Assembly: GCA_963796685.1 (NCBI GenBank)
Contig: CAWCMR010000005.1
Coordinates: forward strand, 320,001-384,000
Reading direction: 5' to 3'
Length of the DNA: 64,000 nt
Source of the DNA: an uncultured delta proteobacterium
GTDB taxonomy: Bacteria > Myxococcota_A > Polyangia > Fen-1088
The notes beneath the pieces were generated by a model that did not search any database, was not told the DNA's origin, and saw only the letters and a program-made list of their open reading frames with translations. Below, piece by piece: positions 1 through 64,000 of the stretch. Positions within the stretch are counted from its first letter, which is position 1, and every line of letters begins with the position of its first letter. The translations under genes were made by a program, and so were the position numbers.

Positions 1-1
1 G

Positions 2-1333
2 GCTGGCTTTTTGGCGTGCAACGCCCCCATGCGCGATAATCCAGGATCCGGCGGAGCCACGGGCGGCACCACGTCGGCGGGCGGCACCTCCCAGGGCGGT
101 GCCACCTCGGCGGGCGGCGCAACCTCCCAGGGCGGTATCACCTCGGCCGGCGGGTCGGGCTCCCAGGGTGGCGCCACGTCCGGAGGTGGCACGACCTCCG
201 CCGGAGGTACGACCGGCGGCGGCGGCACGACGCTGGGCGGTTCAGGCGGCTCGGGAGGGACCGGCTCCTCGGGCGGCACCACCGCCGCTGGCGGAACAAC
301 GTCCGCCGGCGGCAGCTCCGCGCGCGGCGGCTCGGGCGGCGCCAGCACCTCACCGGGTGGTTCCACCGGCACCTGCACCGACGTCCAACCGCCCAACCAG
401 ACCAATCCGTGCTCGGACTGGAAGACTTGGGGCAACTGCGGCACGTCGTATTTGGTGGACAACAACTATTGCAACCTCACCTGTGGCCGCTGTGGCAGCG
501 GCACGGCCGGCGCGGGCGGCAGCGGCACCGGAGGCACCTCGGCGCGTGGCGGCTCGGCGGCGGGTGGTTCGGCAGGCTCGGGGGGATCGGCGGGGTCGGG
601 CGGCACGACTGCTTCAGGCGGCTCGGGCGGCGGCGGCACGACCGGTCCGGGTACCACCAACCCGCAGATCTCGGGCACGAATGGCTGGGCGAGCCGATAC
701 TGGGACTGCTGCAAGCCCTCGTGCGGATGGACGGCCAACTCCAATCCCCCGGTTCCAAGCTGCGCCAAGGACGGAACCACGCGCGTCGGCGCGGACGGCA
801 AGAATGGTTGCGAGGGCGGCGGGAGCGCCTTCGAATGCTACGACTTCTCGCCGTGGTACGATCCGGGCACCAACCTGGCCTACGGCTTTGCCGCCTACAA
901 CGGCGTTTCCTGCGGCACCTGTTTCATGCTGCAGTTCACGGGCGGCAGCAATTCCGGGACCAATGCCGGCGCTGCGGCGCTCAAGGGCCAGCAAATGGTG
1001 GTACAGGTGATCAACATCGGCGGCATACAAGCCAACCAATTCGACGTGCTCATTCCGGGCGGTGGCGTGGGCGCGATGAACGGCTGCGCGACCCAGTGGG
1101 GCTCGTCGACCGATCTCGGCGTGCAGTACGGTGGCCTCCTTTCGGAGTGCAACGGCGACGCTACTTGCATGAAGGGTAAGTGCACGTCCGTCTTCGGCAA
1201 TGTTTCGTCGGTCCTGAAGGCGGGATGCGACTGGTTCACGGGGTGGTACAGCTCGGCAGACAACCCCAGCTTGGTCTACAAGCAGGTTTCCTGTCCCTCG
1301 CAGCTCACCAGCAAGACCGGTCTGTCGAAGTAG
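2..1333 (+). CDS. GH45 endoglucanase lipoprotein with Gly/Ser/Thr linkers and a small Cys-rich module (5' end probably outside window)
   Basis: GH45 motifs SRYWDCCKPSCGW and NQFDVLIPGGGVG, plus WYSSADNP; lipobox-like FLAC at the window edge. Confidence 0.85.
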   Translation, partial: AGFLACNAPMRDNPGSGGATGGTTSAGGTSQGGATSAGGATSQGGITSAGGSGSQGGATSGGGTTSAGGTTGGGGTTLGGSGGSGGTGSSGGTTAAGGTTSAGGSSARGGSGGASTSPGGSTGTCTDVQPPNQTNPCSDWKTWGNCGTSYLVDNNYCNLTCGRCGSGTAGAGGSGTGGTSARGGSAAGGSAGSGGSAGSGGTTASGGSGGGGTTGPGTTNPQISGTNGWASRYWDCCKPSCGWTANSNPPVPSCAKDGTTRVGADGKNGCEGGGSAFECYDFSPWYDPGTNLAYGFAAYNGVSCGTCFMLQFTGGSNSGTNAGAAALKGQQMVVQVINIGGIQANQFDVLIPGGGVGAMNGCATQWGSSTDLGVQYGGLLSECNGDATCMKGKCTSVFGNVSSVLKAGCDWFTGWYSSADNPSLVYKQVSCPSQLTSKTGLSK

Positions 1334-1443
1334 CGCGGTACCCGCTTGCCGCGGCTTGCAGTGGCGGGACGCACGCTTTGCACGAGGAATCCGCGTACTT
1401 TCCGCACATCAATAGGATACATTATGGTAGTCGGAGGTTCTCC

Positions 1444-3432
1444 ATGCGGCTGTTGAATTCTGCGTCTCTCATCGCGCTTTGCGGCTCCCTGTTTGGCGGC
1501 GCCTGCGCCTCGGGGACGATCATCAACACGGGTCCTGAAGGCTCGGGCGGCAGCAACAACCCCGACGCCAACATCCTGCGTCTCGACGCCAACATCACGA
1601 CCATGAGATTGGACGTCCGCGTCTCGAATAATTACATCGGCTCCGATGCGCCACCCGGGCCCAACTGCGGCAACGGCGAGCGAACCAGCGACGAGGCCTG
1701 CGACGACGGCAACACGGTCTCGGGCGACGGCTGTGCCAACAACTGCCTCAGCGTCGAGCCGGGCTTTTCGTGCGTGACCCCCGGGAAACCCTGCCGACCG
1801 GTGGCTCGCTGCGGGGATGGCCTGGTGGTGTTCCCCGAACAGTGCGACGACGGTAACACGGCAGCCGGGGACGGCTGCTCGGCCGGCTGCAAGATCGAGA
1901 TCGGCTGGAAGTGCGATGGCAACCCGAGTAGTTGCTCGCACACCACGTGCGGAGACAAGAAGATCGAAGGCGCCGAGGGCTGCGACGACGGTAACAGCAT
2001 GCCCTTCGACGGTTGCTCGGCCGATTGCCAAAACGAACCCTCCTGCAAAGGCAGCGGCGCCTGCACCTCGCGATGTGGTGACGGCATCGTGCTTGGCGAA
2101 GAATGCGACGACGGCAACAACACCGACGGCGACGGTTGCTCGCACGACTGCAAGATCGAATCTGGTTTCAAGTGCTCGCAACCCGATATCGGCGACAAGA
2201 TGTTGGTCCCTGCCGTGTACCGCGACTTCAACTACCACAACCCGACCGACTTCGAGGCCGGGGTCACCGGTTCGAAGACCCCCACCACCGGCCTGGTCAA
2301 GAGCGACCTCGATGCCAACGGCAAGCCGGTGTACACCGGGGTCACCGGCAACGCTGTTCACATCGAAAGCGCAGCCTCGCTCGCCCAGTGGTACACCAAC
2401 GTCGACGGAGTGAACCACGCGACCACGGGCAAGCTGACCCTGTGGGACAACGGCAATGGCGGCTACGTGAATCGGTACAAGGAGGACGGCACCCAATACT
2501 TCAACACCGAGCCGGCCTACTACTGCGGCAACGTCGGTTCGGAGAACTCGGACGCCGACGGGAATCCGATTCCATGCACGTCCAAGTACGCCACCGCGAC
2601 AAACTGCGACGAGCTAGCCGCCAAGGGCGAAGAGATGCTGCCTGGGAGCTGCATCTCCACCAACGGTTCGTACAGCGCCAAGTTCATCGTTTCGAAGATG
2701 GATGGCAACCCTTGCTTCTTCCCCGTCGACGACGACAACTTCTCGAAGGACAGGAATTACGCCCAGATTCCTCCCTACTACGACGCCTCGAAGTCGTGGC
2801 CGAAACAGGTCGACGACGCCGGGAACGTGATCATGCACAACTTCAGCTTCACCAGCGAGGTGCGCTACTGGTTCAAGTTCGACAAGAGCAAGACCTACAC
2901 CCTCGACTTTACCGGCGACGACGATGTCTGGGTGTTCATCAACGGCAAGCTCGCAGTCGACCTGGGCGGCATCCACTCGCCGGTCAGCGGCAGCATCGTG
3001 ATCGGCTCGAACGGCAACGGTACCACCACGGTGACCTCGTACGATGACCAGGGCGTCGCCACCACCCCGACCACGTCGACCGCCAACCTTGGCTTGCAGG
3101 ATGGCACGGTTTACGAGGCCGCCGTCTTTCAAGCCGAGCGCCAGACCACCGGCTCGTCCTACAAGCTGACACTAAGCGGCTTCAACGCCGCCCCCAGCAA
3201 CTGCCACCCCGACTGCGGCGACGGCGTCCTGGAGATCGGCGAAGAGTGCGACGACGGGCCGGACAACGGCAAGGGTGGCTACGGCAGCTGCGGCGCGAAC
3301 TGCACCTTGCAAGCCGGCTTCTGCGGCGACGGCGTGGTCCAGGAGGGCGAGGACTGCGACGAAGGCGCCCTGAACGGCACCAGCGCCGATCATTGCCCGA
3401 CCGGCTGCCACTTCCTCATCCCGATCTTTTGA
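1444..3432 (+). CDS. Fibro-slime (PA14-like) domain protein with myxobacterial Cys-rich repeats
   Basis: Repeated CGDG...EECDDGN..GDGC units; HNFSFTSE, FTGDDDVWVFING, DLGGIH and FQAERQT fibro-slime motifs. Confidence 0.88.
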   Translation: MRLLNSASLIALCGSLFGGACASGTIINTGPEGSGGSNNPDANILRLDANITTMRLDVRVSNNYIGSDAPPGPNCGNGERTSDEACDDGNTVSGDGCANNCLSVEPGFSCVTPGKPCRPVARCGDGLVVFPEQCDDGNTAAGDGCSAGCKIEIGWKCDGNPSSCSHTTCGDKKIEGAEGCDDGNSMPFDGCSADCQNEPSCKGSGACTSRCGDGIVLGEECDDGNNTDGDGCSHDCKIESGFKCSQPDIGDKMLVPAVYRDFNYHNPTDFEAGVTGSKTPTTGLVKSDLDANGKPVYTGVTGNAVHIESAASLAQWYTNVDGVNHATTGKLTLWDNGNGGYVNRYKEDGTQYFNTEPAYYCGNVGSENSDADGNPIPCTSKYATATNCDELAAKGEEMLPGSCISTNGSYSAKFIVSKMDGNPCFFPVDDDNFSKDRNYAQIPPYYDASKSWPKQVDDAGNVIMHNFSFTSEVRYWFKFDKSKTYTLDFTGDDDVWVFINGKLAVDLGGIHSPVSGSIVIGSNGNGTTTVTSYDDQGVATTPTTSTANLGLQDGTVYEAAVFQAERQTTGSSYKLTLSGFNAAPSNCHPDCGDGVLEIGEECDDGPDNGKGGYGSCGANCTLQAGFCGDGVVQEGEDCDEGALNGTSADHCPTGCHFLIPIF

Positions 3433-3490
3433 TTCGCCCGCGCGAGGACTGGCCGCCCGGCACGAAGTCGTCGTACACTCGGGCACCGCC

Positions 3491-4756
3491 ATGCTCGATA
3501 TCCGACTTGTCCGTGAAAAACCCGAAGAGGTTCGCGAAGGGCTGAAGAAGCTCGCCGCGGACGTAGACCTCGACGCCGTCATTGCCCTCGACGAAGGCGT
3601 GCGCAAGCTCAAGAACGATTCGCAGGCCATCCAGGCCGACCAGAATCGACTGTCCAAGGACATCGCCAAGGCGCCGACCCCGGAGGCGCGCGAGGAGATC
3701 AAGGCCAAGGGCGCCGCGCTCAAGGAGAAGAACGAGCGGCTGCTCAGGGATCTGGCCAAGCAAGAGGCCGCCCTCGACGAGAAGCTGCTCGAGCTTCCCA
3801 ACCTGCCGCACCCTTCGGTGCCTGCGGGCAAGGACGAGAGTGAAAATCGCATCGTCCGCGAGGAGGGAAGCAAGCGCGCCTTCGACTTCACGCCGCAGGC
3901 CCACTGGGATCTCGGACCGCGCTGGGGCGTCATCGACTTCGACCGCGGGGTCAAGATCTCGGGCAGCCGCTTCTACGTGCTCAAGGACTGGGGCGCCCGC
4001 CTGCAGCGCGCGCTCATCTCGTTCATGCTGGACCTGCACACGGGCAAGCACGGCTACACCGAAATCCTGCCGCCCTACATGGTTCGCCGCGAGTGTCTCG
4101 TAGGCACGGGCAACCTGCCCAAGTTCGGCGACAACCTGTACCGCGATGCCAGCGAGGATTTCTGGTTCATCCCCACCGCCGAGGTCCCGGTGACCAACCT
4201 CTATCGCGACGAGGTTCTGGACGGCGCGCAGCTACCCATCAAGCACGTGGCCTTCACCGCGTGCTTCCGCCGCGAACAGATGGCCGCGGGCCGCGACACC
4301 CGCGGCATCAAGCGCGGCCACCAGTTCGACAAGGTCGAGCTGGTGAAATTCGTCCGCCCGGAAAACTCCATGGACGAGCTCAAGGGACTGCTCTCCGACG
4401 CCGAGGATGTGCTGAAGGCGCTCGAGCTTCCTTACCGCGTGATCGAGATGTGCACCGGCGACCTGTCGTTCTCGGCCATGGTCAAGTTCGACCTCGAGCT
4501 GTGGGCACCGGGCTGCGGGGAATGGCTGGAGGTCAGCTCGTGCTCGAACTTCGGCGACTTCCAGGCCCGGCGGGCCAAGATCCGCTTCAAGGACGGCAAG
4601 GAGAAGAACCGCTTCGTCCACACCCTGAACGGCTCCGCTTTGGCCTTGCCAAGAACCCTGATCGGTGTTCTCGAAACCTACCAGCGCGCCGACGGAAAGC
4701 TAGACGTGCCCACGGCTCTGCGACCATACTTCGGAGGAATCGAAGTTCTCGGATAG
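3491..4756 (+). CDS. serS: Seryl-tRNA synthetase
   Basis: MLDIRLVRE start, IPTAEVP, FRRE..AAGRDTRG, HQFDKVE, EVSSCSN, HTLNGS. Confidence 0.97.
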   Translation: MLDIRLVREKPEEVREGLKKLAADVDLDAVIALDEGVRKLKNDSQAIQADQNRLSKDIAKAPTPEAREEIKAKGAALKEKNERLLRDLAKQEAALDEKLLELPNLPHPSVPAGKDESENRIVREEGSKRAFDFTPQAHWDLGPRWGVIDFDRGVKISGSRFYVLKDWGARLQRALISFMLDLHTGKHGYTEILPPYMVRRECLVGTGNLPKFGDNLYRDASEDFWFIPTAEVPVTNLYRDEVLDGAQLPIKHVAFTACFRREQMAAGRDTRGIKRGHQFDKVELVKFVRPENSMDELKGLLSDAEDVLKALELPYRVIEMCTGDLSFSAMVKFDLELWAPGCGEWLEVSSCSNFGDFQARRAKIRFKDGKEKNRFVHTLNGSALALPRTLIGVLETYQRADGKLDVPTALRPYFGGIEVLG

Positions 4757-4774
4757 GGACTCGAATAGGACAAC

Positions 4775-5644
4775 GTGGAAGGCAAGCCCCTGGCACTGGC
4801 CGTTTTCTTCTCTGGCTTCTTGGCCATCGCCCTGGGCGTTCTCATCCTCCACGCCGCCAGCGCGCCGCCGCCCACGCCCAAGCGCCCCGAGCCGCCGCCT
4901 CCGCCCTCGGCCATGATCAATTCCGACATGCGCTTCTCGGTGGTGTACTACAAAGGCCTCATCGAGGCGGATGCCAAGTCCTACGGCATCGAAGCCCCGC
5001 CCTACGAAGACCTGCGGCAACCCAACCCCTACTTCGACGAGTTGCAGGGGAAGCAGCACCTACGCATCAAGGCCCCCATCGAGACCCGCCACCTGCGCGT
5101 CTCCCTGGAAGTGGAGAAGGAAACCACGATCATCGAATCCCATTCCCTCACCACGGACCATCTGGTGCTGCGCATCGAGAACCTCACGCCTCTGTACCTG
5201 GCGTACCGGGTCCAAACCACGGTGCCGGACAAACGCAAGTGCGCCATGATGGCCGTGCTCCCGCACAACGCCATTGCGCTCGAGCCGAGGCAGGTCACCC
5301 TGCGTACCGAGTGCCTCTATCGCAGGGACGCGCAGATCGACGTCGCGCGCATCGAGGTCATCGAGCTGCCGGCACTTTCCGCCTACTACGTGTCACGCGT
5401 CCCGCCCAACGCCACCTTCTACGATCCCCGAACCTCGGCCGGCCATACGCCGCCGAGAGGCACCATGTGCCCGCAGACCTTCTCTTGGCGCGACATCAGG
5501 GAAGGCATCGAAAAGAAAGAGCTGGGCTGGCGCGACGTGATTGATTTCTATGCGCGTCACAACTGCTCGGAATACTCCTTTTTCAAGTCCTATCGTTACC
5601 GCGGGGATCCAATGGCACCCCTGCCTTCCCGCTCACTCGACTAA
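4775..5644 (+). CDS. Hypothetical membrane-anchored protein
   Basis: 289-aa ORF with an N-terminal hydrophobic helix and Pro-rich linker; host-like codon bias. Confidence 0.65.
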   Translation: MEGKPLALAVFFSGFLAIALGVLILHAASAPPPTPKRPEPPPPPSAMINSDMRFSVVYYKGLIEADAKSYGIEAPPYEDLRQPNPYFDELQGKQHLRIKAPIETRHLRVSLEVEKETTIIESHSLTTDHLVLRIENLTPLYLAYRVQTTVPDKRKCAMMAVLPHNAIALEPRQVTLRTECLYRRDAQIDVARIEVIELPALSAYYVSRVPPNATFYDPRTSAGHTPPRGTMCPQTFSWRDIREGIEKKELGWRDVIDFYARHNCSEYSFFKSYRYRGDPMAPLPSRSLD

Positions 5645-5678
5645 ACCCTTGATATTCGCTACATTACCGGAGCTGGTT

Positions 5679-6026
5679 ATGACCAAGGCTGATCTCATCG
5701 CGGTGGTCGCGGACAAGCTCAAGTTCCCTTGGGCGCGCGCGGAGCTTCTCGTCGACCAGATCTTTACCAGCATGACCCAGGCCCTTCAGCAGGGCGAAGG
5801 CATCGAGATCCGCGGCTTCGGCAGCTTCACCGTGCGCGAATACAAGGCCTACGAGGGTCGCAATCCGCGCACGGGCGATACCGTCCACGTCAAGCCCAAG
5901 CGCCTGGCCTTCTTCAAGGTCGGCAAGGAGCTGCGCGAGCGCGTGAACCAAAGCCGCGCAACCGCCGCTGCGCCGAGCGGCAGCGCGGCCAATAGCCAGG
6001 CTTCCAGCCCGCTGGCGTCGGATTAG
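5679..6026 (+). CDS. ihfB: Integration host factor beta / HU family DNA-binding protein
   Basis: MTKADLI...IEIRGFGSF...GRNPRTG...FFKVGKELRERVN. Confidence 0.88.
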   Translation: MTKADLIAVVADKLKFPWARAELLVDQIFTSMTQALQQGEGIEIRGFGSFTVREYKAYEGRNPRTGDTVHVKPKRLAFFKVGKELRERVNQSRATAAAPSGSAANSQASSPLASD

Positions 6027-6038
6027 GCCAGCCCCTGG

Positions 6039-8099
6039 CTAGGCCGATCCCAGGCGGATGACCAAGCCGCTGTCGCCGTCGACCAGCACGCAATCGCCGT
6101 CTGCGAACACCGTGGATGCGCCGCGGGCCCCGACCACGGCGGGAATACCCCGCTCGCGCGCCTGGGCAGCGACGTGATCGAGCGGTCCGCCGGTTTCGGT
6201 CACGATGGCCATGGCGCTGATGAGGGGCAATTCGGTGGGCAACAGCGTCGGGGCCATCAGGACCACGTCCCAGGTGGCCGCGCCTTGGCCTGGGCGGTGC
6301 CAGAGCACGCGCCCTATGGCCCGTCCCCCGGTGCCCGCGCCACGAACCGCCTTGCCATCCGCCGCCTCGGACAGGGGTGGTGGCAGGCAGCGCGCCCGCA
6401 AGGTTGCAGCGCGACCCGAGGCGGCCACGGCGGCCAGATCGATCGTGGCCTGGTTGCCGGCCGCGATCTCGCGCGCGAGCTCTAGCGGCAGATAGAAGAC
6501 GTCCGAGGCCTCGGTCAGACGGCCCGCTTGCCGCAGACGCTTGCCAAGCGCGAGCAGCGCACGGCGAACCGCGGCTTGCGTGCGCGCGTACAGACAATCG
6601 TCGGCCTCGCCCAGGGCCACTGCCGCGCGCGCCACACCCAGGACACGTCGCCATGGCTCGACGAGTTGCGGTGGCAGCACCGCCGCCACTTGCGCGCGCG
6701 CGCCTTGCCAGTCGGGCGAGATGCCCTCGCCCGACCGACGGCCGCCCTGGGCAAGGAAAGCGTCAGGCTCCTCGGCGCACGTCGCAACGCTCACATCCCA
6801 GACCGGTGCCTCGTCGCCGAAAAGAGCAAGGTAGGCGGCGAGATTGGCGACGCGCGCGTTCGCATCTCGGCCATCCGTGGAGAAGAGCCTGGCCGCCCGC
6901 TCCCGCCGCTCGCTGGCCATGGAAGCTACCCCGGCTTGAAGCAAGGGCAGCAAAGCCAGCGCGGACGGGGCATGGGTGGCGAGGAACAGGCGCAGGTCGG
7001 CGCGGGCTTGTCGCAAGGCCGGCTGCAACACGCCGAAGATGGGCTCATAAGCGGAGACGAACAAGGCCAGGGCCGCCTCGAGATCGGGCTGCGGCCCCAA
7101 GCTGGAGAGCCGCGCCTCGACCTCGGCGCGCAAAGAGGCGAAGAATCCCTCCGCGTCCTCGCTGGCGATGGGAGGTGGCAACGAGCCCCGATCGGGCGCG
7201 TAGAAGAGGTACCCACCGAGCACCCGCTGGCGAATACCGATGGAGCACGTTCGGTCCACGAGCTCGACCAGCCCGGCCTGCGCCGGCGACAGGGGCAAGG
7301 GATTGTGGGCCGCGTCCCAGCGCCACGAGGCGCGCGGAGCCTGGTCGTCCGGGAGCTCGTCGAAACCGGGCCAGGGCCCGGCCGCGGCGGGCGGTTCGAA
7401 GGGCCGTGCCTGCAAGAAGACCACCTCGTCATCGACCAAGACCCACTCGATCTCCGTCGGCCCGCGAACCCCTGCGATCTCGGCCACGCTCCGGGCCAGT
7501 GCTCGGTTGGCCTCGGCGGGCAGCTGCCCGCTCCTAGGCGTGATCAGAGACTCGGTCATGCGACCGGGAGCGAACGCCGCGCTTCCCTCAGCTTGGCCAG
7601 GCAGGAACGCGTGCACGAGAACAGCCACCGGATCCCTCGCGGGCGGCTGTCCGTGTGCCATGGCGTAGGCCACCGCCCCCGGCGCAAGCGCCGAGCACAG
7701 GACGCGACGGACGGCCATTTCCACCTCGGACAAGGGAACGTCCCCACACGACTCGTACACGCCCGCCGCGAGGTGACCGGGAAGATCCTCGCTGGCGAAG
7801 GACGAGCGCACCGCAAAGCGCGTAGCCCCGAGGGCGCCGAGTCGCGCCTGCAATTCCGCGCGAAAGCCCGTGGGCCAGGACGCCCGCATCAGCTTCGCGC
7901 GCAAGCCGTCGAGGATCGCGAGCGCCACCGGGTCGAGACGCGCAAAGGCGGGCACGTCCGGGCAAAGGGCGCGAAAGAGCGCGTTCGTGACGGCGAATCC
8001 AGGCGGCGTCGCGAGTCCTCGCTCGGCCAGCCAGGCCAGCGAGCGCGCCTTGCCGCCCAGGCGAGCATCCTCCGCTCGCAACTCCGCCAGAAAGGACAT
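6039..8099 (-). CDS. PEP-utilising enzyme (PPDK/rifampin phosphotransferase-like architecture)
   Basis: GGKARSL, PPGF, AVRSS..SED N-terminal domain; C-terminal His-swivel motif TETGGPLDH.A..ARERGIPAVV. Confidence 0.8.
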   Translation of the reverse strand: MSFLAELRAEDARLGGKARSLAWLAERGLATPPGFAVTNALFRALCPDVPAFARLDPVALAILDGLRAKLMRASWPTGFRAELQARLGALGATRFAVRSSFASEDLPGHLAAGVYESCGDVPLSEVEMAVRRVLCSALAPGAVAYAMAHGQPPARDPVAVLVHAFLPGQAEGSAAFAPGRMTESLITPRSGQLPAEANRALARSVAEIAGVRGPTEIEWVLVDDEVVFLQARPFEPPAAAGPWPGFDELPDDQAPRASWRWDAAHNPLPLSPAQAGLVELVDRTCSIGIRQRVLGGYLFYAPDRGSLPPPIASEDAEGFFASLRAEVEARLSSLGPQPDLEAALALFVSAYEPIFGVLQPALRQARADLRLFLATHAPSALALLPLLQAGVASMASERRERAARLFSTDGRDANARVANLAAYLALFGDEAPVWDVSVATCAEEPDAFLAQGGRRSGEGISPDWQGARAQVAAVLPPQLVEPWRRVLGVARAAVALGEADDCLYARTQAAVRRALLALGKRLRQAGRLTEASDVFYLPLELAREIAAGNQATIDLAAVAASGRAATLRARCLPPPLSEAADGKAVRGAGTGGRAIGRVLWHRPGQGAATWDVVLMAPTLLPTELPLISAMAIVTETGGPLDHVAAQARERGIPAVVGARGASTVFADGDCVLVDGDSGLVIRLGSA

Positions 8100-8262
8100 G
8101 CGCGGCAATCTACCAGTCTGCCACTAAATCTGCCGGGCTTCGCTTCCAAGGTTCTTTCCCCCCGCAATCCCGCGACATGCGCAGCGACGTCGCGGAAGGC
8201 AGCAGAAAGAGATGCCTTTCCACGACGGATGCATGCACCCAGTCGGAGCGGCGAGTGGCGGT

Positions 8263-8349
8263 CGTAGTCGTAGACGTCCCCGTGGCCGTGGTCCTGTCCG
8301 ACGAAGATCACTCCGGCCACGGCCACGGCCACGTCTACGGCCACGGCCT
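8263..8349. repeat. Hexamer (GGCCAC/GTGGCC, GTAGAC/GTCTAC) low-complexity inverted repeat
   Basis: gtagacgtccccgtggccgtgg ... ccacggccacggccacgtctacggccacgg in an intergenic region. Confidence 0.6.
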
Positions 8350-8411
8350 TCTGCAGCTATCGCAGGATTATGGATTGCCGCGCCCCCCGGCCACCTCCTA
8401 TAGTCCGCGCC

Positions 8412-8963
8412 ATGCGTGGCCCCCTGCTCTCAGGAGCCCTTGGCAGCCCAGCGACGCTGGGCCGGGTGTGCAATCTCGCGCGCGCCCATTCGCCGTTGGT
8501 GGTGCTGTCCGCCCTTTGGCTGGCCGAGACCCTGGCGTCGGAGATCGAGGTGCTGGCCCTGGTCGAGGCGGAGAAGCGCGGCGCGGCCCTGCGCGCGTTA
8601 CGCCGGGCTGGCAAGCTCGGGCACCCCCTTTCCATCGTGATTGCCGCAGCCGAGGTTCCGCTCGCCCCCGGCTCCGTGGGCACGGTGCTGGTGGAGAGCC
8701 TGGTCGACATCGAGGAACTGCCCGCGGCCCGGGAGCTCATCGTTGCGCTCCTGCCCGCGCTCAAGCCGGACGGCATCGTCGTCTCGCTGGACGCAACCAA
8801 GAGCCCTTCGCTCGAAGCGCGCGTGTCCGAGATCTTCCTGGCGGCCAGTCTGGCCCACATCACGCAAATCCGTCCCCGCGAGGGAGCCCTGCTGACCACC
8901 GGGGACGCTCCCCACGCCGCGGTCGCGGCGGCCCGGCTGCGCACGCTGTTGCCCGAGCAATGA
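8412..8963 (+). CDS. Hypothetical protein (possibly degenerate methyltransferase-like fold)
   Basis: ORF with host-like codon usage; LPALKPDGIVV resembles the SAM-MTase LKPGG motif. Confidence 0.5.
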   Translation: MRGPLLSGALGSPATLGRVCNLARAHSPLVVLSALWLAETLASEIEVLALVEAEKRGAALRALRRAGKLGHPLSIVIAAAEVPLAPGSVGTVLVESLVDIEELPAARELIVALLPALKPDGIVVSLDATKSPSLEARVSEIFLAASLAHITQIRPREGALLTTGDAPHAAVAAARLRTLLPEQ

Positions 8964-9002
8964 ACCCGTGAAGCCGCCCGCCCCGCGGTATTCTCCTCGA
9001 AA

Positions 9003-10421
9003 ATGCGCCGCCTTCTGCTGGCTCTCACCTTTTCCCTGGTCGTGCACCTGGGGGTGATTGCGATTGCGGCGGGGGTCGGTCTGTGGCGCACGCTCTCGCT
9101 CGTTCCCAGCCTCAAGGTGCAGCCCATCGCCATCGACGTCGTGAACGATCTCCCGCTTGGCGCCCTTCCCGACAAGCAGCCCGCGCCAGGCGAGGAACCG
9201 CCAGCACCGCGTGTGCACAAGCCCAGGCATCACGTTGCGTCGGCCCACGAGGGCGTCGCCATCCCGGCTGCCCCCGACGCCGGCGCGCCCGAGCCCAAGG
9301 CCGACGCGGCCTTCGTCGCCAAGAGCGCTCCCCACGACGGGGGCGGCAGCATCGATGGCGGCCGACGCCGACCAGGGGACCTGCGCAGCAACGGTCCCGA
9401 GGGCTCGCGGCTGATCGCGCTCTTGCGTCTGGATCGCTTGCGCGCCTCTCCTGACAGCGAGCGCACCATCGCGGCCGTGGACCGGCTGCTCTCGCTCTTG
9501 CCGGACCGACACCGACTCATCGACGGCACAGGTCTCGATCTCTACCGCGACTTCGATACGCTGCTCATCGCGACCCCCAACCCCACCGACGATGCGGTCA
9601 CCTTCCTGGCCGCGCAGCACCACCTTGCGGACAGGGCCATCAAAGCCGCCCTGGATCGCGGGGCCAAGGCGGCGCACAAACCCATCGTCTGGCGCACCGT
9701 CGAAGGACGACCGGTCGGCATCAGACGACAGGACAAGAGCGCGGGGCGACTGGATCGCGACGACCGCATTCTGGCGTTGCCCACGCCGGAGCTCGCCATC
9801 ATGGCCACCCCGGCCTACGCCAGCCAGATGCTGGGTCAGGCGGCCGTGAGCCCGTCGACCACCCAGGCCCCGGTGGACGCTGGCAGCCCCGATGCAGGGG
9901 CAGGCGTCGGGGAAAAGCCAAGCGCCGGCCGCCCGAGCTGGCGCGAGATCGCGGGACGCATCGAGGCCGAGGACAGCGCCATGCCCGACGACGCCGCGTT
10001 CATGATGACCGCAACCAACCTGTTCGGCGCACCCGCGAGCGGCGGTTACGTCGTGCCCCCTACCCGCGGGGCCGGCGACGACCAGCCGCTTCAGCCACTC
10101 GGCGACACCGGTCCACCGCCCCAGTCGCTGACCCTGGTGGTGGGCGTGGAAGCGCCGTTCATCGAGATCCTCGCCGAATTCAAGAACGACGCGGACGCGG
10201 AGGTCTGGGAGCGCGACCTGCCGTCATGGCAACGCAAGATCGCTTCCAATCCGGCGGTCTTCCTGAGCGGATTTTCGTCGCTCATCGGCCGCGCCCAAAT
10301 CTCGCGCGAGGGCGCCACCCTGCAAACGCGCATCGAGGTATCGACGGCGGAGCTTCAACGCCTGCTCAATCTAGCCGCCAACCTGACCCAAGCCGCGCTC
10401 CCACATCCGGCTGGACCGTAG
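9003..10421 (+). CDS. Hypothetical membrane-anchored myxobacterial-type protein
   Basis: 472-aa ORF; N-terminal SLVVH TM segment (TonB-like anchor) and Pro-rich linker. Confidence 0.65.
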   Translation: MRRLLLALTFSLVVHLGVIAIAAGVGLWRTLSLVPSLKVQPIAIDVVNDLPLGALPDKQPAPGEEPPAPRVHKPRHHVASAHEGVAIPAAPDAGAPEPKADAAFVAKSAPHDGGGSIDGGRRRPGDLRSNGPEGSRLIALLRLDRLRASPDSERTIAAVDRLLSLLPDRHRLIDGTGLDLYRDFDTLLIATPNPTDDAVTFLAAQHHLADRAIKAALDRGAKAAHKPIVWRTVEGRPVGIRRQDKSAGRLDRDDRILALPTPELAIMATPAYASQMLGQAAVSPSTTQAPVDAGSPDAGAGVGEKPSAGRPSWREIAGRIEAEDSAMPDDAAFMMTATNLFGAPASGGYVVPPTRGAGDDQPLQPLGDTGPPPQSLTLVVGVEAPFIEILAEFKNDADAEVWERDLPSWQRKIASNPAVFLSGFSSLIGRAQISREGATLQTRIEVSTAELQRLLNLAANLTQAALPHPAGP

Positions 10422-10436
10422 CCCGGCGGAGCCCCT

Positions 10437-11264
10437 CTACTCGCGGTGTTTGGAGTGCCTACTGACCCGGTGGGTGCTGATTCCCGCAGTGCGTTCCAGC
10501 GCCAGGGGCATGGGGAAGATGGCGCGTAGTACGATACTGGATCGCGCGCTCGTGGGTGCATCGCTGATGCGCACCTTGCGCATGAGCGACACCGCACAGT
10601 CGGCGGCGGAGGGATCGAGCGTGCCCTGCGAGGCGAACCCCACCGAGCCGACCGCGCCGCCCGGCTCGACATAGGCGATGACATCCACCTCCGCATTGCC
10701 GATGGTCCCGCAGCTCGCGAGTCCCGCCGCGATGACGCCCAGGTGCCGGGCCATCTCCTCGCCGCTCCACGGGATCACGCTGCGCTCGCCGGTCGATTGG
10801 AAGGCCATCGAATATTCGAAATCGGTGCCCTGCCGGCCTTCGGGAGCCGGGAACGCGATCTGCTTGCCCTCGGCCACCAGGCAACTCTCGACGGGGAAGC
10901 TGCCAAGCCCGTTCTTGATGACCTGCACGTCGGACACCTGGCCCGTCGCCGCAACCACGAAGCGCATGACGACCTGACCGGACAGATACTTGCGCGCATC
11001 GCCGGCCCTGGAAAAGCAAGCGGACATGGCGCGCACGTGCGGCTTGATGGCGCTATCCACGGCGCGCTCGTCGAGGACGCCGATGGACATCTCCATGCCC
11101 ATGCCCTTGTCGTCGCCCGACACATCCCCTGTCGCCCACCCGGAGGTTCTGGCCCGCCTGGCGTGGCGATCCTTGCTTTGGCTCCCGCGAACCTCGGGGG
11201 AAGAGGCACATCCGAGCGCAGACGCTACGAGCAACCCTGTCAGGAGCAGAATATGCAGCCTCAT
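10437..11264 (-). CDS. AgmX/PglI C-terminal (TonB-like) domain lipoprotein
   Basis: Lipobox LGC; pattern ACF...LSGQVVMRFVVAATGQV...VESCL....FPAP.G. Confidence 0.7.
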   Translation of the reverse strand: MRLHILLLTGLLVASALGCASSPEVRGSQSKDRHARRARTSGWATGDVSGDDKGMGMEMSIGVLDERAVDSAIKPHVRAMSACFSRAGDARKYLSGQVVMRFVVAATGQVSDVQVIKNGLGSFPVESCLVAEGKQIAFPAPEGRQGTDFEYSMAFQSTGERSVIPWSGEEMARHLGVIAAGLASCGTIGNAEVDVIAYVEPGGAVGSVGFASQGTLDPSAADCAVSLMRKVRISDAPTSARSSIVLRAIFPMPLALERTAGISTHRVSRHSKHRE

Positions 11265-11538
11265 AATTCGTAAGGCATTATACATTTTCAAACTCAAAAA
11301 CAACAGGGTTGAATTCGCGCTCAGTGCAGTTTGTGCGTAGGGGCCCTCCTGGTACTTCGATTGATGTCCAAAATTACTTTAGGGCTCGTCAGAGAATAGA
11401 TGCTACGCGTTGGGCGACGAGGCGCCCGGCTGGCGAGGCGCGAGGAGGAGGAATACTCGACGTATTGCGACGACGAGCAACGAAGCCAGCCGGGATGGAT
11501 CGGCGTCCAAATCGTTGCAGATATTCTCTGACGAGCCC

Positions 11539-11970
11539 TTAGTACTGGGGTTCGAATTTGTACTCGTACTGGATGTCGCCAGCGCGGTCGAGCTTGGGGA
11601 ACTCGAACTCCTTGACGGTTTGAACCAGGCAGCTCTCCACGTCCTTGTTGTTGAGCGTGCCGCCCGTGACCTTCACGGCCCTGGCGCTGCCGTTGGTGTT
11701 CAGAGAAAGCAGAATCTTTACCGTGCCTTTGAACTCGCGGGTCTTCTTCTCGTTCAGCACGTCCTGGTAGCACCGACGCGCGGAGGCGTCGCGCTGCTGC
11801 AAGACCAGGATGATATCGGCCTGCTTGTCGGGCGGAATCCCACCCGTGTCGATCCTGATCTGTTCGTCCCCGACCACCACCGGCAGGGGCTTTTCATCGC
11901 CGCCGCTCGTGGCGCATGCGCCCAGCGCAAGACAAGTTCCCGTGGCAAATAGGATCGCGATCAGCTTCAT
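11539..11970 (-). CDS. AgmX/PglI C-terminal domain lipoprotein
   Basis: Lipobox LGAC; RRCYQ...FKGTV...VESCL...FEFPK. Confidence 0.75.
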   Translation of the reverse strand: MKLIAILFATGTCLALGACATSGGDEKPLPVVVGDEQIRIDTGGIPPDKQADIILVLQQRDASARRCYQDVLNEKKTREFKGTVKILLSLNTNGSARAVKVTGGTLNNKDVESCLVQTVKEFEFPKLDRAGDIQYEYKFEPQY

Positions 11971-12015
11971 TGCCTAGCCCTCCGCATCATTGGTTTCGGG
12001 GGAAACACTGCGGTC

Positions 12016-13146
12016 TTATTCCTTTAGCAGGGCAGATGCAATGCCCAGTCGCTGTATCTCGCTCGTGCCCTCGTAGATCTCGGTGACCTTGGCATCGCGA
12101 AAGTGGCGCTCCACCGGGTAATCGGCCAGGCAGCCGTTGCCGCCCAGGACTTGCACGGCGTCGCTGGACACGCGGCTCGCGACCTCGGAAGCGACGAGCT
12201 TGGCCATGGACGCCTGTGCTCCGAGCGAGACGCCGGCATCGCGCGAAGCGGCCGCGCGCCAGGCGAGCAAGCGGGCGGCATCGATTTGCGTGGACATGTC
12301 GGCGATCTTGAACTGGACGGTCTGGTGCTCGGCGATGGGTTTGCCTTGGGGGCGGCGATCGAGCGCGTAGCGGGTCGCCACCGCGAAAGCCGCGCGCGCG
12401 ATGCCCACGCCGAGCGCGGCGGCACCGATCCGTCCGCCCTCGCTGGCGAAGCGAAACACCTCGCGGCCGGCCCCCTCCCCGCCCAGCAAAGCGCTGGCGG
12501 GCAGTCGTGCATCCTCGATGGTCAAGGTGGCGGAGACGGCGCCGCGCAGACCCAACTTGTCGTGGCTTGGGCCGAAGGAGAGCCCGGCGCTGTCCGTGGG
12601 GACGAGGAACGCGGACAAGGCGCCGCCCGGCAACGTGCCGGCAAAAACCAGGGCCAGGTGCGCGTGGGGACCGCAGGTCACGAAGCTCTTGGTCCCGCGC
12701 AGAACCCAGGTGTCGCCCTCGCGCCGGGCCGACGTGGCAAGACCGTCGAGGTCGGTGCTGCCTCCGGGTTCGGTGAACGCGAAGCACCCCAGCTTGGTGC
12801 CACTGGCCAGACCGGGCAACCAAGCGCGCCGCTGCGCCTCCGTCCCGAAGCGCAGCACAGGCTCGCACACGAGCAGGTTTTGCAAGCCGGCAATGGCTGC
12901 GGTCGATGCACAGGCGCTGGCCAGCTCCTCGAGCGCTAGGGTGCAGGCCAGGGTGTCGAGCCCCAGCCCGCCCCACGCCTTGGGGACGGTCACGCCCAGC
13001 ATTCCGGCCTTGGCCAAGCACGCGACAGCTTGTCGTGGAAAGCGCTGCTGACGATCTATCTCGGCCGCCTGGGGAGCGATCTCCGTGGCGATTTCGCGGG
13101 CCTGGTCACGAAGGGCCTTGTGTGCATCGGTCAGGTCTAAATCCAC
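12016..13146 (-). CDS. Acyl-CoA dehydrogenase
   Basis: FAFTEP.GSTD, GTKSFVT, KLGLRG, ASMAK, QVLGGNG, IYEGTSEIQR. Confidence 0.95.
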   Translation of the reverse strand: MDLDLTDAHKALRDQAREIATEIAPQAAEIDRQQRFPRQAVACLAKAGMLGVTVPKAWGGLGLDTLACTLALEELASACASTAAIAGLQNLLVCEPVLRFGTEAQRRAWLPGLASGTKLGCFAFTEPGGSTDLDGLATSARREGDTWVLRGTKSFVTCGPHAHLALVFAGTLPGGALSAFLVPTDSAGLSFGPSHDKLGLRGAVSATLTIEDARLPASALLGGEGAGREVFRFASEGGRIGAAALGVGIARAAFAVATRYALDRRPQGKPIAEHQTVQFKIADMSTQIDAARLLAWRAAASRDAGVSLGAQASMAKLVASEVASRVSSDAVQVLGGNGCLADYPVERHFRDAKVTEIYEGTSEIQRLGIASALLKE

Positions 13147-13255
13147 GGCCCTTCTTTACCATCGCCGGCGTGAATTTCCGCGCGCTAACGCCATCATTAT
13201 TGCTTATCCTGGAATCCTCTTCGTCGAATCCTCTTCGTCGTAGCGCTTCACGCCC

Positions 13256-14050
13256 ATGCCTCCATCCATCAGCGGCCACACCCACTCGTTCTTCGCCACC
13301 GCCTTCGTGGAGAACCTTCCGCTCAAGGAGCTGGCGGTTGCCTATCCCGAGGCCAAACGTTCGCCCCGCGATCTGTGGTTCCAGCCGCCATCGGGCGGCA
13401 CCGTGTTCATCTATCCCTTCGGCGCGGTGGTCTTCCACGACGTCCTGCCCGAGGTGCGCGTGTCGGAGTTGCAACGGCTGGGGCGCTTTCACCCCGGGTT
13501 GACCAAGGCCCAGGTGCTCAACGAGGAGCTCAGCGTGCGCGAAACACCCGACGCGCGTCCCGACATCGAAAGCGGCGTGCTCGTGGTCGACAGGCTCACG
13601 TTCGAGCGCGCCAGCGTGGTGGCCTTGACTGTCGCGCAGAGCGCGGCCATGGATTACTACGAGGGCATCGTGGACCAGATGTTCGTCACCACCGACAAGC
13701 TGGGCGCCCAGTTGGAGAAGGCCGGCACCATGCCCATGCGCACGCGCCACCTGGCCAAATTCATCGGCGCCGCAGTGGGCACGCGCAGCGAGGTACTCTC
13801 CATTCTGCACCTGCTCGACAAGCCCGACGCGGCTTGGGACGATCCCGGCGCGGATCGCATCTACGAAAAGCTGCGCGCGGAGTTCGATCTGGTCGATCGC
13901 TACCAGTCGCTGGAGCTCAAGCTGCGCGCCGTGCAGGACACCTTGGAGGTCATCACCGATGTGGCGCGCGACCGTCGCCTCTTCGTCCTGGAAGCGACCG
14001 TGGTGCTGCTGATCCTCCTCGAAATCGTGCTCAGCCTGATCCGGCACTAG
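13256..14050 (+). CDS. RMD1/DUF155 family protein
   Basis: FIYPFGAVVF, AQSAAMDYYE, LLDKPD..WD, EFDLVDRY, C-terminal TM helix. Confidence 0.85.
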   Translation: MPPSISGHTHSFFATAFVENLPLKELAVAYPEAKRSPRDLWFQPPSGGTVFIYPFGAVVFHDVLPEVRVSELQRLGRFHPGLTKAQVLNEELSVRETPDARPDIESGVLVVDRLTFERASVVALTVAQSAAMDYYEGIVDQMFVTTDKLGAQLEKAGTMPMRTRHLAKFIGAAVGTRSEVLSILHLLDKPDAAWDDPGADRIYEKLRAEFDLVDRYQSLELKLRAVQDTLEVITDVARDRRLFVLEATVVLLILLEIVLSLIRH

Positions 14051-15457
14051 CGGCCGTCGTGAAGCGGAAGCGGGCGCCGCCTTCGGGGCCGCGGTCGACT
14101 TCGACGCTGCCGCGATGGTCGCGGGCGATTTCGGCGACGAAGGCCAGGCCAAGCCCGGTGCCGCGTTCGCGGGTGGTGAAGAACGGGGTGAAGATCTTGT
14201 CGCGAAGGTCGTCGGCTACGCCGGGGCCGCTGTCGCGCACCTCCCATTCGATGCGCTGGCGCGATGGTGGCGGGCGGCGGGCGGCCAGAACGACCCGCCC
14301 TGAAGGGCCGGCTGCGGCCACCGCGTTCTTGGCGAGGTTGAGCAAGGCGCGACGCAACTGCGCCCGATCCGCGCTCGCCACGAGACCAGGCTCGCAAGCC
14401 ACGGAAAGAGTGGGACCATCCGCCCGCGGGCGCACGATCTCGGCGATTTCGTCGAGCAACGCCGCCACGGGGAACGCCTCGATGGAAAGCGGCGGACGGC
14501 GGGCGAAGTCGAGGAAATCGGTCACCACGTTCTTGAGGTAGCCGATCTCGCGCTCGATCCGCGCAATCTCGCCAAGACGCTCGGGTTCGCCGTCCAGGCC
14601 TTCGCGCAGAAGGCCCGCGTAGAGCTTCGAGCCCGCCCAGGGGATTGCGTACCTCGTGCGCGATCCCTGCCAGCATCATCTGCATGCGCTCGTCGCGCGC
14701 GCGCAGAGCGCCGCGCATCTGGTCGAGGCGCGTTGCCAGGTACCCGATCTCGTCCCGCGTTTCGACCACCACCGGGCCCGCGAGATCGCCCTGCCCGATG
14801 CGCTCGGCGGCCGAGGCCAGGCGTTCGAGCGGCCCGGTCATGCGCCGGGACAGCCAGGCCGCCAACACGACGATGGTGGCCAGACTGACGACGCCGCCCG
14901 CCACCAGCCAGCGCCGAAAGAGCGCCAGGGCGTCCAGGTACTGCGCGCTCGCCTCCACCATGGCGTAACCGGTCGTGCCGACGCGGGCGTAGCCGCGCTT
15001 GTAGGGCAAGCCATCGCGGCCGATGAAGAGCGGCGAAGCGGTGGCCTGGCCCGCAGCCGCCTGCGCGATCTCGGGGGCATCCGCCCCGAGCTTCGCGCAC
15101 CCTGGCCCCGAGGGGAAGCGCGCCCTCGCTGTCGGCCCGCGCGGTGAGATCGCGCGCCACCAGCAAGACCCTGCGCACGGCCAGCCGCTCGCGCGCCTGC
15201 TCGACCCGGTGGCGAAGATTGGCGTAGGTGTTCGACTGTTCGTCGCCGGCGGCGATGGCGGAGAGTTGCTCGGGCAGGACCAGCATGGACACCGACGTCG
15301 CGGCCGTGGCCAACCTGCGCCCGAGCTCCTGCTCGAGCACCCGGCGCGCCACCTCGTGAGCCGCGGCCCCGAACAGCACCAGGGCCAGGGCGGCCGGCAC
15401 GAGCATGGCCACCAGCAACTTGGCAAGAAGCCTTCCGCGCGGAGGCCGAACCGACAT
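14031..15457 (-). CDS. HAMP sensor histidine kinase, split by two +1 frameshifts (~15092, ~14626), probably sequencing errors
   Basis: TM/sensor, HAMP+H-box (RDEIG, AHEVRNPL) and HATPase (NLAKNA, DSGPG, GTGLGL) lie in three successive frames; removing one base at each junction restores one ORF. Confidence 0.82.
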
Positions 15458-15598
15458 CTGTCTAGTGTAGTCGGAATCCACCATGTCAGCGCATGCCTTG
15501 GCCCTGCTGGTGCGTGCGCCGACGCCGTCGACGCACTGTAGTCACAAAGCCATTGTCAGACTCGACGTTCAGGGACATCCTTGTGGGCGGACGCGGGC

Positions 15599-16675
15599 AT
15601 GGGCAAGAACGGAAAGACCCCGGGTGTGGAAACGATTCTGCGACCTGGGCAGATCCTGGATCACAAGTACCGCGTGGAAAGACTGATCGGGCTTGGCGGC
15701 ATGGCCGCGGTGTGGGCCGGGGTGAACAAGCGCACGGGAAAGCACGTGGCGCTGAAGATGATCCTGCAGTCCCTGGCCGACAGCGAGGAGGTGCGCGAGC
15801 GCTTCAGGCGGGAGGCCCTGGCCGCGGGGCGCATCAACCATCCCAATGTGGTCACCGTGTTCGACGTGTTCGAGCACGAAGGCCGCGACTGCATCGTCAT
15901 GGAGCTGCTGCTCGGAGAGCCCCTTTCGGATCGCCTGGCGCGCCAGGGGCTGATGGAGCCGGACGAGGCCTTCGCCCTGCTCCTGCCCGCGCTGCGCGGG
16001 GTCGCCGCGGCCCACGCCCACCACGTCGTTCACCGCGACCTGAAGCCGCACAACATCTTTCTGTGCACCTCGCCCGACGGCGAATACGTCACCACCAAGG
16101 TCCTCGACTTCGGCATCTCGAAGGTCATGCAGCCGGGCGGGGAGTCCAGCGACTTGACCCTGGCGGGCAAATCCATGGGCACCCCCGCGTACATGGCACC
16201 GGAGCTCGTGCGTGGCAGCCGAGCCCTCGACCGCCGGACCGACGTGTACGGTTTCGGGTCTGTGCTGTACGAGGCGCTGTCGGGCCACCGGCCATTTCAG
16301 GGATTCGAAGGCTTGCCGCTCCTCGACTGCATCCTCAAGGAGCCCCCCCGTCCCATCGCCTCGTTCCGCCCCGACCTTTCGCCCGAGGTCATCGCCGTTG
16401 TCGAGCGGGCCATGGCCAAGGACCCCGCGAACCGCTACCGCAGCGTCGAGTCCTTGATCGGCGCCATCGAATCCCTGCTGCCCGCCACCACCGTGCCCCG
16501 CGCCCTCACCCCGGTGGTGGGGGTGCCCGTCATTCCCGCGGCCGACATGCTTCGCCGCGCGGGCGAAGCCGCCCAACCAGGATCGTCGCGCACGCCTTGG
16601 ATCGTGGCGGGCGTGGCCCTTTCCACCTCGGCCGCGCTGGCCCTGTGGGCCGGATGGACGCTCTTGCGGCGGTAA
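15599..16675 (+). CDS. Hanks-type Ser/Thr protein kinase with C-terminal TM helix
   Basis: GLGGMAAV, VALK, HRDLKPHN, DFG, GTPAYMAPE. Confidence 0.93.
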   Translation: MGKNGKTPGVETILRPGQILDHKYRVERLIGLGGMAAVWAGVNKRTGKHVALKMILQSLADSEEVRERFRREALAAGRINHPNVVTVFDVFEHEGRDCIVMELLLGEPLSDRLARQGLMEPDEAFALLLPALRGVAAAHAHHVVHRDLKPHNIFLCTSPDGEYVTTKVLDFGISKVMQPGGESSDLTLAGKSMGTPAYMAPELVRGSRALDRRTDVYGFGSVLYEALSGHRPFQGFEGLPLLDCILKEPPRPIASFRPDLSPEVIAVVERAMAKDPANRYRSVESLIGAIESLLPATTVPRALTPVVGVPVIPAADMLRRAGEAAQPGSSRTPWIVAGVALSTSAALALWAGWTLLRR

Positions 16676-16744
16676 GAAGCCGGCAGGAACCGAACGCGAA
16701 AGTACCCTCGCACGCGGATCGGCGCTAACCTCGCGAGCCTCGCC

Positions 16745-18379
16745 ATGCGTGACCGCTGGGTGCCTCCCATCCCGATCCTCCTGCTCGCCTTGCTGGTGCC
16801 CCTGGCGGCCATGATCCCGACCTGGCAAGGCTTTCTGTTCGAAGAGCCTCCGAGTCGGATCTTCCTGGGCTTCCGCTACATGCCGAGCGACCACCTCACG
16901 TATGCGGCGTTCATGCGCCAGGCCCTGGACGGCGGCGGGCTGCTGATGCGCAATCCCTTCGCCAGCGAGCCCCAGTCGGGCGTATTCCTACTGCCGGTGT
17001 TCTGGGTCGCGGGCAAGCTGGCCCGGCTGATGGGTGGCAGCCTCGTACTGTGGTGGGAGATCTTCCGTTTCGTCGGAGGAGCGCTCTACATCTTGGCCTT
17101 CTGGCACTTGAGCGGGCTCTACTTTCGCACGCAGAGACAGCGAACGCTGGCCACGACCGTGTTCTGCCTGGGCGGCGGGCTCGACTGGATCGTTCTCGCG
17201 CTGCACGCCGCGGGTGTGCCATGGTTCGATCGGCTGCTCTACCCCGGTCATTTCCAGTGGAACTGGTCCACCTTCGGCTCCATGCAGATGCCCAACTGGA
17301 TCCTGGCGGCGATGCTGCTGACCGTGGCGGCAAAAGAGGCTTGCGGCTCGGGGCGTCGGCGCGATCTCGCATTGTTCGTCCTTCTGCCGTTGCTCTGGCT
17401 CGTCCATCCCTATTCCGCCATGGTGGGCTACTTGGCGTTCGCGCTGCTGCCGCTCGTCCCCGTGATCGTCGCGGCCGGCGGGCTTGCGCCTTTGCCATGG
17501 GCGCGCTTCCGCAGCCACCTGCGCGTGGCCCTTCCCGCGTTGCTCTCTTTCGCTCTGATCGCGCCTTACCTTCTGTGGGCACGCTCGGATTGGGTGTTCC
17601 GCGTGTCCAGCGACCGGGCCGCCGCGTGGAACGAGACCTTCTCGCCCTGGTGGTACGTCCAGGCTTACGGGCTGATCCTGCCGCTGGCCTGGTTCGGGCT
17701 GCGGGCGCTTCTCCGGGAGCCATCGCTGCACGCCGACGTGTTGCTCGCGTGGCTGGCGGCGGCGGTCATCCTGTCCATCAATCCCCTGTCCGCGGGCGTC
17801 AAGTTCCAGTATTTGGTCTTTCCCCCGCTGGCGCTGCTAGCGGCGCGTGGTCTCTTGGAGCTGCACGCGGGACTGGCCTGGGCTCGCAAGCTGGCGGGCT
17901 CGCGTGCGGCCATGATGGCTCTTGCCGGGGCGCTCTCCCTCAACGCTCTCCTGATCCCAATCAAGGATTTCGCCAAGACGCCCCGTGATGCGAGCATCTT
18001 CACGACCACCGAGGAGCTGGCGGCCATGAGGTGGCTCGACCGTCAGCCCGACGGGATCGTCCTCAGTCTTCAGCACGCCGGCAATCGCATTCCGTGGCTC
18101 GCCGGCAAGGTGGTCTACGTCGGCCACTGGTTCCTGACCCCGGACCTCGATGCGAAGCTGATGAAAGCCAGGATGTTCTTCTCGCCCGGGGTGCCGCAGT
18201 CAACCCGAACCGCTATCCTGCGGGAATCGCGTGCGCGCTACGTTTACGTCGGTCCCGACGAAGCGCCCGAGGGATTCGACCCGTCGGGGTTGCCTCTGAC
18301 CAAAATTTACCAAGCTGGCCAGCACGCCATCTACGAGGTGCGCGCGCCGGACGGACCGAGCGACCGGCCGGAGAAATAG
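16745..18379 (+). CDS. Polytopic membrane protein, possibly GT-C-fold glycosyltransferase-like
   Basis: Many hydrophobic helices, acidic first loop (SDHLTY), soluble C-terminal domain; family is an inference. Confidence 0.6.
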   Translation: MRDRWVPPIPILLLALLVPLAAMIPTWQGFLFEEPPSRIFLGFRYMPSDHLTYAAFMRQALDGGGLLMRNPFASEPQSGVFLLPVFWVAGKLARLMGGSLVLWWEIFRFVGGALYILAFWHLSGLYFRTQRQRTLATTVFCLGGGLDWIVLALHAAGVPWFDRLLYPGHFQWNWSTFGSMQMPNWILAAMLLTVAAKEACGSGRRRDLALFVLLPLLWLVHPYSAMVGYLAFALLPLVPVIVAAGGLAPLPWARFRSHLRVALPALLSFALIAPYLLWARSDWVFRVSSDRAAAWNETFSPWWYVQAYGLILPLAWFGLRALLREPSLHADVLLAWLAAAVILSINPLSAGVKFQYLVFPPLALLAARGLLELHAGLAWARKLAGSRAAMMALAGALSLNALLIPIKDFAKTPRDASIFTTTEELAAMRWLDRQPDGIVLSLQHAGNRIPWLAGKVVYVGHWFLTPDLDAKLMKARMFFSPGVPQSTRTAILRESRARYVYVGPDEAPEGFDPSGLPLTKIYQAGQHAIYEVRAPDGPSDRPEK

Positions 18380-18511
18380 ACGCATCCTATTCTCTCGCCT
18401 GCGCCGAAGGGCTTTGTGCCCTCAATCAAGGGGCCTTCAGCCAGCCTGACTGAACTGCACGGAACCGGACGTTCCTGGACGGGTGTCATCATCCCTGCTA
18501 TCATGACACCC

Positions 18512-18721
18512 ATGACGAAGACGCAGGTCTATTTGCAGAAGGAGGATCTCGAGACCCTGCACGAGATCGCGAAACGGACCAGCCGGCCCGTGGCGGCATT
18601 GATCCGTGAGGCAATTCGCCAGGTCTGGCTTCGCTCTCCGACGAAGGGTCCCGTCGCTCTGTGGGACGGACAGCCCCGCACCACCTCAGCCAATCACGAT
18701 TCCATCTACGACCAGCCATGA
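18512..18721 (+). CDS. CopG/RHH antitoxin
   Basis: MTKTQVYL...AALIREAI; ATGA overlap with the downstream PIN gene. Confidence 0.8.
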   Translation: MTKTQVYLQKEDLETLHEIAKRTSRPVAALIREAIRQVWLRSPTKGPVALWDGQPRTTSANHDSIYDQP

Positions 18722-19137
18722 CGCACAGACATGACCTGGTCTTCGTGGACACGGGGGCCTGGATCGCTCTGGCGCTGACCCGCGATCCCTTGCACGAACG
18801 AGCCAGGGCCGCTTGGGAACAATTGCTCGACAAGGGGGCTCGTCTCGCGACCTCGGTTCCGGTTGTAATCGAGACCTTCACCTTTCTCGATCGCAACGCG
18901 ACCAGAGACGTTGCTCTCACCTGGAAGAGCTCGTTGGCCCACTTGGCGCGATTTCGTCTGCTCGAGTGCGGAATCCGCGATCTCGAACGCGCTTGGGTCC
19001 ACTTCGCGAAACCAGAGCTCCACAAGCTTTCCGCTGTAGATGCAACAAGCTTCGTGATCATGGAGCGCGAGAAGATCCGACTGGCGTTTGCCTTCGATCA
19101 CCATTTCGCTTCGGCCGGTTTTCGTCTCGTGGGCTAG
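18718..19137 (+). CDS. vapC: VapC-family PIN toxin
   Basis: VFVDTGAWIAL, ET, LSAVDATSF, FAFDHHF. Confidence 0.88.
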   Translation: MTHRHDLVFVDTGAWIALALTRDPLHERARAAWEQLLDKGARLATSVPVVIETFTFLDRNATRDVALTWKSSLAHLARFRLLECGIRDLERAWVHFAKPELHKLSAVDATSFVIMEREKIRLAFAFDHHFASAGFRLVG

Positions 19138-19162
19138 GCAATGGGGCCGGGCTGCCCGGAAG

Positions 19163-19726
19163 TCAGCGCACCAGACCGACGCGAACAAACCGGGCCACGA
19201 GCAGCGCGATCCACGCGCAGCCGAGCAGACTGACGGAGAGGCCGATGAAGGCGCGGCGTCGTCCCCAAGGCGTGAGGTCCGCGCGTCCGAGCGCGCGCAC
19301 GGCCAGGAACAGCGAATAGGGATGGACCAGTCCCAGGAGCCACAGGCTGACCAGCGCGACCCGCATGGAACGATAGGCTGCGCGGTCGCCTGGACTGATG
19401 GAGCCGTCGTCGCCGTGGTTCGGCCCCACGGGGTGCACCAAACCGGGCTCGGACAGATTCTCGGCGTTGGCGGCCAGGCCGGCTTCGTCGGTCAGGCCGG
19501 GATGCTCGAGAATCTGCCTGGCGCGTTCCAGGTCGACCCGGTGCACCTGCACGCGAATGCCGCCGATGGCGCGGTTGAGATGCCAGGTCTGCGCCGCCAT
19601 GATTTCGTCGGGAATGAAGCTCTCGATCCCGTCCGCCTCCAGGCGCCCGCACAGAAGCTGCGCCGCCGGCAGCTCGCCGCAGTGGGTGAGGGTTACGATT
19701 TCTTCTGGATCGTCGGGGCCGGACAC
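19163..19726 (-). CDS. DUF2007-type signal-transducing domain membrane protein
   Basis: AQLLCGRLEADGIESF...GGIRVQV...DLERARQIL plus C-terminal TM helices; start uncertain. Confidence 0.7.
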   Translation of the reverse strand: MSGPDDPEEIVTLTHCGELPAAQLLCGRLEADGIESFIPDEIMAAQTWHLNRAIGGIRVQVHRVDLERARQILEHPGLTDEAGLAANAENLSEPGLVHPVGPNHGDDGSISPGDRAAYRSMRVALVSLWLLGLVHPYSLFLAVRALGRADLTPWGRRRAFIGLSVSLLGCAWIALLVARFVRVGLVR

Positions 19727-19772
19727 AGGTGGACAGTAGCACGCGCACGCGATGGATGGGGAGCTGCGCTCC

Positions 19773-20174
19773 CTAGCGCAACCAACCTCTTGCTTGCAGC
19801 AATGCGCGCACGCGCTCGGCGATCTCGGCGCGGATCTCGCGCACGCGCTCGATGGGCTTGCCCTTGGGGTCTTCGAGCGGCCAATCGTCCCGTTCGACTC
19901 CCGGTACGACAGGACACGCCTCGCCACACCCCATGGTCACGAGCAGGGACGCCGTGACGGCGAGCTCGCGGGTGAGCTTCTGCGGCATTACGCCCGAGAG
20001 ATCGACGCCGAGCTCGCGCATGGCCTGCACGACCTCGGGATGGACCCGGTCTCCCGGCTCGGTCCCGGCGGAGAAAGCGCGCGCCTGTGCCGGGTGCGCG
20101 AGGAGATTGAACAAGGCCGCCGCCATCTGCGAGCGACCGGCGTTGTGGACGCAAGCGAACAGGACCGTTTTCAT
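19773..20174 (-). CDS. arsC: Arsenate reductase (LMW-PTPase type)
   Basis: [35 protein letters not shown]. Confidence 0.93.
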
Positions 20175-21250
20175 GACTCTTCTCCAAGCGTTGCCGCCAG
20201 CGTGGCGGGTGTGACATACCAGCGTCGGCGCAGCCAGAACGCCACGTGAACCAGGCCAATCAAGGCCGGCACCTCGACCAGCGGTCCGATGACCGCCGCG
20301 AAGGCCGCGCCGTGGCCGATGCCGAAGGTGGCCACGGCGACGGCGATGGCGAGCTCGAAATTGTTCGACGCCGCGGTGAACGACAGGGTGGCCGACTGCG
20401 GGTAGTCGGCGCCGGCCTTCTTGCTCATGAAGAACGAGACCAAGAACATCACCACGAAATAGATGAGCAACGGGATGGCGATGCGCACGACATCCAGGGG
20501 CACCTCGACGATGCGCTGGCCCTTGAGCGAGAACATCACCACGATGGTGAAGAGCAGCGCCACCAGGGTCACGGGGCCGATGCGCGGGAGGAACGAAGTT
20601 TCGTACCACGCGCGCCCCCTCGACCGCACCAGCAGGAATCGCGTCGCCATGCCGGCCAGAAACGGGATGCCGAGGTACACGAACACGCTTTGCGCGATGG
20701 CACCGACGCCGACATGGATCTCGGCACCCCGGATGCCAAACCACGTCGGCACCAAGGTCACGAACAGGTAGGCGTAGACCGAGTAGAACAGCACCTGGAA
20801 GATGGAATTGAAGGCCACCAGGCCGGCGCAGTATTCGGCGTCGCCCTGGGCCAGATCGTTCCATACGATGACCATGGCGATGCAACGGGCGAGACCAATC
20901 ATGATGAGGCCCACCATGTACTCGGGCTTGTCATGCAAGAACAGCAGCGCCAACGCGGTCATCAGCACCGGCCCCACGACCCAGTTTTGCAGCAAGGACA
21001 GGCCCAGCACGCGCCGGTTGCGGAAGACCTTGCCCAGCTCTTCGTAGCGAACCTTGGCCAGCGGCGGGTACATCATGAGAATCAGCCCGACGGCGATGGG
21101 CAACGACGTCGTGCCCGAGGTGCTGGCGCGATTCAAGCGCTCGACGGCGTGCGGAAACAGGAAGCCGACGCCCACCCCGAACCCCATGGCCAGGAAGATC
21201 CACAGGGTCAGGTAGCGATCGATGACGGAAAGACGCTTGCCTTCGCTCAC
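20171..21250 (-). CDS. acr3: ACR3 arsenite efflux permease
   Basis: [45 protein letters not shown]. Confidence 0.95.
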
Positions 21251-22146
21251 GGTTTTCTCGCCCGGATGAAGGCGCTCATGACCGCGCCGTCCAGCGCGGC
21301 GAGCGTGGGCGTCAGGTCGCCGCCACAGCACGAGGACGCCATCTCGGCTGCGTCGTCCTTGCTGTAGATGCGGGTGGCCTCGACGGTGACGTCGCCGAAG
21401 CCGGCGGCACGCAGCTTGCCGACGTAGTCGGACTCCACCAGCGCGCCGGCCACGCACCCGGTCCACAGATTGAGCGAGGTGCGAACGTCCTCGGGCAGCT
21501 CGCGGCGAAGCACGATGTCGGACACGGCGAAGCGACCTCCCGGCTTGAGCACGCGGAAGGCCTCGCGCAGGACCCTGTCCTTGTCACCCGAGAGGTTGAT
21601 CACGCAGTTCGAGATGATCACGTCCACCGCGCCGTCCGGCAGCGGGATGTCCTCGATGGTTCCCTTCAGGAACTCGACGTTGGTTGCGCCGGCCTTGGCC
21701 TTGTTGCTCTCCGCGAGGGCGAGCATCTCGTCGGTCATGTCGAGACCATAGGCCTTGCCGGTCGGGCCGACCCGCTTGGCGGAGAGGAGCACATCGATGC
21801 CGCCCCCTGAGCCGAGGTCGAGGACGATCTCGCCCGGCCGCAGCTCGGCCAGGGCCGTCGGGTTGCCGCAGCCGAACGACGCCAAAAGCGCTTCCTCGGG
21901 AAGTCCCGAGGTCTGGTCCGATGCGTAGAGGTCGCGCGTGATGGGATCCGTCCCGCCCATGCCGGTGGCCGAACCGCAACAGGAAGCCTTGGCACCTGTC
22001 ACCACCGCCTTCACGGCCTGACCGTAGCGTTGCTTGACGACCTCGCGAATATCCTGCACAGGCACGGCTTCGTCGTCCGAGCAGCAATCGGAGGAACAGC
22101 AGGTCGATTCCCGCTGGGGAGTTTCAAGGATCTGGAGCTTGGACAT
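21247..22146 (-). CDS. arsM: Arsenite S-adenosylmethionine methyltransferase
   Basis: [41 protein letters not shown]. Confidence 0.95.
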
Positions 22147-22159
22147 CGCGATCTCCTTC

Positions 22160-22178
22160 ATTGATATTTGTCGATATA
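22160..22178. promoter_or_regulatory. Putative ArsR operator upstream of arsM
   Basis: ATTGAT-ATT-TGTCGATAT imperfect palindrome, similar to two copies upstream of arsR. Confidence 0.6.
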
Positions 22179-22193
22179 TGGAACAAACGAAAT

Positions 22194-22550
22194 TCAGGCG
22201 TCGAACAGCGCAACGAACTTGGCCAGGCGGGCCTGGGCGGTCTTGTCGAGGGCGTAGTAGATCCAGGTGCCGCGGCGTTCGGCCGTGACCAGACCGGCCT
22301 CGCGCAACTGGCGCAGGTGATGGGAGATGGTGGGCTGCGAGAGGTCCTTGACGTGGCTCTCGATGTCGCACACGCACAGCGCGTCTCCCGCCGCCGCCAA
22401 GAAGCCCAGGATGGCAAGCCGGGTGTCGTCGCCGAGTGCCTTGAACAGGGTCGAGAACGACGACAAATCCTTGGCCTGCTGCTTGGCGCGCGGCGAGCAG
22501 CACGCGGTCAGCTCCTTCGACAAGCTCTCGATGACGGCCAGCTTGGTCAC
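22194..22550 (-). CDS. arsR: ArsR/SmtB metalloregulator
   Basis: FKALGDDTRL, LCVCDI, LSQPTISHHL, ERRGTWIYY. Confidence 0.92.
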   Translation of the reverse strand: MTKLAVIESLSKELTACCSPRAKQQAKDLSSFSTLFKALGDDTRLAILGFLAAAGDALCVCDIESHVKDLSQPTISHHLRQLREAGLVTAERRGTWIYYALDKTAQARLAKFVALFDA

Positions 22551-22568
22551 GTGGAGAGACTGACTCGA

Positions 22569-22606
22569 ATATCGATGTTTGTCAATATAGATGTATGTCG
22601 ATATAT
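22569..22606. promoter_or_regulatory. Two tandem putative ArsR operators / ars promoter
   Basis: ATCGAT-GTT-TGTCAATAT overlapping ATAGAT-GTA-TGTCGATAT. Confidence 0.6.
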
Positions 22607-22668
22607 TTCGAGCGCCCGCGGCGGGATGCGGCGTGCGGAGCTTCGCGAACAAGGATAAGTAAAGGACC

Positions 22669-24378
22669 ATGATCGAACGTGACACCATGAAAGCGGGCGT
22701 CGTCTTCGTCGGCGGCGGCCCGGCCGGACTCTCCGGCGCCCTGCACCTGACCAACCTCATCGCCAAGCACAACGCGGCGGTGGGCAAGGGCGAAAAAGTC
22801 GGTAAGCCCATCAATGAGGAGACCCTGGGCGTGGACATGGTCGTCGCGGTCATCGAGAAGGCGGCCAACCTGGGCGATCACATCCTCTCGGGCGCGGTCA
22901 TCGAGCCCAAGGCGCTGGCCGAGCTGATCCCGGACTTCAAGGCCAAGGGTGCGCCCATCGAGGGCGAGGTCAAGAGCGAGGGCGTCTACTTCTTCACCAA
23001 GAGCCACGCCTTCAAGCTCCCTGTGGTGCCTCCGCAGATGAACAACCACGGCAACCTCATCGTGGCGCTGGGCAAGCTGGTGAAGTGGCTGGGCGAGCAG
23101 CTCTCCGCCGCCGGCGTGGACGCGCTCACGACATTTGCGGCCCAAGAGGTGCTGGTCGAAGGCAACAAGGTCGTCGGCGTCCAGCTCGGCGACAAGGGCG
23201 TCAACCCCGACGGCACGCCCAAGGGCATCTTCGAGGCCGGCCCCAACCTGCTGGCCAGGTGTACCGTCTTGTGCGAAGGCACGCGCGGCTCGTGCACCAA
23301 GCAACTGGTCAAGAGGCTCGCCCTCGACGAAGGACGCAATCCGCAGGCCTACGCCACCGGGGTGAAGGAAGTCTGGGAATTCGAAAAATCGCCCCTACCC
23401 GCGGGCCACATCATCCACACCATGGGCTACCCCATGGACAGCCACACCTTCGGCGGCAGCTTCATCTATGCCATGTCCAACAACCAGCTCGCCCTCGGCG
23501 TGATCACCGGGCTCGACTACCATGACCCGCTCATCGATCCACACCTGCAGTTCTGCAAATTCAAGCAGCACCCGTTCGTCAGGAAGTTGCTCGACGGCGG
23601 CAAGGTGTTCTCCTACGGGGCCAAGACCATCCCCGAGGGCGGGTACTACTCCATGCCCAAGATCGGCATGGACGGCGCGCTCCTATGCGGCGACAGCGCG
23701 GGCATGGTGGCCATGCCCAAGCTCAAGGGCGTCCACTACGCCATCAAGAGCGGCATGTTGGCCGCGGAAACCTTGTTCGAGGCGCTGACCACGAACGACT
23801 TTTCGCAGAGGCAGCTCGCCAAGTACGAGACCGCCGTGACGAATTCGTACATCGTCAAGGACATGTACCCAGCGCGCAATTTCCGCCAGCTCATGAAGGC
23901 GGGGCTGGTCGGCGGCACCATCCAGGCCGGCCTCATGACCGTCACCGGCGGGCTCTACCCACTCGACAAGATCGTCCTCGAGGAGGATCACGAGGACACC
24001 AAGAAGTTGCTCGAGGTCTATCCCCAAGGCGCGCCGACGACCACGTTCAAATACGACAACCAGGGCCTCACCTTCGACAAGCTCACCGACGTCTACCACT
24101 CGGGCGCGCGCCACGAGGAGAAGCAGCCCTGCCACCTCAAGGTCGACACCAGCCACTGCCAGCGTTGCGCCGAGGAATACGGCAACCCGTGCGAAAAATT
24201 CTGCCCCGCCAACGTCTACGTGGTGGAGCGCGACGAGACCACGGGTAAGTTCCAGAAGCTGCGCATCGATTTCTCGAACTGCGTCCACTGCAAGACGTGC
24301 GACATCAAGGATCCCTACGGCGCCATCAACTGGGTGCCCCCCGAAGGCGGCGGCGGCCCGCTGTACAAGAACCTTTAG
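22669..24378 (+). CDS. Electron-transfer flavoprotein:quinone oxidoreductase (ETF-QO/FixCX-like)
   Basis: VGGGPAGL, HILSGAV, YGAKTIPEGG, KGVHYAIKSG, 4Fe-4S motifs CPANVY and NCVHCKTCDIKDP. Confidence 0.95.
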   Translation: MIERDTMKAGVVFVGGGPAGLSGALHLTNLIAKHNAAVGKGEKVGKPINEETLGVDMVVAVIEKAANLGDHILSGAVIEPKALAELIPDFKAKGAPIEGEVKSEGVYFFTKSHAFKLPVVPPQMNNHGNLIVALGKLVKWLGEQLSAAGVDALTTFAAQEVLVEGNKVVGVQLGDKGVNPDGTPKGIFEAGPNLLARCTVLCEGTRGSCTKQLVKRLALDEGRNPQAYATGVKEVWEFEKSPLPAGHIIHTMGYPMDSHTFGGSFIYAMSNNQLALGVITGLDYHDPLIDPHLQFCKFKQHPFVRKLLDGGKVFSYGAKTIPEGGYYSMPKIGMDGALLCGDSAGMVAMPKLKGVHYAIKSGMLAAETLFEALTTNDFSQRQLAKYETAVTNSYIVKDMYPARNFRQLMKAGLVGGTIQAGLMTVTGGLYPLDKIVLEEDHEDTKKLLEVYPQGAPTTTFKYDNQGLTFDKLTDVYHSGARHEEKQPCHLKVDTSHCQRCAEEYGNPCEKFCPANVYVVERDETTGKFQKLRIDFSNCVHCKTCDIKDPYGAINWVPPEGGGGPLYKNL

Positions 24379-24393
24379 CGTCTCCGCACGCGC

Positions 24394-26233
24394 CTACCCC
24401 TCCGCCAGCATCGCCTCCAGCTCGGACCAGCGAGCGTAGAGCGCGTCCACCTCACCTTGGGCGCGCTCGATCTGCGCGATCAATTCCACCAGGCGGGTGG
24501 CGTTGCTGGCCAGCTCGGGACTGGCTTGCTCGGCTTCGAGCGCCGCCAGGCGCGCCTCGGCCGCGGCGATGCGGGCTTCCATGCTTTCGAAATCGCGCTG
24601 ATCCTTGTAACTGAGCTTGCGCCGGGACCCGCCCGCCTGCGGGCGCGCAGCCGCCGGCCTTTCGCGCACGGCCGCGGCGGCCAGCTCCCCGCGCTCGGCA
24701 GCGTACCAGGCCTCCCACTGGGAAAGCCCCACGAGGTGCGCGGCCTGTCCGCCGGGAAGCTCGGAGAACGCGAGCAGCGAGGTGCTGGTGCGATCCAGGA
24801 AATACCGATCGTGACTGACCAGCAGCACGGCCCCGTCGAAATGGATCAGGGTTTCTTCGAGCACGTCCAGCGTGGCCAGATCGAGGTCATTGGTCGGCTC
24901 GTCGAGCACCAGCACGTTCGCGGGGCGCAGCATGAGGCGCGCCAGGGCCAGGCGGCTTTGCTCGCCGCCGGAGAGTTGGCCGACGCGCAACTTGCCCTGC
25001 TCCGCGCGAAAGAGAAACCGGCCCAGGTAGCCGTTGACGTGCACCCAGGTGCCGCGAAAGTCCACCTGATCGCCGCCGGGACACAAGGTATCGATGACCG
25101 TCACGTCGGGATCCAGGCTTTCGCGCTGCTGCTCGAAATACGCGACCTGAAGGTTGTCGGCGCGAATCACCTCGCCCGCGTCCGGCGCCTCTTGCCCCAC
25201 CAGCACGCGCAGCAAGGTGGATTTGCCGCAGCCGTTTTTCCCGATGAGCCCCAGCCGGCTGCCCGGCCCGAGAAACAGGTCGATGCCGCGAAAGATCTCC
25301 TTGCCCTGGTAGGCCTTGGCGATCCCCTTGGCTTCGATGAGGCGCTTGGGCTTTCGCCCGCCGCTGCCGAAGTCCAGCGCCGCGGTGCCGGAGACGTTGC
25401 GCGCCGAGAGCTCTTCCACCGCGCCCACCAGCGCCTCGGCGCGCTGGATGCGCGCCTGCTGCTTGGTCGAGCGGGCTGGCGCGCCACGCCGCAGCCACTC
25501 GGTCTCGCGGCGCAAGGTATTGCGCAGGGAAACCTCCCGGCGCTCTTGCGCGGCCATCAACCCGTCCTTGCGTTCGAGAAAGGTGGCGTAGTCGCCGTCG
25601 ACCGACAGGAGCCCACCCTCGTTGCGGCGGTCGAGCTCCAAAATGCGATTGGCGACGCGCTGGAGAAACAGACGATCGTGGGTGACGGTGACGGTGGCGA
25701 AGGGCGCCTCGGCCAGGAACTTCTCCAGCCACAGGATGCTTTCCACGTCCAGGTGGTTGGTGGGCTCGTCGAGCAAGAGCAGCTCGGGCTCGCGCACCAG
25801 CTCGCGCGCCAGGGCCACGCGCTTGCGCCAGCCGCCGGACAAGCGCTCGACGAGCGCGTCCGTCCCGGCCTGCGGCCCGGAGAAGCTCCAGGCGGGCGAT
25901 CAGCTCATCGGCCCGCGCCGCCGCCTGCCATTGGTGATCGTGGTCGACGAGCCCGAGGGTCGGCTCCAGCACCGCCTCGCGCACGGTTTGCCCGGGTCGA
26001 AACCCGGGCACCTGCGCCACGTGGCCCACGCGCAGCCCGCGGCGCAGCGCCAGCTCGCCCTGGTCCGGCGAGTCCACGCCGGCCAGGATGCGCAGCAAAG
26101 TGGTCTTGCCCGCGCCGTTCGGGCCGATGAGCCCGATGCGCTCGCCCTCGGACAAGGTGAACCCCACGCCCTCGAACAAGGGACGCGCCGAGAAGGATTT
26201 ACCGAGATTGCGGGCCGTGGCCAGAATCGCCAT
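24394..26233 (-). CDS. uup: ABC-F ATPase (Uup-like) with one +1 frameshift at ~25883, probably a sequencing error
   Basis: Two ABC cassettes (GPNGAGKTT; LSGG, LLLDEPTNHLD; GKNGCGKST; LSGGE) and C-terminal KLSYKDQR coiled coil; the 5' part is in another frame. Confidence 0.85.
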
Positions 26234-26281
26234 GCGGCCGGGAGTATAGGGGCGAAATCGTAAAGCGCCGCCTGGCACCAG

Positions 26282-26640
26282 CTAATAATTGCACCCGTCG
26301 ATGGGCGGTTCTCCGGGGATCGGCGCCGTGCACGACAGGCACTGCATCCCAATCTTGGTGCCGGCTGCCAGCGGCCCAGCATTGATCTCCGCCCGGGTCC
26401 GCAGGACGTTTACCAGTTGACCGAGGCCTGGGCATTTCGTCGTGTCGTGGACGAGTTGCCAGCAATCGGTGGAAATCGTGTCAGGGGTCGCGCCAGCATC
26501 GCACTGGGGCAACGAAGCGGGGTTTTCCTGGTAGACGCCGTTTGCATCGAGCGTGCGGTAGGCGACGCGACAGTCTGCCTGGACGCCGGGAGTATTTGGA
26601 TCCGTGTCGATGAGCTTGTCGTTGACACCTCTTAGGGAAA
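26282..26640 (-). pseudogene. Probable C-terminal fragment of a Cys-rich secreted myxobacterial-type protein
   Basis: Plausible Cys-rich C-terminus (DTDP..PGVQADC...LPQC...CWQL...QCLSC) without a recognisable N-terminus or signal peptide. Confidence 0.4.
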
Positions 26641-27037
26641 ATCCCGCGGCACCCTGCCGCACCCAACTGGACAACGTGCCGCACCTCGGACCACTCGACG
26701 CAATTCGAGTGCGGATGCCGCAGATGGCGGATGCGGGAAATGCCTATCGAACAGGCCTGACGCTTTTCAGTGCCGACAGCCACGCGTCCTCGCCAGCGGC
26801 GAGCACGATGGTCCTGAGGTTCTCGTAGGCGACTGGGTCGTGATGCAGCTGTTGCAGTTCGCGGGAAGGGACGAGAGCTTGAACAGATCTTCGAGCAGGC
26901 GGCGCAGCGCCAAAGCAGACCATGGATGCCTGAGATCGGATGTCAATTTGGCCATTCGGGGTCACCTTTCGAGCGTTCGGGTCTTGCCTTGCGTGTCCGA
27001 TCTTGCACGTCCGGTGCCAACATTCCGGCGACGGCCC

Positions 27038-27053
27038 CGGCACAGCCAATGCA
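27038..27053 (+). promoter_or_regulatory. Putative sigma54 -24/-12 promoter for the receiver gene
   Basis: CGGCAC-N5-ATGCA; a divergent TGGCAC-N5-GTGCA lies at 27004-27019 on the minus strand. Confidence 0.45.
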
Positions 27054-27082
27054 AGGCATCCATCTTTCGAAGGAGAACCCTC

Positions 27083-27523
27083 ATGACGAATGTTTCCGAT
27101 GATCGCGAGCTGATCCCGGGCCTGGCTGTTGCGACGAGGCCACTGCCAGTATTGCGCATTGCCATCGCCGACGACGATCCTGACAGCTTGGACTTGCTGC
27201 GCTTGGCCCTCGAGAGCCCGGCGACCGCGATCTACGAAGCTGTCACCGGAATGGAATTGGCGCGATTGCTTCTGGAAAACGATCCCTTCGACCTCGTCGT
27301 GACCGATGTCCTCATGCCATGGATGGAGGGGCTGCAGGTGCTGAGCTCGGCACGAAAGGCCAAGGTCATGACGCCGGTCCTGGTCATCACCGGACTCGTA
27401 CGTCCCGATGTCCAGGACACGGTCGATCGCCTGGGCAACGCAAGACTGCTGCGCAAGCCGTTCGGAATTCCCGAGTTGCGCGCGGTCATCTCCGAGCTGA
27501 CGCGCCGACAACGACTCTCGTGA
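27083..27523 (+). CDS. Single-domain response regulator
   Basis: IAIADDD, DLVVTDVLMP, VITG, KPF; AGGAG RBS. Confidence 0.88.
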   Translation: MTNVSDDRELIPGLAVATRPLPVLRIAIADDDPDSLDLLRLALESPATAIYEAVTGMELARLLLENDPFDLVVTDVLMPWMEGLQVLSSARKAKVMTPVLVITGLVRPDVQDTVDRLGNARLLRKPFGIPELRAVISELTRRQRLS

Positions 27524-27552
27524 GCGCGCCGAGCCCGGTCAAGCGCCCGCGG

Positions 27553-28914
<1,362 letters not shown>

Positions 28915-28940
28915 ATCGTCAACCCTATCATGGGGGCCGA

Positions 28941-30281
28941 GTGACACGGACGAGACTTCGCTGGCGAGGGCTGCTCGGCACGAACGAGCCGAGCGCGGGC
29001 AGGCTGACCAGCTGGCCTGTCATCACAGCTTTTGGCCTGGTCGCACTGCTCATCGCCGGAATGATTGGGTTCGATGTGTATTTCTCCGAAGAGGAGGCGC
29101 GGCGAAACATCGATATCATCGAGAATGCCCAGCGCTCCATCATCCTGCTCAATGACATCCGCATCGACGCCAAGCGCATCACCGCCACCGGTGATGTCCA
29201 CGAAATCGATCGCTGGCTCGAAGACATCGCCGCCGATTCCCGCAGCTACGATCCCATCGCCACCTACAGGGGGGAGCGGGACGAGTGGAATCATCTTCAG
29301 GGCCTGCTGCGGCAGCTCCCGGGCAAAGCCCGCGAAAAGCCCGAGGCGACGCGCGCGCTGGAGGAAGCCATCGACACGTCCGTCAATGACCTGGTCGCCA
29401 TCAATGCCGCCGCGGGCCGGGGCAACGCCGATGCCATGCGGGCCGCGCACCGCCAGGCCATCTGGAGCGACGTCATCGTCGGGGGTATCGCGCTTGCCAT
29501 CGTGGCGGCGATTTCGCTTTGGCTCCTGCGTGCGCTCGCGCGCCAACGCCGACTGGTCCTCGAGCACGTCCGCCTTCTGGGCAAGCAAAATGCCGAGCTC
29601 GAGGCTTTCGCAGGCCGTGCCGCGCACGATCTGCGCAGCCCGATGAATCCCATCCGTGGCTACACGGATCTCATCCTCGAATGCCCCGGGCTGCCGGAAA
29701 AGGTCATCTCCATGGCGCAGCGGATTCGTCGCGCCGTCGATCGCATGGCGCGTGTGGTCGACGACATGCTCGCGCTCTCGGTTTCGGGGCGCCCACCCGA
29801 GGGTCGCTCGTCGACGGCCGTGGTGATTGCCCGCGTCCTCGAAGAGATGGGCGCGGAACTGCAAGACGTAGAGCTGACGACCAGGTTGAACGCGGGTCAA
29901 GCAGCCTGCGCCGAAGGCGTTTTGTCCCAAATCCTGCGCAACCTCATCGGCAATGCCATCAAGTTTCGCGCGCGCTCGCGGGATTTGAAGATCACCATCG
30001 AAGCCCGCGATGCTGGTCCCATGGTCGAGATCGCCATCGAAGACAATGGTATCGGGATGGATCCCGAGAACGCCAAACACGCCTTCGAGCCCTTCTACCG
30101 TGGTCTGGTCGACCGGGAAGTTCCAGGTCATGGTCTCGGCCTGGCCATCGTCGAGCGAACAACGAGAGCCCTGGGCGGAACCTGCGAGCTACGGTCGGTC
30201 CCGGACCGCAGCACGCGCATCCTGGTCCGCCTTCCAGGTGTGCGAACCGCGCACAAGACGGAGACGCGGGCTCCGCCTTGA
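28941..30281 (+). CDS. Sensor histidine kinase
   Basis: Two TM segments, AHDLRSP, NLIGNAIKF, DNGIG, GHGLGL. Confidence 0.9.
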   Translation: MTRTRLRWRGLLGTNEPSAGRLTSWPVITAFGLVALLIAGMIGFDVYFSEEEARRNIDIIENAQRSIILLNDIRIDAKRITATGDVHEIDRWLEDIAADSRSYDPIATYRGERDEWNHLQGLLRQLPGKAREKPEATRALEEAIDTSVNDLVAINAAAGRGNADAMRAAHRQAIWSDVIVGGIALAIVAAISLWLLRALARQRRLVLEHVRLLGKQNAELEAFAGRAAHDLRSPMNPIRGYTDLILECPGLPEKVISMAQRIRRAVDRMARVVDDMLALSVSGRPPEGRSSTAVVIARVLEEMGAELQDVELTTRLNAGQAACAEGVLSQILRNLIGNAIKFRARSRDLKITIEARDAGPMVEIAIEDNGIGMDPENAKHAFEPFYRGLVDREVPGHGLGLAIVERTTRALGGTCELRSVPDRSTRILVRLPGVRTAHKTETRAPP

Positions 30282-30289
30282 GCCGGTCG

Positions 30290-30682
30290 CTACGTCGAGC
30301 CTCCCAGCAACTCGCTGACGGCCTCGCGCACGGCGGACACGACAATCGGCTTTCGCAGAAGCCGGGCATTGCCAAGCCCAGCGACCTCGCCTGCAAGGCC
30401 TGGTCGCGAAATGCCGCTGAGGACCAAGACCGGCGATTGAACATCCGACCCACGCGCCGATCGGATCGCCGCAATGCCATCCATCCACGGCATGTCGATA
30501 TCGGTCACAATCAAGTCGAAAGGCCCGCGCTCGGCAAGCATCATCAGCAACTCCGCACCACTGGCAGCCTCGTAGATCGAAGTCGTCGGGCCACGCAAAA
30601 TGTCGCCAAGCAAGGCCAACGTCTCGGAATCGTCATCAGCGATCACAACTTTCGCAACCATCAACGTGTCCCGCTCGTCCAT
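30290..30682 (-). CDS. Single-domain response regulator (paralogue of 27083-27523)
   Basis: VVIADDD, PFDLIVTDIDMPWMDG, LGNARLLRKP. Confidence 0.88.
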   Translation of the reverse strand: MDERDTLMVAKVVIADDDSETLALLGDILRGPTTSIYEAASGAELLMMLAERGPFDLIVTDIDMPWMDGIAAIRSARGSDVQSPVLVLSGISRPGLAGEVAGLGNARLLRKPIVVSAVREAVSELLGGST

Positions 30683-30699
30683 GCCGATAGCTTCAGGGA

Positions 30700-30715
30700 T
30701 GCATCCGGGATGCCA
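30700..30715 (-). promoter_or_regulatory. Putative sigma54 promoter
   Basis: TGGCAT-N5-ATGCA on the minus strand upstream of the receiver gene. Confidence 0.45.
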
Positions 30716-30869
30716 GCGTTCGCGGATCGGAACGCGGTACTTTGGCGGCCGGCCGCTGGCGCAGGCATGGCCGGTGCGGCGAAGCGTAGCCTGCCCATCC
30801 TAGACAAAGCACCGCACCAGCCGCGGCGGTTTGGCGCACCCTCGGCATGGCGCCGCCAATGGGGGGCTT

Positions 30870-31856
30870 CTACCCGTTCACGTGCTGCAGAGCAGCCTCG
30901 GGATAGCGCGCGCCCGAGGCCGCACCTTTGGGCGCCACGGCGTCGATGCGAGCAAGCTCGTCGGCGGACAAGGCGATGTCGAGGGCGGCGAGGTTTTCTT
31001 CCAAGTGCGCGCGTCGGGTGGTGCCGGGAATGGGAACGATGTCTTCACCCTGGGCCAGCACCCAGGCCAGGGCCAGCTGCGCCGGCTTCACCCCCCGATC
31101 GCGCGCGATCTCGGACACCTGGTCCACCAGCGCGAGGTTCTTCTGGAAATTCTCGCCCTGAAAGCGGGGCGAAAATCGCCGGTAGTCCTTTTCAGGCAAG
31201 TCCTCCAGTCTGGCGAAGCGGCGGGTGAGGAATCCCCGGCCGAGAGGGCTGTAGGCCACGAAGGTGATGCCGAGCTCGCGCACGGTGGCCAGGAGCTCGT
31301 CTTCGGGATCGCGGGTCCACAACGAATACTCCGTTTGCAGCGCGGAGATGGGATGGACCGCGTGCGCGCGCCGAATCGTCGCCGGCGATGCCTCCGACAG
31401 CCCGAGGAAGCGCACCTTGCCGGCCTCGACGAGCCGGCTCATGGCGCCCACCGTGTCCTCGATGGGAACCTGCCGGTCCACGCGGTGCTGGTAGTAGAGA
31501 TCGATGTGGTCCACGCGCAACCGCTTCAGGCTGGCGTCGCAGCACGCACGCACGTATTCGGGGCGGCCGTTGACGCCTTGGAAGCTCCCGTCGCTGCCGC
31601 GCATGTTGCCGAACTTGGTGGCCAAGACCACCTCTTCACGCCGGCCTTTGATGCCTCGCCCGACCAGCTCTTCGTTCTTGAAGGGTCCGTACATGTCCGC
31701 GGTGTCGAGAAAGTCGAGCCCGCGGTCCAGGGCCAGCTCGAGCGTGGCCAGGGATTCCTCTTCCGAGGCGCCGGCGTAGAACTCGCTCATGCCCATGCAG
31801 CCGAGGCCGAGGGCGGACACGGACAGGTTGGAATGACCCAGTTTGCGTCGTTGCAT
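30870..31856 (-). CDS. Aldo/keto reductase
   Basis: [42 protein letters not shown]. Confidence 0.95.
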
Positions 31857-32012
31857 GGAAATCTCCTGTGAATCTACCCCTCTTTGGATGCTGCGGATCC
31901 GCGCAAGGGTATCAGAGCACGTCGAAGAAGTCCGCCCGCACTTCACAGGCAACCCCTTTCCATCGGCCACGCCGATCGGATAGGTTGTGCACATGGCAGC
32001 AGGAAGCGCGAC

Positions 32013-32939
32013 GTGAAATCGGGAAGCCGTCTGGAACAGGTCCTGGAGAGCGGTCAGTTCGCCGTGACCACCGAGGTCGGCGCGCCCAAGGGCTGCCTGC
32101 CGGACGTCCTGCGCAAGAAGGGCGCGCTGCTCGCCTCGTCGTGCGACGCCATCAACGTGACCGACAACCAGGCGGCCGTGGTGCGCATGTCGAGCTTCGC
32201 CGGATGTCTCCTGCTCAAGGAGACGGGAGCGGAGCCCGTGCTGCAGATGGTGGTGCGCGACCGCAATCGTCTGGCTCTGCAGAGCGACATCCTGGGCGCC
32301 GCCGCGCTCGGCATCCGCAACGTCCTTTGCCTGGCCGGGGATCACCAGCTTCTGGGCAACCATCCCGGCGCCGTCGGGGTCTACGATCTCGATGCCATCC
32401 AATTGGTTCAGACGATCAAGGTGCTGCGGGACGAGCATCGGGTCCTGGGCGGCGATGCCATCTCCGGGGACGTGCCGCTCTTCATCGGCGCGGTCACCAA
32501 CCCGTTCGCGGAGCCCGCGGACCTTCACCTGCTGACCCTGGCCAAGAAGATCCGCGCCGGGGCCGACTTCATCCAGACCCAGGCCATCTTCGATTTTTCG
32601 CGATTCGCCGCCTGGATGGACAAGGTCAGGCAGCAAGGCCTGCACGAAAAAGCGCACATCCTGGCCAGCGTGCTGCCCATCAAATCGGTCGAGATGGCGC
32701 GCCGGATGCGTGGCGGGGTTCCGGGGGTGCGCGTTCCCGACGACATCGCCCTTCGCATCGAGCGGGCCGGCGATGCGCGCGCCGAGGGCATCCGCATCTG
32801 CATCGACCTCATCGAGCAGCTCAAGAAGGTACCGGGCGTCCATGGCGTTCACATCATGGCCGTCGCCGGGGAAGACGCGGTTCCGGGCATCGTGAAGCAG
32901 GCCGGCCTTTCGCCCCGCCCGCGGCGCGATGCCGATTGA
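32013..32939 (+). CDS. metF: Methylenetetrahydrofolate reductase
   Basis: [44 protein letters not shown]. Confidence 0.85.
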
Positions 32940-33051
32940 CGGGGTCGCTCGAGGATGGCGACGTGATGGCGATGAAGGCCGGGTTTCACGTGCTGGACTG
33001 AAGTGCCCCCGCCGTGCATCGCTCCCCGGGCGGTGCTATGAAGACGCGCCC

Positions 33052-33744
33052 ATGCGCCCCTGGCAGGTTCTGGAAAGCATCAAGACGAAAGAAGGCATCC
33101 TCGAGCTACGACGCCGGGGCGAGCGCGACTTTCTGATGACCATCGCAGGCCGCGTGCTGATGACCAGCCAGCACCACCGCTCCGAAGATGTTCTGGCGGA
33201 CATCGCGTGCGCGGCGCTCGCCAAGAAGAGACGTCCGCGCGTTCTGCTCGGCGGTCTTGGCATGGGCTACACCTTGCGCGCGGCCCTCGATGGGATGTCC
33301 CCCGGCGCGGCGCTTACCGTGGTCGAGCTGAACCAGAAGGTCGTCGACTGGAACCGCGGAGCCCTCGGGCCCCTGGCCAAGGCCCCCCTGACCGACCCGC
33401 GCGTGAAGGTGGTCGTGGCCGACGTGGCGCGGGTCATCGCCCAAGCGCGCGCGGGCAGCTACGACGCCATCCTGTTCGATCTGTACGAGGGGCCGCACGG
33501 CGTGGCGAACCGCGACTGGCATCCGCTCTACGGCAGCGAGGCCTTGCTGCGGACGCAAGCCGCGCTCGGTCCGGACGGCATCTTCGCGGTGTGGTCCGAA
33601 GAAGCCGATCCGCCCTTCGAAGAGCGCCTGAAGAAGAGCGGCTTCACCGTCAAACGCCACAAGAGCGGCCAAGGCGGACGCATCCACGTGGTCTACCTGG
33701 CCCAGGTCAACGCAAAGGAGTTGCGCGGTCGCGCGCCGGCGTAG
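33052..33744 (+). CDS. Spermidine-synthase-like SAM-dependent protein
   Basis: LMTS...SE, VLLGGLGMGYTL, VVEL, YDAILFD..GP. Confidence 0.8.
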   Translation: MRPWQVLESIKTKEGILELRRRGERDFLMTIAGRVLMTSQHHRSEDVLADIACAALAKKRRPRVLLGGLGMGYTLRAALDGMSPGAALTVVELNQKVVDWNRGALGPLAKAPLTDPRVKVVVADVARVIAQARAGSYDAILFDLYEGPHGVANRDWHPLYGSEALLRTQAALGPDGIFAVWSEEADPPFEERLKKSGFTVKRHKSGQGGRIHVVYLAQVNAKELRGRAPA

Positions 33745-33843
33745 TCCGGACGGATACCGCGGGCAAGCGCTGGCTTGCATTTGCGTACGCAAAACCCCAG
33801 AATGCGTCGCACTGGAGCCGGGTTGAAACCATCGGTGCCTATC

Positions 33844-34647
33844 ATGCAGACGCGATTGTCGATTGTCATCGGGGCCGCCTTGTATGCCTTCCTCGTCACG
33901 TCGCCCGCCGACGCCAAGAAGGGCGCGCGAAGTGACCAGGGCAGCGCTCGCGGCTCCGTGTTCAAGGTCGAGGTGGACAAGTCCCACGCTCTCGACGAGC
34001 ACCAGATGGTGATCCGCATGTCGCGACCGCCGGGCAAAGTTCAGCTCACGGTCAAGACCGAGGAAGGCGCGATCATCGCCGACCTGCAAGAGGACTTCAC
34101 GGGCAGGCCGGCCGGCGCGCCGCTGACCGTGAAGTGGGACCAAGACAAGGACCAACCCATCGGCTCCATCGAGCTGCGCATGTACGATCGGGACGAGCAC
34201 TACATCGACCAGGAGTACTCGGCCTGGTTCGTGCCGATCCCGCACGAAGAGGTCAACTTCCGCACCGATTCGTCCGACATCGACGCCCCCGAGGTGCCCA
34301 AGCTCGAGGCCGCCTTCGCCAAGGTGCAGGAGATTCTGTCGAAGGACAAGGCGCGCGAGCACAAGAACCTGACCCTGTATGTGATCGGACACACCGACAC
34401 CGTTGGCAACGCCGCCTACAACCTGAAGCTGTCGCAGGCGCGCGCGCAGTCGCTGGCGCGCTGGTTCCACCAGCGCGGCGTGCGCATCCCCATCGCGTAT
34501 GAAGGATTCGGCGAAACCGCGCTGAAGGTGCAGACGCCGGATCAGACCGACGAGTCACGCAACCGCCGCGCCGACTACATCCTCGCCGACGAAGCGCCGC
34601 CCATGGTGGGCACCGGCGGCTTCAAGCCGGGTTGGAAGCGGATTTAG
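33844..34647 (+). CDS. OmpA-family protein
   Basis: Signal peptide; VNFRTDS, IGHTD, NLKLSQARA, GFGE, NRRA. Confidence 0.88.
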   Translation: MQTRLSIVIGAALYAFLVTSPADAKKGARSDQGSARGSVFKVEVDKSHALDEHQMVIRMSRPPGKVQLTVKTEEGAIIADLQEDFTGRPAGAPLTVKWDQDKDQPIGSIELRMYDRDEHYIDQEYSAWFVPIPHEEVNFRTDSSDIDAPEVPKLEAAFAKVQEILSKDKAREHKNLTLYVIGHTDTVGNAAYNLKLSQARAQSLARWFHQRGVRIPIAYEGFGETALKVQTPDQTDESRNRRADYILADEAPPMVGTGGFKPGWKRI

Positions 34648-34655
34648 GGTGATAC

Positions 34656-34711
34656 CACCTCGCCCCGCGCAGCGGGGAGAGGTCGCCGAGCGCAGCGAGG
34701 CGGGTGAGGGG
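34656..34711 (+). repeat. REP-like extragenic palindrome
   Basis: CACCTCGCCCCGCGCAGCGGGGAGAGGTCG...CGGGTGAGGGG between convergent genes; close copy at 56182-56237 on the minus strand. Confidence 0.8.
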
Positions 34712-34726
34712 CATCGGTCTGGTGCT

Positions 34727-37159
34727 CTAGAAGGGTTGGGTAACCCTGGCGCCCTGCCCCGCGTAGCCGCGGTCGACGGTGCGGTTGCGCCACCATAAGA
34801 GCGCCACGGGCAGCACGATGACGGCGGCGCCGAGGCAGAAAACCTCGCCCAGGATGGCCATGGCGCCGAAGCCGCGCAGGGCCTGGCTGTGCGCGGCCAG
34901 CAGCGAACCGTAGCCCACGATGGTGGTCCACGAACAGAGCACCACGGCCGCACCCGTGGTGGCCACCGCCGACGAGATCCGTCCCTCTTTGTCCAAGCGC
35001 CCCACCATGTTCAGTGCGTATTCGGCGCCGATCCCCAGCGTGATGGGGATGGCGATGAAGTTGAGGAAGGTGACCCGCACGCCCAGCAGGCCCGCCGTGC
35101 CGATCATCCACCCCACGCCCAGCACCACCGATGCCACCACCTTCAGCGCCGAGGTCGCCGGTCGAACGACCAGCAACACCAACACCACCAGCCCGGCAAA
35201 GGCGAGGCCGGTGGCCCGCGGACCATCTTTCAAGATCGACCGCAACATCGCGCCCAGAACCATGGGCTGGCCCGAGCTTTCGAGCGTCGAGCCGTCCGCG
35301 AGGTGAAGGCTCTGCAACACCCCCGCGATGCGCAGAAGCTCCTTGCCGTCCCACATGGTGATGTGCTCGTCGTGGTAGGCCAGCACCACGCGCCCGATGG
35401 TGCCATCGGTCTCGGTGAAGGGGTAGCGCACCAGCGCGGGTAAATCCCGAGGCTGGAGCAGGCGCAGATTCTCCGGCGGGCACAAGGCCTCGAGCTCGCG
35501 CCGCTGCGACGCCGGGAGCACGGCCATGGCCGGGTCGTGCAAGAGGTTGCGAATCTCGTCCAGCACCTCCAGCTTTTTCTGTTGCACGAGTTGGGTACCA
35601 GGCAGGACGTCGTAGATGGTGACCACGTGACCGATGCGCGGTCTGTCCTGGGCGTCCTGGCGACGGACGGCGGCGGGGATCAGCGGCACCTGCTCGATTC
35701 GATCGGCCAAGAGCGGCACGGGGCTGTACCAGTGCCCAAAGGTGCCGAGGAGATGGCCATCCGCCGCTTGCCGCTCCGCCGTGGCGCCGGTGTCGGCCCG
35801 CAGCCGGCGAAAATCGTACTCGAAGGGGTCGTGCAGGAAATGGCCGAAGCCGACGGCCGCCACCGCGCTCGCCAGCACCGCGCCGGCGCCCAGCAGCGCG
35901 AACCGGCGGGTAATGAAATCGCCGAGAAAGTGCAGCCCGAAGGGAGCGGTCGTGCGCAGCCCGAGCTTCGCGTCGAGCAAGCGCAACAGCGCGGGCAACA
36001 CCGAGAAGGCCGCCGACCAGCACAGCAGGCTTCCCACCGCGCCCATCAGGCCGAAGTGGGAGAACCCGCGGAAGCTGGTGAGCGCGAGCGAAGCATAGGC
36101 CACGGCGGCGGCCAGGGCGGCGACCAGGGTGCTCTTCCAGGTGGCGGCCACGGTGTGCCGCAGGCGAACGCCGACGGGCTCGGCCGACGCCCGCGACAGC
36201 TCCCGGAAACGGGCCAGAAAGACGATGCCGTGGTTGATGCCGTTGCCGAGGATGATCGAGCCCAGGAAAGCCGTCGACGAATTGAGGTACCCGGACACGA
36301 GCTTTTCGGTGGCGAAGGCCAGCACGGTGCCCAGGGCCGCGGGGAGCACCACGAGCGGGATGGCCCAAACCGATCGGAAGAAGAGCGCGATGGACAAGCC
36401 GATGACCAGCACGCAGATGGCGGTGACGACCACGACGTCCTGCTCCACCGCGCGGCGATTCTCGAGCGCGATCATCACCGGCCCCGTGGGGGTCACGCGC
36501 ATGTCGGGATGAAAAGCCTGCGGCGGATGGCTTGCCACGAAGGCCTCCACCGCCTGGACCAGCGGCTCGCCCGCGCGCTCCTGAAAGACGCCGCCCGAGT
36601 CCGAGGGCAGTGCGACGACCCAGGCGAAACCGTCCCGGGCAAAGGTCCCATCAGGGAAGCGCTCTTCGAGCGGGCTTGGGTGCCGCCGCTGTTTGAGCGC
36701 GTCGGTCAGCGAGGCCGGCTCGGCCTCGTCATCCAAATCGAGCGCCAACGGGTTTTTGCGGGTGAGGATCTTGGAGCGCAGGCGGTCTCGGCCTTCAACC
36801 AGATCGTCCAGCGACGTGTAGAGCCAGGCGTTGCGCTGGACGAAGTCGCGCACCTCGTTCATCTCGTACGCCGCCAGGGCGCACACCTGCGGCGGCAAGC
36901 TGCGTAGGTACTGGGTCAGCGCGGCGGCGAAGCGCAGGTTGGCAGCGCGGTCCGGGGACTTGATGGCCACCATCAGCGGGCCAAGCTCGTGCATGCGCTG
37001 GGCGTTCTTCTTCAGAACCACCACCGCCGGGTCGCTGTTCGGCAGAAGCTCGGCGAACGAGGTGCGAAGCTCCAGCCGGGAAGCCACGAGCGAAGCGCCC
37101 GCGCCGACCAACGTGGCGACCGAGAGAACCAACCACGAGCGTTCGAGCAAACGTGCCAT
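34727..37159 (-). CDS. MMPL/RND-superfamily membrane transporter
   Basis: Two-repeat TM layout; GSIILGNGINHGI, PITLGIGAEYA, WTTIVGYGSL. Confidence 0.85.
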   Translation of the reverse strand: MARLLERSWLVLSVATLVGAGASLVASRLELRTSFAELLPNSDPAVVVLKKNAQRMHELGPLMVAIKSPDRAANLRFAAALTQYLRSLPPQVCALAAYEMNEVRDFVQRNAWLYTSLDDLVEGRDRLRSKILTRKNPLALDLDDEAEPASLTDALKQRRHPSPLEERFPDGTFARDGFAWVVALPSDSGGVFQERAGEPLVQAVEAFVASHPPQAFHPDMRVTPTGPVMIALENRRAVEQDVVVVTAICVLVIGLSIALFFRSVWAIPLVVLPAALGTVLAFATEKLVSGYLNSSTAFLGSIILGNGINHGIVFLARFRELSRASAEPVGVRLRHTVAATWKSTLVAALAAAVAYASLALTSFRGFSHFGLMGAVGSLLCWSAAFSVLPALLRLLDAKLGLRTTAPFGLHFLGDFITRRFALLGAGAVLASAVAAVGFGHFLHDPFEYDFRRLRADTGATAERQAADGHLLGTFGHWYSPVPLLADRIEQVPLIPAAVRRQDAQDRPRIGHVVTIYDVLPGTQLVQQKKLEVLDEIRNLLHDPAMAVLPASQRRELEALCPPENLRLLQPRDLPALVRYPFTETDGTIGRVVLAYHDEHITMWDGKELLRIAGVLQSLHLADGSTLESSGQPMVLGAMLRSILKDGPRATGLAFAGLVVLVLLVVRPATSALKVVASVVLGVGWMIGTAGLLGVRVTFLNFIAIPITLGIGAEYALNMVGRLDKEGRISSAVATTGAAVVLCSWTTIVGYGSLLAAHSQALRGFGAMAILGEVFCLGAAVIVLPVALLWWRNRTVDRGYAGQGARVTQPF

Positions 37160-37171
37160 GGCCGTCCCTAG

Positions 37172-37187
37172 AGCAAACGCGATGCCA
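37172..37187 (-). promoter_or_regulatory. sigma54 promoter upstream of the MMPL gene (implies a nearly leaderless mRNA)
   Basis: TGGCAT-CGCGT-TTGCT, close to the -24/-12 consensus. Confidence 0.55.
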
Positions 37188-37432
37188 GCGTGGCGCGAGG
37201 GCTCTGCGCGATCCGTGGCGCGCGAATTCCGGCGCAAGAAGCAGGGCGCCGCCGGCCCCCGTCGTGCGCGGGTGGTGAAAATCCGGTGAAAAACCATCAG
37301 CGCTCGCACCGGGCGCCGCTTCGCCCTGCCACGTGCAAGTGTCCGGCGCCGTGCTAAGTAGAATCCGGCTTCGCTCCAAGGATTCGAAAGTCTCGCAAGG
37401 ATACGACAGCCAAGCGAAAGGAGAGTGATTTC

Positions 37433-38290
37433 ATGTCCCAGTTCCCGCAGCTCGCACTTCCCCTCGTTGCCGCGGCAACGGTGGTTCTTGTTTCCGCCAA
37501 TGCCTCCGCGCAATTGGAGCTTCCGCGCCCCAGCCCGGCAGCTAAAGTCTCGCAGGTCATCGGCCTGACCGAGATCACCGTCGACTACAGCAGCCCCGCG
37601 GTCAAGGGCCGTCCCATCTGGGGCGCGCTCGTGCCCTACAACCAGATGTGGCGCACCGGCGCCAACCAGGCCACCAAGATCACCTTCAGCCACGACGTCA
37701 CCTTCGGCGGCAAGCCGGTGCCGGCCGGGACGTATGCACTGTTCACCATCCCCACGAAGGGAGAATGGACGGTGATCCTGAACAAGAAGGCCGACCAATC
37801 CGGCACCGGGCGCGAGTACAAGGCCGACCTCGACCTGGTGCGCTTCCAGGTCCACGCCAAGCCGGCCCCGCACCGCGAGCGCATGGCCTTCCTGTTCTCG
37901 GACTTCACCGACGACAAGGGCACGCTCGACCTGGAATGGGACAAGTTGCGCGTCGCCATGCCCATCAAGGTCGACACCGAAGCCCAGGCGATGGCCAACA
38001 TCTCCAAGAGCATCGACGGCACGTGGCGGACCTACGCCAACGCCGCCCGCTACCTCGCCGAGACCAAGAAGGACTACGACACCGGGCTCAAGTACATCGA
38101 GCAATCGCTCAGCTTGAAAGTGGACTGGTTCAATCTGTGGATCAAGGCCACGCTCCTGGCCGACAAGGGCAAGACCAAGGACGCCATCACCGTGGGCGAG
38201 CAAGCCTACGAGCTCGGCCAGAAAGCCGACTTCTTCTTCCTCGAGCCCGAGATCAAGAAGACCCTGGCCGAGTGGAAGAAGAAGGGCTGA
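37433..38290 (+). CDS. DUF2911 family secreted protein with TPR-like tail
   Basis: PRPSP, VDYSSP.VKGR.IWG.LVPY..WRTGAN, AGTYALFTIP. Confidence 0.85.
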   Translation: MSQFPQLALPLVAAATVVLVSANASAQLELPRPSPAAKVSQVIGLTEITVDYSSPAVKGRPIWGALVPYNQMWRTGANQATKITFSHDVTFGGKPVPAGTYALFTIPTKGEWTVILNKKADQSGTGREYKADLDLVRFQVHAKPAPHRERMAFLFSDFTDDKGTLDLEWDKLRVAMPIKVDTEAQAMANISKSIDGTWRTYANAARYLAETKKDYDTGLKYIEQSLSLKVDWFNLWIKATLLADKGKTKDAITVGEQAYELGQKADFFFLEPEIKKTLAEWKKKG

Positions 38291-38351
38291 GCCCGTAGGC
38301 GACCGGCCGTCATAGCTTCCCAGATCTCCGCCATGGCGCCATACTGCAAGC

Positions 38352-38873
38352 ATGGCTTGCCACCCTGGGCGGCGAATCGTCGCCGGCCTCGTTCTTTGCG
38401 CCCTTGCCGGGTGCGCGACCACCGCCAACATTTCCCAGACCAACGGCCTGACGTACGAGGCGGACATTCTCGGCTCGGACGCGAATTCCCTGCGCGTGCG
38501 CGACAACTACGGCCGTGAGATCGTGGTCCCCGGCGGAGATGTGGCGGACATCGACCATCCCGGCAATGTGCTCCTCACCATCGGCGTGGTCCTGGTCGTC
38601 ATGTCCGCCCCGATGATCATCGGGGACCTCGCCCATCGGGACCAGTCTCAACAGAGCGAATGGTCGGGAATGGGGCTCGCAATGGGTATTCCGATGGCCG
38701 TCACCGGCCTTTCCCTCGGAATCCCCGCGTGGCTTCGCTACAGACACTCCAAGCGCGAGGCCAAGGCCTTTGAGGACGCGAACCCTATCCTCCCCATTCC
38801 TCGGCCCGCCATGTTCTCGCCCTATCCGTATCCCTATCCCCCGCCCTATCCGTATCCGCGCCCACAGTGGTGA
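38352..38873 (+). CDS. Hypothetical lipoprotein with TM hairpin and Pro/Tyr-rich tail
   Basis: Lipobox LAGC; DIDHPGN; PYPYPYPPPYPYP C-terminus. Confidence 0.65.
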   Translation: MACHPGRRIVAGLVLCALAGCATTANISQTNGLTYEADILGSDANSLRVRDNYGREIVVPGGDVADIDHPGNVLLTIGVVLVVMSAPMIIGDLAHRDQSQQSEWSGMGLAMGIPMAVTGLSLGIPAWLRYRHSKREAKAFEDANPILPIPRPAMFSPYPYPYPPPYPYPRPQW

Positions 38874-38967
38874 GCTGCGCAGCTGCGCACGTAGGGCCGA
38901 GCGAGATCCTTTTTGAGCTGAGCCGTCACCGAGACAGTTCCATCGAATCCCTCCAAACTAGGATCGC

Positions 38968-40302
38968 TTACATACCGTGTATCTGGCAGGGGTCGGTTGC
39001 ATGCTTGAGCGCGACCTCTCCAATAAGCTGTCGCGATTCTCCAGACGTGGTTGCTTCCGCAGCGGCACGAGCGGTGACGAGTAAGGTCTCCGCGCCGCTC
39101 GGCCAGATGAAATTCACCTGCCGCGGAAAGGATCGCTTTGCATCATCGTCGGCACGCAAAGCGCCACCTGCCCAAACGCAGCTGCCGCTATGACCGCCTT
39201 GACGATGAGGCGCGAAGAAGAGGCCAAGCTCGGACAAGGCGAGTCGCGCGTTGTTCGGCCCTAGCATCGTGCATCGAACCACGGCCACCGCGGGCGCCTT
39301 CAACACGACCGGCTCCGGATCCAGACCGAGCTGCGCCGTGATTTCCGTGAGGGTCTTCGTCTGCACATGCGTAGCCCCTGTGCCTAGGCCAGTCCACGTC
39401 GACAGCCGGAGTCGGACATCCCCGGGCGAGGTGATGCGGAGCTCGAACCGCCCTTCCAAATCCGTGTCCGCTCCACGGACATCGAGCAGCACGCGATCGA
39501 GTGCTGAAAAGGCGCTCGGCCTTACGGGCTCGACGGAGACCAGTGCAGCCAGCGGCGACCCGTCCGCGTCCACGACCCGACCGCGAACCTTCAGCAGAGG
39601 CCGGGCGACTCGCACGGTTACGGAATAGCGCTTACCCGCATGGGCTGTGATACTGCTGGTCCCAAAGCGAGGCACCTCACCACGGGTCGTGGAGAACAGC
39701 GTGACCTCTCCTTCAGGGACGCCATCCGGCCCGAACGAGATCTTACCCTGGTCGCTGGAGCAGCAAGCCTCATAGCGGGCTCGGATGGTCCCTGCTTTCT
39801 CGACGAACCAACCAAGCCCCGCGTTTGGAAGCGGCTTTCCCTCCGCGTCTACGACCGTCACGTCGACGATCGGCGCGGTTCGGAGAGTGATCGTCAGATT
39901 GGATGGGCTTCCTGGCAACCGCAGCGTCGCCGTGGGTACCATGAATGGTAGATACCCAGCGGACGTGAAGACAACATTGGCGCCGACCGAGCCCGGTGCC
40001 CCCGGCGCCCACGCCATTCGAAACGAACCAGACTGATCCGAGGCCGTGCTTGCGAGCTCGGTATCACAGGGGGTAAGCACGTTCTCGAGGACGACTGTCT
40101 TTCGTTCTTCTTCTGCGCAAAGAACGACCCTCACCCCTTCGATGGGAGCGCCGCTTTGAGCATCGAGGACAGCACCCTGGATGATCGGCGGGAAATCTCG
40201 GCCAGCACTCCGGGGCGTTGCACACCCGGCGAGACCTACTACCACGAGCAGACTCGCAGTTGCCCGTCGTCCCCAAAACCTATGCGCGCGCGGCTCAGTC
40301 AC
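38968..40302 (-). CDS. Carboxypeptidase-regulatory-like (beta-sandwich repeat) lipoprotein
   Basis: Lipobox LAGC; repeated G.V.DA.G.PL and TD..G.F units. Confidence 0.65.
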   Translation of the reverse strand: MTEPRAHRFWGRRATASLLVVVGLAGCATPRSAGRDFPPIIQGAVLDAQSGAPIEGVRVVLCAEEERKTVVLENVLTPCDTELASTASDQSGSFRMAWAPGAPGSVGANVVFTSAGYLPFMVPTATLRLPGSPSNLTITLRTAPIVDVTVVDAEGKPLPNAGLGWFVEKAGTIRARYEACCSSDQGKISFGPDGVPEGEVTLFSTTRGEVPRFGTSSITAHAGKRYSVTVRVARPLLKVRGRVVDADGSPLAALVSVEPVRPSAFSALDRVLLDVRGADTDLEGRFELRITSPGDVRLRLSTWTGLGTGATHVQTKTLTEITAQLGLDPEPVVLKAPAVAVVRCTMLGPNNARLALSELGLFFAPHRQGGHSGSCVWAGGALRADDDAKRSFPRQVNFIWPSGAETLLVTARAAAEATTSGESRQLIGEVALKHATDPCQIHGM

Positions 40303-40461
40303 TGCCTAGGTTGTCCATAGCATTCTCTCGCTCACTGGGTCAATAATGCGCGTGGCCGAACATGAACGGCTGATGCAGGCCATGGCTCACACGGGCTTCA
40401 GCGACGCCATCGGATCGGGTGTATCATCGCGGCGGACCCAGGCAGGCCCGTAGCGGGAGAG

Positions 40462-41466
40462 ATGGCTCGCAACGACCGCATAGTTCGTGTGGAAGCTCTC
40501 AAACAGGCATTGTGCGCCTCGCGGGTGGGCGTCCCGCTCAAAAGCCTCGCCGAGCGCCACCACTGGGATCTGCGCGGCCTGTACCGCGACATCGATGCGC
40601 TGGAGAGCGCGGGCTACGTCGTCGAACGAGACAACCACCGCTATCGCATCGTCGGCAACCCGCGCAGCACCGCCGGCGTCCCCGATGCCGACGAGCGCCT
40701 GGCCCTGTACCTGGCCCGCCAGAACGCCCGCGGCTGGAAAGAGACCTCGCTCGGCAAAGCCCTGGATCGCCTCTGGCACCGCGTGAGCTCCACCGGCGAC
40801 GGCCAAGCCGCCCTCTTGCCCATCGAATCCACGCCCTGGATCGCGACCCGCGAGCTGACCGGCCTCGACCTTGGCGCCCACCGGACCATCATCGCCACCC
40901 TGGAACGGGCCACCCGCGCACGACTGGCAGTCAACGTCCGCTACCTCGCCCTTTCGAGCGGCCAAGTTTCGAGCCGGGTGCTCGAACCCGGCGAGCTGTA
41001 CTGGGATCCTGGCCTCGAGACCCTCTACCTCATCGCCTGGTGCCGCCTGCGCAACGACGTACGCGTCTTCGCCGCCCACCGCTTCCTCGCCGTGGTGCTG
41101 ACCGACGAGCACTGCGCGCCCCGACCAGGAACCCGATCCCGCTCCGCCCTGCGCAGCGCCTTTCGCGTGTGGCGAAGCGAGCACGTGGAAAAAGTCCGCA
41201 TCTGGTTCTCGCCCGAGGTGGCCGACGAGATCGGCGAACGAACCTGGCTGGCCGATCAGAAGCTGGAAAAGGGCAGCAGCGGCACGATCCTGAGCGGCGA
41301 AGTCGCCGGACTCGCCGAAGTGGAGCGATGGATCCTCGGCTACGGCCCGGCCGCAAAGGTCCTGGCGCCGAAGGCCCTGGCGAAGACGGTGGCCGAGAAG
41401 CTGCGCGCGGGGGCGGCAGGGTACGCGAAAGATGCGCTGACGGAGCAAGAAAGGGAGCGGAGGTAG
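40462..41466 (+). CDS. HTH-WYL-WCX transcriptional regulator (PafB/C-like) upstream of the cas genes
   Basis: wHTH LYRDIDALE..G; WYL-region LYLIAWCRLRNDVRVFAAHR; C-terminal WILGYG..AKVLAP. Confidence 0.88.
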   Translation: MARNDRIVRVEALKQALCASRVGVPLKSLAERHHWDLRGLYRDIDALESAGYVVERDNHRYRIVGNPRSTAGVPDADERLALYLARQNARGWKETSLGKALDRLWHRVSSTGDGQAALLPIESTPWIATRELTGLDLGAHRTIIATLERATRARLAVNVRYLALSSGQVSSRVLEPGELYWDPGLETLYLIAWCRLRNDVRVFAAHRFLAVVLTDEHCAPRPGTRSRSALRSAFRVWRSEHVEKVRIWFSPEVADEIGERTWLADQKLEKGSSGTILSGEVAGLAEVERWILGYGPAAKVLAPKALAKTVAEKLRAGAAGYAKDALTEQERERR

Positions 41467-41665
41467 TGAAACAGCCTGTTTCACGGTTGAACGTCGAGGC
41501 CGCCATCGCGAATTTGGCCACCGGCGGTGGCCAAATTCGCGAGACCCGCATGAAGGAATTTTCTCCGAGAAACCCGAAATGCCCGCGTTCATGCCAAGAG
41601 CAAGACGTCAACGCCGCGCAGTCAGGCTCCCGGTCACGAGCCGCCCGCGAGCAAGCTCGTGACCG
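41466..41665. repeat. Three perfect inverted repeats downstream of the WYL gene
   Basis: GTGAAACAG-C-CTGTTTCAC (41466-41484); TCGCGAATTTGGCCACCG-G-CGGTGGCCAAATTCGCGA (41506-41542); CGGTCACGAGC-N13-GCTCGTGACCG (41631-41665). Confidence 0.85.
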
Positions 41666-41677
41666 CAGTTTGGAGCT

Positions 41678-41962
41678 TCACAGGGCCACGGCCTCGGCCA
41701 AGATGCGACTGCGAAGATGCGGGCTGAGCCCATCGTCCGTCACCACGTCCACGGCGCGTCCCAGTATCCCCACGAGATCCTGCTCGATCCCGATGAGATC
41801 CAGGAGCGTGCGTCCCGGTTCCATATCTACGAGCAAGTCGACATCGCTCGCGTTCTTCGCTTGGCCACGCGCCATCGACCCGAAAAGGCGCGGATTTCTC
41901 CCCCCATGCCGGGCAACGACAGCCAAGACCTCGGCGCGCTTGCTAAGGAGAACCTCGTCCAT
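41678..41962 (-). CDS. Minimal nucleotidyltransferase (MNT/MntA-like), no HEPN partner seen
   Basis: LFGSMARG...SDVDLLVD...LGRAVDVV. Confidence 0.88.
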   Translation of the reverse strand: MDEVLLSKRAEVLAVVARHGGRNPRLFGSMARGQAKNASDVDLLVDMEPGRTLLDLIGIEQDLVGILGRAVDVVTDDGLSPHLRSRILAEAVAL

Positions 41963-42033
41963 GACGCCAATTCTAGCACCTGAAGAAGGCCGAGGATCGA
42001 AGCCGAGCTGCGTGGCGAATCTTGGACCAGTAG

Positions 42034-42059
42034 TGACAAAGAGGTGGCGTAGGGTGGTG
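42034..42059 (+). promoter_or_regulatory. Putative cas-operon promoter/operator motif, copy 1
   Basis: TGACAAA-N7-CGTA-N3-TGGTG; same motif at 57724-57749. Confidence 0.6.
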
Positions 42060-42082
42060 ACGACGTTGAACGGAGGACTCAG

Positions 42083-42211
42083 GTGAGCTTCGAAGGACTA
42101 TTCAGAAAATCGACAGGATTCGATCTAGTTGGGCACCGGGGGCGCCTAGCCGATCCGGCCCGCGGCCCGGCTGTTGTCCCTGTGGTGACTGGAGGATGCG
42201 ATGGCCGATAG
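42083..42211 (+). pseudogene. 42-codon ORF resembling a decayed Cas3 N-terminus
   Basis: GGAGG RBS and GTG start; SFEGLFRKSTGF...RLA...PAVVPVVTG parallels SFTEFFSVATRGF...RLVA...PEVLPVPTG of the intact cas3. Confidence 0.55.
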
Positions 42212-44936
42212 TTCTCCTGCCAAGAGCTTCACGGAATTCTTTAGCGTGGCCACTCGCGGCTTCTCACCATACGATTGGCAGCGCCTGGTGGCGCTCGATG
42301 GTCTGCCGGAGGTTCTGCCAGTGCCGACCGGGCTCGGGAAGACCGAGATTGCCCTCGCATGGGCTTGGCGACGGCTTGTGGCCGCTCGGCCGGAACCGCT
42401 TCACCTCGTCTACTGCCTACCGATGCGCAGCCTTGTGACGCAGACGACGCAGCGCCTTCGGGGGTACTTCGACCTTATCCGAACCCATGACGCCAGGTTA
42501 GATGTGGGCGTTCATCAGCTCATGGGCGGTGCGATCGATGAGGAGTGGGCGCGATGGCCAGAGAAGCCTTGGATCCTTGTTGGCACGCAAGACCAGCTCC
42601 TGTCCCGGGCGCTCAACCGTGGGTACGCGATGAGCCGTTTCGAGTGGCCAGTACACTTCGGGCTACTCAACAACGATTGCCGTTGGGTCATCGACGAAGT
42701 CCAGCTCATGGGACCGGGGCTCTGGACGTCCTCCCAGCTCGACTGGATGCGAAGAAAGCGGTTTCCAGCGTTGAAGCCCTGCCTCACAACCTGGATGAGC
42801 GCTACCGTCGGCACCTCCTTTCTGAGCACCACCGACCGCGCGCGCGAGGGAATTGGCGAGGCGTCACCTGCGCAGGTCGAGTTCGAGGGAAAGCTGAAGG
42901 AGTCACTCGATGCCGATCAAGGTCTCTCGTGGTGGCGTGAGGCGAGGCGGCCAGTCGAATGGACGAAGGCCAACACGGCAGATCGTCTTTCGGACGAAGT
43001 GCTCAAAGCACATGAGGCGGGGACGCTTTCGCTCATCATCTGCAACACCGTGAACATGGCTCGCGACGTATTCCGCATTTTGTCGGTGGAGCACAAGGTT
43101 CTGCTCACGTCCCGCTTCCGCCGAGGAGACCGCGTTGTGCACGAGCAGCGGCTCCTCGACTTCGATGCGACCCGAAAGGCCGGCAAGCTGCCGAAAGACC
43201 ACCCAGGCCTCATCTGCGTGAGCACCCAGGTGATCGAGGCGGGCGTGGACATCTCGGCGCATCGGCTCTGGTCCGAGCTTGCGCCGTGGCCCTCGGTGCT
43301 TCAGCGCCTCGGTCGCCTCAATCGAAAAGGAGACGATCAAGGCGCTTGTGCATGGCTCTGGGAGACGCCGAAGGAGAAGGGGCACGGCACGACCGACCGG
43401 ATCGGTCCATACGAAAGCTCGGACATCGCGCGCGCGAAGAAACTCGTCGAAGGGATGTCGCCGCTCTCGCGGGAGAAGCCATTCCCCGAGGCGGTCGCTG
43501 AGCTGGAAACGCAGGCTGCGAAGGATGTGCGCGAAGCGCTGCAACCAAAGCTGAGCCCTCTTCCACGCGCGATCGACGTCCATGGGCTGTTCTCCACCGA
43601 GCGTGACGTTCACGGTGGTTTCACCGATGTGAGCGCCTTCGTGCGTGGGACTGACCCCGATCTCGACGTGACAGTCTTCTGGCGCGACTGGTCAGGTGAC
43701 AGCCCGCCGCGCGGTGATGACCTCGACGGACTTCTGATCGATCCAGCGAGCGAGGGTTGCCCCGTGTCCTTCCCGCGTGTTCGGACGATGCTGGAGAACG
43801 GCAAGAGCAAGGCTTGGCTGTGGAACGACGAGGCCGACCGCTGGGAGCGCGCGAACCACTGGGAGATACACCCCGGCATGCTCGTCATGCTGAAACGCGA
43901 CGTGGGCGGCTACGACGCGACCGAGGGGTGGACGGGAGACATGTCGAACGTTCTCCCCGACGTGCCGCGCGCGGGGCGTGGCACGACCTTGCGAGACGAT
44001 GCCTGGACGGAGATCGGCTACTGGTCGCGACTCCAGGACCATCTCAATGACGCCCGTCGCGAGGCAGAGGCATTGTGCAAGACGCTTGGGCTGAACGGTG
44101 ACTTGCGTACAGCGGTCATCCAAGCTTCGGGGCTTCACGACCTCGGCAAGGCGCATCCCCAGTGGCAGGCCGCGTTACCCGATCGCTCTGGTATTCCCGC
44201 CGCACTACTCGCCAAGAGTCCGCGCGTGCTAGCGGTCGATGTGGTGGGCGAAGCCGCCGCAGTTCGAAGCCAAGTCCTTCGGCTTCGGCCGGTGGCGCTG
44301 TCGCTGCCCGACGAAGCGCGGAAACGCGACCGCAAAGAGGTCGTCCGACTCCGGTGGGCCATCGACGACAAGCTGGCCGAGAAGGACCTGAGCTCGCTGC
44401 GAGAGATCTCCGTCGTTCTCTGGGCAGGGCATGTGCAATTCCGCCCCGGCCTGCGCCACGAGGCGGCCTCCGCGCTCGCGATGTGGCGGAAGTACCGCGA
44501 CGGCGGCGACACGTATCCTGCCCTTGCTGTCTACCTGGCAGCGACCCACCACGGAAAGGTGCGTACGGTGCTGCGATCGACCACTGGCGAGCCCAATGAT
44601 GTGTTTGGCGTCCGTACCGAGCCCAGCTCCCTGGTGCTTGGCTCGGAGCAGTGGCCGCTCGACTTCTCGATCACCAAGGACGGGGCCGAGGGCCGCTGGG
44701 AGGGCAACGAGTTCGTGCTGACGGGGCACGGCTGGACTGGCCTAGTCGCTGATCTGCTCGGCCCCTGGCGACCGGAAGAGGCGGGCGATGCCGGCGTCGT
44801 GCCGGAGACCGAGCCGCGCCATCTTGGGCCGTTCGCTTTGGCATATCTGGAGGCACTCGTCCGTATCGCCGACTGGCGAGCGAGTGCCAACCCGAGCGCG
44901 AGTATCAAACCAAGCGAGGTGCGTCGTGGCGGCTGA
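42201..44936 (+). CDS. cas3: Type I-G Cas3 (SF2 helicase with C-terminal HD nuclease)
   Basis: PTGLGKT, DEVQ, MSAT, STQVIEAGVD, QRLGRLNR; HD motifs DHL, HDLGK, RHE, HHG and ADWRAS at the C-terminus. Confidence 0.95.
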   Translation: MADSSPAKSFTEFFSVATRGFSPYDWQRLVALDGLPEVLPVPTGLGKTEIALAWAWRRLVAARPEPLHLVYCLPMRSLVTQTTQRLRGYFDLIRTHDARLDVGVHQLMGGAIDEEWARWPEKPWILVGTQDQLLSRALNRGYAMSRFEWPVHFGLLNNDCRWVIDEVQLMGPGLWTSSQLDWMRRKRFPALKPCLTTWMSATVGTSFLSTTDRAREGIGEASPAQVEFEGKLKESLDADQGLSWWREARRPVEWTKANTADRLSDEVLKAHEAGTLSLIICNTVNMARDVFRILSVEHKVLLTSRFRRGDRVVHEQRLLDFDATRKAGKLPKDHPGLICVSTQVIEAGVDISAHRLWSELAPWPSVLQRLGRLNRKGDDQGACAWLWETPKEKGHGTTDRIGPYESSDIARAKKLVEGMSPLSREKPFPEAVAELETQAAKDVREALQPKLSPLPRAIDVHGLFSTERDVHGGFTDVSAFVRGTDPDLDVTVFWRDWSGDSPPRGDDLDGLLIDPASEGCPVSFPRVRTMLENGKSKAWLWNDEADRWERANHWEIHPGMLVMLKRDVGGYDATEGWTGDMSNVLPDVPRAGRGTTLRDDAWTEIGYWSRLQDHLNDARREAEALCKTLGLNGDLRTAVIQASGLHDLGKAHPQWQAALPDRSGIPAALLAKSPRVLAVDVVGEAAAVRSQVLRLRPVALSLPDEARKRDRKEVVRLRWAIDDKLAEKDLSSLREISVVLWAGHVQFRPGLRHEAASALAMWRKYRDGGDTYPALAVYLAATHHGKVRTVLRSTTGEPNDVFGVRTEPSSLVLGSEQWPLDFSITKDGAEGRWEGNEFVLTGHGWTGLVADLLGPWRPEEAGDAGVVPETEPRHLGPFALAYLEALVRIADWRASANPSASIKPSEVRRGG

Positions 44937-47070
44937 GCTTCGTCTTCCGGTTCTGGCACTACCCGGCCTGTCTCCCGACAGCCTCGGTAACTACCTCGCG
45001 TCCCTCGGCCTCCTACGCGTTCTCAGCCGGAAGTGGCCAAGCACGCGCATCGCATGGCGCGACGAGGTGCTGCAGGTTGTGGGCGGGCCTGCGTCGCTGG
45101 ATGAGTTGCTCGACGAGCTCGTGCGAGTCGCAGGCGAACGTACGTGGACCGAGTACGACAAAGCGTGGTCTGATGCGCAGAAGAAGGGCACGAAGGCCAA
45201 GTCAGGAGAGCCGCTGGCGCTCTGGCAGGCGCAGGCGGACGAGAACCATCTTGGGTTGTTCGCGGCGCACGTAGTGCCGCACACCCGCGCCTTCAACCCG
45301 CTTCTCGGAACTGGTGGAAATGCCGGACGGCGGGACTTCGCGGCGGGATGGAGGCAAGCGGTCGATGCTCTCGCTACGGCCCGCACGAGCAAACCGAAGA
45401 AGTCCAAAGGACGCGGGAAGAGGGCTTCGGTCTCCGATGGCGATGCAGACAACGATCCCGACGACAGGCGGAAGGAGCTGGGAGCGTTCCTCCTCGGGCA
45501 ACCGGTCACCTGGCTGCTCGAGAAGCTCGGAGCTGGTTCCTGGTTCAGCGAGGCGACGAAGCTCTATAACAGCGGCCAGTCGCCGGCTCGCGAAGGGCAG
45601 ATCTCGCCTTGGGCGATGGCAATCGCATGCGAGGGCTTGGCGCTCCTCGCCGGTGGTCCCTCCCGCCGGCTCGGTTCTCGCTCACGTATCGCCGGAGCAT
45701 TCCCCTTCGTAACTCAGCCCGCCGCATCCGAGAAGGCGGGCGAGGTGGATCGTGTGCGTGCAGAGATCTGGGCGCCGTTGTGGCAGCGACCCATGACTAT
45801 CGCCGAGACGGCGACGCTACTCCTGCGTGGTCGAGCGGAGCTGCACGGAAGAGGCGCGCTGACATCAGCCGCCTTCGCGACAGCTATTCGAAAGAGGGGC
45901 GTAGACGCTGGCGTCAGCGAGTTTCGCCGCTTCACGCTCGGCAGGACGACGAGCGCCAACACATTTGAGCCGCGGTTCGAGGCCCGCTTCCCCCTCGATG
46001 CCAATATTGATGCGGCGGGCGCGGCGACTTCAATCGCACTCGAACGCATCACCGCGCTGATCGAACAGCGCGGGTTCCCAAGAGACGGTAAGCGATTTGC
46101 TGGCCTTCGTGGCCCTATCGAGGCCGCGCTACTCGACGTCGCAGCCGAGCTTCAGCGTTCAGAGGCGGCGATCGCGTTGCTCGACGCGATCACCGGGGCA
46201 CTGGACCGCATCGACCGCAATCGCAGCTTCCGCGCGGGCAAGGTCCGCTGGGAGCCGCTGCCCCTTGAGTGGCTACCTTCGCTGTTCGCCGACGAGCGGC
46301 CCGCGGTCGAAGCGCGGCTAGCTCTGTCGGTCGTGTCGGCCTTCCCGGCCGCACAGCCCTTCGCGACGTATCGCTTCGGTGTCGAGTGGGGCTTTGGCCG
46401 CTATGAGCACACGGAGCGACCGCCCGCCCGCTGGATTTGGGGCCCCGGCCCACTTGCCCGTGTCCTTGGGACGCTTCTGTCACGAAGGCTCCTTGACGAG
46501 GCGACCGCAGAGGGGGACAGCGTCTGGGCCCAGGGCCGCGCGCCTTTGCCTGCCACGACGGCACACGTCCATCTGTGGCTCACCAACGAGATCGACGAGT
46601 CGCTATTGGCATCGTGGCTCTCACGGCTCGCGCTCTTCGACTGGCGGAAGGTACCTCAACAGATGCGCTCGCTCCTCAGTGGTCAGGCCACGGCTCCGCG
46701 AGCCGATGGCCAGCTGGCATTGCTGGGGCTCATGCAGCCCCTCGTTGATCGGCGGGCCTTGGTCGTTCGAAGTCTGTCGCCGAGCGACCTCCTCTCCGAT
46801 GCCACAGGCGCACGCACGACAGCGGCCGCGCGATCCCTCGTCACGCTGATCCGCTCGGGAGACATCGACACCGCCGTGAGGCTCGCGAGCAGCCGCTACG
46901 CGATGGCCGGCGCGCGCCTCGCATCGTTCGGCGTCCCTTGGCGTGCTCGTGACACGGACCATCTCGGCGCGGCCTTTCTCTTCACCATTCCTGACCGCGA
47001 TCGGGCGGTCCTTTTCGAACGCTGGCTTCGTCCTCGACGCCGGCAGCAAGGAGACCAAGCACATGTCTGA
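44926..47070 (+). CDS. csx17: Type I-G large subunit Cas8g (Csx17/Cas8u2)
   Basis: GLSPDSLGNYLASLGLLRVL, NPLLGTGGNAGRRDF, SPW, FPF, EIWAPLW, RGVDAGV..F.RF. Confidence 0.88.
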   Translation: MAAELRLPVLALPGLSPDSLGNYLASLGLLRVLSRKWPSTRIAWRDEVLQVVGGPASLDELLDELVRVAGERTWTEYDKAWSDAQKKGTKAKSGEPLALWQAQADENHLGLFAAHVVPHTRAFNPLLGTGGNAGRRDFAAGWRQAVDALATARTSKPKKSKGRGKRASVSDGDADNDPDDRRKELGAFLLGQPVTWLLEKLGAGSWFSEATKLYNSGQSPAREGQISPWAMAIACEGLALLAGGPSRRLGSRSRIAGAFPFVTQPAASEKAGEVDRVRAEIWAPLWQRPMTIAETATLLLRGRAELHGRGALTSAAFATAIRKRGVDAGVSEFRRFTLGRTTSANTFEPRFEARFPLDANIDAAGAATSIALERITALIEQRGFPRDGKRFAGLRGPIEAALLDVAAELQRSEAAIALLDAITGALDRIDRNRSFRAGKVRWEPLPLEWLPSLFADERPAVEARLALSVVSAFPAAQPFATYRFGVEWGFGRYEHTERPPARWIWGPGPLARVLGTLLSRRLLDEATAEGDSVWAQGRAPLPATTAHVHLWLTNEIDESLLASWLSRLALFDWRKVPQQMRSLLSGQATAPRADGQLALLGLMQPLVDRRALVVRSLSPSDLLSDATGARTTAAARSLVTLIRSGDIDTAVRLASSRYAMAGARLASFGVPWRARDTDHLGAAFLFTIPDRDRAVLFERWLRPRRRQQGDQAHV

Positions 47071-48241
47071 AACAGAGAATACTAAGCTGACCCCAAGCGA
47101 GGTTCTGAAGAGCGAGTCGCCACTCATCCTAACGGCAACTCTCGAGCCGATTGTTGGCGACCGGTTCCAACCTGCCGGATTCCCCGAGATCGGCCATGTC
47201 ATCTACAAGGCACCTCGTAAGGAAGGCACTACCGAGAACGTCTGCATCGTCGATAGCGCCGCCAGCATGGCCAACCATCTCGAGTCGGTCTGCCAGCGCG
47301 GCCCGCACGACCTCGATCTCGTCGAGGACCTCGACGGCATGCCCCACATCCGATGCGTCACGGGCGACCCGAAGGATAAGAAGCTGCCGACCGAAAGCCG
47401 CGAGGTTGTCGTCACAAGTCTCACGGAGGGCCACCGCATCGCATCCTCCTATTTCGTCGATGGGATTGTTCTGAACCAAGACGGAAAGAGGGAGGTGAGG
47501 AAGAGCAAAGAAGGCAAGGATGAGCCTCTGACACTAGAGCGTGACCTCATCGACAAACTCGGCATCGTCCTGCCCGGAAGCTCAAGAGCGCACCCCACGG
47601 CTGACAAGTGGTGGGCTGTCTTCAAGACCATCTTCGAACTCGACCCGAACTCACTCGTCCACGGCGTGCTCTTTCCGCAGTGGCAGATCAAGATCCCCCG
47701 CGCACTCACAGCGCATCTCGAGGCTTTCGGCGCCGGCCGTGTCGATCGCTCCGGCGTCAAGTTCGACAGGTTGGGAAAGACGACCTCCGGCCAGCCGATC
47801 TTCGCGATCGACGATGCCATCGCAGAGTCGATTCGTGCAACCTTCGTCCTGGACGTCAGCCTGATCCGCTCATTTGGGCGAACGAAGAAGGAAGGCGACA
47901 CGGAAACGCAGCTCGGCCTATCGAAGCCGCAGCAGGAGTTCCTCGTCGCGCTCGCCCTGTGGAAGATCCAGAAGCTCGTCGAGTCCCCGTTCCGTTTCAG
48001 GTCCGGCTGCCACTTGCGTTGCACGAGCCTCACGAGCGGCAAGCGAGAGGTCTCGATCCACCCCGACATCAAACACGCGATCAAAGCTGCTGCTTTTCGA
48101 AGCCAGGAACCCGGTGACGGTGCTCCAAAGCTCCCGATCATCACCGACGTGTTCTGGCCTCGTGACGAGCTGTATCGGGAAGGCCAGGCCGAGAGCGCCA
48201 ATACCCCAAAGAGTGACGACGATACGCCGGAAGAGGCGTGA
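47063..48241 (+). CDS. csb1: Type I-G Cas7 (Csb1)
   Basis: RFQPAGFPEIG, DSAASMANHLE, DPNSLVHGV, SGVKFD, RFRSGC. Confidence 0.88.
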   Translation: MSETENTKLTPSEVLKSESPLILTATLEPIVGDRFQPAGFPEIGHVIYKAPRKEGTTENVCIVDSAASMANHLESVCQRGPHDLDLVEDLDGMPHIRCVTGDPKDKKLPTESREVVVTSLTEGHRIASSYFVDGIVLNQDGKREVRKSKEGKDEPLTLERDLIDKLGIVLPGSSRAHPTADKWWAVFKTIFELDPNSLVHGVLFPQWQIKIPRALTAHLEAFGAGRVDRSGVKFDRLGKTTSGQPIFAIDDAIAESIRATFVLDVSLIRSFGRTKKEGDTETQLGLSKPQQEFLVALALWKIQKLVESPFRFRSGCHLRCTSLTSGKREVSIHPDIKHAIKAAAFRSQEPGDGAPKLPIITDVFWPRDELYREGQAESANTPKSDDDTPEEA

Positions 48242-50064
48242 TGCTGGTCGTTCTTCGCCAGGAATTTCCACTGGGGCGCTTTCACGCCACCCCGTGGCGT
48301 GTGAACCCATTCGACGACCCTCACGGCGAATGGCCTCCGAGCCCTTGGCGGTTGGTCCGTGCCGTCACCGCGCGCTGGTACCAGTGGACGCGCGAGGAGC
48401 AATCCGCCCCGGACATCGCCGAGCTTGAGCGCTTGCAGGCCGCGCTGTGCGCGAGCACGTATGCTTTTCAGCTTCCCACAGACGCGCGGAAAGGCAGCCC
48501 ACTCAGGCAGTACCATCCGACCGAGTTCAAGATGGATCCGCCGAACTGGAGGCACGTCGCCCGCTTTCAACGCGCCGTAGGGAGCACGGCGGGCAGCAAC
48601 GAAGCCGCGACCTCGAAGGACAAGAAGGCCAGGTCAAAGGCCGCTCGGAGCAAGCAAGCGACGCCGGAGGAGAAAGCCAACGAAGAGGCCAGGAAGAAGA
48701 TCAAGGACCTCAAGGGCGTGAAGCTCGTCGAGGAGAAGCACGATGGTCGTCTGGAATGGGAGGTAACGGTCAAAGACAAGGACGCAGACGAGAGCAAGAA
48801 GAGAGTCCAGGAGATCCTCGGTGTTCCGATGGGTTCTTGGCAGAGAGTGGCAGATGCCGGATCTCGCGGTTATGGGACGAGTCTTGTCCAGGACAACTAC
48901 TGGTGCGTCCCTCCAGAAGAGCCGGTATGGTGGTTCATCGAAGGTGACTCGTGGACGCCCCAACTCGTCACGGCGCTTGAGCAGTGCCTCTCACGCATGA
49001 CCTACTTCGGAAGGGCCGAGACGCTCACGCGCATTCGCTGCGCGGGTCCACAGGATCCAATCCCTGTACGCAACTGTCGGCTCATCGAAAGACGCGCATC
49101 TGCCGCCGTCCCGGTCCTGACGCCGCTCCAAGGCGCCACGCGGGCCGACATCGAGCGCATCACGGACGATCCGGAATCCGAGAAGCGTGCGGTGCCGCCG
49201 GGTGCGATTTTCCTCTACGCGGTTCGGCCGCCTCGCCCTGCTGCTCGTGAGCGCCGACGAACACCTACTCCTCGGCTCGACTGCCATCTGATGCAGTTTG
49301 CATTGGGCTGGAACGTCGCCCCCGATCCTCGCGCGATAGTACGGCTGACCTCGCGGTTTCGGGGGGCAATCCTTCGCGAGCTTCTGCACCTCAAGACGGG
49401 AGATTCATCGGCGACGTGGACGCGCGTCGGTCGCGAGGTGCGTGCGTCGATCACGGACATGGCCGGCAAGGACGCGGACAACGCCCCACTCAAGGGACAC
49501 CGCCACACGGAGTTCTTCGCTTGGTGCGAGGACGGGCACCCAACGCGTATCGTTGTTTGGAGGGGGGCACGCGTCTTCGATGCTGACGAGCAAGACGCCA
49601 TCCTGACAGCAGCGTCCCGCGACGTGTCCTGGGCAGCTGCAGGCTCAGACGCGTACGAGTGGAAGGTGCGCCTCATCCCTCTGGATCGAGATGTTCCTGC
49701 GCCGCCTGGATTCGATGCTCAGCCTTCGATCAGTTGGGAGTCGGTCACGCCCTACGTGCCCCTCCGGCACCATCTTCGTGGCGGCAAGGAGAGGACGGGC
49801 GAGTCGATCGCCGCTCAAATTCGCCGGGAGCTCATACAACGCGGCTTCGCGGACGGCGATCGAGTGGGGGTCCAATGCGAGGAATCCCCGATTTGGGTGT
49901 CGGTCCATGTTCCACGTCGAGAAGCAGACAAACGAGCATTCATCGGCGGTCGCCGTGGCCAGTCATCAGTCCGACTACATTTCCCGGCGCCCGTCGTTGG
50001 CCCCATCAGACTGGGCCACTCTAGTGCCTACGGGCTAGGCCTGTTTCGCCCAACGAAGCTGTGA
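48241..50064 (+). CDS. csb2: Type I-G Csb2 (Cas5/Cas6 fusion)
   Basis: GRFHATPW, EWPPSPWRL, YFGRAE, WESVTPY, GPIRLGHSSAYGLGLF (Cas6 G-loop). Confidence 0.9.
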   Translation: MLVVLRQEFPLGRFHATPWRVNPFDDPHGEWPPSPWRLVRAVTARWYQWTREEQSAPDIAELERLQAALCASTYAFQLPTDARKGSPLRQYHPTEFKMDPPNWRHVARFQRAVGSTAGSNEAATSKDKKARSKAARSKQATPEEKANEEARKKIKDLKGVKLVEEKHDGRLEWEVTVKDKDADESKKRVQEILGVPMGSWQRVADAGSRGYGTSLVQDNYWCVPPEEPVWWFIEGDSWTPQLVTALEQCLSRMTYFGRAETLTRIRCAGPQDPIPVRNCRLIERRASAAVPVLTPLQGATRADIERITDDPESEKRAVPPGAIFLYAVRPPRPAARERRRTPTPRLDCHLMQFALGWNVAPDPRAIVRLTSRFRGAILRELLHLKTGDSSATWTRVGREVRASITDMAGKDADNAPLKGHRHTEFFAWCEDGHPTRIVVWRGARVFDADEQDAILTAASRDVSWAAAGSDAYEWKVRLIPLDRDVPAPPGFDAQPSISWESVTPYVPLRHHLRGGKERTGESIAAQIRRELIQRGFADGDRVGVQCEESPIWVSVHVPRREADKRAFIGGRRGQSSVRLHFPAPVVGPIRLGHSSAYGLGLFRPTKL

Positions 50065-50395
50065 GTAGTCGGCACTGGCGACAAGATATTTCTGAGGTCC
50101 AGCCGCCGCAGCACGGCCACGACGCAATCGTCGGCGTACAAGCGAAGGGCCAACGCGCGCTCCTTACTTCCTTTGCTCCACCAGCTGGCTTGGATATCGC
50201 TTCTGCAATTCCGCGACTAGACTTTCGGCATTCGCCCAGTCGCTACAGATTAGGTCGTGATGGTCGTAGTAGTACGCCAGCGCCGCATGCACCTCGGCCA
50301 ACCCGAGGCGCGGATTGGCCTCCCCAATCTCGTCCGGGGTCACACCCCGGTGCTCGTAGTCGGAGGCGATCAGGCTGACCTTGATATCGGTCCGA

Positions 50396-50545
50396 TCAGA
50401 GGTGCGTCTTCGCTTTGAGGGACGCGAGCAGTGCGGGCATGGCGGCCCGATCCTTCTCTCGAGCCGAAGCTTTCTTGCTCGCGATCACTCGCCCGAGGGG
50501 AGGGAGCTTCACCGTGAAGTCGTCGATTGGGTAGTCGATCACCGA
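50396..50545 (-). pseudogene. C-terminal remnant of a nucleotidyltransferase-type toxin
   Basis: VKLPPLGRVIASKKASAREKDRAAMPAL resembles the I.SK.A..R.KD C-terminus of such NTases; the N-terminal catalytic part is absent. Confidence 0.5.
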
Positions 50546-50853
50546 CAGCGAGCGAGGCACCTCGACAGCCTTTCCATGGGAGTGAGGGTGAGGTTGTAGA
50601 GGGCGTGCTCGATGTCTCCAACGTCGAGCTGGCACCCCGACGAGAGCCGCTTCGCCACCCTGCGCCGATAGAGCCGGTCGGATTTCAACTTTTCGAGCCT
50701 GTATTCGGTTCCCCACCTCGCCCTCGCCCCTTGGCGAGCGATCTCGCTCCGCTTTTCGGAGGTCAGCGAGGCAGCGCGAGCCAAGGTCCTGGTTTTGGCT
50801 CAGCATCACCCGCCCTTCGAGCGGCGGCGAGCATATCGCCCACTTTCACCCAA
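50539..50853 (-). pseudogene. Disrupted small antitoxin-like gene (GG.ARA..LT.E.RSEIAR..A.ARW motif)
   Basis: RSKGG and LARAASLTSEKRSEIARQGARARW are separated in frame by 24 nt containing two stops; C-terminal NLTLTPMERL. Confidence 0.5.
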
Positions 50854-50939
50854 TCATCACGCGGCGACAGAACCGCGCGATGTCAGCGTGCGGGATCTGG
50901 ACGACCGTGGAATTGAGCCTTCGGGCATCGCCCTTCAGG

Positions 50940-51113
50940 GGCACCCCTTTTGCGGTGAGCCGGTCGACCATGCGGAAAACTGTAGCATTGCCACCCGCTG
51001 TCCCGCCATCAAAGCGCCAGCTCCCCCGCTCCGCCCCGACGAGCACGCGGAACGGGGCGAGGAATGCGTCCTGGTCCGTGCGCATCCGCCGAGGCTGGCC
51101 AGGGCGACTTCAC
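50940..51113 (-). pseudogene. Degenerate vapC fragment
   Basis: 51040-51098 matches 53214-53272 of the intact vapC at 54/59 nt; LTAKGVP versus LTAKGRP. Confidence 0.75.
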
Positions 51114-51180
51114 GACACGGATTCTCAACCTCCCGTCTCGGATGCTGAACGCACCCCGTTGCGGTATAGTCCTACCGTCG

Positions 51181-51642
51181 ATGAGCAAGCGTCCAACATT
51201 TCGCCGCGCGCCGGATGAGCTCAAACCCGGGGTCGTCGGAGCATGGCCGACGGACAGGCCGGATCCTGCCTCCGTGGCGACGCAGGTGCACTACCGAGCC
51301 AGCGGCGAGCACAAGGACTACCCGTCATCGACAGGAAGTTGGACGCTCGGCCCGGTCAGGGCCGACAAGGCCAAGTGCCAGCGGTTCGCCGAAGCGGACT
51401 GGCCACTCGTGCAGGACGCGCTTCGCCAGGCCATTTGCTGTCGTTGCGTAAGTCGCGACTTCCGCGGCAACTTCCCCTCTCGGGTCTGGGCCTTTGTCAA
51501 CGGTGTGTTGCACGAGGCGAGGTTGACCAACGAAGCAGCCGGCGAGTACCACGGCTTTCCCCTCCAGTATGAGGACCAGCAGCCCAAGGATCCGAATAGG
51601 ATCCTAAGGAACGCACCCCATGTCACGATCCCTGTCGATTAA
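51181..51642 (+). CDS. Uncharacterised 153-aa protein, candidate nuclease toxin
   Basis: Y...GEHK, FPSRVW, EARLTN...GEYHGFP; TATAGT -10-like box just upstream; overlaps the next gene. Confidence 0.65.
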   Translation: MSKRPTFRRAPDELKPGVVGAWPTDRPDPASVATQVHYRASGEHKDYPSSTGSWTLGPVRADKAKCQRFAEADWPLVQDALRQAICCRCVSRDFRGNFPSRVWAFVNGVLHEARLTNEAAGEYHGFPLQYEDQQPKDPNRILRNAPHVTIPVD

Positions 51643-52960
51643 GTGGGACCCGCTCGATCAGCCGTCGGCAACCGATCCGGTCGAGCGAAAGACGTGGGCC
51701 GCCTTGAGTATCCAAGTGGACGGTCGGTTTGCCAGCAGGCTGTGGGACCGTCAAGCCGCCGCCGAACGCCAGAACCTTTATGTCCCGGCTTTTCCGATTG
51801 CCCAGTGGCTCATCGCCAACTGGTGGCAACTGCTCTTCGAGCCGGGCATCGCCGAGGATGTTCCACCCGCCGGCACCACTGCGCCCGCACACCGGGACTG
51901 GCTGGAACGGCATTGCCTTCGCGCGGCCGACGCCGGCTTGCTGCTGCCCAGGTTGTGCCTATTTAGCAGCGGTCGTGGCGTCTGCGCACAATGGACCGCC
52001 GACGAGCCCGATGCCTACCCACAAATGCCGGGCATCTTTGTAAGTAGCGATGGGATGAATCTCGATGCGGCCGAGGCCGAGCGCGGTTTGCGGGAATTCG
52101 TTACCGAAGTGCTCTCGCGGGTCGCGGATATGCCGGACCCGCGGGTTGTGCACGTTCGGGCGAACTGGGAAGCCATCTCGCGCGCGAACCCCGATGAACG
52201 ATCCTTCTGTCAAGCGGCCGGCAGGATGGGTCTGGACCCTTATGCATCGGAGCACTGGCCGCCAGGCTTGGTCGATTTCCTCGAAACCGGTCTTGGGGAC
52301 GATCAGGATACGCCGTTGGTGCAAGACTTTCTCGAGGCCGCCAGCGCCGAAACGGCCGTGGCCGAGTGGCAGTGGACGGCGCGTGTCGAGAAGAGCCTCT
52401 CACTCCGCGCGACACCCACGGACGTGTCGAGAAGGTTGGGCCGCCCGGACCTGTACCGTCCAGCGAAGACCGGATGCGCGACAGCTCGCAGCGTACGCGA
52501 GAAAATCGACCTCGCCCCGGTCGAGGCTGTCGAAAATCTGACCGACGTGTCCCGTGCCTTGATGCTCGGAGCTCTTGAGTTTCAAGAGGTCAATCACCTG
52601 CCAAGCCGGCGCGTGCAGGCGGTCGTGGGTTGGAAATCCGATCATACTCCGGTGGTGGCCGGCCCCATCCCGAGTAGAGATGCAAATCGACGCTTTCTAG
52701 AGGCCCGCGCTTTGTACCACGCGATATTCGCCTGCGATCGCGGCCCACGGCTTGCTACGAACGCCCACACGTGGGATCAGCAGGCATCGCGCGCCTTCGC
52801 TGCCGAATTGCTGGCACCGCAGGCGGTCCTTGTCGATGAGACAACCCACTATTCGGGAGACCGAGACTCCCTTGTCAGGACGCTGGCGAGCCGCTATCGA
52901 GTAAGCACCCAGGTCATTGGCTACCAACTCGAAAACGCCGGTGTCGGCGGCATGGACTGA
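51620..52960 (+). CDS. 446-aa protein with unknown N-terminal domain and degenerate ImmA/IrrE (M78)-like C-terminus
   Basis: RRFLEARALYH in place of RFTLAHELGH; QQASRAFAAELLAP; LASRYRVSTQV. Confidence 0.72.
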   Translation: MSRSLSIKWDPLDQPSATDPVERKTWAALSIQVDGRFASRLWDRQAAAERQNLYVPAFPIAQWLIANWWQLLFEPGIAEDVPPAGTTAPAHRDWLERHCLRAADAGLLLPRLCLFSSGRGVCAQWTADEPDAYPQMPGIFVSSDGMNLDAAEAERGLREFVTEVLSRVADMPDPRVVHVRANWEAISRANPDERSFCQAAGRMGLDPYASEHWPPGLVDFLETGLGDDQDTPLVQDFLEAASAETAVAEWQWTARVEKSLSLRATPTDVSRRLGRPDLYRPAKTGCATARSVREKIDLAPVEAVENLTDVSRALMLGALEFQEVNHLPSRRVQAVVGWKSDHTPVVAGPIPSRDANRRFLEARALYHAIFACDRGPRLATNAHTWDQQASRAFAAELLAPQAVLVDETTHYSGDRDSLVRTLASRYRVSTQVIGYQLENAGVGGMD

Positions 52961-53022
52961 GCGCTCGGTGGCTGCCTCGCCGCCCCATCGCCAAGGCTCG
53001 GTGTGTCTAGAAGGCACGTGTC

Positions 53023-53421
53023 TCACCCCATCCAGTCCTCCACCTTCAACCCGGGCACGCGGGCGAATTCGCCGACGTTGCTGGTGACCACGATCCGGCG
53101 GCTCGCCTGCGCGATCGCCGCGATCATCAGGTCGCGATCCCCGATGGGACGGCCTTTCGCGGTCAGGTGGGCGCGGATGCTGGCGTAGCAGTCCGCGGCG
53201 GCCGCGTCGAAATCGAGCACGCGGAACGGGGCAAGAAATGCGTCCTGGTCCGTGCGCGTCCGTCTAGGCTGGTGGCTCTTGGCGGCACCGAACCACATCT
53301 CGGCCAAGGTGATGGCAGCAACCGCAATGGCCGAGGGGCCGACCTCGCGCGCGCGCGCCGTCAGAGGTTCGTGCAACTTCATCAGATGGATGCAGGCGTT
53401 CGTGTCGAACAGGTAGCTCAC
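53023..53421 (-). CDS. vapC: VapC PIN toxin
   Basis: [44 protein letters not shown]. Confidence 0.93.
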
Positions 53422-53666
53422 GGCGAATCCAGATCGACATCCTGCAGCTGGACATTCATCGGCTCGATCTTCGCGGCATGGCGCATCTCGCGCAGGCGCT
53501 CCCAGTATCCGCGCGGCCACGCCTTGCCGTGCAGCGGCTCCAGGACAACCGCATCACCCTCGCGACGGATGCGAACCTCGTCGCCGGAAAATCGGTATTC
53601 CTTCGGCAGGCGGACCGCCTGCGACCTTCCGTTGCGGAATAGTTTTGCCGTAGCTGTCGATGCCAT
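53418..53666 (-). CDS. vapB: VapB (AbrB/MazE-type) antitoxin
   Basis: [20 protein letters not shown]. Confidence 0.93.
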
Positions 53667-53783
53667 GGTTCTTCCTCTAGCGGTAGATACCAGTATATAC
53701 CATGTTCCCTCGACCTAGCGCAACCTCACCCAAGCCCCACGACCTGCGTTACAATGCCGTTCACCTAGTCGAAAGGATCCTCC

Positions 53784-54941
53784 ATGCTGACCCTGCCCGC
53801 GCTCAAGATTCAGCAGTTTGCCAAGGAATTCTACCTTCTCAACCTTTCTGCCGGCGATGTGGAACGCCTGGTGCGCTTCGAGGTGCTGGGCGAGGCGGGG
53901 GCCGCGGGCGTCGAGGGCAAGAAGGCGCGCAAGCCGAAGGCCAGCGGCGTGAACTGGGGCGAGCTCGAGAAGAAGGTCGGCACCAGCGACAAGGCGTTCC
54001 AGCGGCCCATCATCCGCAAAAAGATCGACGAGCTGGCGCAGTACTATACGAGCTGCCGCGAGAGCGATGCCCTGCCCGCCATCCCCGGCTCGGTCATCCT
54101 GACCACCGACGAGAAGGTGTCGTTCACGGCCGCGGGCGCGAATCCTTTCCTGGGGTTGCTCCAGATCTCCGAGGAGGAGGGCACCTTGCGCGCGCTCGAC
54201 GGCCAGCACCGCCTGCTGGCCCTGGCCGCGCTGCTGCACGATCCGGCCACCAGCGATGAGGATCGTGCGGCGGCGCGCCGGCTGCAGGTGCCGGCCATTC
54301 TGTTCAGCGGCCTCAGCGACGACCAAACCGTCGAGATGTTCGTCACCATCAACGCCAAGCACACGCGCCTCAACGCCTCCCTGCTGGTCAGCCTCAGCGG
54401 GCGCCAGCTTTACGGCGACGCGCGCATGGGCAAGGTCCACGACGCCATCCGTGCGCTCAACAACCAGGCGTCGAGCCCGCTGGCGGGCCAGATCAAGTTG
54501 CTCGGCGTTGGCCCGGGGCGCGTGCAACAGGCGGGGCTGGCGCAAGAGATGAAACAGATGTTCGACGATTGGGAGCGCAAGGATCCGGCGCTGGTCGCTC
54601 GGTTCGAGGTCGAGGCCAAGGAGTTCTTCCTGGCCTACTTCAAGGAGATCGCGCGTGTGTTCGCCCAGGCCTGGGACGGCAAGAAGTATTCGATCAAGAG
54701 CACGATGGCCCTGCGGGCCTTCATCCAGGTGACGCCGGAGGTTCTCGGCCGCGCCCTCACGGCAGGGGGAGCCTCGCGCGCCGATGCCTTGCGGACCGTG
54801 CTCGCCCCCTGGGCCGAGCGCGTGGGCAGCCCGCGCTTCGAGACCGCCGGCGCCTGGCGAGCCAAGGTCGCGGGCGGCGGCAAGGAAACCACGCGCCTGC
54901 TCGCGCGTGAGCTGGTGGCCGCGCTGGGAGGTGCCGCGTGA
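53784..54941 (+). CDS. DGQHR-domain (DndB/ParB-like) protein
   Basis: FQRP, LDGQHRLLAL, EMFVTINAK...LN.SL. Confidence 0.88.
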   Translation: MLTLPALKIQQFAKEFYLLNLSAGDVERLVRFEVLGEAGAAGVEGKKARKPKASGVNWGELEKKVGTSDKAFQRPIIRKKIDELAQYYTSCRESDALPAIPGSVILTTDEKVSFTAAGANPFLGLLQISEEEGTLRALDGQHRLLALAALLHDPATSDEDRAAARRLQVPAILFSGLSDDQTVEMFVTINAKHTRLNASLLVSLSGRQLYGDARMGKVHDAIRALNNQASSPLAGQIKLLGVGPGRVQQAGLAQEMKQMFDDWERKDPALVARFEVEAKEFFLAYFKEIARVFAQAWDGKKYSIKSTMALRAFIQVTPEVLGRALTAGGASRADALRTVLAPWAERVGSPRFETAGAWRAKVAGGGKETTRLLARELVAALGGAA

Positions 54942-55414
54942 GCCCCCAAGCCAGCCTCGAGGTCGAGCTGCAGAGCATCGTGCGCGAGAATGAAGGCGAC
55001 TTGCTGGCCTTCGCGCGCAAGATCTACGAGCACGGCTACCGCCAGGGTCTCGCGTCGCGCACGCAGGGCCAGCCCGAGAACGTCGTTTCCGTTCCCGAGC
55101 CAACTGCGCCTCAGCCTGTTGCCGAGCAGGGACCGCTGTTTCCGACGCGCTCGAGGGTCGCGGTTGCATCCGCCCCAGACGAAGAAGTCGGAGAGCCCGA
55201 CGAAGGCGACGCCCCGATCGAAGAGGAGGCCTACACCTGCGACCACCGCGTGCGCGGCAGCATCACCGCGGCCGGCTTGCAAAGGAAGATCGAACGCCTC
55301 TTCGATCTCTCCCGTTTCGCCATCGACATCGTCATCTGCCGGCGTGGCGATGCCGAACGCCGACGTCTCAAGAGCACGGTGAAGCTGAAGAACTATCTGC
55401 TGGAAGGCGAGTAG
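54938..55414 (+). CDS. Hypothetical protein coupled to the DGQHR gene
   Basis: GTGA overlap; helical N-terminus, acidic/Pro linker, compact basic C-terminal domain. Confidence 0.7.
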   Translation: MSPQASLEVELQSIVRENEGDLLAFARKIYEHGYRQGLASRTQGQPENVVSVPEPTAPQPVAEQGPLFPTRSRVAVASAPDEEVGEPDEGDAPIEEEAYTCDHRVRGSITAAGLQRKIERLFDLSRFAIDIVICRRGDAERRRLKSTVKLKNYLLEGE

Positions 55415-55438
55415 GCTTGGCCCGGGAGCGGCACGACC

Positions 55439-55834
55439 TCACCCGCCCGCGTCCATCATCTCGACGAGCTGACGCGGGGAAAGAATGCGGATCCCTCGGT
55501 ACTCGCCCAAGACGAGCAAGTCCGCGTCGCCGGTCAGGATGACGTCGGCTTGCCCCGCGATGGCGGCTGCCAGGACCTTGCCGTCGTCGCGATCGCGGCA
55601 AACCGGTAGAGCCTTGGGCCGCACCAGCGTCGCCCGCTCGCGATAGGCTTTCAGGAGTGGCACGTCGGCCGGGTCGGTGTCGAATTTGCGGCGCAGGGTT
55701 CGCGCCAACTCTTCCAGCAAAGCGGGCGACGTGATGAGAGCCACTCGCATCAGCCTGCGCTTGACCAGGTCGCGGCACAAGCCGTCGGCGACCATACCGG
55801 CGACCAGAACGTTGGTGTCGCAGACAACCTTCAC
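55439..55834 (-). CDS. PIN-family putative toxin
   Basis: VVCDTNVLVA, EL..TL, CRDRDD.KVL.AA, ILTGDADLL, ILSP. Confidence 0.9.
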   Translation of the reverse strand: MKVVCDTNVLVAGMVADGLCRDLVKRRLMRVALITSPALLEELARTLRRKFDTDPADVPLLKAYRERATLVRPKALPVCRDRDDGKVLAAAIAGQADVILTGDADLLVLGEYRGIRILSPRQLVEMMDAGG

Positions 55835-56049
55835 GACACGGCTTTGAACGCGTCTTCGTCGGTATAGATACCCTTGGCGCGCGCCTTGGGAATAAGCAGG
55901 CGGCGGGACTTGTCGAAGGCATCGGCCCAGATTTGCTGTTGCACGGCCCGGCGGACGAATTCGCTCTCCGTCATACCCTGTCCTTTGGCGGCTCGACTCA
56001 ACTCGCGCCGCAGCAGGGGAGGAAGGCTGATGGTCACCGTCGCTCTCAT
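55831..56049 (-). CDS. RHH/CopG antitoxin
   Basis: VTISLP...SEFVRRAV...ARAKGIYTDED; GTGA overlap. Confidence 0.85.
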   Translation of the reverse strand: MRATVTISLPPLLRRELSRAAKGQGMTESEFVRRAVQQQIWADAFDKSRRLLIPKARAKGIYTDEDAFKAVS

Positions 56050-56114
56050 GTAAGACAATTTATGACAGGCAAGGCTCCCTTTCAAGAAGTTGCTACGCAC
56101 GTGCATTCTCCGAT

Positions 56115-56237
56115 CCCCTCGCCCCGCGCAGCGGGGAGAGGGTTAGGGTGAGGGGCCAGCGCACTCTCTCGCATGGCCGAACCCCTCACCCGACGCGCTT
56201 CGCGCGTCGACCTCTCCCCGCTGCGCGGGGCGAGGTG
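56115..56237. repeat. Inverted pair of REP-like elements (BIME-like)
   Basis: CCCCTCGCCCCGCGCAGCGGGGAGAGGGTTAGGGTGAGGGG followed by an inverted copy of the 34656 element. Confidence 0.8.
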
Positions 56238-56311
56238 AATCTTCCAAGCACTCGCAAGCTCTCGATTCTGCACGGCATTCAACCCGTTCGGTGCTCTAGC
56301 GCGGCGCCCCC

Positions 56312-57634
56312 CTACCCCGCCGCCCCCGCTGCCGCCAACAGCGCGCTGACGGCGTAGTCGTAGTCGAGCTGGGTGCCGTCCCACAACGGTTCGTTCGAGT
56401 CCGGGCCGAGGTCGAGCCCGCGGTCGACGGCCCATTCCGCCAGCCAAGCGTGGGCGTCGTCGACGTGCTCGCGTGGTGGCTCTGCCGGCAAAGGCTTGCC
56501 GGTTGGCGAGGTGAACAGCAATTCGCCCGCGGCAGAACGCGTGACGGACCAGCCGCCCTCGTGGATCAGATGGTGGTGGGCGGTACACAGGGTCACCAGG
56601 TTGTCCACGCTGGTTTCGCCACCGTGCAACCAGTGCCGAATGTGATGGCCGTGCAGGAAGCGGGTGTGGGTGCAACCAGGAAAGCGGCAGCCGCGGTCGC
56701 GGAGCGCGAGCACACGACGAATGGCGGGCGGAATGGTGCGGGTGCGGCGACCGATGTTCAATGGCGGGGTGTCCGATTGTGCGCCGCTGGCGCCGACGGC
56801 GAGCAGGCCACAGTCGCAAGCCACCCTGCGCAGGGTTTCCGGCGAGATTCGCGTGCCGTCGTCGAGCGTGCCGGCCATGGAGCCGTCCGGCCCGAGAGCG
56901 TCCTGATCCAGGTGCACCACGACCTGGAAGCGTTCGCCTCCGGTTCCCGTCCCTCGATTGCCGGCAAGGAAGGACTCGGCGAGAGCGACCATGCCGTCTG
57001 CGCGCGATGGCCAAGACGCTCCCGCGGAAGCGTCTGCGTGTCTGCCATCACACTTTCGCGCTTCCGCGGAAGCGGCGTCTGGGGCAGAAGCCTCATTTCC
57101 ACCATGAACCTCTCGCGCCCGCTCGACTGCGCGCATAACCAGATCCGTCTCGTCGGGTGACAGGACGATCTCGAGCTTCACCATTCCGCCCGGCAGCTCC
57201 CGCTGGCGGACGGAACGCTCCTCGGGCGATGGGGAATCGTCGGAAGCTTGGGCGGTTCGGTACCCGCGACACAAGCGTTCGAGCTGCGCGCCGGTTGCGA
57301 ACAAGGCCACCTCCAGTAGGCGCGCTTCATTGTCGGGCGTGGCGGCGCGGGTCAGGGCCCGCACCTTGGCATAGGACACCTTGCCCGACCGCAACGCCTC
57401 ATCGATGGCGGGCAACTTGCCGAGCGCGCGCGCCACGCGCACTTTCTCGCGCGCGGTGGTCGAATCCAAGCCCACCCGCCAAGCGAGCCAGTGCGCACAG
57501 GACACGGCGCCCTGTTCGTACCACCCACCGGCTTCGTCGAACTGCCGGATGCACTCGAGCAACCTGTGCGTGGCCGCATCGACGTGCGCCGACAAGCTCG
57601 CTATCTCCTGACCCAATTCCTCGACGGAAGACAT
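56312..57634 (-). CDS. DUF222 / HNH endonuclease (13E12-repeat-like family)
   Basis: SCAHWL, RRVACD, GRRTR, RDRGCRFPGC, HHIRHW..GG.T..DNL..LC..HH...H. Confidence 0.9.
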   Translation of the reverse strand: MSSVEELGQEIASLSAHVDAATHRLLECIRQFDEAGGWYEQGAVSCAHWLAWRVGLDSTTAREKVRVARALGKLPAIDEALRSGKVSYAKVRALTRAATPDNEARLLEVALFATGAQLERLCRGYRTAQASDDSPSPEERSVRQRELPGGMVKLEIVLSPDETDLVMRAVERAREVHGGNEASAPDAASAEARKCDGRHADASAGASWPSRADGMVALAESFLAGNRGTGTGGERFQVVVHLDQDALGPDGSMAGTLDDGTRISPETLRRVACDCGLLAVGASGAQSDTPPLNIGRRTRTIPPAIRRVLALRDRGCRFPGCTHTRFLHGHHIRHWLHGGETSVDNLVTLCTAHHHLIHEGGWSVTRSAAGELLFTSPTGKPLPAEPPREHVDDAHAWLAEWAVDRGLDLGPDSNEPLWDGTQLDYDYAVSALLAAAGAAG

Positions 57635-57641
57635 GGGCGAA

Positions 57642-57658
57642 CTATACAAATGTTCAGT
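57642..57658. promoter_or_regulatory. LexA-box-like site overlapping a TATAGT -10 of the DUF222-HNH gene
   Basis: CTATACAAATGTTCAGT matches 14/17 positions of the Myxococcus LexA consensus CTRHAMRYBYGTTCAGS (consensus recalled from memory). Confidence 0.45.
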
Positions 57659-57723
57659 TACACGATCAAGTCACAATTCAACTGAATTCAATTGAGACCG
57701 ATTGCCGATTCATTGTCCTTGCC

Positions 57724-57749
57724 TGACAAACGGCCCCCGTATCCTGGTG
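57724..57749 (+). promoter_or_regulatory. Putative cas-operon promoter/operator motif, copy 2
   Basis: TGACAAA-N7-CGTA-N3-TGGTG just upstream of the AAGGAGG RBS of cas4/1. Confidence 0.6.
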
Positions 57750-57765
57750 GCAAGGAGGTATCTCC

Positions 57766-59469
<1,704 letters not shown>

Positions 59470-59473
59470 TATC

Positions 59474-59764
59474 ATGCGGAATGTGTACCTGGTGTGTTAC
59501 GACGTGTGCAACGACAAGAGGCTGAAGCGGGTCTACAAGGCCATGCGCGGGTACGGCGACCATCTGCAGCTCTCGGTGTTCCGCTGCGAGCTTTCCGCGC
59601 GCGAGCGCGCCGAAATGATCGCCGAGCTTTCGCCCCTCATCGCCCACGACGAGGACCAGGTGCTCATTATCGACATCGGCCCGGCAGACGGGCGCGCAAG
59701 CCTGGTCTTCGATGCCGTTGGCAAGCCGTACGTGGCACCAGAGCGCCACGCCATCATCGTGTGA
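59474..59764 (+). CDS. cas2: CRISPR-associated Cas2
   Basis: YLVCYDV, KRLKRV, YGDHLQLSVF.C.L, DQV. Confidence 0.95.
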   Translation: MRNVYLVCYDVCNDKRLKRVYKAMRGYGDHLQLSVFRCELSARERAEMIAELSPLIAHDEDQVLIIDIGPADGRASLVFDAVGKPYVAPERHAIIV

Positions 59765-60005
59765 GCCGTGCTCTCTGACAACCGCATAGCTCATTTGGTT
59801 TTCCACGATGCGAGCGGCGACGTGCTTCGTCGGCCTCCGTCGACGCTCGCAGTTCCGAAAGGGCCGAAACACCTAACACCTGCAACAGAAAGGAGACCGG
59901 CGCAAATCCGGCATGGGCTTTTCCGTCAGAATCCGTCGTGCTTTCACCACCCGCTCGCAACAGGCGCCCCAACCTCCTGTATCTCCATGCCAATCGGCAG
60001 GAGCC
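59765..60005 (+). promoter_or_regulatory. CRISPR leader
   Basis: Non-coding stretch between cas2 and repeat 1; TGCGAGCG/CGCTCGCA inverted pair (59809-59851) and a third CGCTCGCA at 59952. Confidence 0.75.
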
Positions 60006-63000
60006 CTATCCGTCGTCCCCGGACGACGGCCCCATTGAAGCCCAATGTTTGACTGAGAGGTTATCATTATGACCTTTAGCTATCCGTCGTCCCCGGACGA
60101 CGGCCCCATTGAAGCGAAGGGAGAAGGCCACGGCCGTCTCCGAGGCCACCTATCCGTCGTCCCCGGACGACGGCCCCATTGAAGCCGCGGGATGGACATC
60201 TGCGTAGCCGCCACGCCAGGAACCTATCCGTCGTCCCCGGACGACGGCCCCATTGAAGCAGTTGGTGGGGTCAATCGATGTCTTCGGAATCGTTAACCTA
60301 TCCGTCGTCCCCGGACGACGGCCCCATTGAAGCGAGCCGTTGGCGGCCGAGCACATGCAGACCCCGAACTATCCGTCGTCCCCGGACGACGGCCCCATTG
60401 AAGCGAGCGCGGCGGAAATTCAGTGACCGGCTGGATGGTGCCTATCCGTCGTCCCCGGACGACGGCCCCATTGAAGCCGCAAGGCTTCGCGGAACGTCGC
60501 TGGACTCATTCGCCTATCCGTCGTCCCCGGACGACGGCCCCATTGAAGCAAGCGTGGCACGCCAAGGAGAACGCGGGGAAGTAACTATCCGTCGTCCCCG
60601 GACGACGGCCCCATTGAAGCCATTGTTCCCACTGCAAAGCATCGATGCCCAGCGCCTATCCGTCGTCCCCGGACGACGGCCCCATTGAAGCCACTCCAAG
60701 AAGGCCGCGGTCGAAGCTACCCTCACGCCTATCCGTCGTCCCCGGACGACGGCCCCATTGAAGCCGACTCCATCTCCTCGGAGGTGTACAACCCAAACGC
60801 TATCCGTCGTCCCCGGACGACGGCCCCATTGAAGCACCATCATGCGCTCGCCGATCTCGCCAGGGTTCCACTCTATCCGTCGTCCCCGGACGACGGCCCC
60901 ATTGAAGCGCGTGGAGTTGACCGAGGACGAGATTGAGACCGTGGCTATCCGTCGTCCCCGGACGACGGCCCCATTGAAGCGCGGCCCCGGGCACGACGAC
61001 CTGGCGCCCATCATCCGCTATCCGTCGTCCCCGGACGACGGCCCCATTGAAGCTACCGCGGAATGAGCGGCCTTCGTCTGACCACGGACTATCCGTCGTC
61101 CCCGGACGACGGCCCCATTGAAGCCGACGATGGGAAAATCCAGATCTATCACGGGGATTGTCTATCCGTCGTCCCCGGACGACGGCCCCATTGAAGCTGC
61201 GTGGGCGTGTAGCTCGAGGATGCGGAGAAATCCAGCTATCCGTCGTCCCCGGACGACGGCCCCATTGAAGCGGATAAGCTCCCCGGGCTCACGCAGCCAT
61301 CGACCGGCTATCCGTCGTCCCCGGACGACGGCCCCATTGAAGCCTTCTTGGGATCATCCGCCGAGGAGGTTTCGGACCCGCTATCCGTCGTCCCCGGACG
61401 ACGGCCCCATTGAAGCCTATCCTTGCCGGCCTAACCCTTTCCGCTTCCGTGGCTATCCGTCGTCCCCGGACGACGGCCCCATTGAAGCGAGCTCCTCGAA
61501 GGCGTGTGGGTGACCGGAATGGCCACCTATCCGTCGTCCCCGGACGACGGCCCCATTGAAGCATGGCTACTTCGCTCCCTTCCGGGCGTCGCGGGCCAGC
61601 TATCCGTCGTCCCCGGACGACGGCCCCATTGAAGCCTCCTTCACCCCTAGTAGACCCGCTAGCGCTAGGAACTATCCGTCGTCCCCGGACGACGGCCCCA
61701 TTGAAGCTTTAGCATCGCGTCAATCGGCGTCGGTGCAGCACCTGCTATCCGTCGTCCCCGGACGACGGCCCCATTGAAGCGGATCGATCCAGCGACCCCA
61801 CCGTCGGCCGGAAGCGTCTATCCGTCGTCCCCGGACGACGGCCCCATTGAAGCATTCCCCTCCCAGTGGAGGGCCATCACCGATGAGAGCAACCTATCCG
61901 TCGTCCCCGGACGACGGCCCCATTGAAGCTGCGTGCTGATGGCACGTGTTGGATCAACATCGGGGCTATCCGTCGTCCCCGGACGACGGCCCCATTGAAG
62001 CTCGTCGGTGGCCTGCTGGACGGTCTGCGGTCCCTTCTATCCGTCGTCCCCGGACGACGGCCCCATTGAAGCCAGTCGGGAGGCTGCGGGCGGACAGCGG
62101 CAGATTCCCTATCCGTCGTCCCCGGACGACGGCCCCATTGAAGCGCGTCTGTGCGGGGGATTATGCCCAGCTCGTGGACGCTATCCGTCGTCCCCGGACG
62201 ACGGCCCCATTGAAGCGCGCGCTTCCGCCTTCCGCTGCGTGGGGGTCTTGGCCTATCCGTCGTCCCCGGACGACGGCCCCATTGAAGCGCGATCGCCTTA
62301 GTAGACGCCGCGTTCTCTTCCAGCTATCCGTCGTCCCCGGACGACGGCCCCATTGAAGCGCAGATGTCTGCTGAAGCTCAAGAAGACGAATCCGAAACTA
62401 TCCGTCGTCCCCGGACGACGGCCCCATTGAAGCGACCTGAAGGGTGGAAAGGCGGGAACTGGAACCCAACCTATCCGTCGTCCCCGGACGACGGCCCCAT
62501 TGAAGCGCCGATTCCAGCATCGGCGATCGCTGCCGACATCTCTATCCGTCGTCCCCGGACGACGGCCCCATTGAAGCCACTTGAGCGACCACACGTGGTG
62601 CTGGCCATCGTAGGTCCTATCCGTCGTCCCCGGACGACGGCCCCATTGAAGCGGAACTTATGCGGTCACTCCCGGAGGCCTCCACACGCTATCCGTCGTC
62701 CCCGGACGACGGCCCCATTGAAGCGTAGATCGTCTCCGCGAATGGCGTGCTACCAAATCCACCTATCCGTCGTCCCCGGACGACGGCCCCATTGAAGCCA
62801 AGACTTTCTCCTGTCTTGCGATGCCAATCGTATCTATCCGTCGTCCCCGGACGACGGCCCCATTGAAGCCAGCGGTCGGGCCGGCGCCACCACGGTCTTG
62901 ACCGGGACTATCCGTCGTCCCCGGACGACGGCCCCATTGAAGCCTGGGCCGGCTCGACCGACCAGGGCGTCGGTGTGCCCGCTATCCGTCGTCCCCGGAC

Positions 63001-64000
63001 GACGGCCCCATTGAAGCGAGCGTCACCGAGTCGTAGGCGGCGGCGAGAGTGATCTATCCGTCGTCCCCGGACGACGGCCCCATTGAAGCGCCAGGTGGCG
63101 CGCTCCCAGGTGGGCGTTCGTCGCAGCTATCCGTCGTCCCCGGACGACGGCCCCATTGAAGCAGCGTGGGCGTGTAGCTCGAGGATGCGGAGAAATCCAC
63201 TATCCGTCGTCCCCGGACGACGGCCCCATTGAAGCGCGGTCATCTATGCCCACAAGTACGGGATGATGTTCCTCTATCCGTCGTCCCCGGACGACGGCCC
63301 CATTGAAGCAACAATGACGAACACATTCGCCCCCGCACGTGTTCCTATCCGTCGTCCCCGGACGACGGCCCCATTGAAGCCTTTCTGTGGTGAGAGTTAG
63401 CGTCGGGGTAACTTCCCTATCCGTCGTCCCCGGACGACGGCCCCATTGAAGCCATGGAGTACCTGACAACATGACCAAGATCGAAGACTATCCGTCGTCC
63501 CCGGACGACGGCCCCATTGAAGCAGGACTCTGTGAACGTCAACGCGGCCACGTCGACTACTATCCGTCGTCCCCGGACGACGGCCCCATTGAAGCATCAA
63601 GGCGTTGCAAGTCAAGCCGGTGTCACAATAATGACTATCCGTCGTCCCCGGACGACGGCCCCATTGAAGCCTATGGTGCCTGTTACGACAAAGGCGGAGC
63701 CTATTGGCTATCCGTCGTCCCCGGACGACGGCCCCATTGAAGCCTCGATCGTGGCGCTCACCGGCGCTAGCCCGCCACCTATCCGTCGTCCCCGGACGAC
63801 GGCCCCATTGAAGCTCGGGTGAAGCAAGGGTTTCCGGCACGCGCCACGGAACTATCCGTCGTCCCCGGACGACGGCCCCATTGAAGCCAGCCTTTGCAAT
63901 ACGGCTATACGCTCAACGATCACCTATCCGTCGTCCCCGGACGACGGCCCCATTGAAGCATCGATTGCCTACCTCAGAAGGGATGGCCCGGGGACGCTAT
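60006..64000 (+). CRISPR. Type I-G CRISPR array: 55 complete 36-bp repeats plus a partial 56th, 55 spacers, truncated by the window end
   Basis: Repeat CTATCCGTCGTCCCCGGACGACGGCCCCATTGAAGC with CCGTCGTCC/GGACGACGG hairpin and ATTGAAGC 3' end; spacers about 34-40 nt; counted by eye. Confidence 0.99.

Follow-up and report, generated by a model that had tools for sequence, protein, structure and literature searches.

A two-gene cassette in a type I-G cas locus

The window, a stretch of 64,000 nucleotides, carries a type I-G CRISPR locus in which Csb2 ends at position 50064 and Cas4g/Cas1g starts at position 57766. The 7.7 kb gap between csb2 and cas4/1 is filled with cargo comprising the gene pair described here, a vapBC pair, a DGQHR protein, an RHH-like ORF and a DUF222-HNH protein. 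The pair is composed of ORF1 (51181-51642, plus strand), which encodes a basic protein of 153 aa (pI 8.8) from a family without a name and is the candidate effector or toxin, and ORF2 (51620-52960, plus strand), which encodes an acidic protein of 446 aa (pI 5.3) and may serve as antitoxin or sensor. The last 23 nt of ORF1 are also the first of ORF2 (51620-51642, plus strand), in agreement with the initial annotation of two overlapping, co-oriented ORFs between csb2 and cas4/1. Of the 53 related loci in which the overlap could be scored, 27 likewise have one of 23 nt and six have one of 29 nt. Because of this overlap the two genes are presumed to be translationally coupled. The proteins of homologous loci start with the pattern M-x-[KR]-R-P, which fits the ORF1 ATG at 51181 and not the upstream ATG at 51064. 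A TATAGT hexamer (51165-51170, plus strand) is located 10 nt before the ORF1 ATG; a sigma-70 consensus scan of 49900-53800 for a candidate promoter of the pair's own returned 0 sites, shuffled sequences giving a mean of 0.7.

An intact vapC gene is located at 53023-53520 on the minus strand, and a tblastn search with the VapC of the window recovers a vapC-like remnant at approximately 50898-51110 on the minus strand (E 5e-11). The remnant contains the left copy (51040-51098) of a 59-nt direct repeat that is 92% identical to the right copy (53214-53272) inside the intact vapC, and the cassette is bracketed by this vapC-derived repeat. Such bracketing points to an insertion of mobile cargo, and the place of the pair in the type I-G locus appears to be incidental, the result of an insertion along with other mobile elements. 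It had been suggested at the outset that the pair backs up CRISPR, and it does indeed lie between csb2 and cas4g/cas1g in the same orientation as the cas genes. However, none of 76 related loci has a cas gene among the four nearest predicted genes (a count that omits one 3067-aa neighbour in locus L049 on account of a size limit), the vapBC, DGQHR and HNH proteins share the gap, and the 59-nt repeat around the cassette argues for a mobile insertion. It is thus exceedingly improbable that the pair is a CRISPR-associated accessory which cooperates with the type I-G system or guards it. The csb2-cas4/1 gap of this system has gathered mobile toxin-antitoxin (TA) and defence cargo, and the pair does not point to a new cas accessory gene.

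Conservation and spread of the pair

Of 79 genome loci that were anchored on ORF2, 71 have an ORF1 homologue immediately upstream of it in the same orientation. Among the eight loci that do not show the pair, four (L024, L031, L039 and L052) are on contigs that carry only the C-terminal part of ORF2, and three of these begin at a contig end; locus L065 has an ORF2 homologue without ORF1. In four loci (L026, L030, L032 and L041) ORF2 is in pieces beside an ORF1 in one piece. The ORF2-anchored loci are spread over at least eight phyla, including Planctomycetota, Acidobacteriota, Myxococcota, Pseudomonadota, Cyanobacteria, Verrucomicrobiota, Nitrospirota and Actinomycetota. A copy of the pair is present in Aquisphaera giovannonii, and plasmids of Tistrella and Agrobacterium carry two distant copies with about 25% identity. 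The 71 loci together with these two plasmid copies bear out the co-occurrence of the two genes, and ORF1 and ORF2 are confirmed as a real, conserved and widespread linked pair. The distance matrices of the two families are correlated (r 0.873 over 58 pairs), a value that was reached by 0 of 999 permutations, and with a mean distance of 0.60 against 0.67 for ORF2, ORF1 is the better conserved of the two.

The surroundings of the pair are variable. Within about 5 kb on either side ORF1 and ORF2 are the only recurring genes and no third gene accompanies them, 485 of the 516 neighbour clusters are singletons, and the gene neighbours of related loci are chiefly unrelated housekeeping genes. Defence, TA or mobile-type genes are among the four nearest neighbours in 17 of 76 loci, a count based on Pfam names read by eye and given without a background rate. 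A search of 50,697 phage records yielded no ORF2 homologues, and neither protein matches PHROGs. In its tight linkage, patchy distribution, variable context and plasmid copies the pair displays traits of type II TA systems.

Architecture of ORF2

ORF2 has 260 relatives at E <= 1e-3 (best 5e-221) and its AF2 model is of high quality (pLDDT 92.2, pTM 0.90), with three parts. Residues 1-150 (51620-52069, plus strand) are modelled as two beta-beta-beta-beta-alpha units that provide the main predicted docking surface for ORF1, and in this part W26, W63, N67, W68, W69, E74, R97, H98, P110 and F140 are conserved. Likeness of the N-terminal domain to PUR/MRP/Whirly-type proteins and to CdiI is below significance (Foldseek E 0.14-0.5) and serves as a lead only. 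Residues 151-275 (52070-52444, plus strand) make up a helical middle region with conserved W183, E193, C197, G204, D206, P207, D236 and W252, which forms the second part of the predicted ORF1 interface. The ESM Atlas yields no usable match for residues 1-275, the best hit of an ORF2 profile against PDB sequences is an unrelated protein (E 0.089), NCBIfam gives no match, and neither ORF2 nor 27 of its relatives match an HTH, RHH or AbrB family at E <= 1.

Residues 276-446 (52445-52957, plus strand) adopt in the model an M78/IrrE fold that is devoid of the catalytic residues. Foldseek aligns this part over about 175 columns with CapP (7t5t, E 3.6e-4) and IrrE (3dti, E 6.3e-3), each with a probability of 1.00, and further matches are to 3dte (probability 1.00), 8sln (0.99) and 8slm (0.98), with PprI also among the proteins matched. 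At E <= 1 the Pfam family PF06114 is detected in 22 of 27 relatives (best 6.2e-6); the copy in the window scores 18.5 bits where the curated cut-off is 22. The IrrE/ImmA-like region proposed from the bare sequence is thus backed by structural comparison.

The sequence R363-A-L-Y-H367 (52706-52720, plus strand) takes the place of the HExxH motif of active M78 peptidases, and a downstream stretch from Q387 to P400, Q-Q-A-S-R-A-F-A-A-E-L-L-A-P (52778-52819, plus strand), is the best conserved in ORF2; both the RALYH reading and the retained AFAAELLAP (A392-P400) are as originally described. Of 70 family members, 68 have Arg at position 363 and none has His there, 68 have Ala, Gly or Ser at position 364 and none has Glu, and 30 have His at position 367; Q387, R391, F393, A394, A395, E396 and P400 are invariant. 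The third zinc ligand of M78 proteins, which is taken here to be the Glu that precedes the F-A-x-E-L-L-x-P helix, is replaced by Gln387 in all 70. Residue E245 of VapB52 agrees with this assignment, according to the available text of the source (PMC13273310). Since substitutions at the HExxH position and at the third zinc ligand run through all of its members, the ORF2 family as a whole is, judged from its alignment, one of pseudo-peptidases. The degenerate partner that had been recognised in this one locus therefore represents a loss of the catalytic motif that spans the 70 relatives rather than a local defect.

Sequence and predicted fold of ORF1

ORF1 has 70 relatives at E <= 1e-3 (best 8.6e-83), and its profile collects 522 cluster representatives at the same threshold. 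The AF2 model (pLDDT 89.7) has just three short helices and a three-stranded sheet, with an N-terminal tail rich in Arg and Lys. All four motifs picked out initially are present, namely H44-K45, F98-P99-S-R-V-W103, E112-A-R-L-T-N117 and Y123-H-G-F-P127, but the gap between N117 and Y123 is five residues and not the three that had been given. Widely conserved over 101 sequences are Y38, H44, K45, C66, P99, W103, E112, A113, G121 and Y123, and the residues H44, K45, C66, E112, R114, Y123 and H/K124 have an enzyme-like appearance in the alignment. A zinc site made of H44, C66, H111 and H124 was considered and dropped, as the last two of these residues vary across the wide family: H111 gives way to Tyr or Phe, and at position 124 the 101 sequences have His in 51 cases and Lys in 41. 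Two longer forms of 283 and 274 aa are probably due to over-called starts. No fusions of ORF1 to ORF2 or to large toxins were seen, which is weak evidence by the tool's own account.

ORF1 is not readily placed in any described family. None of 148 of these representatives, the wider relatives, matches a relevant Pfam family, and the only sign of an HTH in ORF1 and these relatives is one sub-threshold HTH_31 match. No PADLOC model matches ORF1, NCBIfam returns a chance-level match to MftE alone (E 0.032), and profiles from the close and the wide alignment (86 sequences) reach no better than E 0.54 and 1.2 against PDB sequences, in both cases with unrelated proteins. Foldseek finds nothing at E <= 1e-3 (best 0.73 in the PDB and 0.063 in BFVD), and the ESM Atlas yields just un-named clusters without Pfam families.

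It had been proposed that ORF1 is possibly an RNase, and a ribonuclease toxin of the barnase/T1 type is suggested by a match of residues 88-144 to PF00545 (E 0.019), by matches to this family at E <= 1 in three of 32 close relatives (best E 0.015), by the helix-then-sheet order of the model core, and by a few RelE, CDI-toxin and RegB entries among the Foldseek matches (E 0.9-3.9). The PF00545 match, however, scores 15.9 bits and stays below the cut-off of 24, none of the 148 wider relatives matches at E <= 0.01, and barnase, RNase Sa and RNase T1 are absent among the best 50 PDB Foldseek matches listed for ORF1 despite the good quality of its model. In addition, H111 and H124 are not kept family-wide. 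The RNase proposal is not upheld by these results, and ORF1 as a barnase/T1-type toxin is decidedly improbable.

Predicted complex and assignment of roles

Modelling of ORF1 with ORF2 gave ipSAE values of 0.87, 0.86 and 0.87 in three runs, with a best control of 0.00, a pLDDT of at least 86 for each partner and a contact agreement of at least 94%. Of 157 solved complexes 116 attain the ipSAE mark used, and of 215 mismatched pairs two do so, although these calibration counts apply only roughly to a complex modelled from custom alignments. The models support the notion that ORF1 binds ORF2. The predicted interface on ORF2 is confined to residues 12-229 (12-137 and 178-229), with no contact above residue 229, and takes in the conserved residues around W63, R97/H98, W183-C197 and D206/P207. 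On ORF1 it includes residues 1-17, 41-46, 54-67, 112, 124 and 126-136, which make up the conserved patch. The C-terminal M78-fold domain of ORF2 is free in the model. The initial picture of a toxin held by a pseudo-protease thus stands insofar as the two proteins are predicted to bind, but the contact is made by the N-terminal and middle parts of ORF2 and not by its pseudo-peptidase domain. The two families are also opposite in charge: the median pI is 9.0 for ORF1 (53 of 58 above 7.5) and 5.2 for ORF2 (58 of 58 below 6.5), residues 1-275 of ORF2 being the most acidic.

The same data bear on which partner is the effector. In a reversed arrangement the N-terminal or middle region of ORF2 would be the effector and ORF1 its antitoxin or inhibitor, in line with the gene order, since an antitoxin-first operon with a small upstream gene is given as the commonest type II arrangement in the available text of PMC10440598, and with the first prediction of COG2856 proteins as toxins in that of PMC2701414. 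The conserved E74, R97, H98, E193, C197, D206 and D236 of ORF2 could be read in the same way. Yet the conserved residues of its N-terminal and middle parts are in the predicted interface and not in a free pocket, the M78 site is dead, ORF1 is both better conserved and basic while ORF2 is acidic, which is the usual polarity of toxin and antitoxin, and the ORF2 homologue of L065 has no ORF1 beside it. Reversed roles are accordingly improbable.

A putative TA-type module and its working

The pair has about an even chance of being a self-contained module of TA type that moves horizontally and whose antitoxin includes an IrrE/ImmA (M78) domain, and the best reading of it is an undescribed variant of the modules with Zn-peptidase antitoxins such as RosmerTA and VapBC52. 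The reading is supported by the linkage of the genes, the fold of the C-terminal domain of ORF2 and its loss of catalysis, the predicted complex and the complementary charges. Toxicity, target, trigger, release mechanism and a role in phage defence may only be inferred.

Several observations argue against a TA-type module. The ORF1 fold has no match to a known toxin or nuclease in Foldseek or in profiles against PDB sequences, the RNase match is below the cut-off and not recurrent, and no DNA-binding or HTH domain that could serve autoregulation is detected in ORF2, which at 446 aa is large and well folded, unlike a labile antitoxin. Nearest neighbours of defence, TA or mobile type are limited to 17 of 76 loci, the 50,697 phage records gave no ORF2 homologue and PHROGs no match to either protein, and the complex score is the confidence of a model and thus a prediction. 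The split ORF2 genes beside a one-piece ORF1 would furthermore speak against strong toxicity, provided that the splits are real rather than assembly errors and that the N-terminal fragment is insufficient to neutralise ORF1.

Some of these points would be accommodated by a non-toxic regulatory pair, in which ORF1 is a small regulator that binds nucleic acid and ORF2 a scaffold with sensor function that keeps ORF1 sequestered until a signal such as DNA damage frees it in a manner resembling IrrE/DdrO, CapP/CapH or ImmA/ImmR but without cleavage. The closest structures to ORF2 are those of the regulators CapP and IrrE/PprI, both of which are stimulated by single-stranded DNA (ssDNA) according to the available text of the respective sources (10.64898/2026.05.16.725639; PMC10904395). 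The basic nature of ORF1 with its Arg/Lys-rich tail, the neighbourhoods of chiefly housekeeping genes, the size and good folding of ORF2 and the loci with a split ORF2 and a one-piece ORF1 fit as well. On the other hand, ORF1 lacks an HTH apart from the single sub-threshold HTH_31 match among its 148 relatives, its model is limited to a sheet of three strands and three short helices, and no regulon gene is conserved downstream. The near-invariant His, Lys, Cys, Glu and Tyr of ORF1 look catalytic, and the patchy occurrence over phyla, the spread on plasmids and the variable context are better suited to a selfish or defence module than to a core regulator. A regulatory pair is therefore judged fairly unlikely.

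If the TA-type module is taken as a basis, its working may be envisaged as follows. ORF1 would be the effector, small and basic and probably directed at a nucleic acid, which is made together with ORF2 and held inactive by it. The acidic residues 12-229 of ORF2 would wrap around the basic tail of ORF1 and mask its conserved patch. With other residues in place of the catalytic His and Glu and of the third zinc ligand across the family, the M78-fold domain would be unable to cut; its former active-site helix, which is conserved more strongly than any other part of ORF2 and is exposed in the modelled complex, suggests that the C-terminal domain is a binding or sensing module, which by analogy with CapP, PprI and VapB52 may accept ssDNA or a peptide. 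Occupancy of this domain would then loosen the hold on ORF1 with no need for proteolysis. In its boldest form, the proposal is that of a new TA or abortive-infection family in which an antitoxin of three parts cages a toxin whose fold has not been seen before, the IrrE/CapP-type domain of the antitoxin having changed from a protease activated by a signal to a purely allosteric sensor of ssDNA or a phage product with cleavage-free release, and in this full extent it is unlikely.

M78/IrrE domains are employed as switches in defence regulation (CapP), in the radiation response (IrrE) and in TA modules (RosmerTA, VapBC52), and in all of the cases described they act by proteolysis. With catalysis lost yet the former active-site helix best kept, the ORF2 family would reveal other roles of the M78 fold, such as binding or sensing, and the ORF1 family would extend the range of toxins by a small effector with a new fold. 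As confident models of both proteins and a predicted complex are at hand, these hypotheses are directly testable.

Comparison with known systems

As had been supposed initially, the pair corresponds to no named system: ORF1 is without a PADLOC match, and ORF2 matches only RmrA of RosmerTA (E 5e-4, 17.4 bits). No catalytically dead M78 antitoxin family resembling ORF2 was found described in the titles and abstracts covered by the literature search. [quoted passage not shown] They are likewise scattered and mobile, and a toxin-first order is common in the zone, the ImmA node being toxin-first in 58% of cases in the accessible part of PMC10440598. The RmrA match of ORF2 is weak, and whereas RmrA is described in the accessible text as a Zn-peptidase, the ORF2 family is without HExxH and the third zinc ligand. 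ORF2 further differs from the RosmerTA antitoxin in that no HTH is detected in it and in having an extra stretch of about 275 residues, the predicted binding part. It also keeps a single ORF1 family as its partner, while RmrA is paired with varied toxins. For A. giovannonii the NetFlax entries in the available listing comprise only a D29:D44 pair, which is not the ORF1-ORF2 copy of this organism.

COG2856-Xre modules with PIN or RelE toxins (Makarova et al. 2009; PMC2701414, available text) resemble the pair in being mobile and in combining a COG2856 (M78) domain with a toxin in the same operon. This class is described there as having a conserved HExxH and an Xre HTH, either fused or adjacent, both of which are absent from the pair, and ORF1 is neither a PIN nor a RelE protein by any search. 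CapP/CapH, IrrE(PprI)/DdrO and ImmA/ImmR share with the pair the fold of the ORF2 C-terminal domain and, in the descriptions available, the layout of a two-gene, signal-sensing (ssDNA) module. In these switches, however, an active zinc peptidase cleaves a repressor of XRE type, and HTH and GAF-like domains are present, whereas ORF2 has none of the catalytic residues and does not extend beyond its M78 domain, and ORF1 is not an XRE repressor.

The antitoxin of VapBC52 from Mycobacterium tuberculosis is similar to ORF2 in overall design, being in the accessible text a multidomain antitoxin with toxin binding at the N-terminus and a separate CapP/IrrE-like sensor domain. VapB52 is described as having an intact HExxH with zinc, an HTH, a PIN toxin as partner and ssDNA-triggered self-cleavage that releases the toxin, in contrast to ORF2, which would not be capable of self-cleavage by that chemistry, has a partner that is not a PIN protein and in which no HTH was found. 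According to the available text (PMC13273310), the N-terminal domain of VapB52 binds the toxin, apart from the IrrE-type peptidase domain that is triggered by ssDNA, and mutation of its zinc motif leaves toxin binding intact.

The ORF1-ORF2 cassette and its setting

ORF1 (51181-51642, 153 aa) and ORF2 (51620-52960, 446 aa) both lie on the plus strand, in the orientation of the cas genes, and share 23 nt in the window. All ORF1 and ORF2 motifs quoted in the initial annotation are found in the translations. The TATAGT hexamer read there as the pair's own -10-like box is present (51165-51170), but a consensus scan of 49900-53800 called no sigma-70-type promoter, so that an own promoter is not demonstrated.

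The window holds a type I-G CRISPR-Cas locus composed of Cas3g (42201-44936), Cas8g1/Csx17 (ORF 44788-47070), Csb1/Cas7g (46943-48241), Csb2 (48238-50064), Cas4g/Cas1g (57766-59469) and Cas2 (59387-59764). The CRISPR array starts at 60006, about 240 nt past the cas2 ORF, and extends to the window end (64000); its 55 repeat copies share a constant part of 36 nt and are spaced 70-76 nt apart. Cas3g is closely preceded by an ORF of 555 aa (40419-42086) without a match in Pfam, NCBIfam or PADLOC. Between csb2 and cas4g/cas1g (50064-57766) lie 7.7 kb of unrelated genes that include the pair. Directly past csb2 are two ORFs, each a possible gene (50061-50378, plus; 50396-50809, minus), for which searches of Pfam, NCBIfam, PADLOC and PHROGs gave no match. 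On the plus strand the gap further carries a DGQHR/DpdB-like protein (53784-54941), and on the minus strand vapBC (53023-53666), an RHH-like ORF (55831-56106) and a DUF222-HNH protein (56312-57649). The cassette sits between two copies, 92% identical, of a 59-nt direct repeat; the left copy (51040-51098) falls in a decayed vapC-like fragment just upstream of ORF1 (approximately 50898-51110, minus, tblastn E 5e-11) and the right copy (53214-53272) inside the intact vapC. This suggests that the cassette arrived via recombination or insertion at vapC sequence. Given the repeat flanking the cassette and the vapBC, DGQHR, RHH-like and DUF222-HNH genes, the contents of the gap read as accumulated mobile cargo.

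Linkage, spread and neighbourhoods

At E <= 1e-3, ORF2 has 260 and ORF1 70 database relatives, and a profile of ORF1 relatives retrieved 522 cluster representatives among 1.84 billion at the same threshold. Aquisphaera giovannonii carries both homologues on consecutive locus tags. A genome scan anchored on ORF2, with one genome per species, yielded 79 loci encoding an ORF2 relative (here given L numbers), and in 71 of them the ORF1 HMM placed a co-oriented ORF1 homologue immediately upstream, which bears out the proposal of a conserved pair. Four of the other eight (L024, L031, L039, L052) hold the C-terminal part of ORF2 alone, a piece that in three begins at the contig end; L037 is a frameshifted copy, L076 gives a partial match, and in L008 and L065 the ORF1 HMM detected no ORF1 beside the ORF2 relative. 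In L065 (9890-12872) the ORF2 homologue is followed by a 519-aa ORF2-like paralogue, with no detectable ORF1. Of 53 scorable loci, 27 have the same 23-nt overlap and six have one of 29 nt. Distance matrices of ORF1 and ORF2 correlate across 58 pairs (r 0.873; 0/999 permutations as high), which shows inheritance as a unit and nothing beyond. ORF1 and ORF2 are real, linked genes.

The loci belong in majority to Planctomycetota, with others in Acidobacteriota, Myxococcota, Pseudomonadota, Cyanobacteria, Verrucomicrobiota, Nitrospirota and Actinomycetota. Plasmids of alpha- and betaproteobacteria, three of which are conjugative, carry five distant ORF2 relatives at 23-26% identity, and both plasmid loci inspected have an ORF1 homologue directly upstream (HMM of the broader ORF1 family, E 3e-23 and 4e-19); no ORF2 relatives were found in phage records. 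On the Agrobacterium plasmid pAt2 (L081, 1434-8626) a distant copy of the pair lies about 1 kb from repC and is flanked by two annotated restriction endonucleases, which are adjoined by a site-specific integrase. In a gammaproteobacterial genome (L078) the pair occurs twice within 13 kb, once on each strand (9522-11374, plus; 709-2381, minus).

When every gene predicted up to about 5 kb from the pair was clustered, the only recurrent clusters were ORF2 and ORF1 (singletons, 485/516); the pair is without a third partner. Pfam assignments for the two nearest predicted genes per side (263/264, one 3067-aa ORF being omitted for size) returned mostly unrelated housekeeping genes. A defence, TA or mobile-element neighbour occurs in 17 of 76 loci, a count assigned by family names and without a background rate, so that no enrichment is claimed. 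These neighbours are type I R-M (L001), NB-ARC/TPR (L008), nucleotidyltransferase (L014, L067), DUF433 and DUF4365 (L020), DNA methylases (L021, L032, L062), PemK (L030), TIR (L051), Mrr (L063), EVE (L064), AAA_15/AAA_21 (L065), integrase or transposases (L066, L073, L079) and DprA/SLOG (L071). Cas genes are found among these nearest neighbours in 0/76 loci, which leaves the earlier idea of a backup to CRISPR unsupported and contradicts a CRISPR accessory module, a barely credible reading.

ORF2 is a pseudo-peptidase

ORF2 is confidently modelled by AlphaFold2 (pLDDT 92.2, pTM 0.90). Its M78 domain (about residues 276-446) aligns in Foldseek searches of the PDB over approximately 175 columns to CapP (7t5t, E 3.6e-4) and IrrE/PprI (3dti, 3dte, 8sln, 8slm), with probabilities of 0.98-1.00, in agreement with the IrrE/ImmA-like end recognised initially; Pfam PF06114 is present in 22/27 ORF2 relatives. 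The degenerate HExxH motif (R363-A-L-Y-H367 in ORF2) noticed in the single sequence proved to be a family-wide loss. In an HMM alignment of 70 full-length members the first His position is Arg in 68 and His in none, the Glu position is Ala, Gly or Ser in 68 and Glu in none, the second His is kept in 30, and the expected third-ligand Glu is Gln in all 70. The best-conserved stretch is nevertheless Q387-P400, where Q387, R391, F393, A394, A395, E396 and P400 are each found in 70/70. The ORF2 family is an old pseudo-peptidase whose former active-site region is strongly constrained. Cys372 (52733-52735), five residues past H367, is present in 22/27 close and 19/70 wider relatives; its position roughly matches the 'cysteine switch' of CapP/VapB52, of which it may be a remnant.

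In the model, residues 1-150 form two beta-beta-beta-beta-alpha units and residues 151-275 are helical. The likeness of residues 1-150 to PUR/MRP-type folds and the CdiI immunity protein is sub-significant (Foldseek E 0.14-0.5), and no HTH or other DNA-binding family was detected in ORF2 and 27 relatives.

ORF1 and its predicted complex with ORF2

The ORF1 model is confident (pLDDT 89.7) and comprises short helices (29-35, 71-86, 141-144) and a three-stranded sheet (101-127). Fold searches at E <= 1e-3 gave no match in the PDB (best 0.73) or BFVD (best 0.063), profile searches of PDB sequences found nothing, and the Atlas returned un-named clusters only. Across 101 diverse relatives Y38 (93%), H44 (98%), K45 (88%), C66 (99%), P99 (98%), W103 (92%), E112 (78%), A113 (88%), R114 (70%), G121 (89%) and Y123 (91%) are conserved, and position 124 is His in 50% and Lys in 41%; conservation does not extend to H111. 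Arg and Lys are abundant at the N-terminus. The set of conserved residues looks enzymatic in character. The RNase activity suggested for ORF1 in the initial annotation would find a trace in a PF00545 ribonuclease match (E 0.019), which at 15.9 bits falls below the cut-off of 24 and recurs in 3/32 close and 0/148 wider relatives, and it was not assigned. A barnase-type RNase, lacking both the PF00545 family match and a barnase-like fold, is quite improbable.

The predicted ORF1-ORF2 complex scores 0.87 (runs 0.87, 0.86, 0.87; best control 0.00), with at least 94% contact agreement between runs and partner pLDDT of at least 86. The 0.87 mark is reached by 116/157 solved complexes and 2/215 mismatched pairs, counts that are approximate here as own alignments were used. 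The model supports, rather than shows, binding of ORF1 by ORF2. The predicted interface involves ORF2 residues 12-137 and 178-229, including conserved positions around W63, R97/H98, W183-C197 and D206/P207, and none from the pseudo-peptidase domain; on ORF1 it includes the conserved patch, made up of the basic tail 1-17 and residues 41-46, 54-67, 112, 116-117, 124 and 126-136. The ORF1 family is basic (median pI 9.0; 53/58 above 7.5) and the ORF2 family acidic (median pI 5.2; 58/58 below 6.5), the most acidic part of ORF2 being that predicted to bind ORF1. A reversal of roles between the two proteins is improbable: charge, relative conservation and the position of conserved ORF2 residues in the predicted interface all speak against it.

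Known systems and a proposed mode of action

The closest named system is RosmerTA, in which a Zn-peptidase antitoxin is described as paired with a toxin of unknown function (10.1101/2022.05.11.491447, PMC10440598). The two-gene architecture is shared, but ORF2 lacks the catalytic motif and the HTH often present in RmrA; it matches the PADLOC RmrA model weakly (17 bits), and ORF1 matches no PADLOC model. HExxH and an Xre domain, the defining features of the COG2856-Xre class (PMC2701414), are both absent from the pair. For CapP and PprI the activating signal is single-stranded DNA (10.64898/2026.05.16.725639, PMC10904395). In VapB52 of M. tuberculosis ssDNA activates the IrrE-type domain, which then cuts off the N-terminal domain that binds the PIN toxin (PMC13273310); ORF2, with binding taken from the model, would have the same division of labour, but proteolysis is not possible for it. 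The part of the NetFlax table covered lists A. giovannonii, a carrier of the pair, with one different TA, D29:D44. Among the papers listed in literature searches, none describes, going by title and abstract, a family of M78 antitoxins that have lost catalysis.

A TA-type module with an M78-domain antitoxin is favoured with moderate confidence, any particular target or trigger within it being far less secure. The basis shown here is linkage, fold, the inactive catalytic site, charge complementarity and a predicted complex in which the conserved patch of ORF1 is buried. ORF1 would be the effector, probably acting on nucleic acid, and would be neutralised by the N-terminal and middle regions of ORF2. 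The pseudo-active site, exposed and highly conserved, may serve as a binding or sensing surface, whose occupancy would release ORF1 without cleavage. Against this stand the lack of a known toxin fold in ORF1, of an autoregulatory domain and of phage relatives, the defence-type neighbours in only 17/76 loci, and four loci (L026, L030, L032, L041) in which ORF2 is in pieces and ORF1 whole, possibly through assembly error. A non-toxic sequestration switch also fits the housekeeping genes around the pair and the apparent stability of ORF2, but ORF1 has no HTH and no conserved regulated gene lies beside the pair, which leaves such a switch distinctly less probable than the TA-type module.

In the same four loci ORF2 is in two or more pieces and ORF1 in one, in L048 both genes are fragmented, and L037 combines a fragmented ORF2 with no ORF1; these split copies could reflect decay or assembly errors. 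The N-terminal ORF2 piece in L026, L032 and L041 covers roughly the predicted ORF1-binding region.
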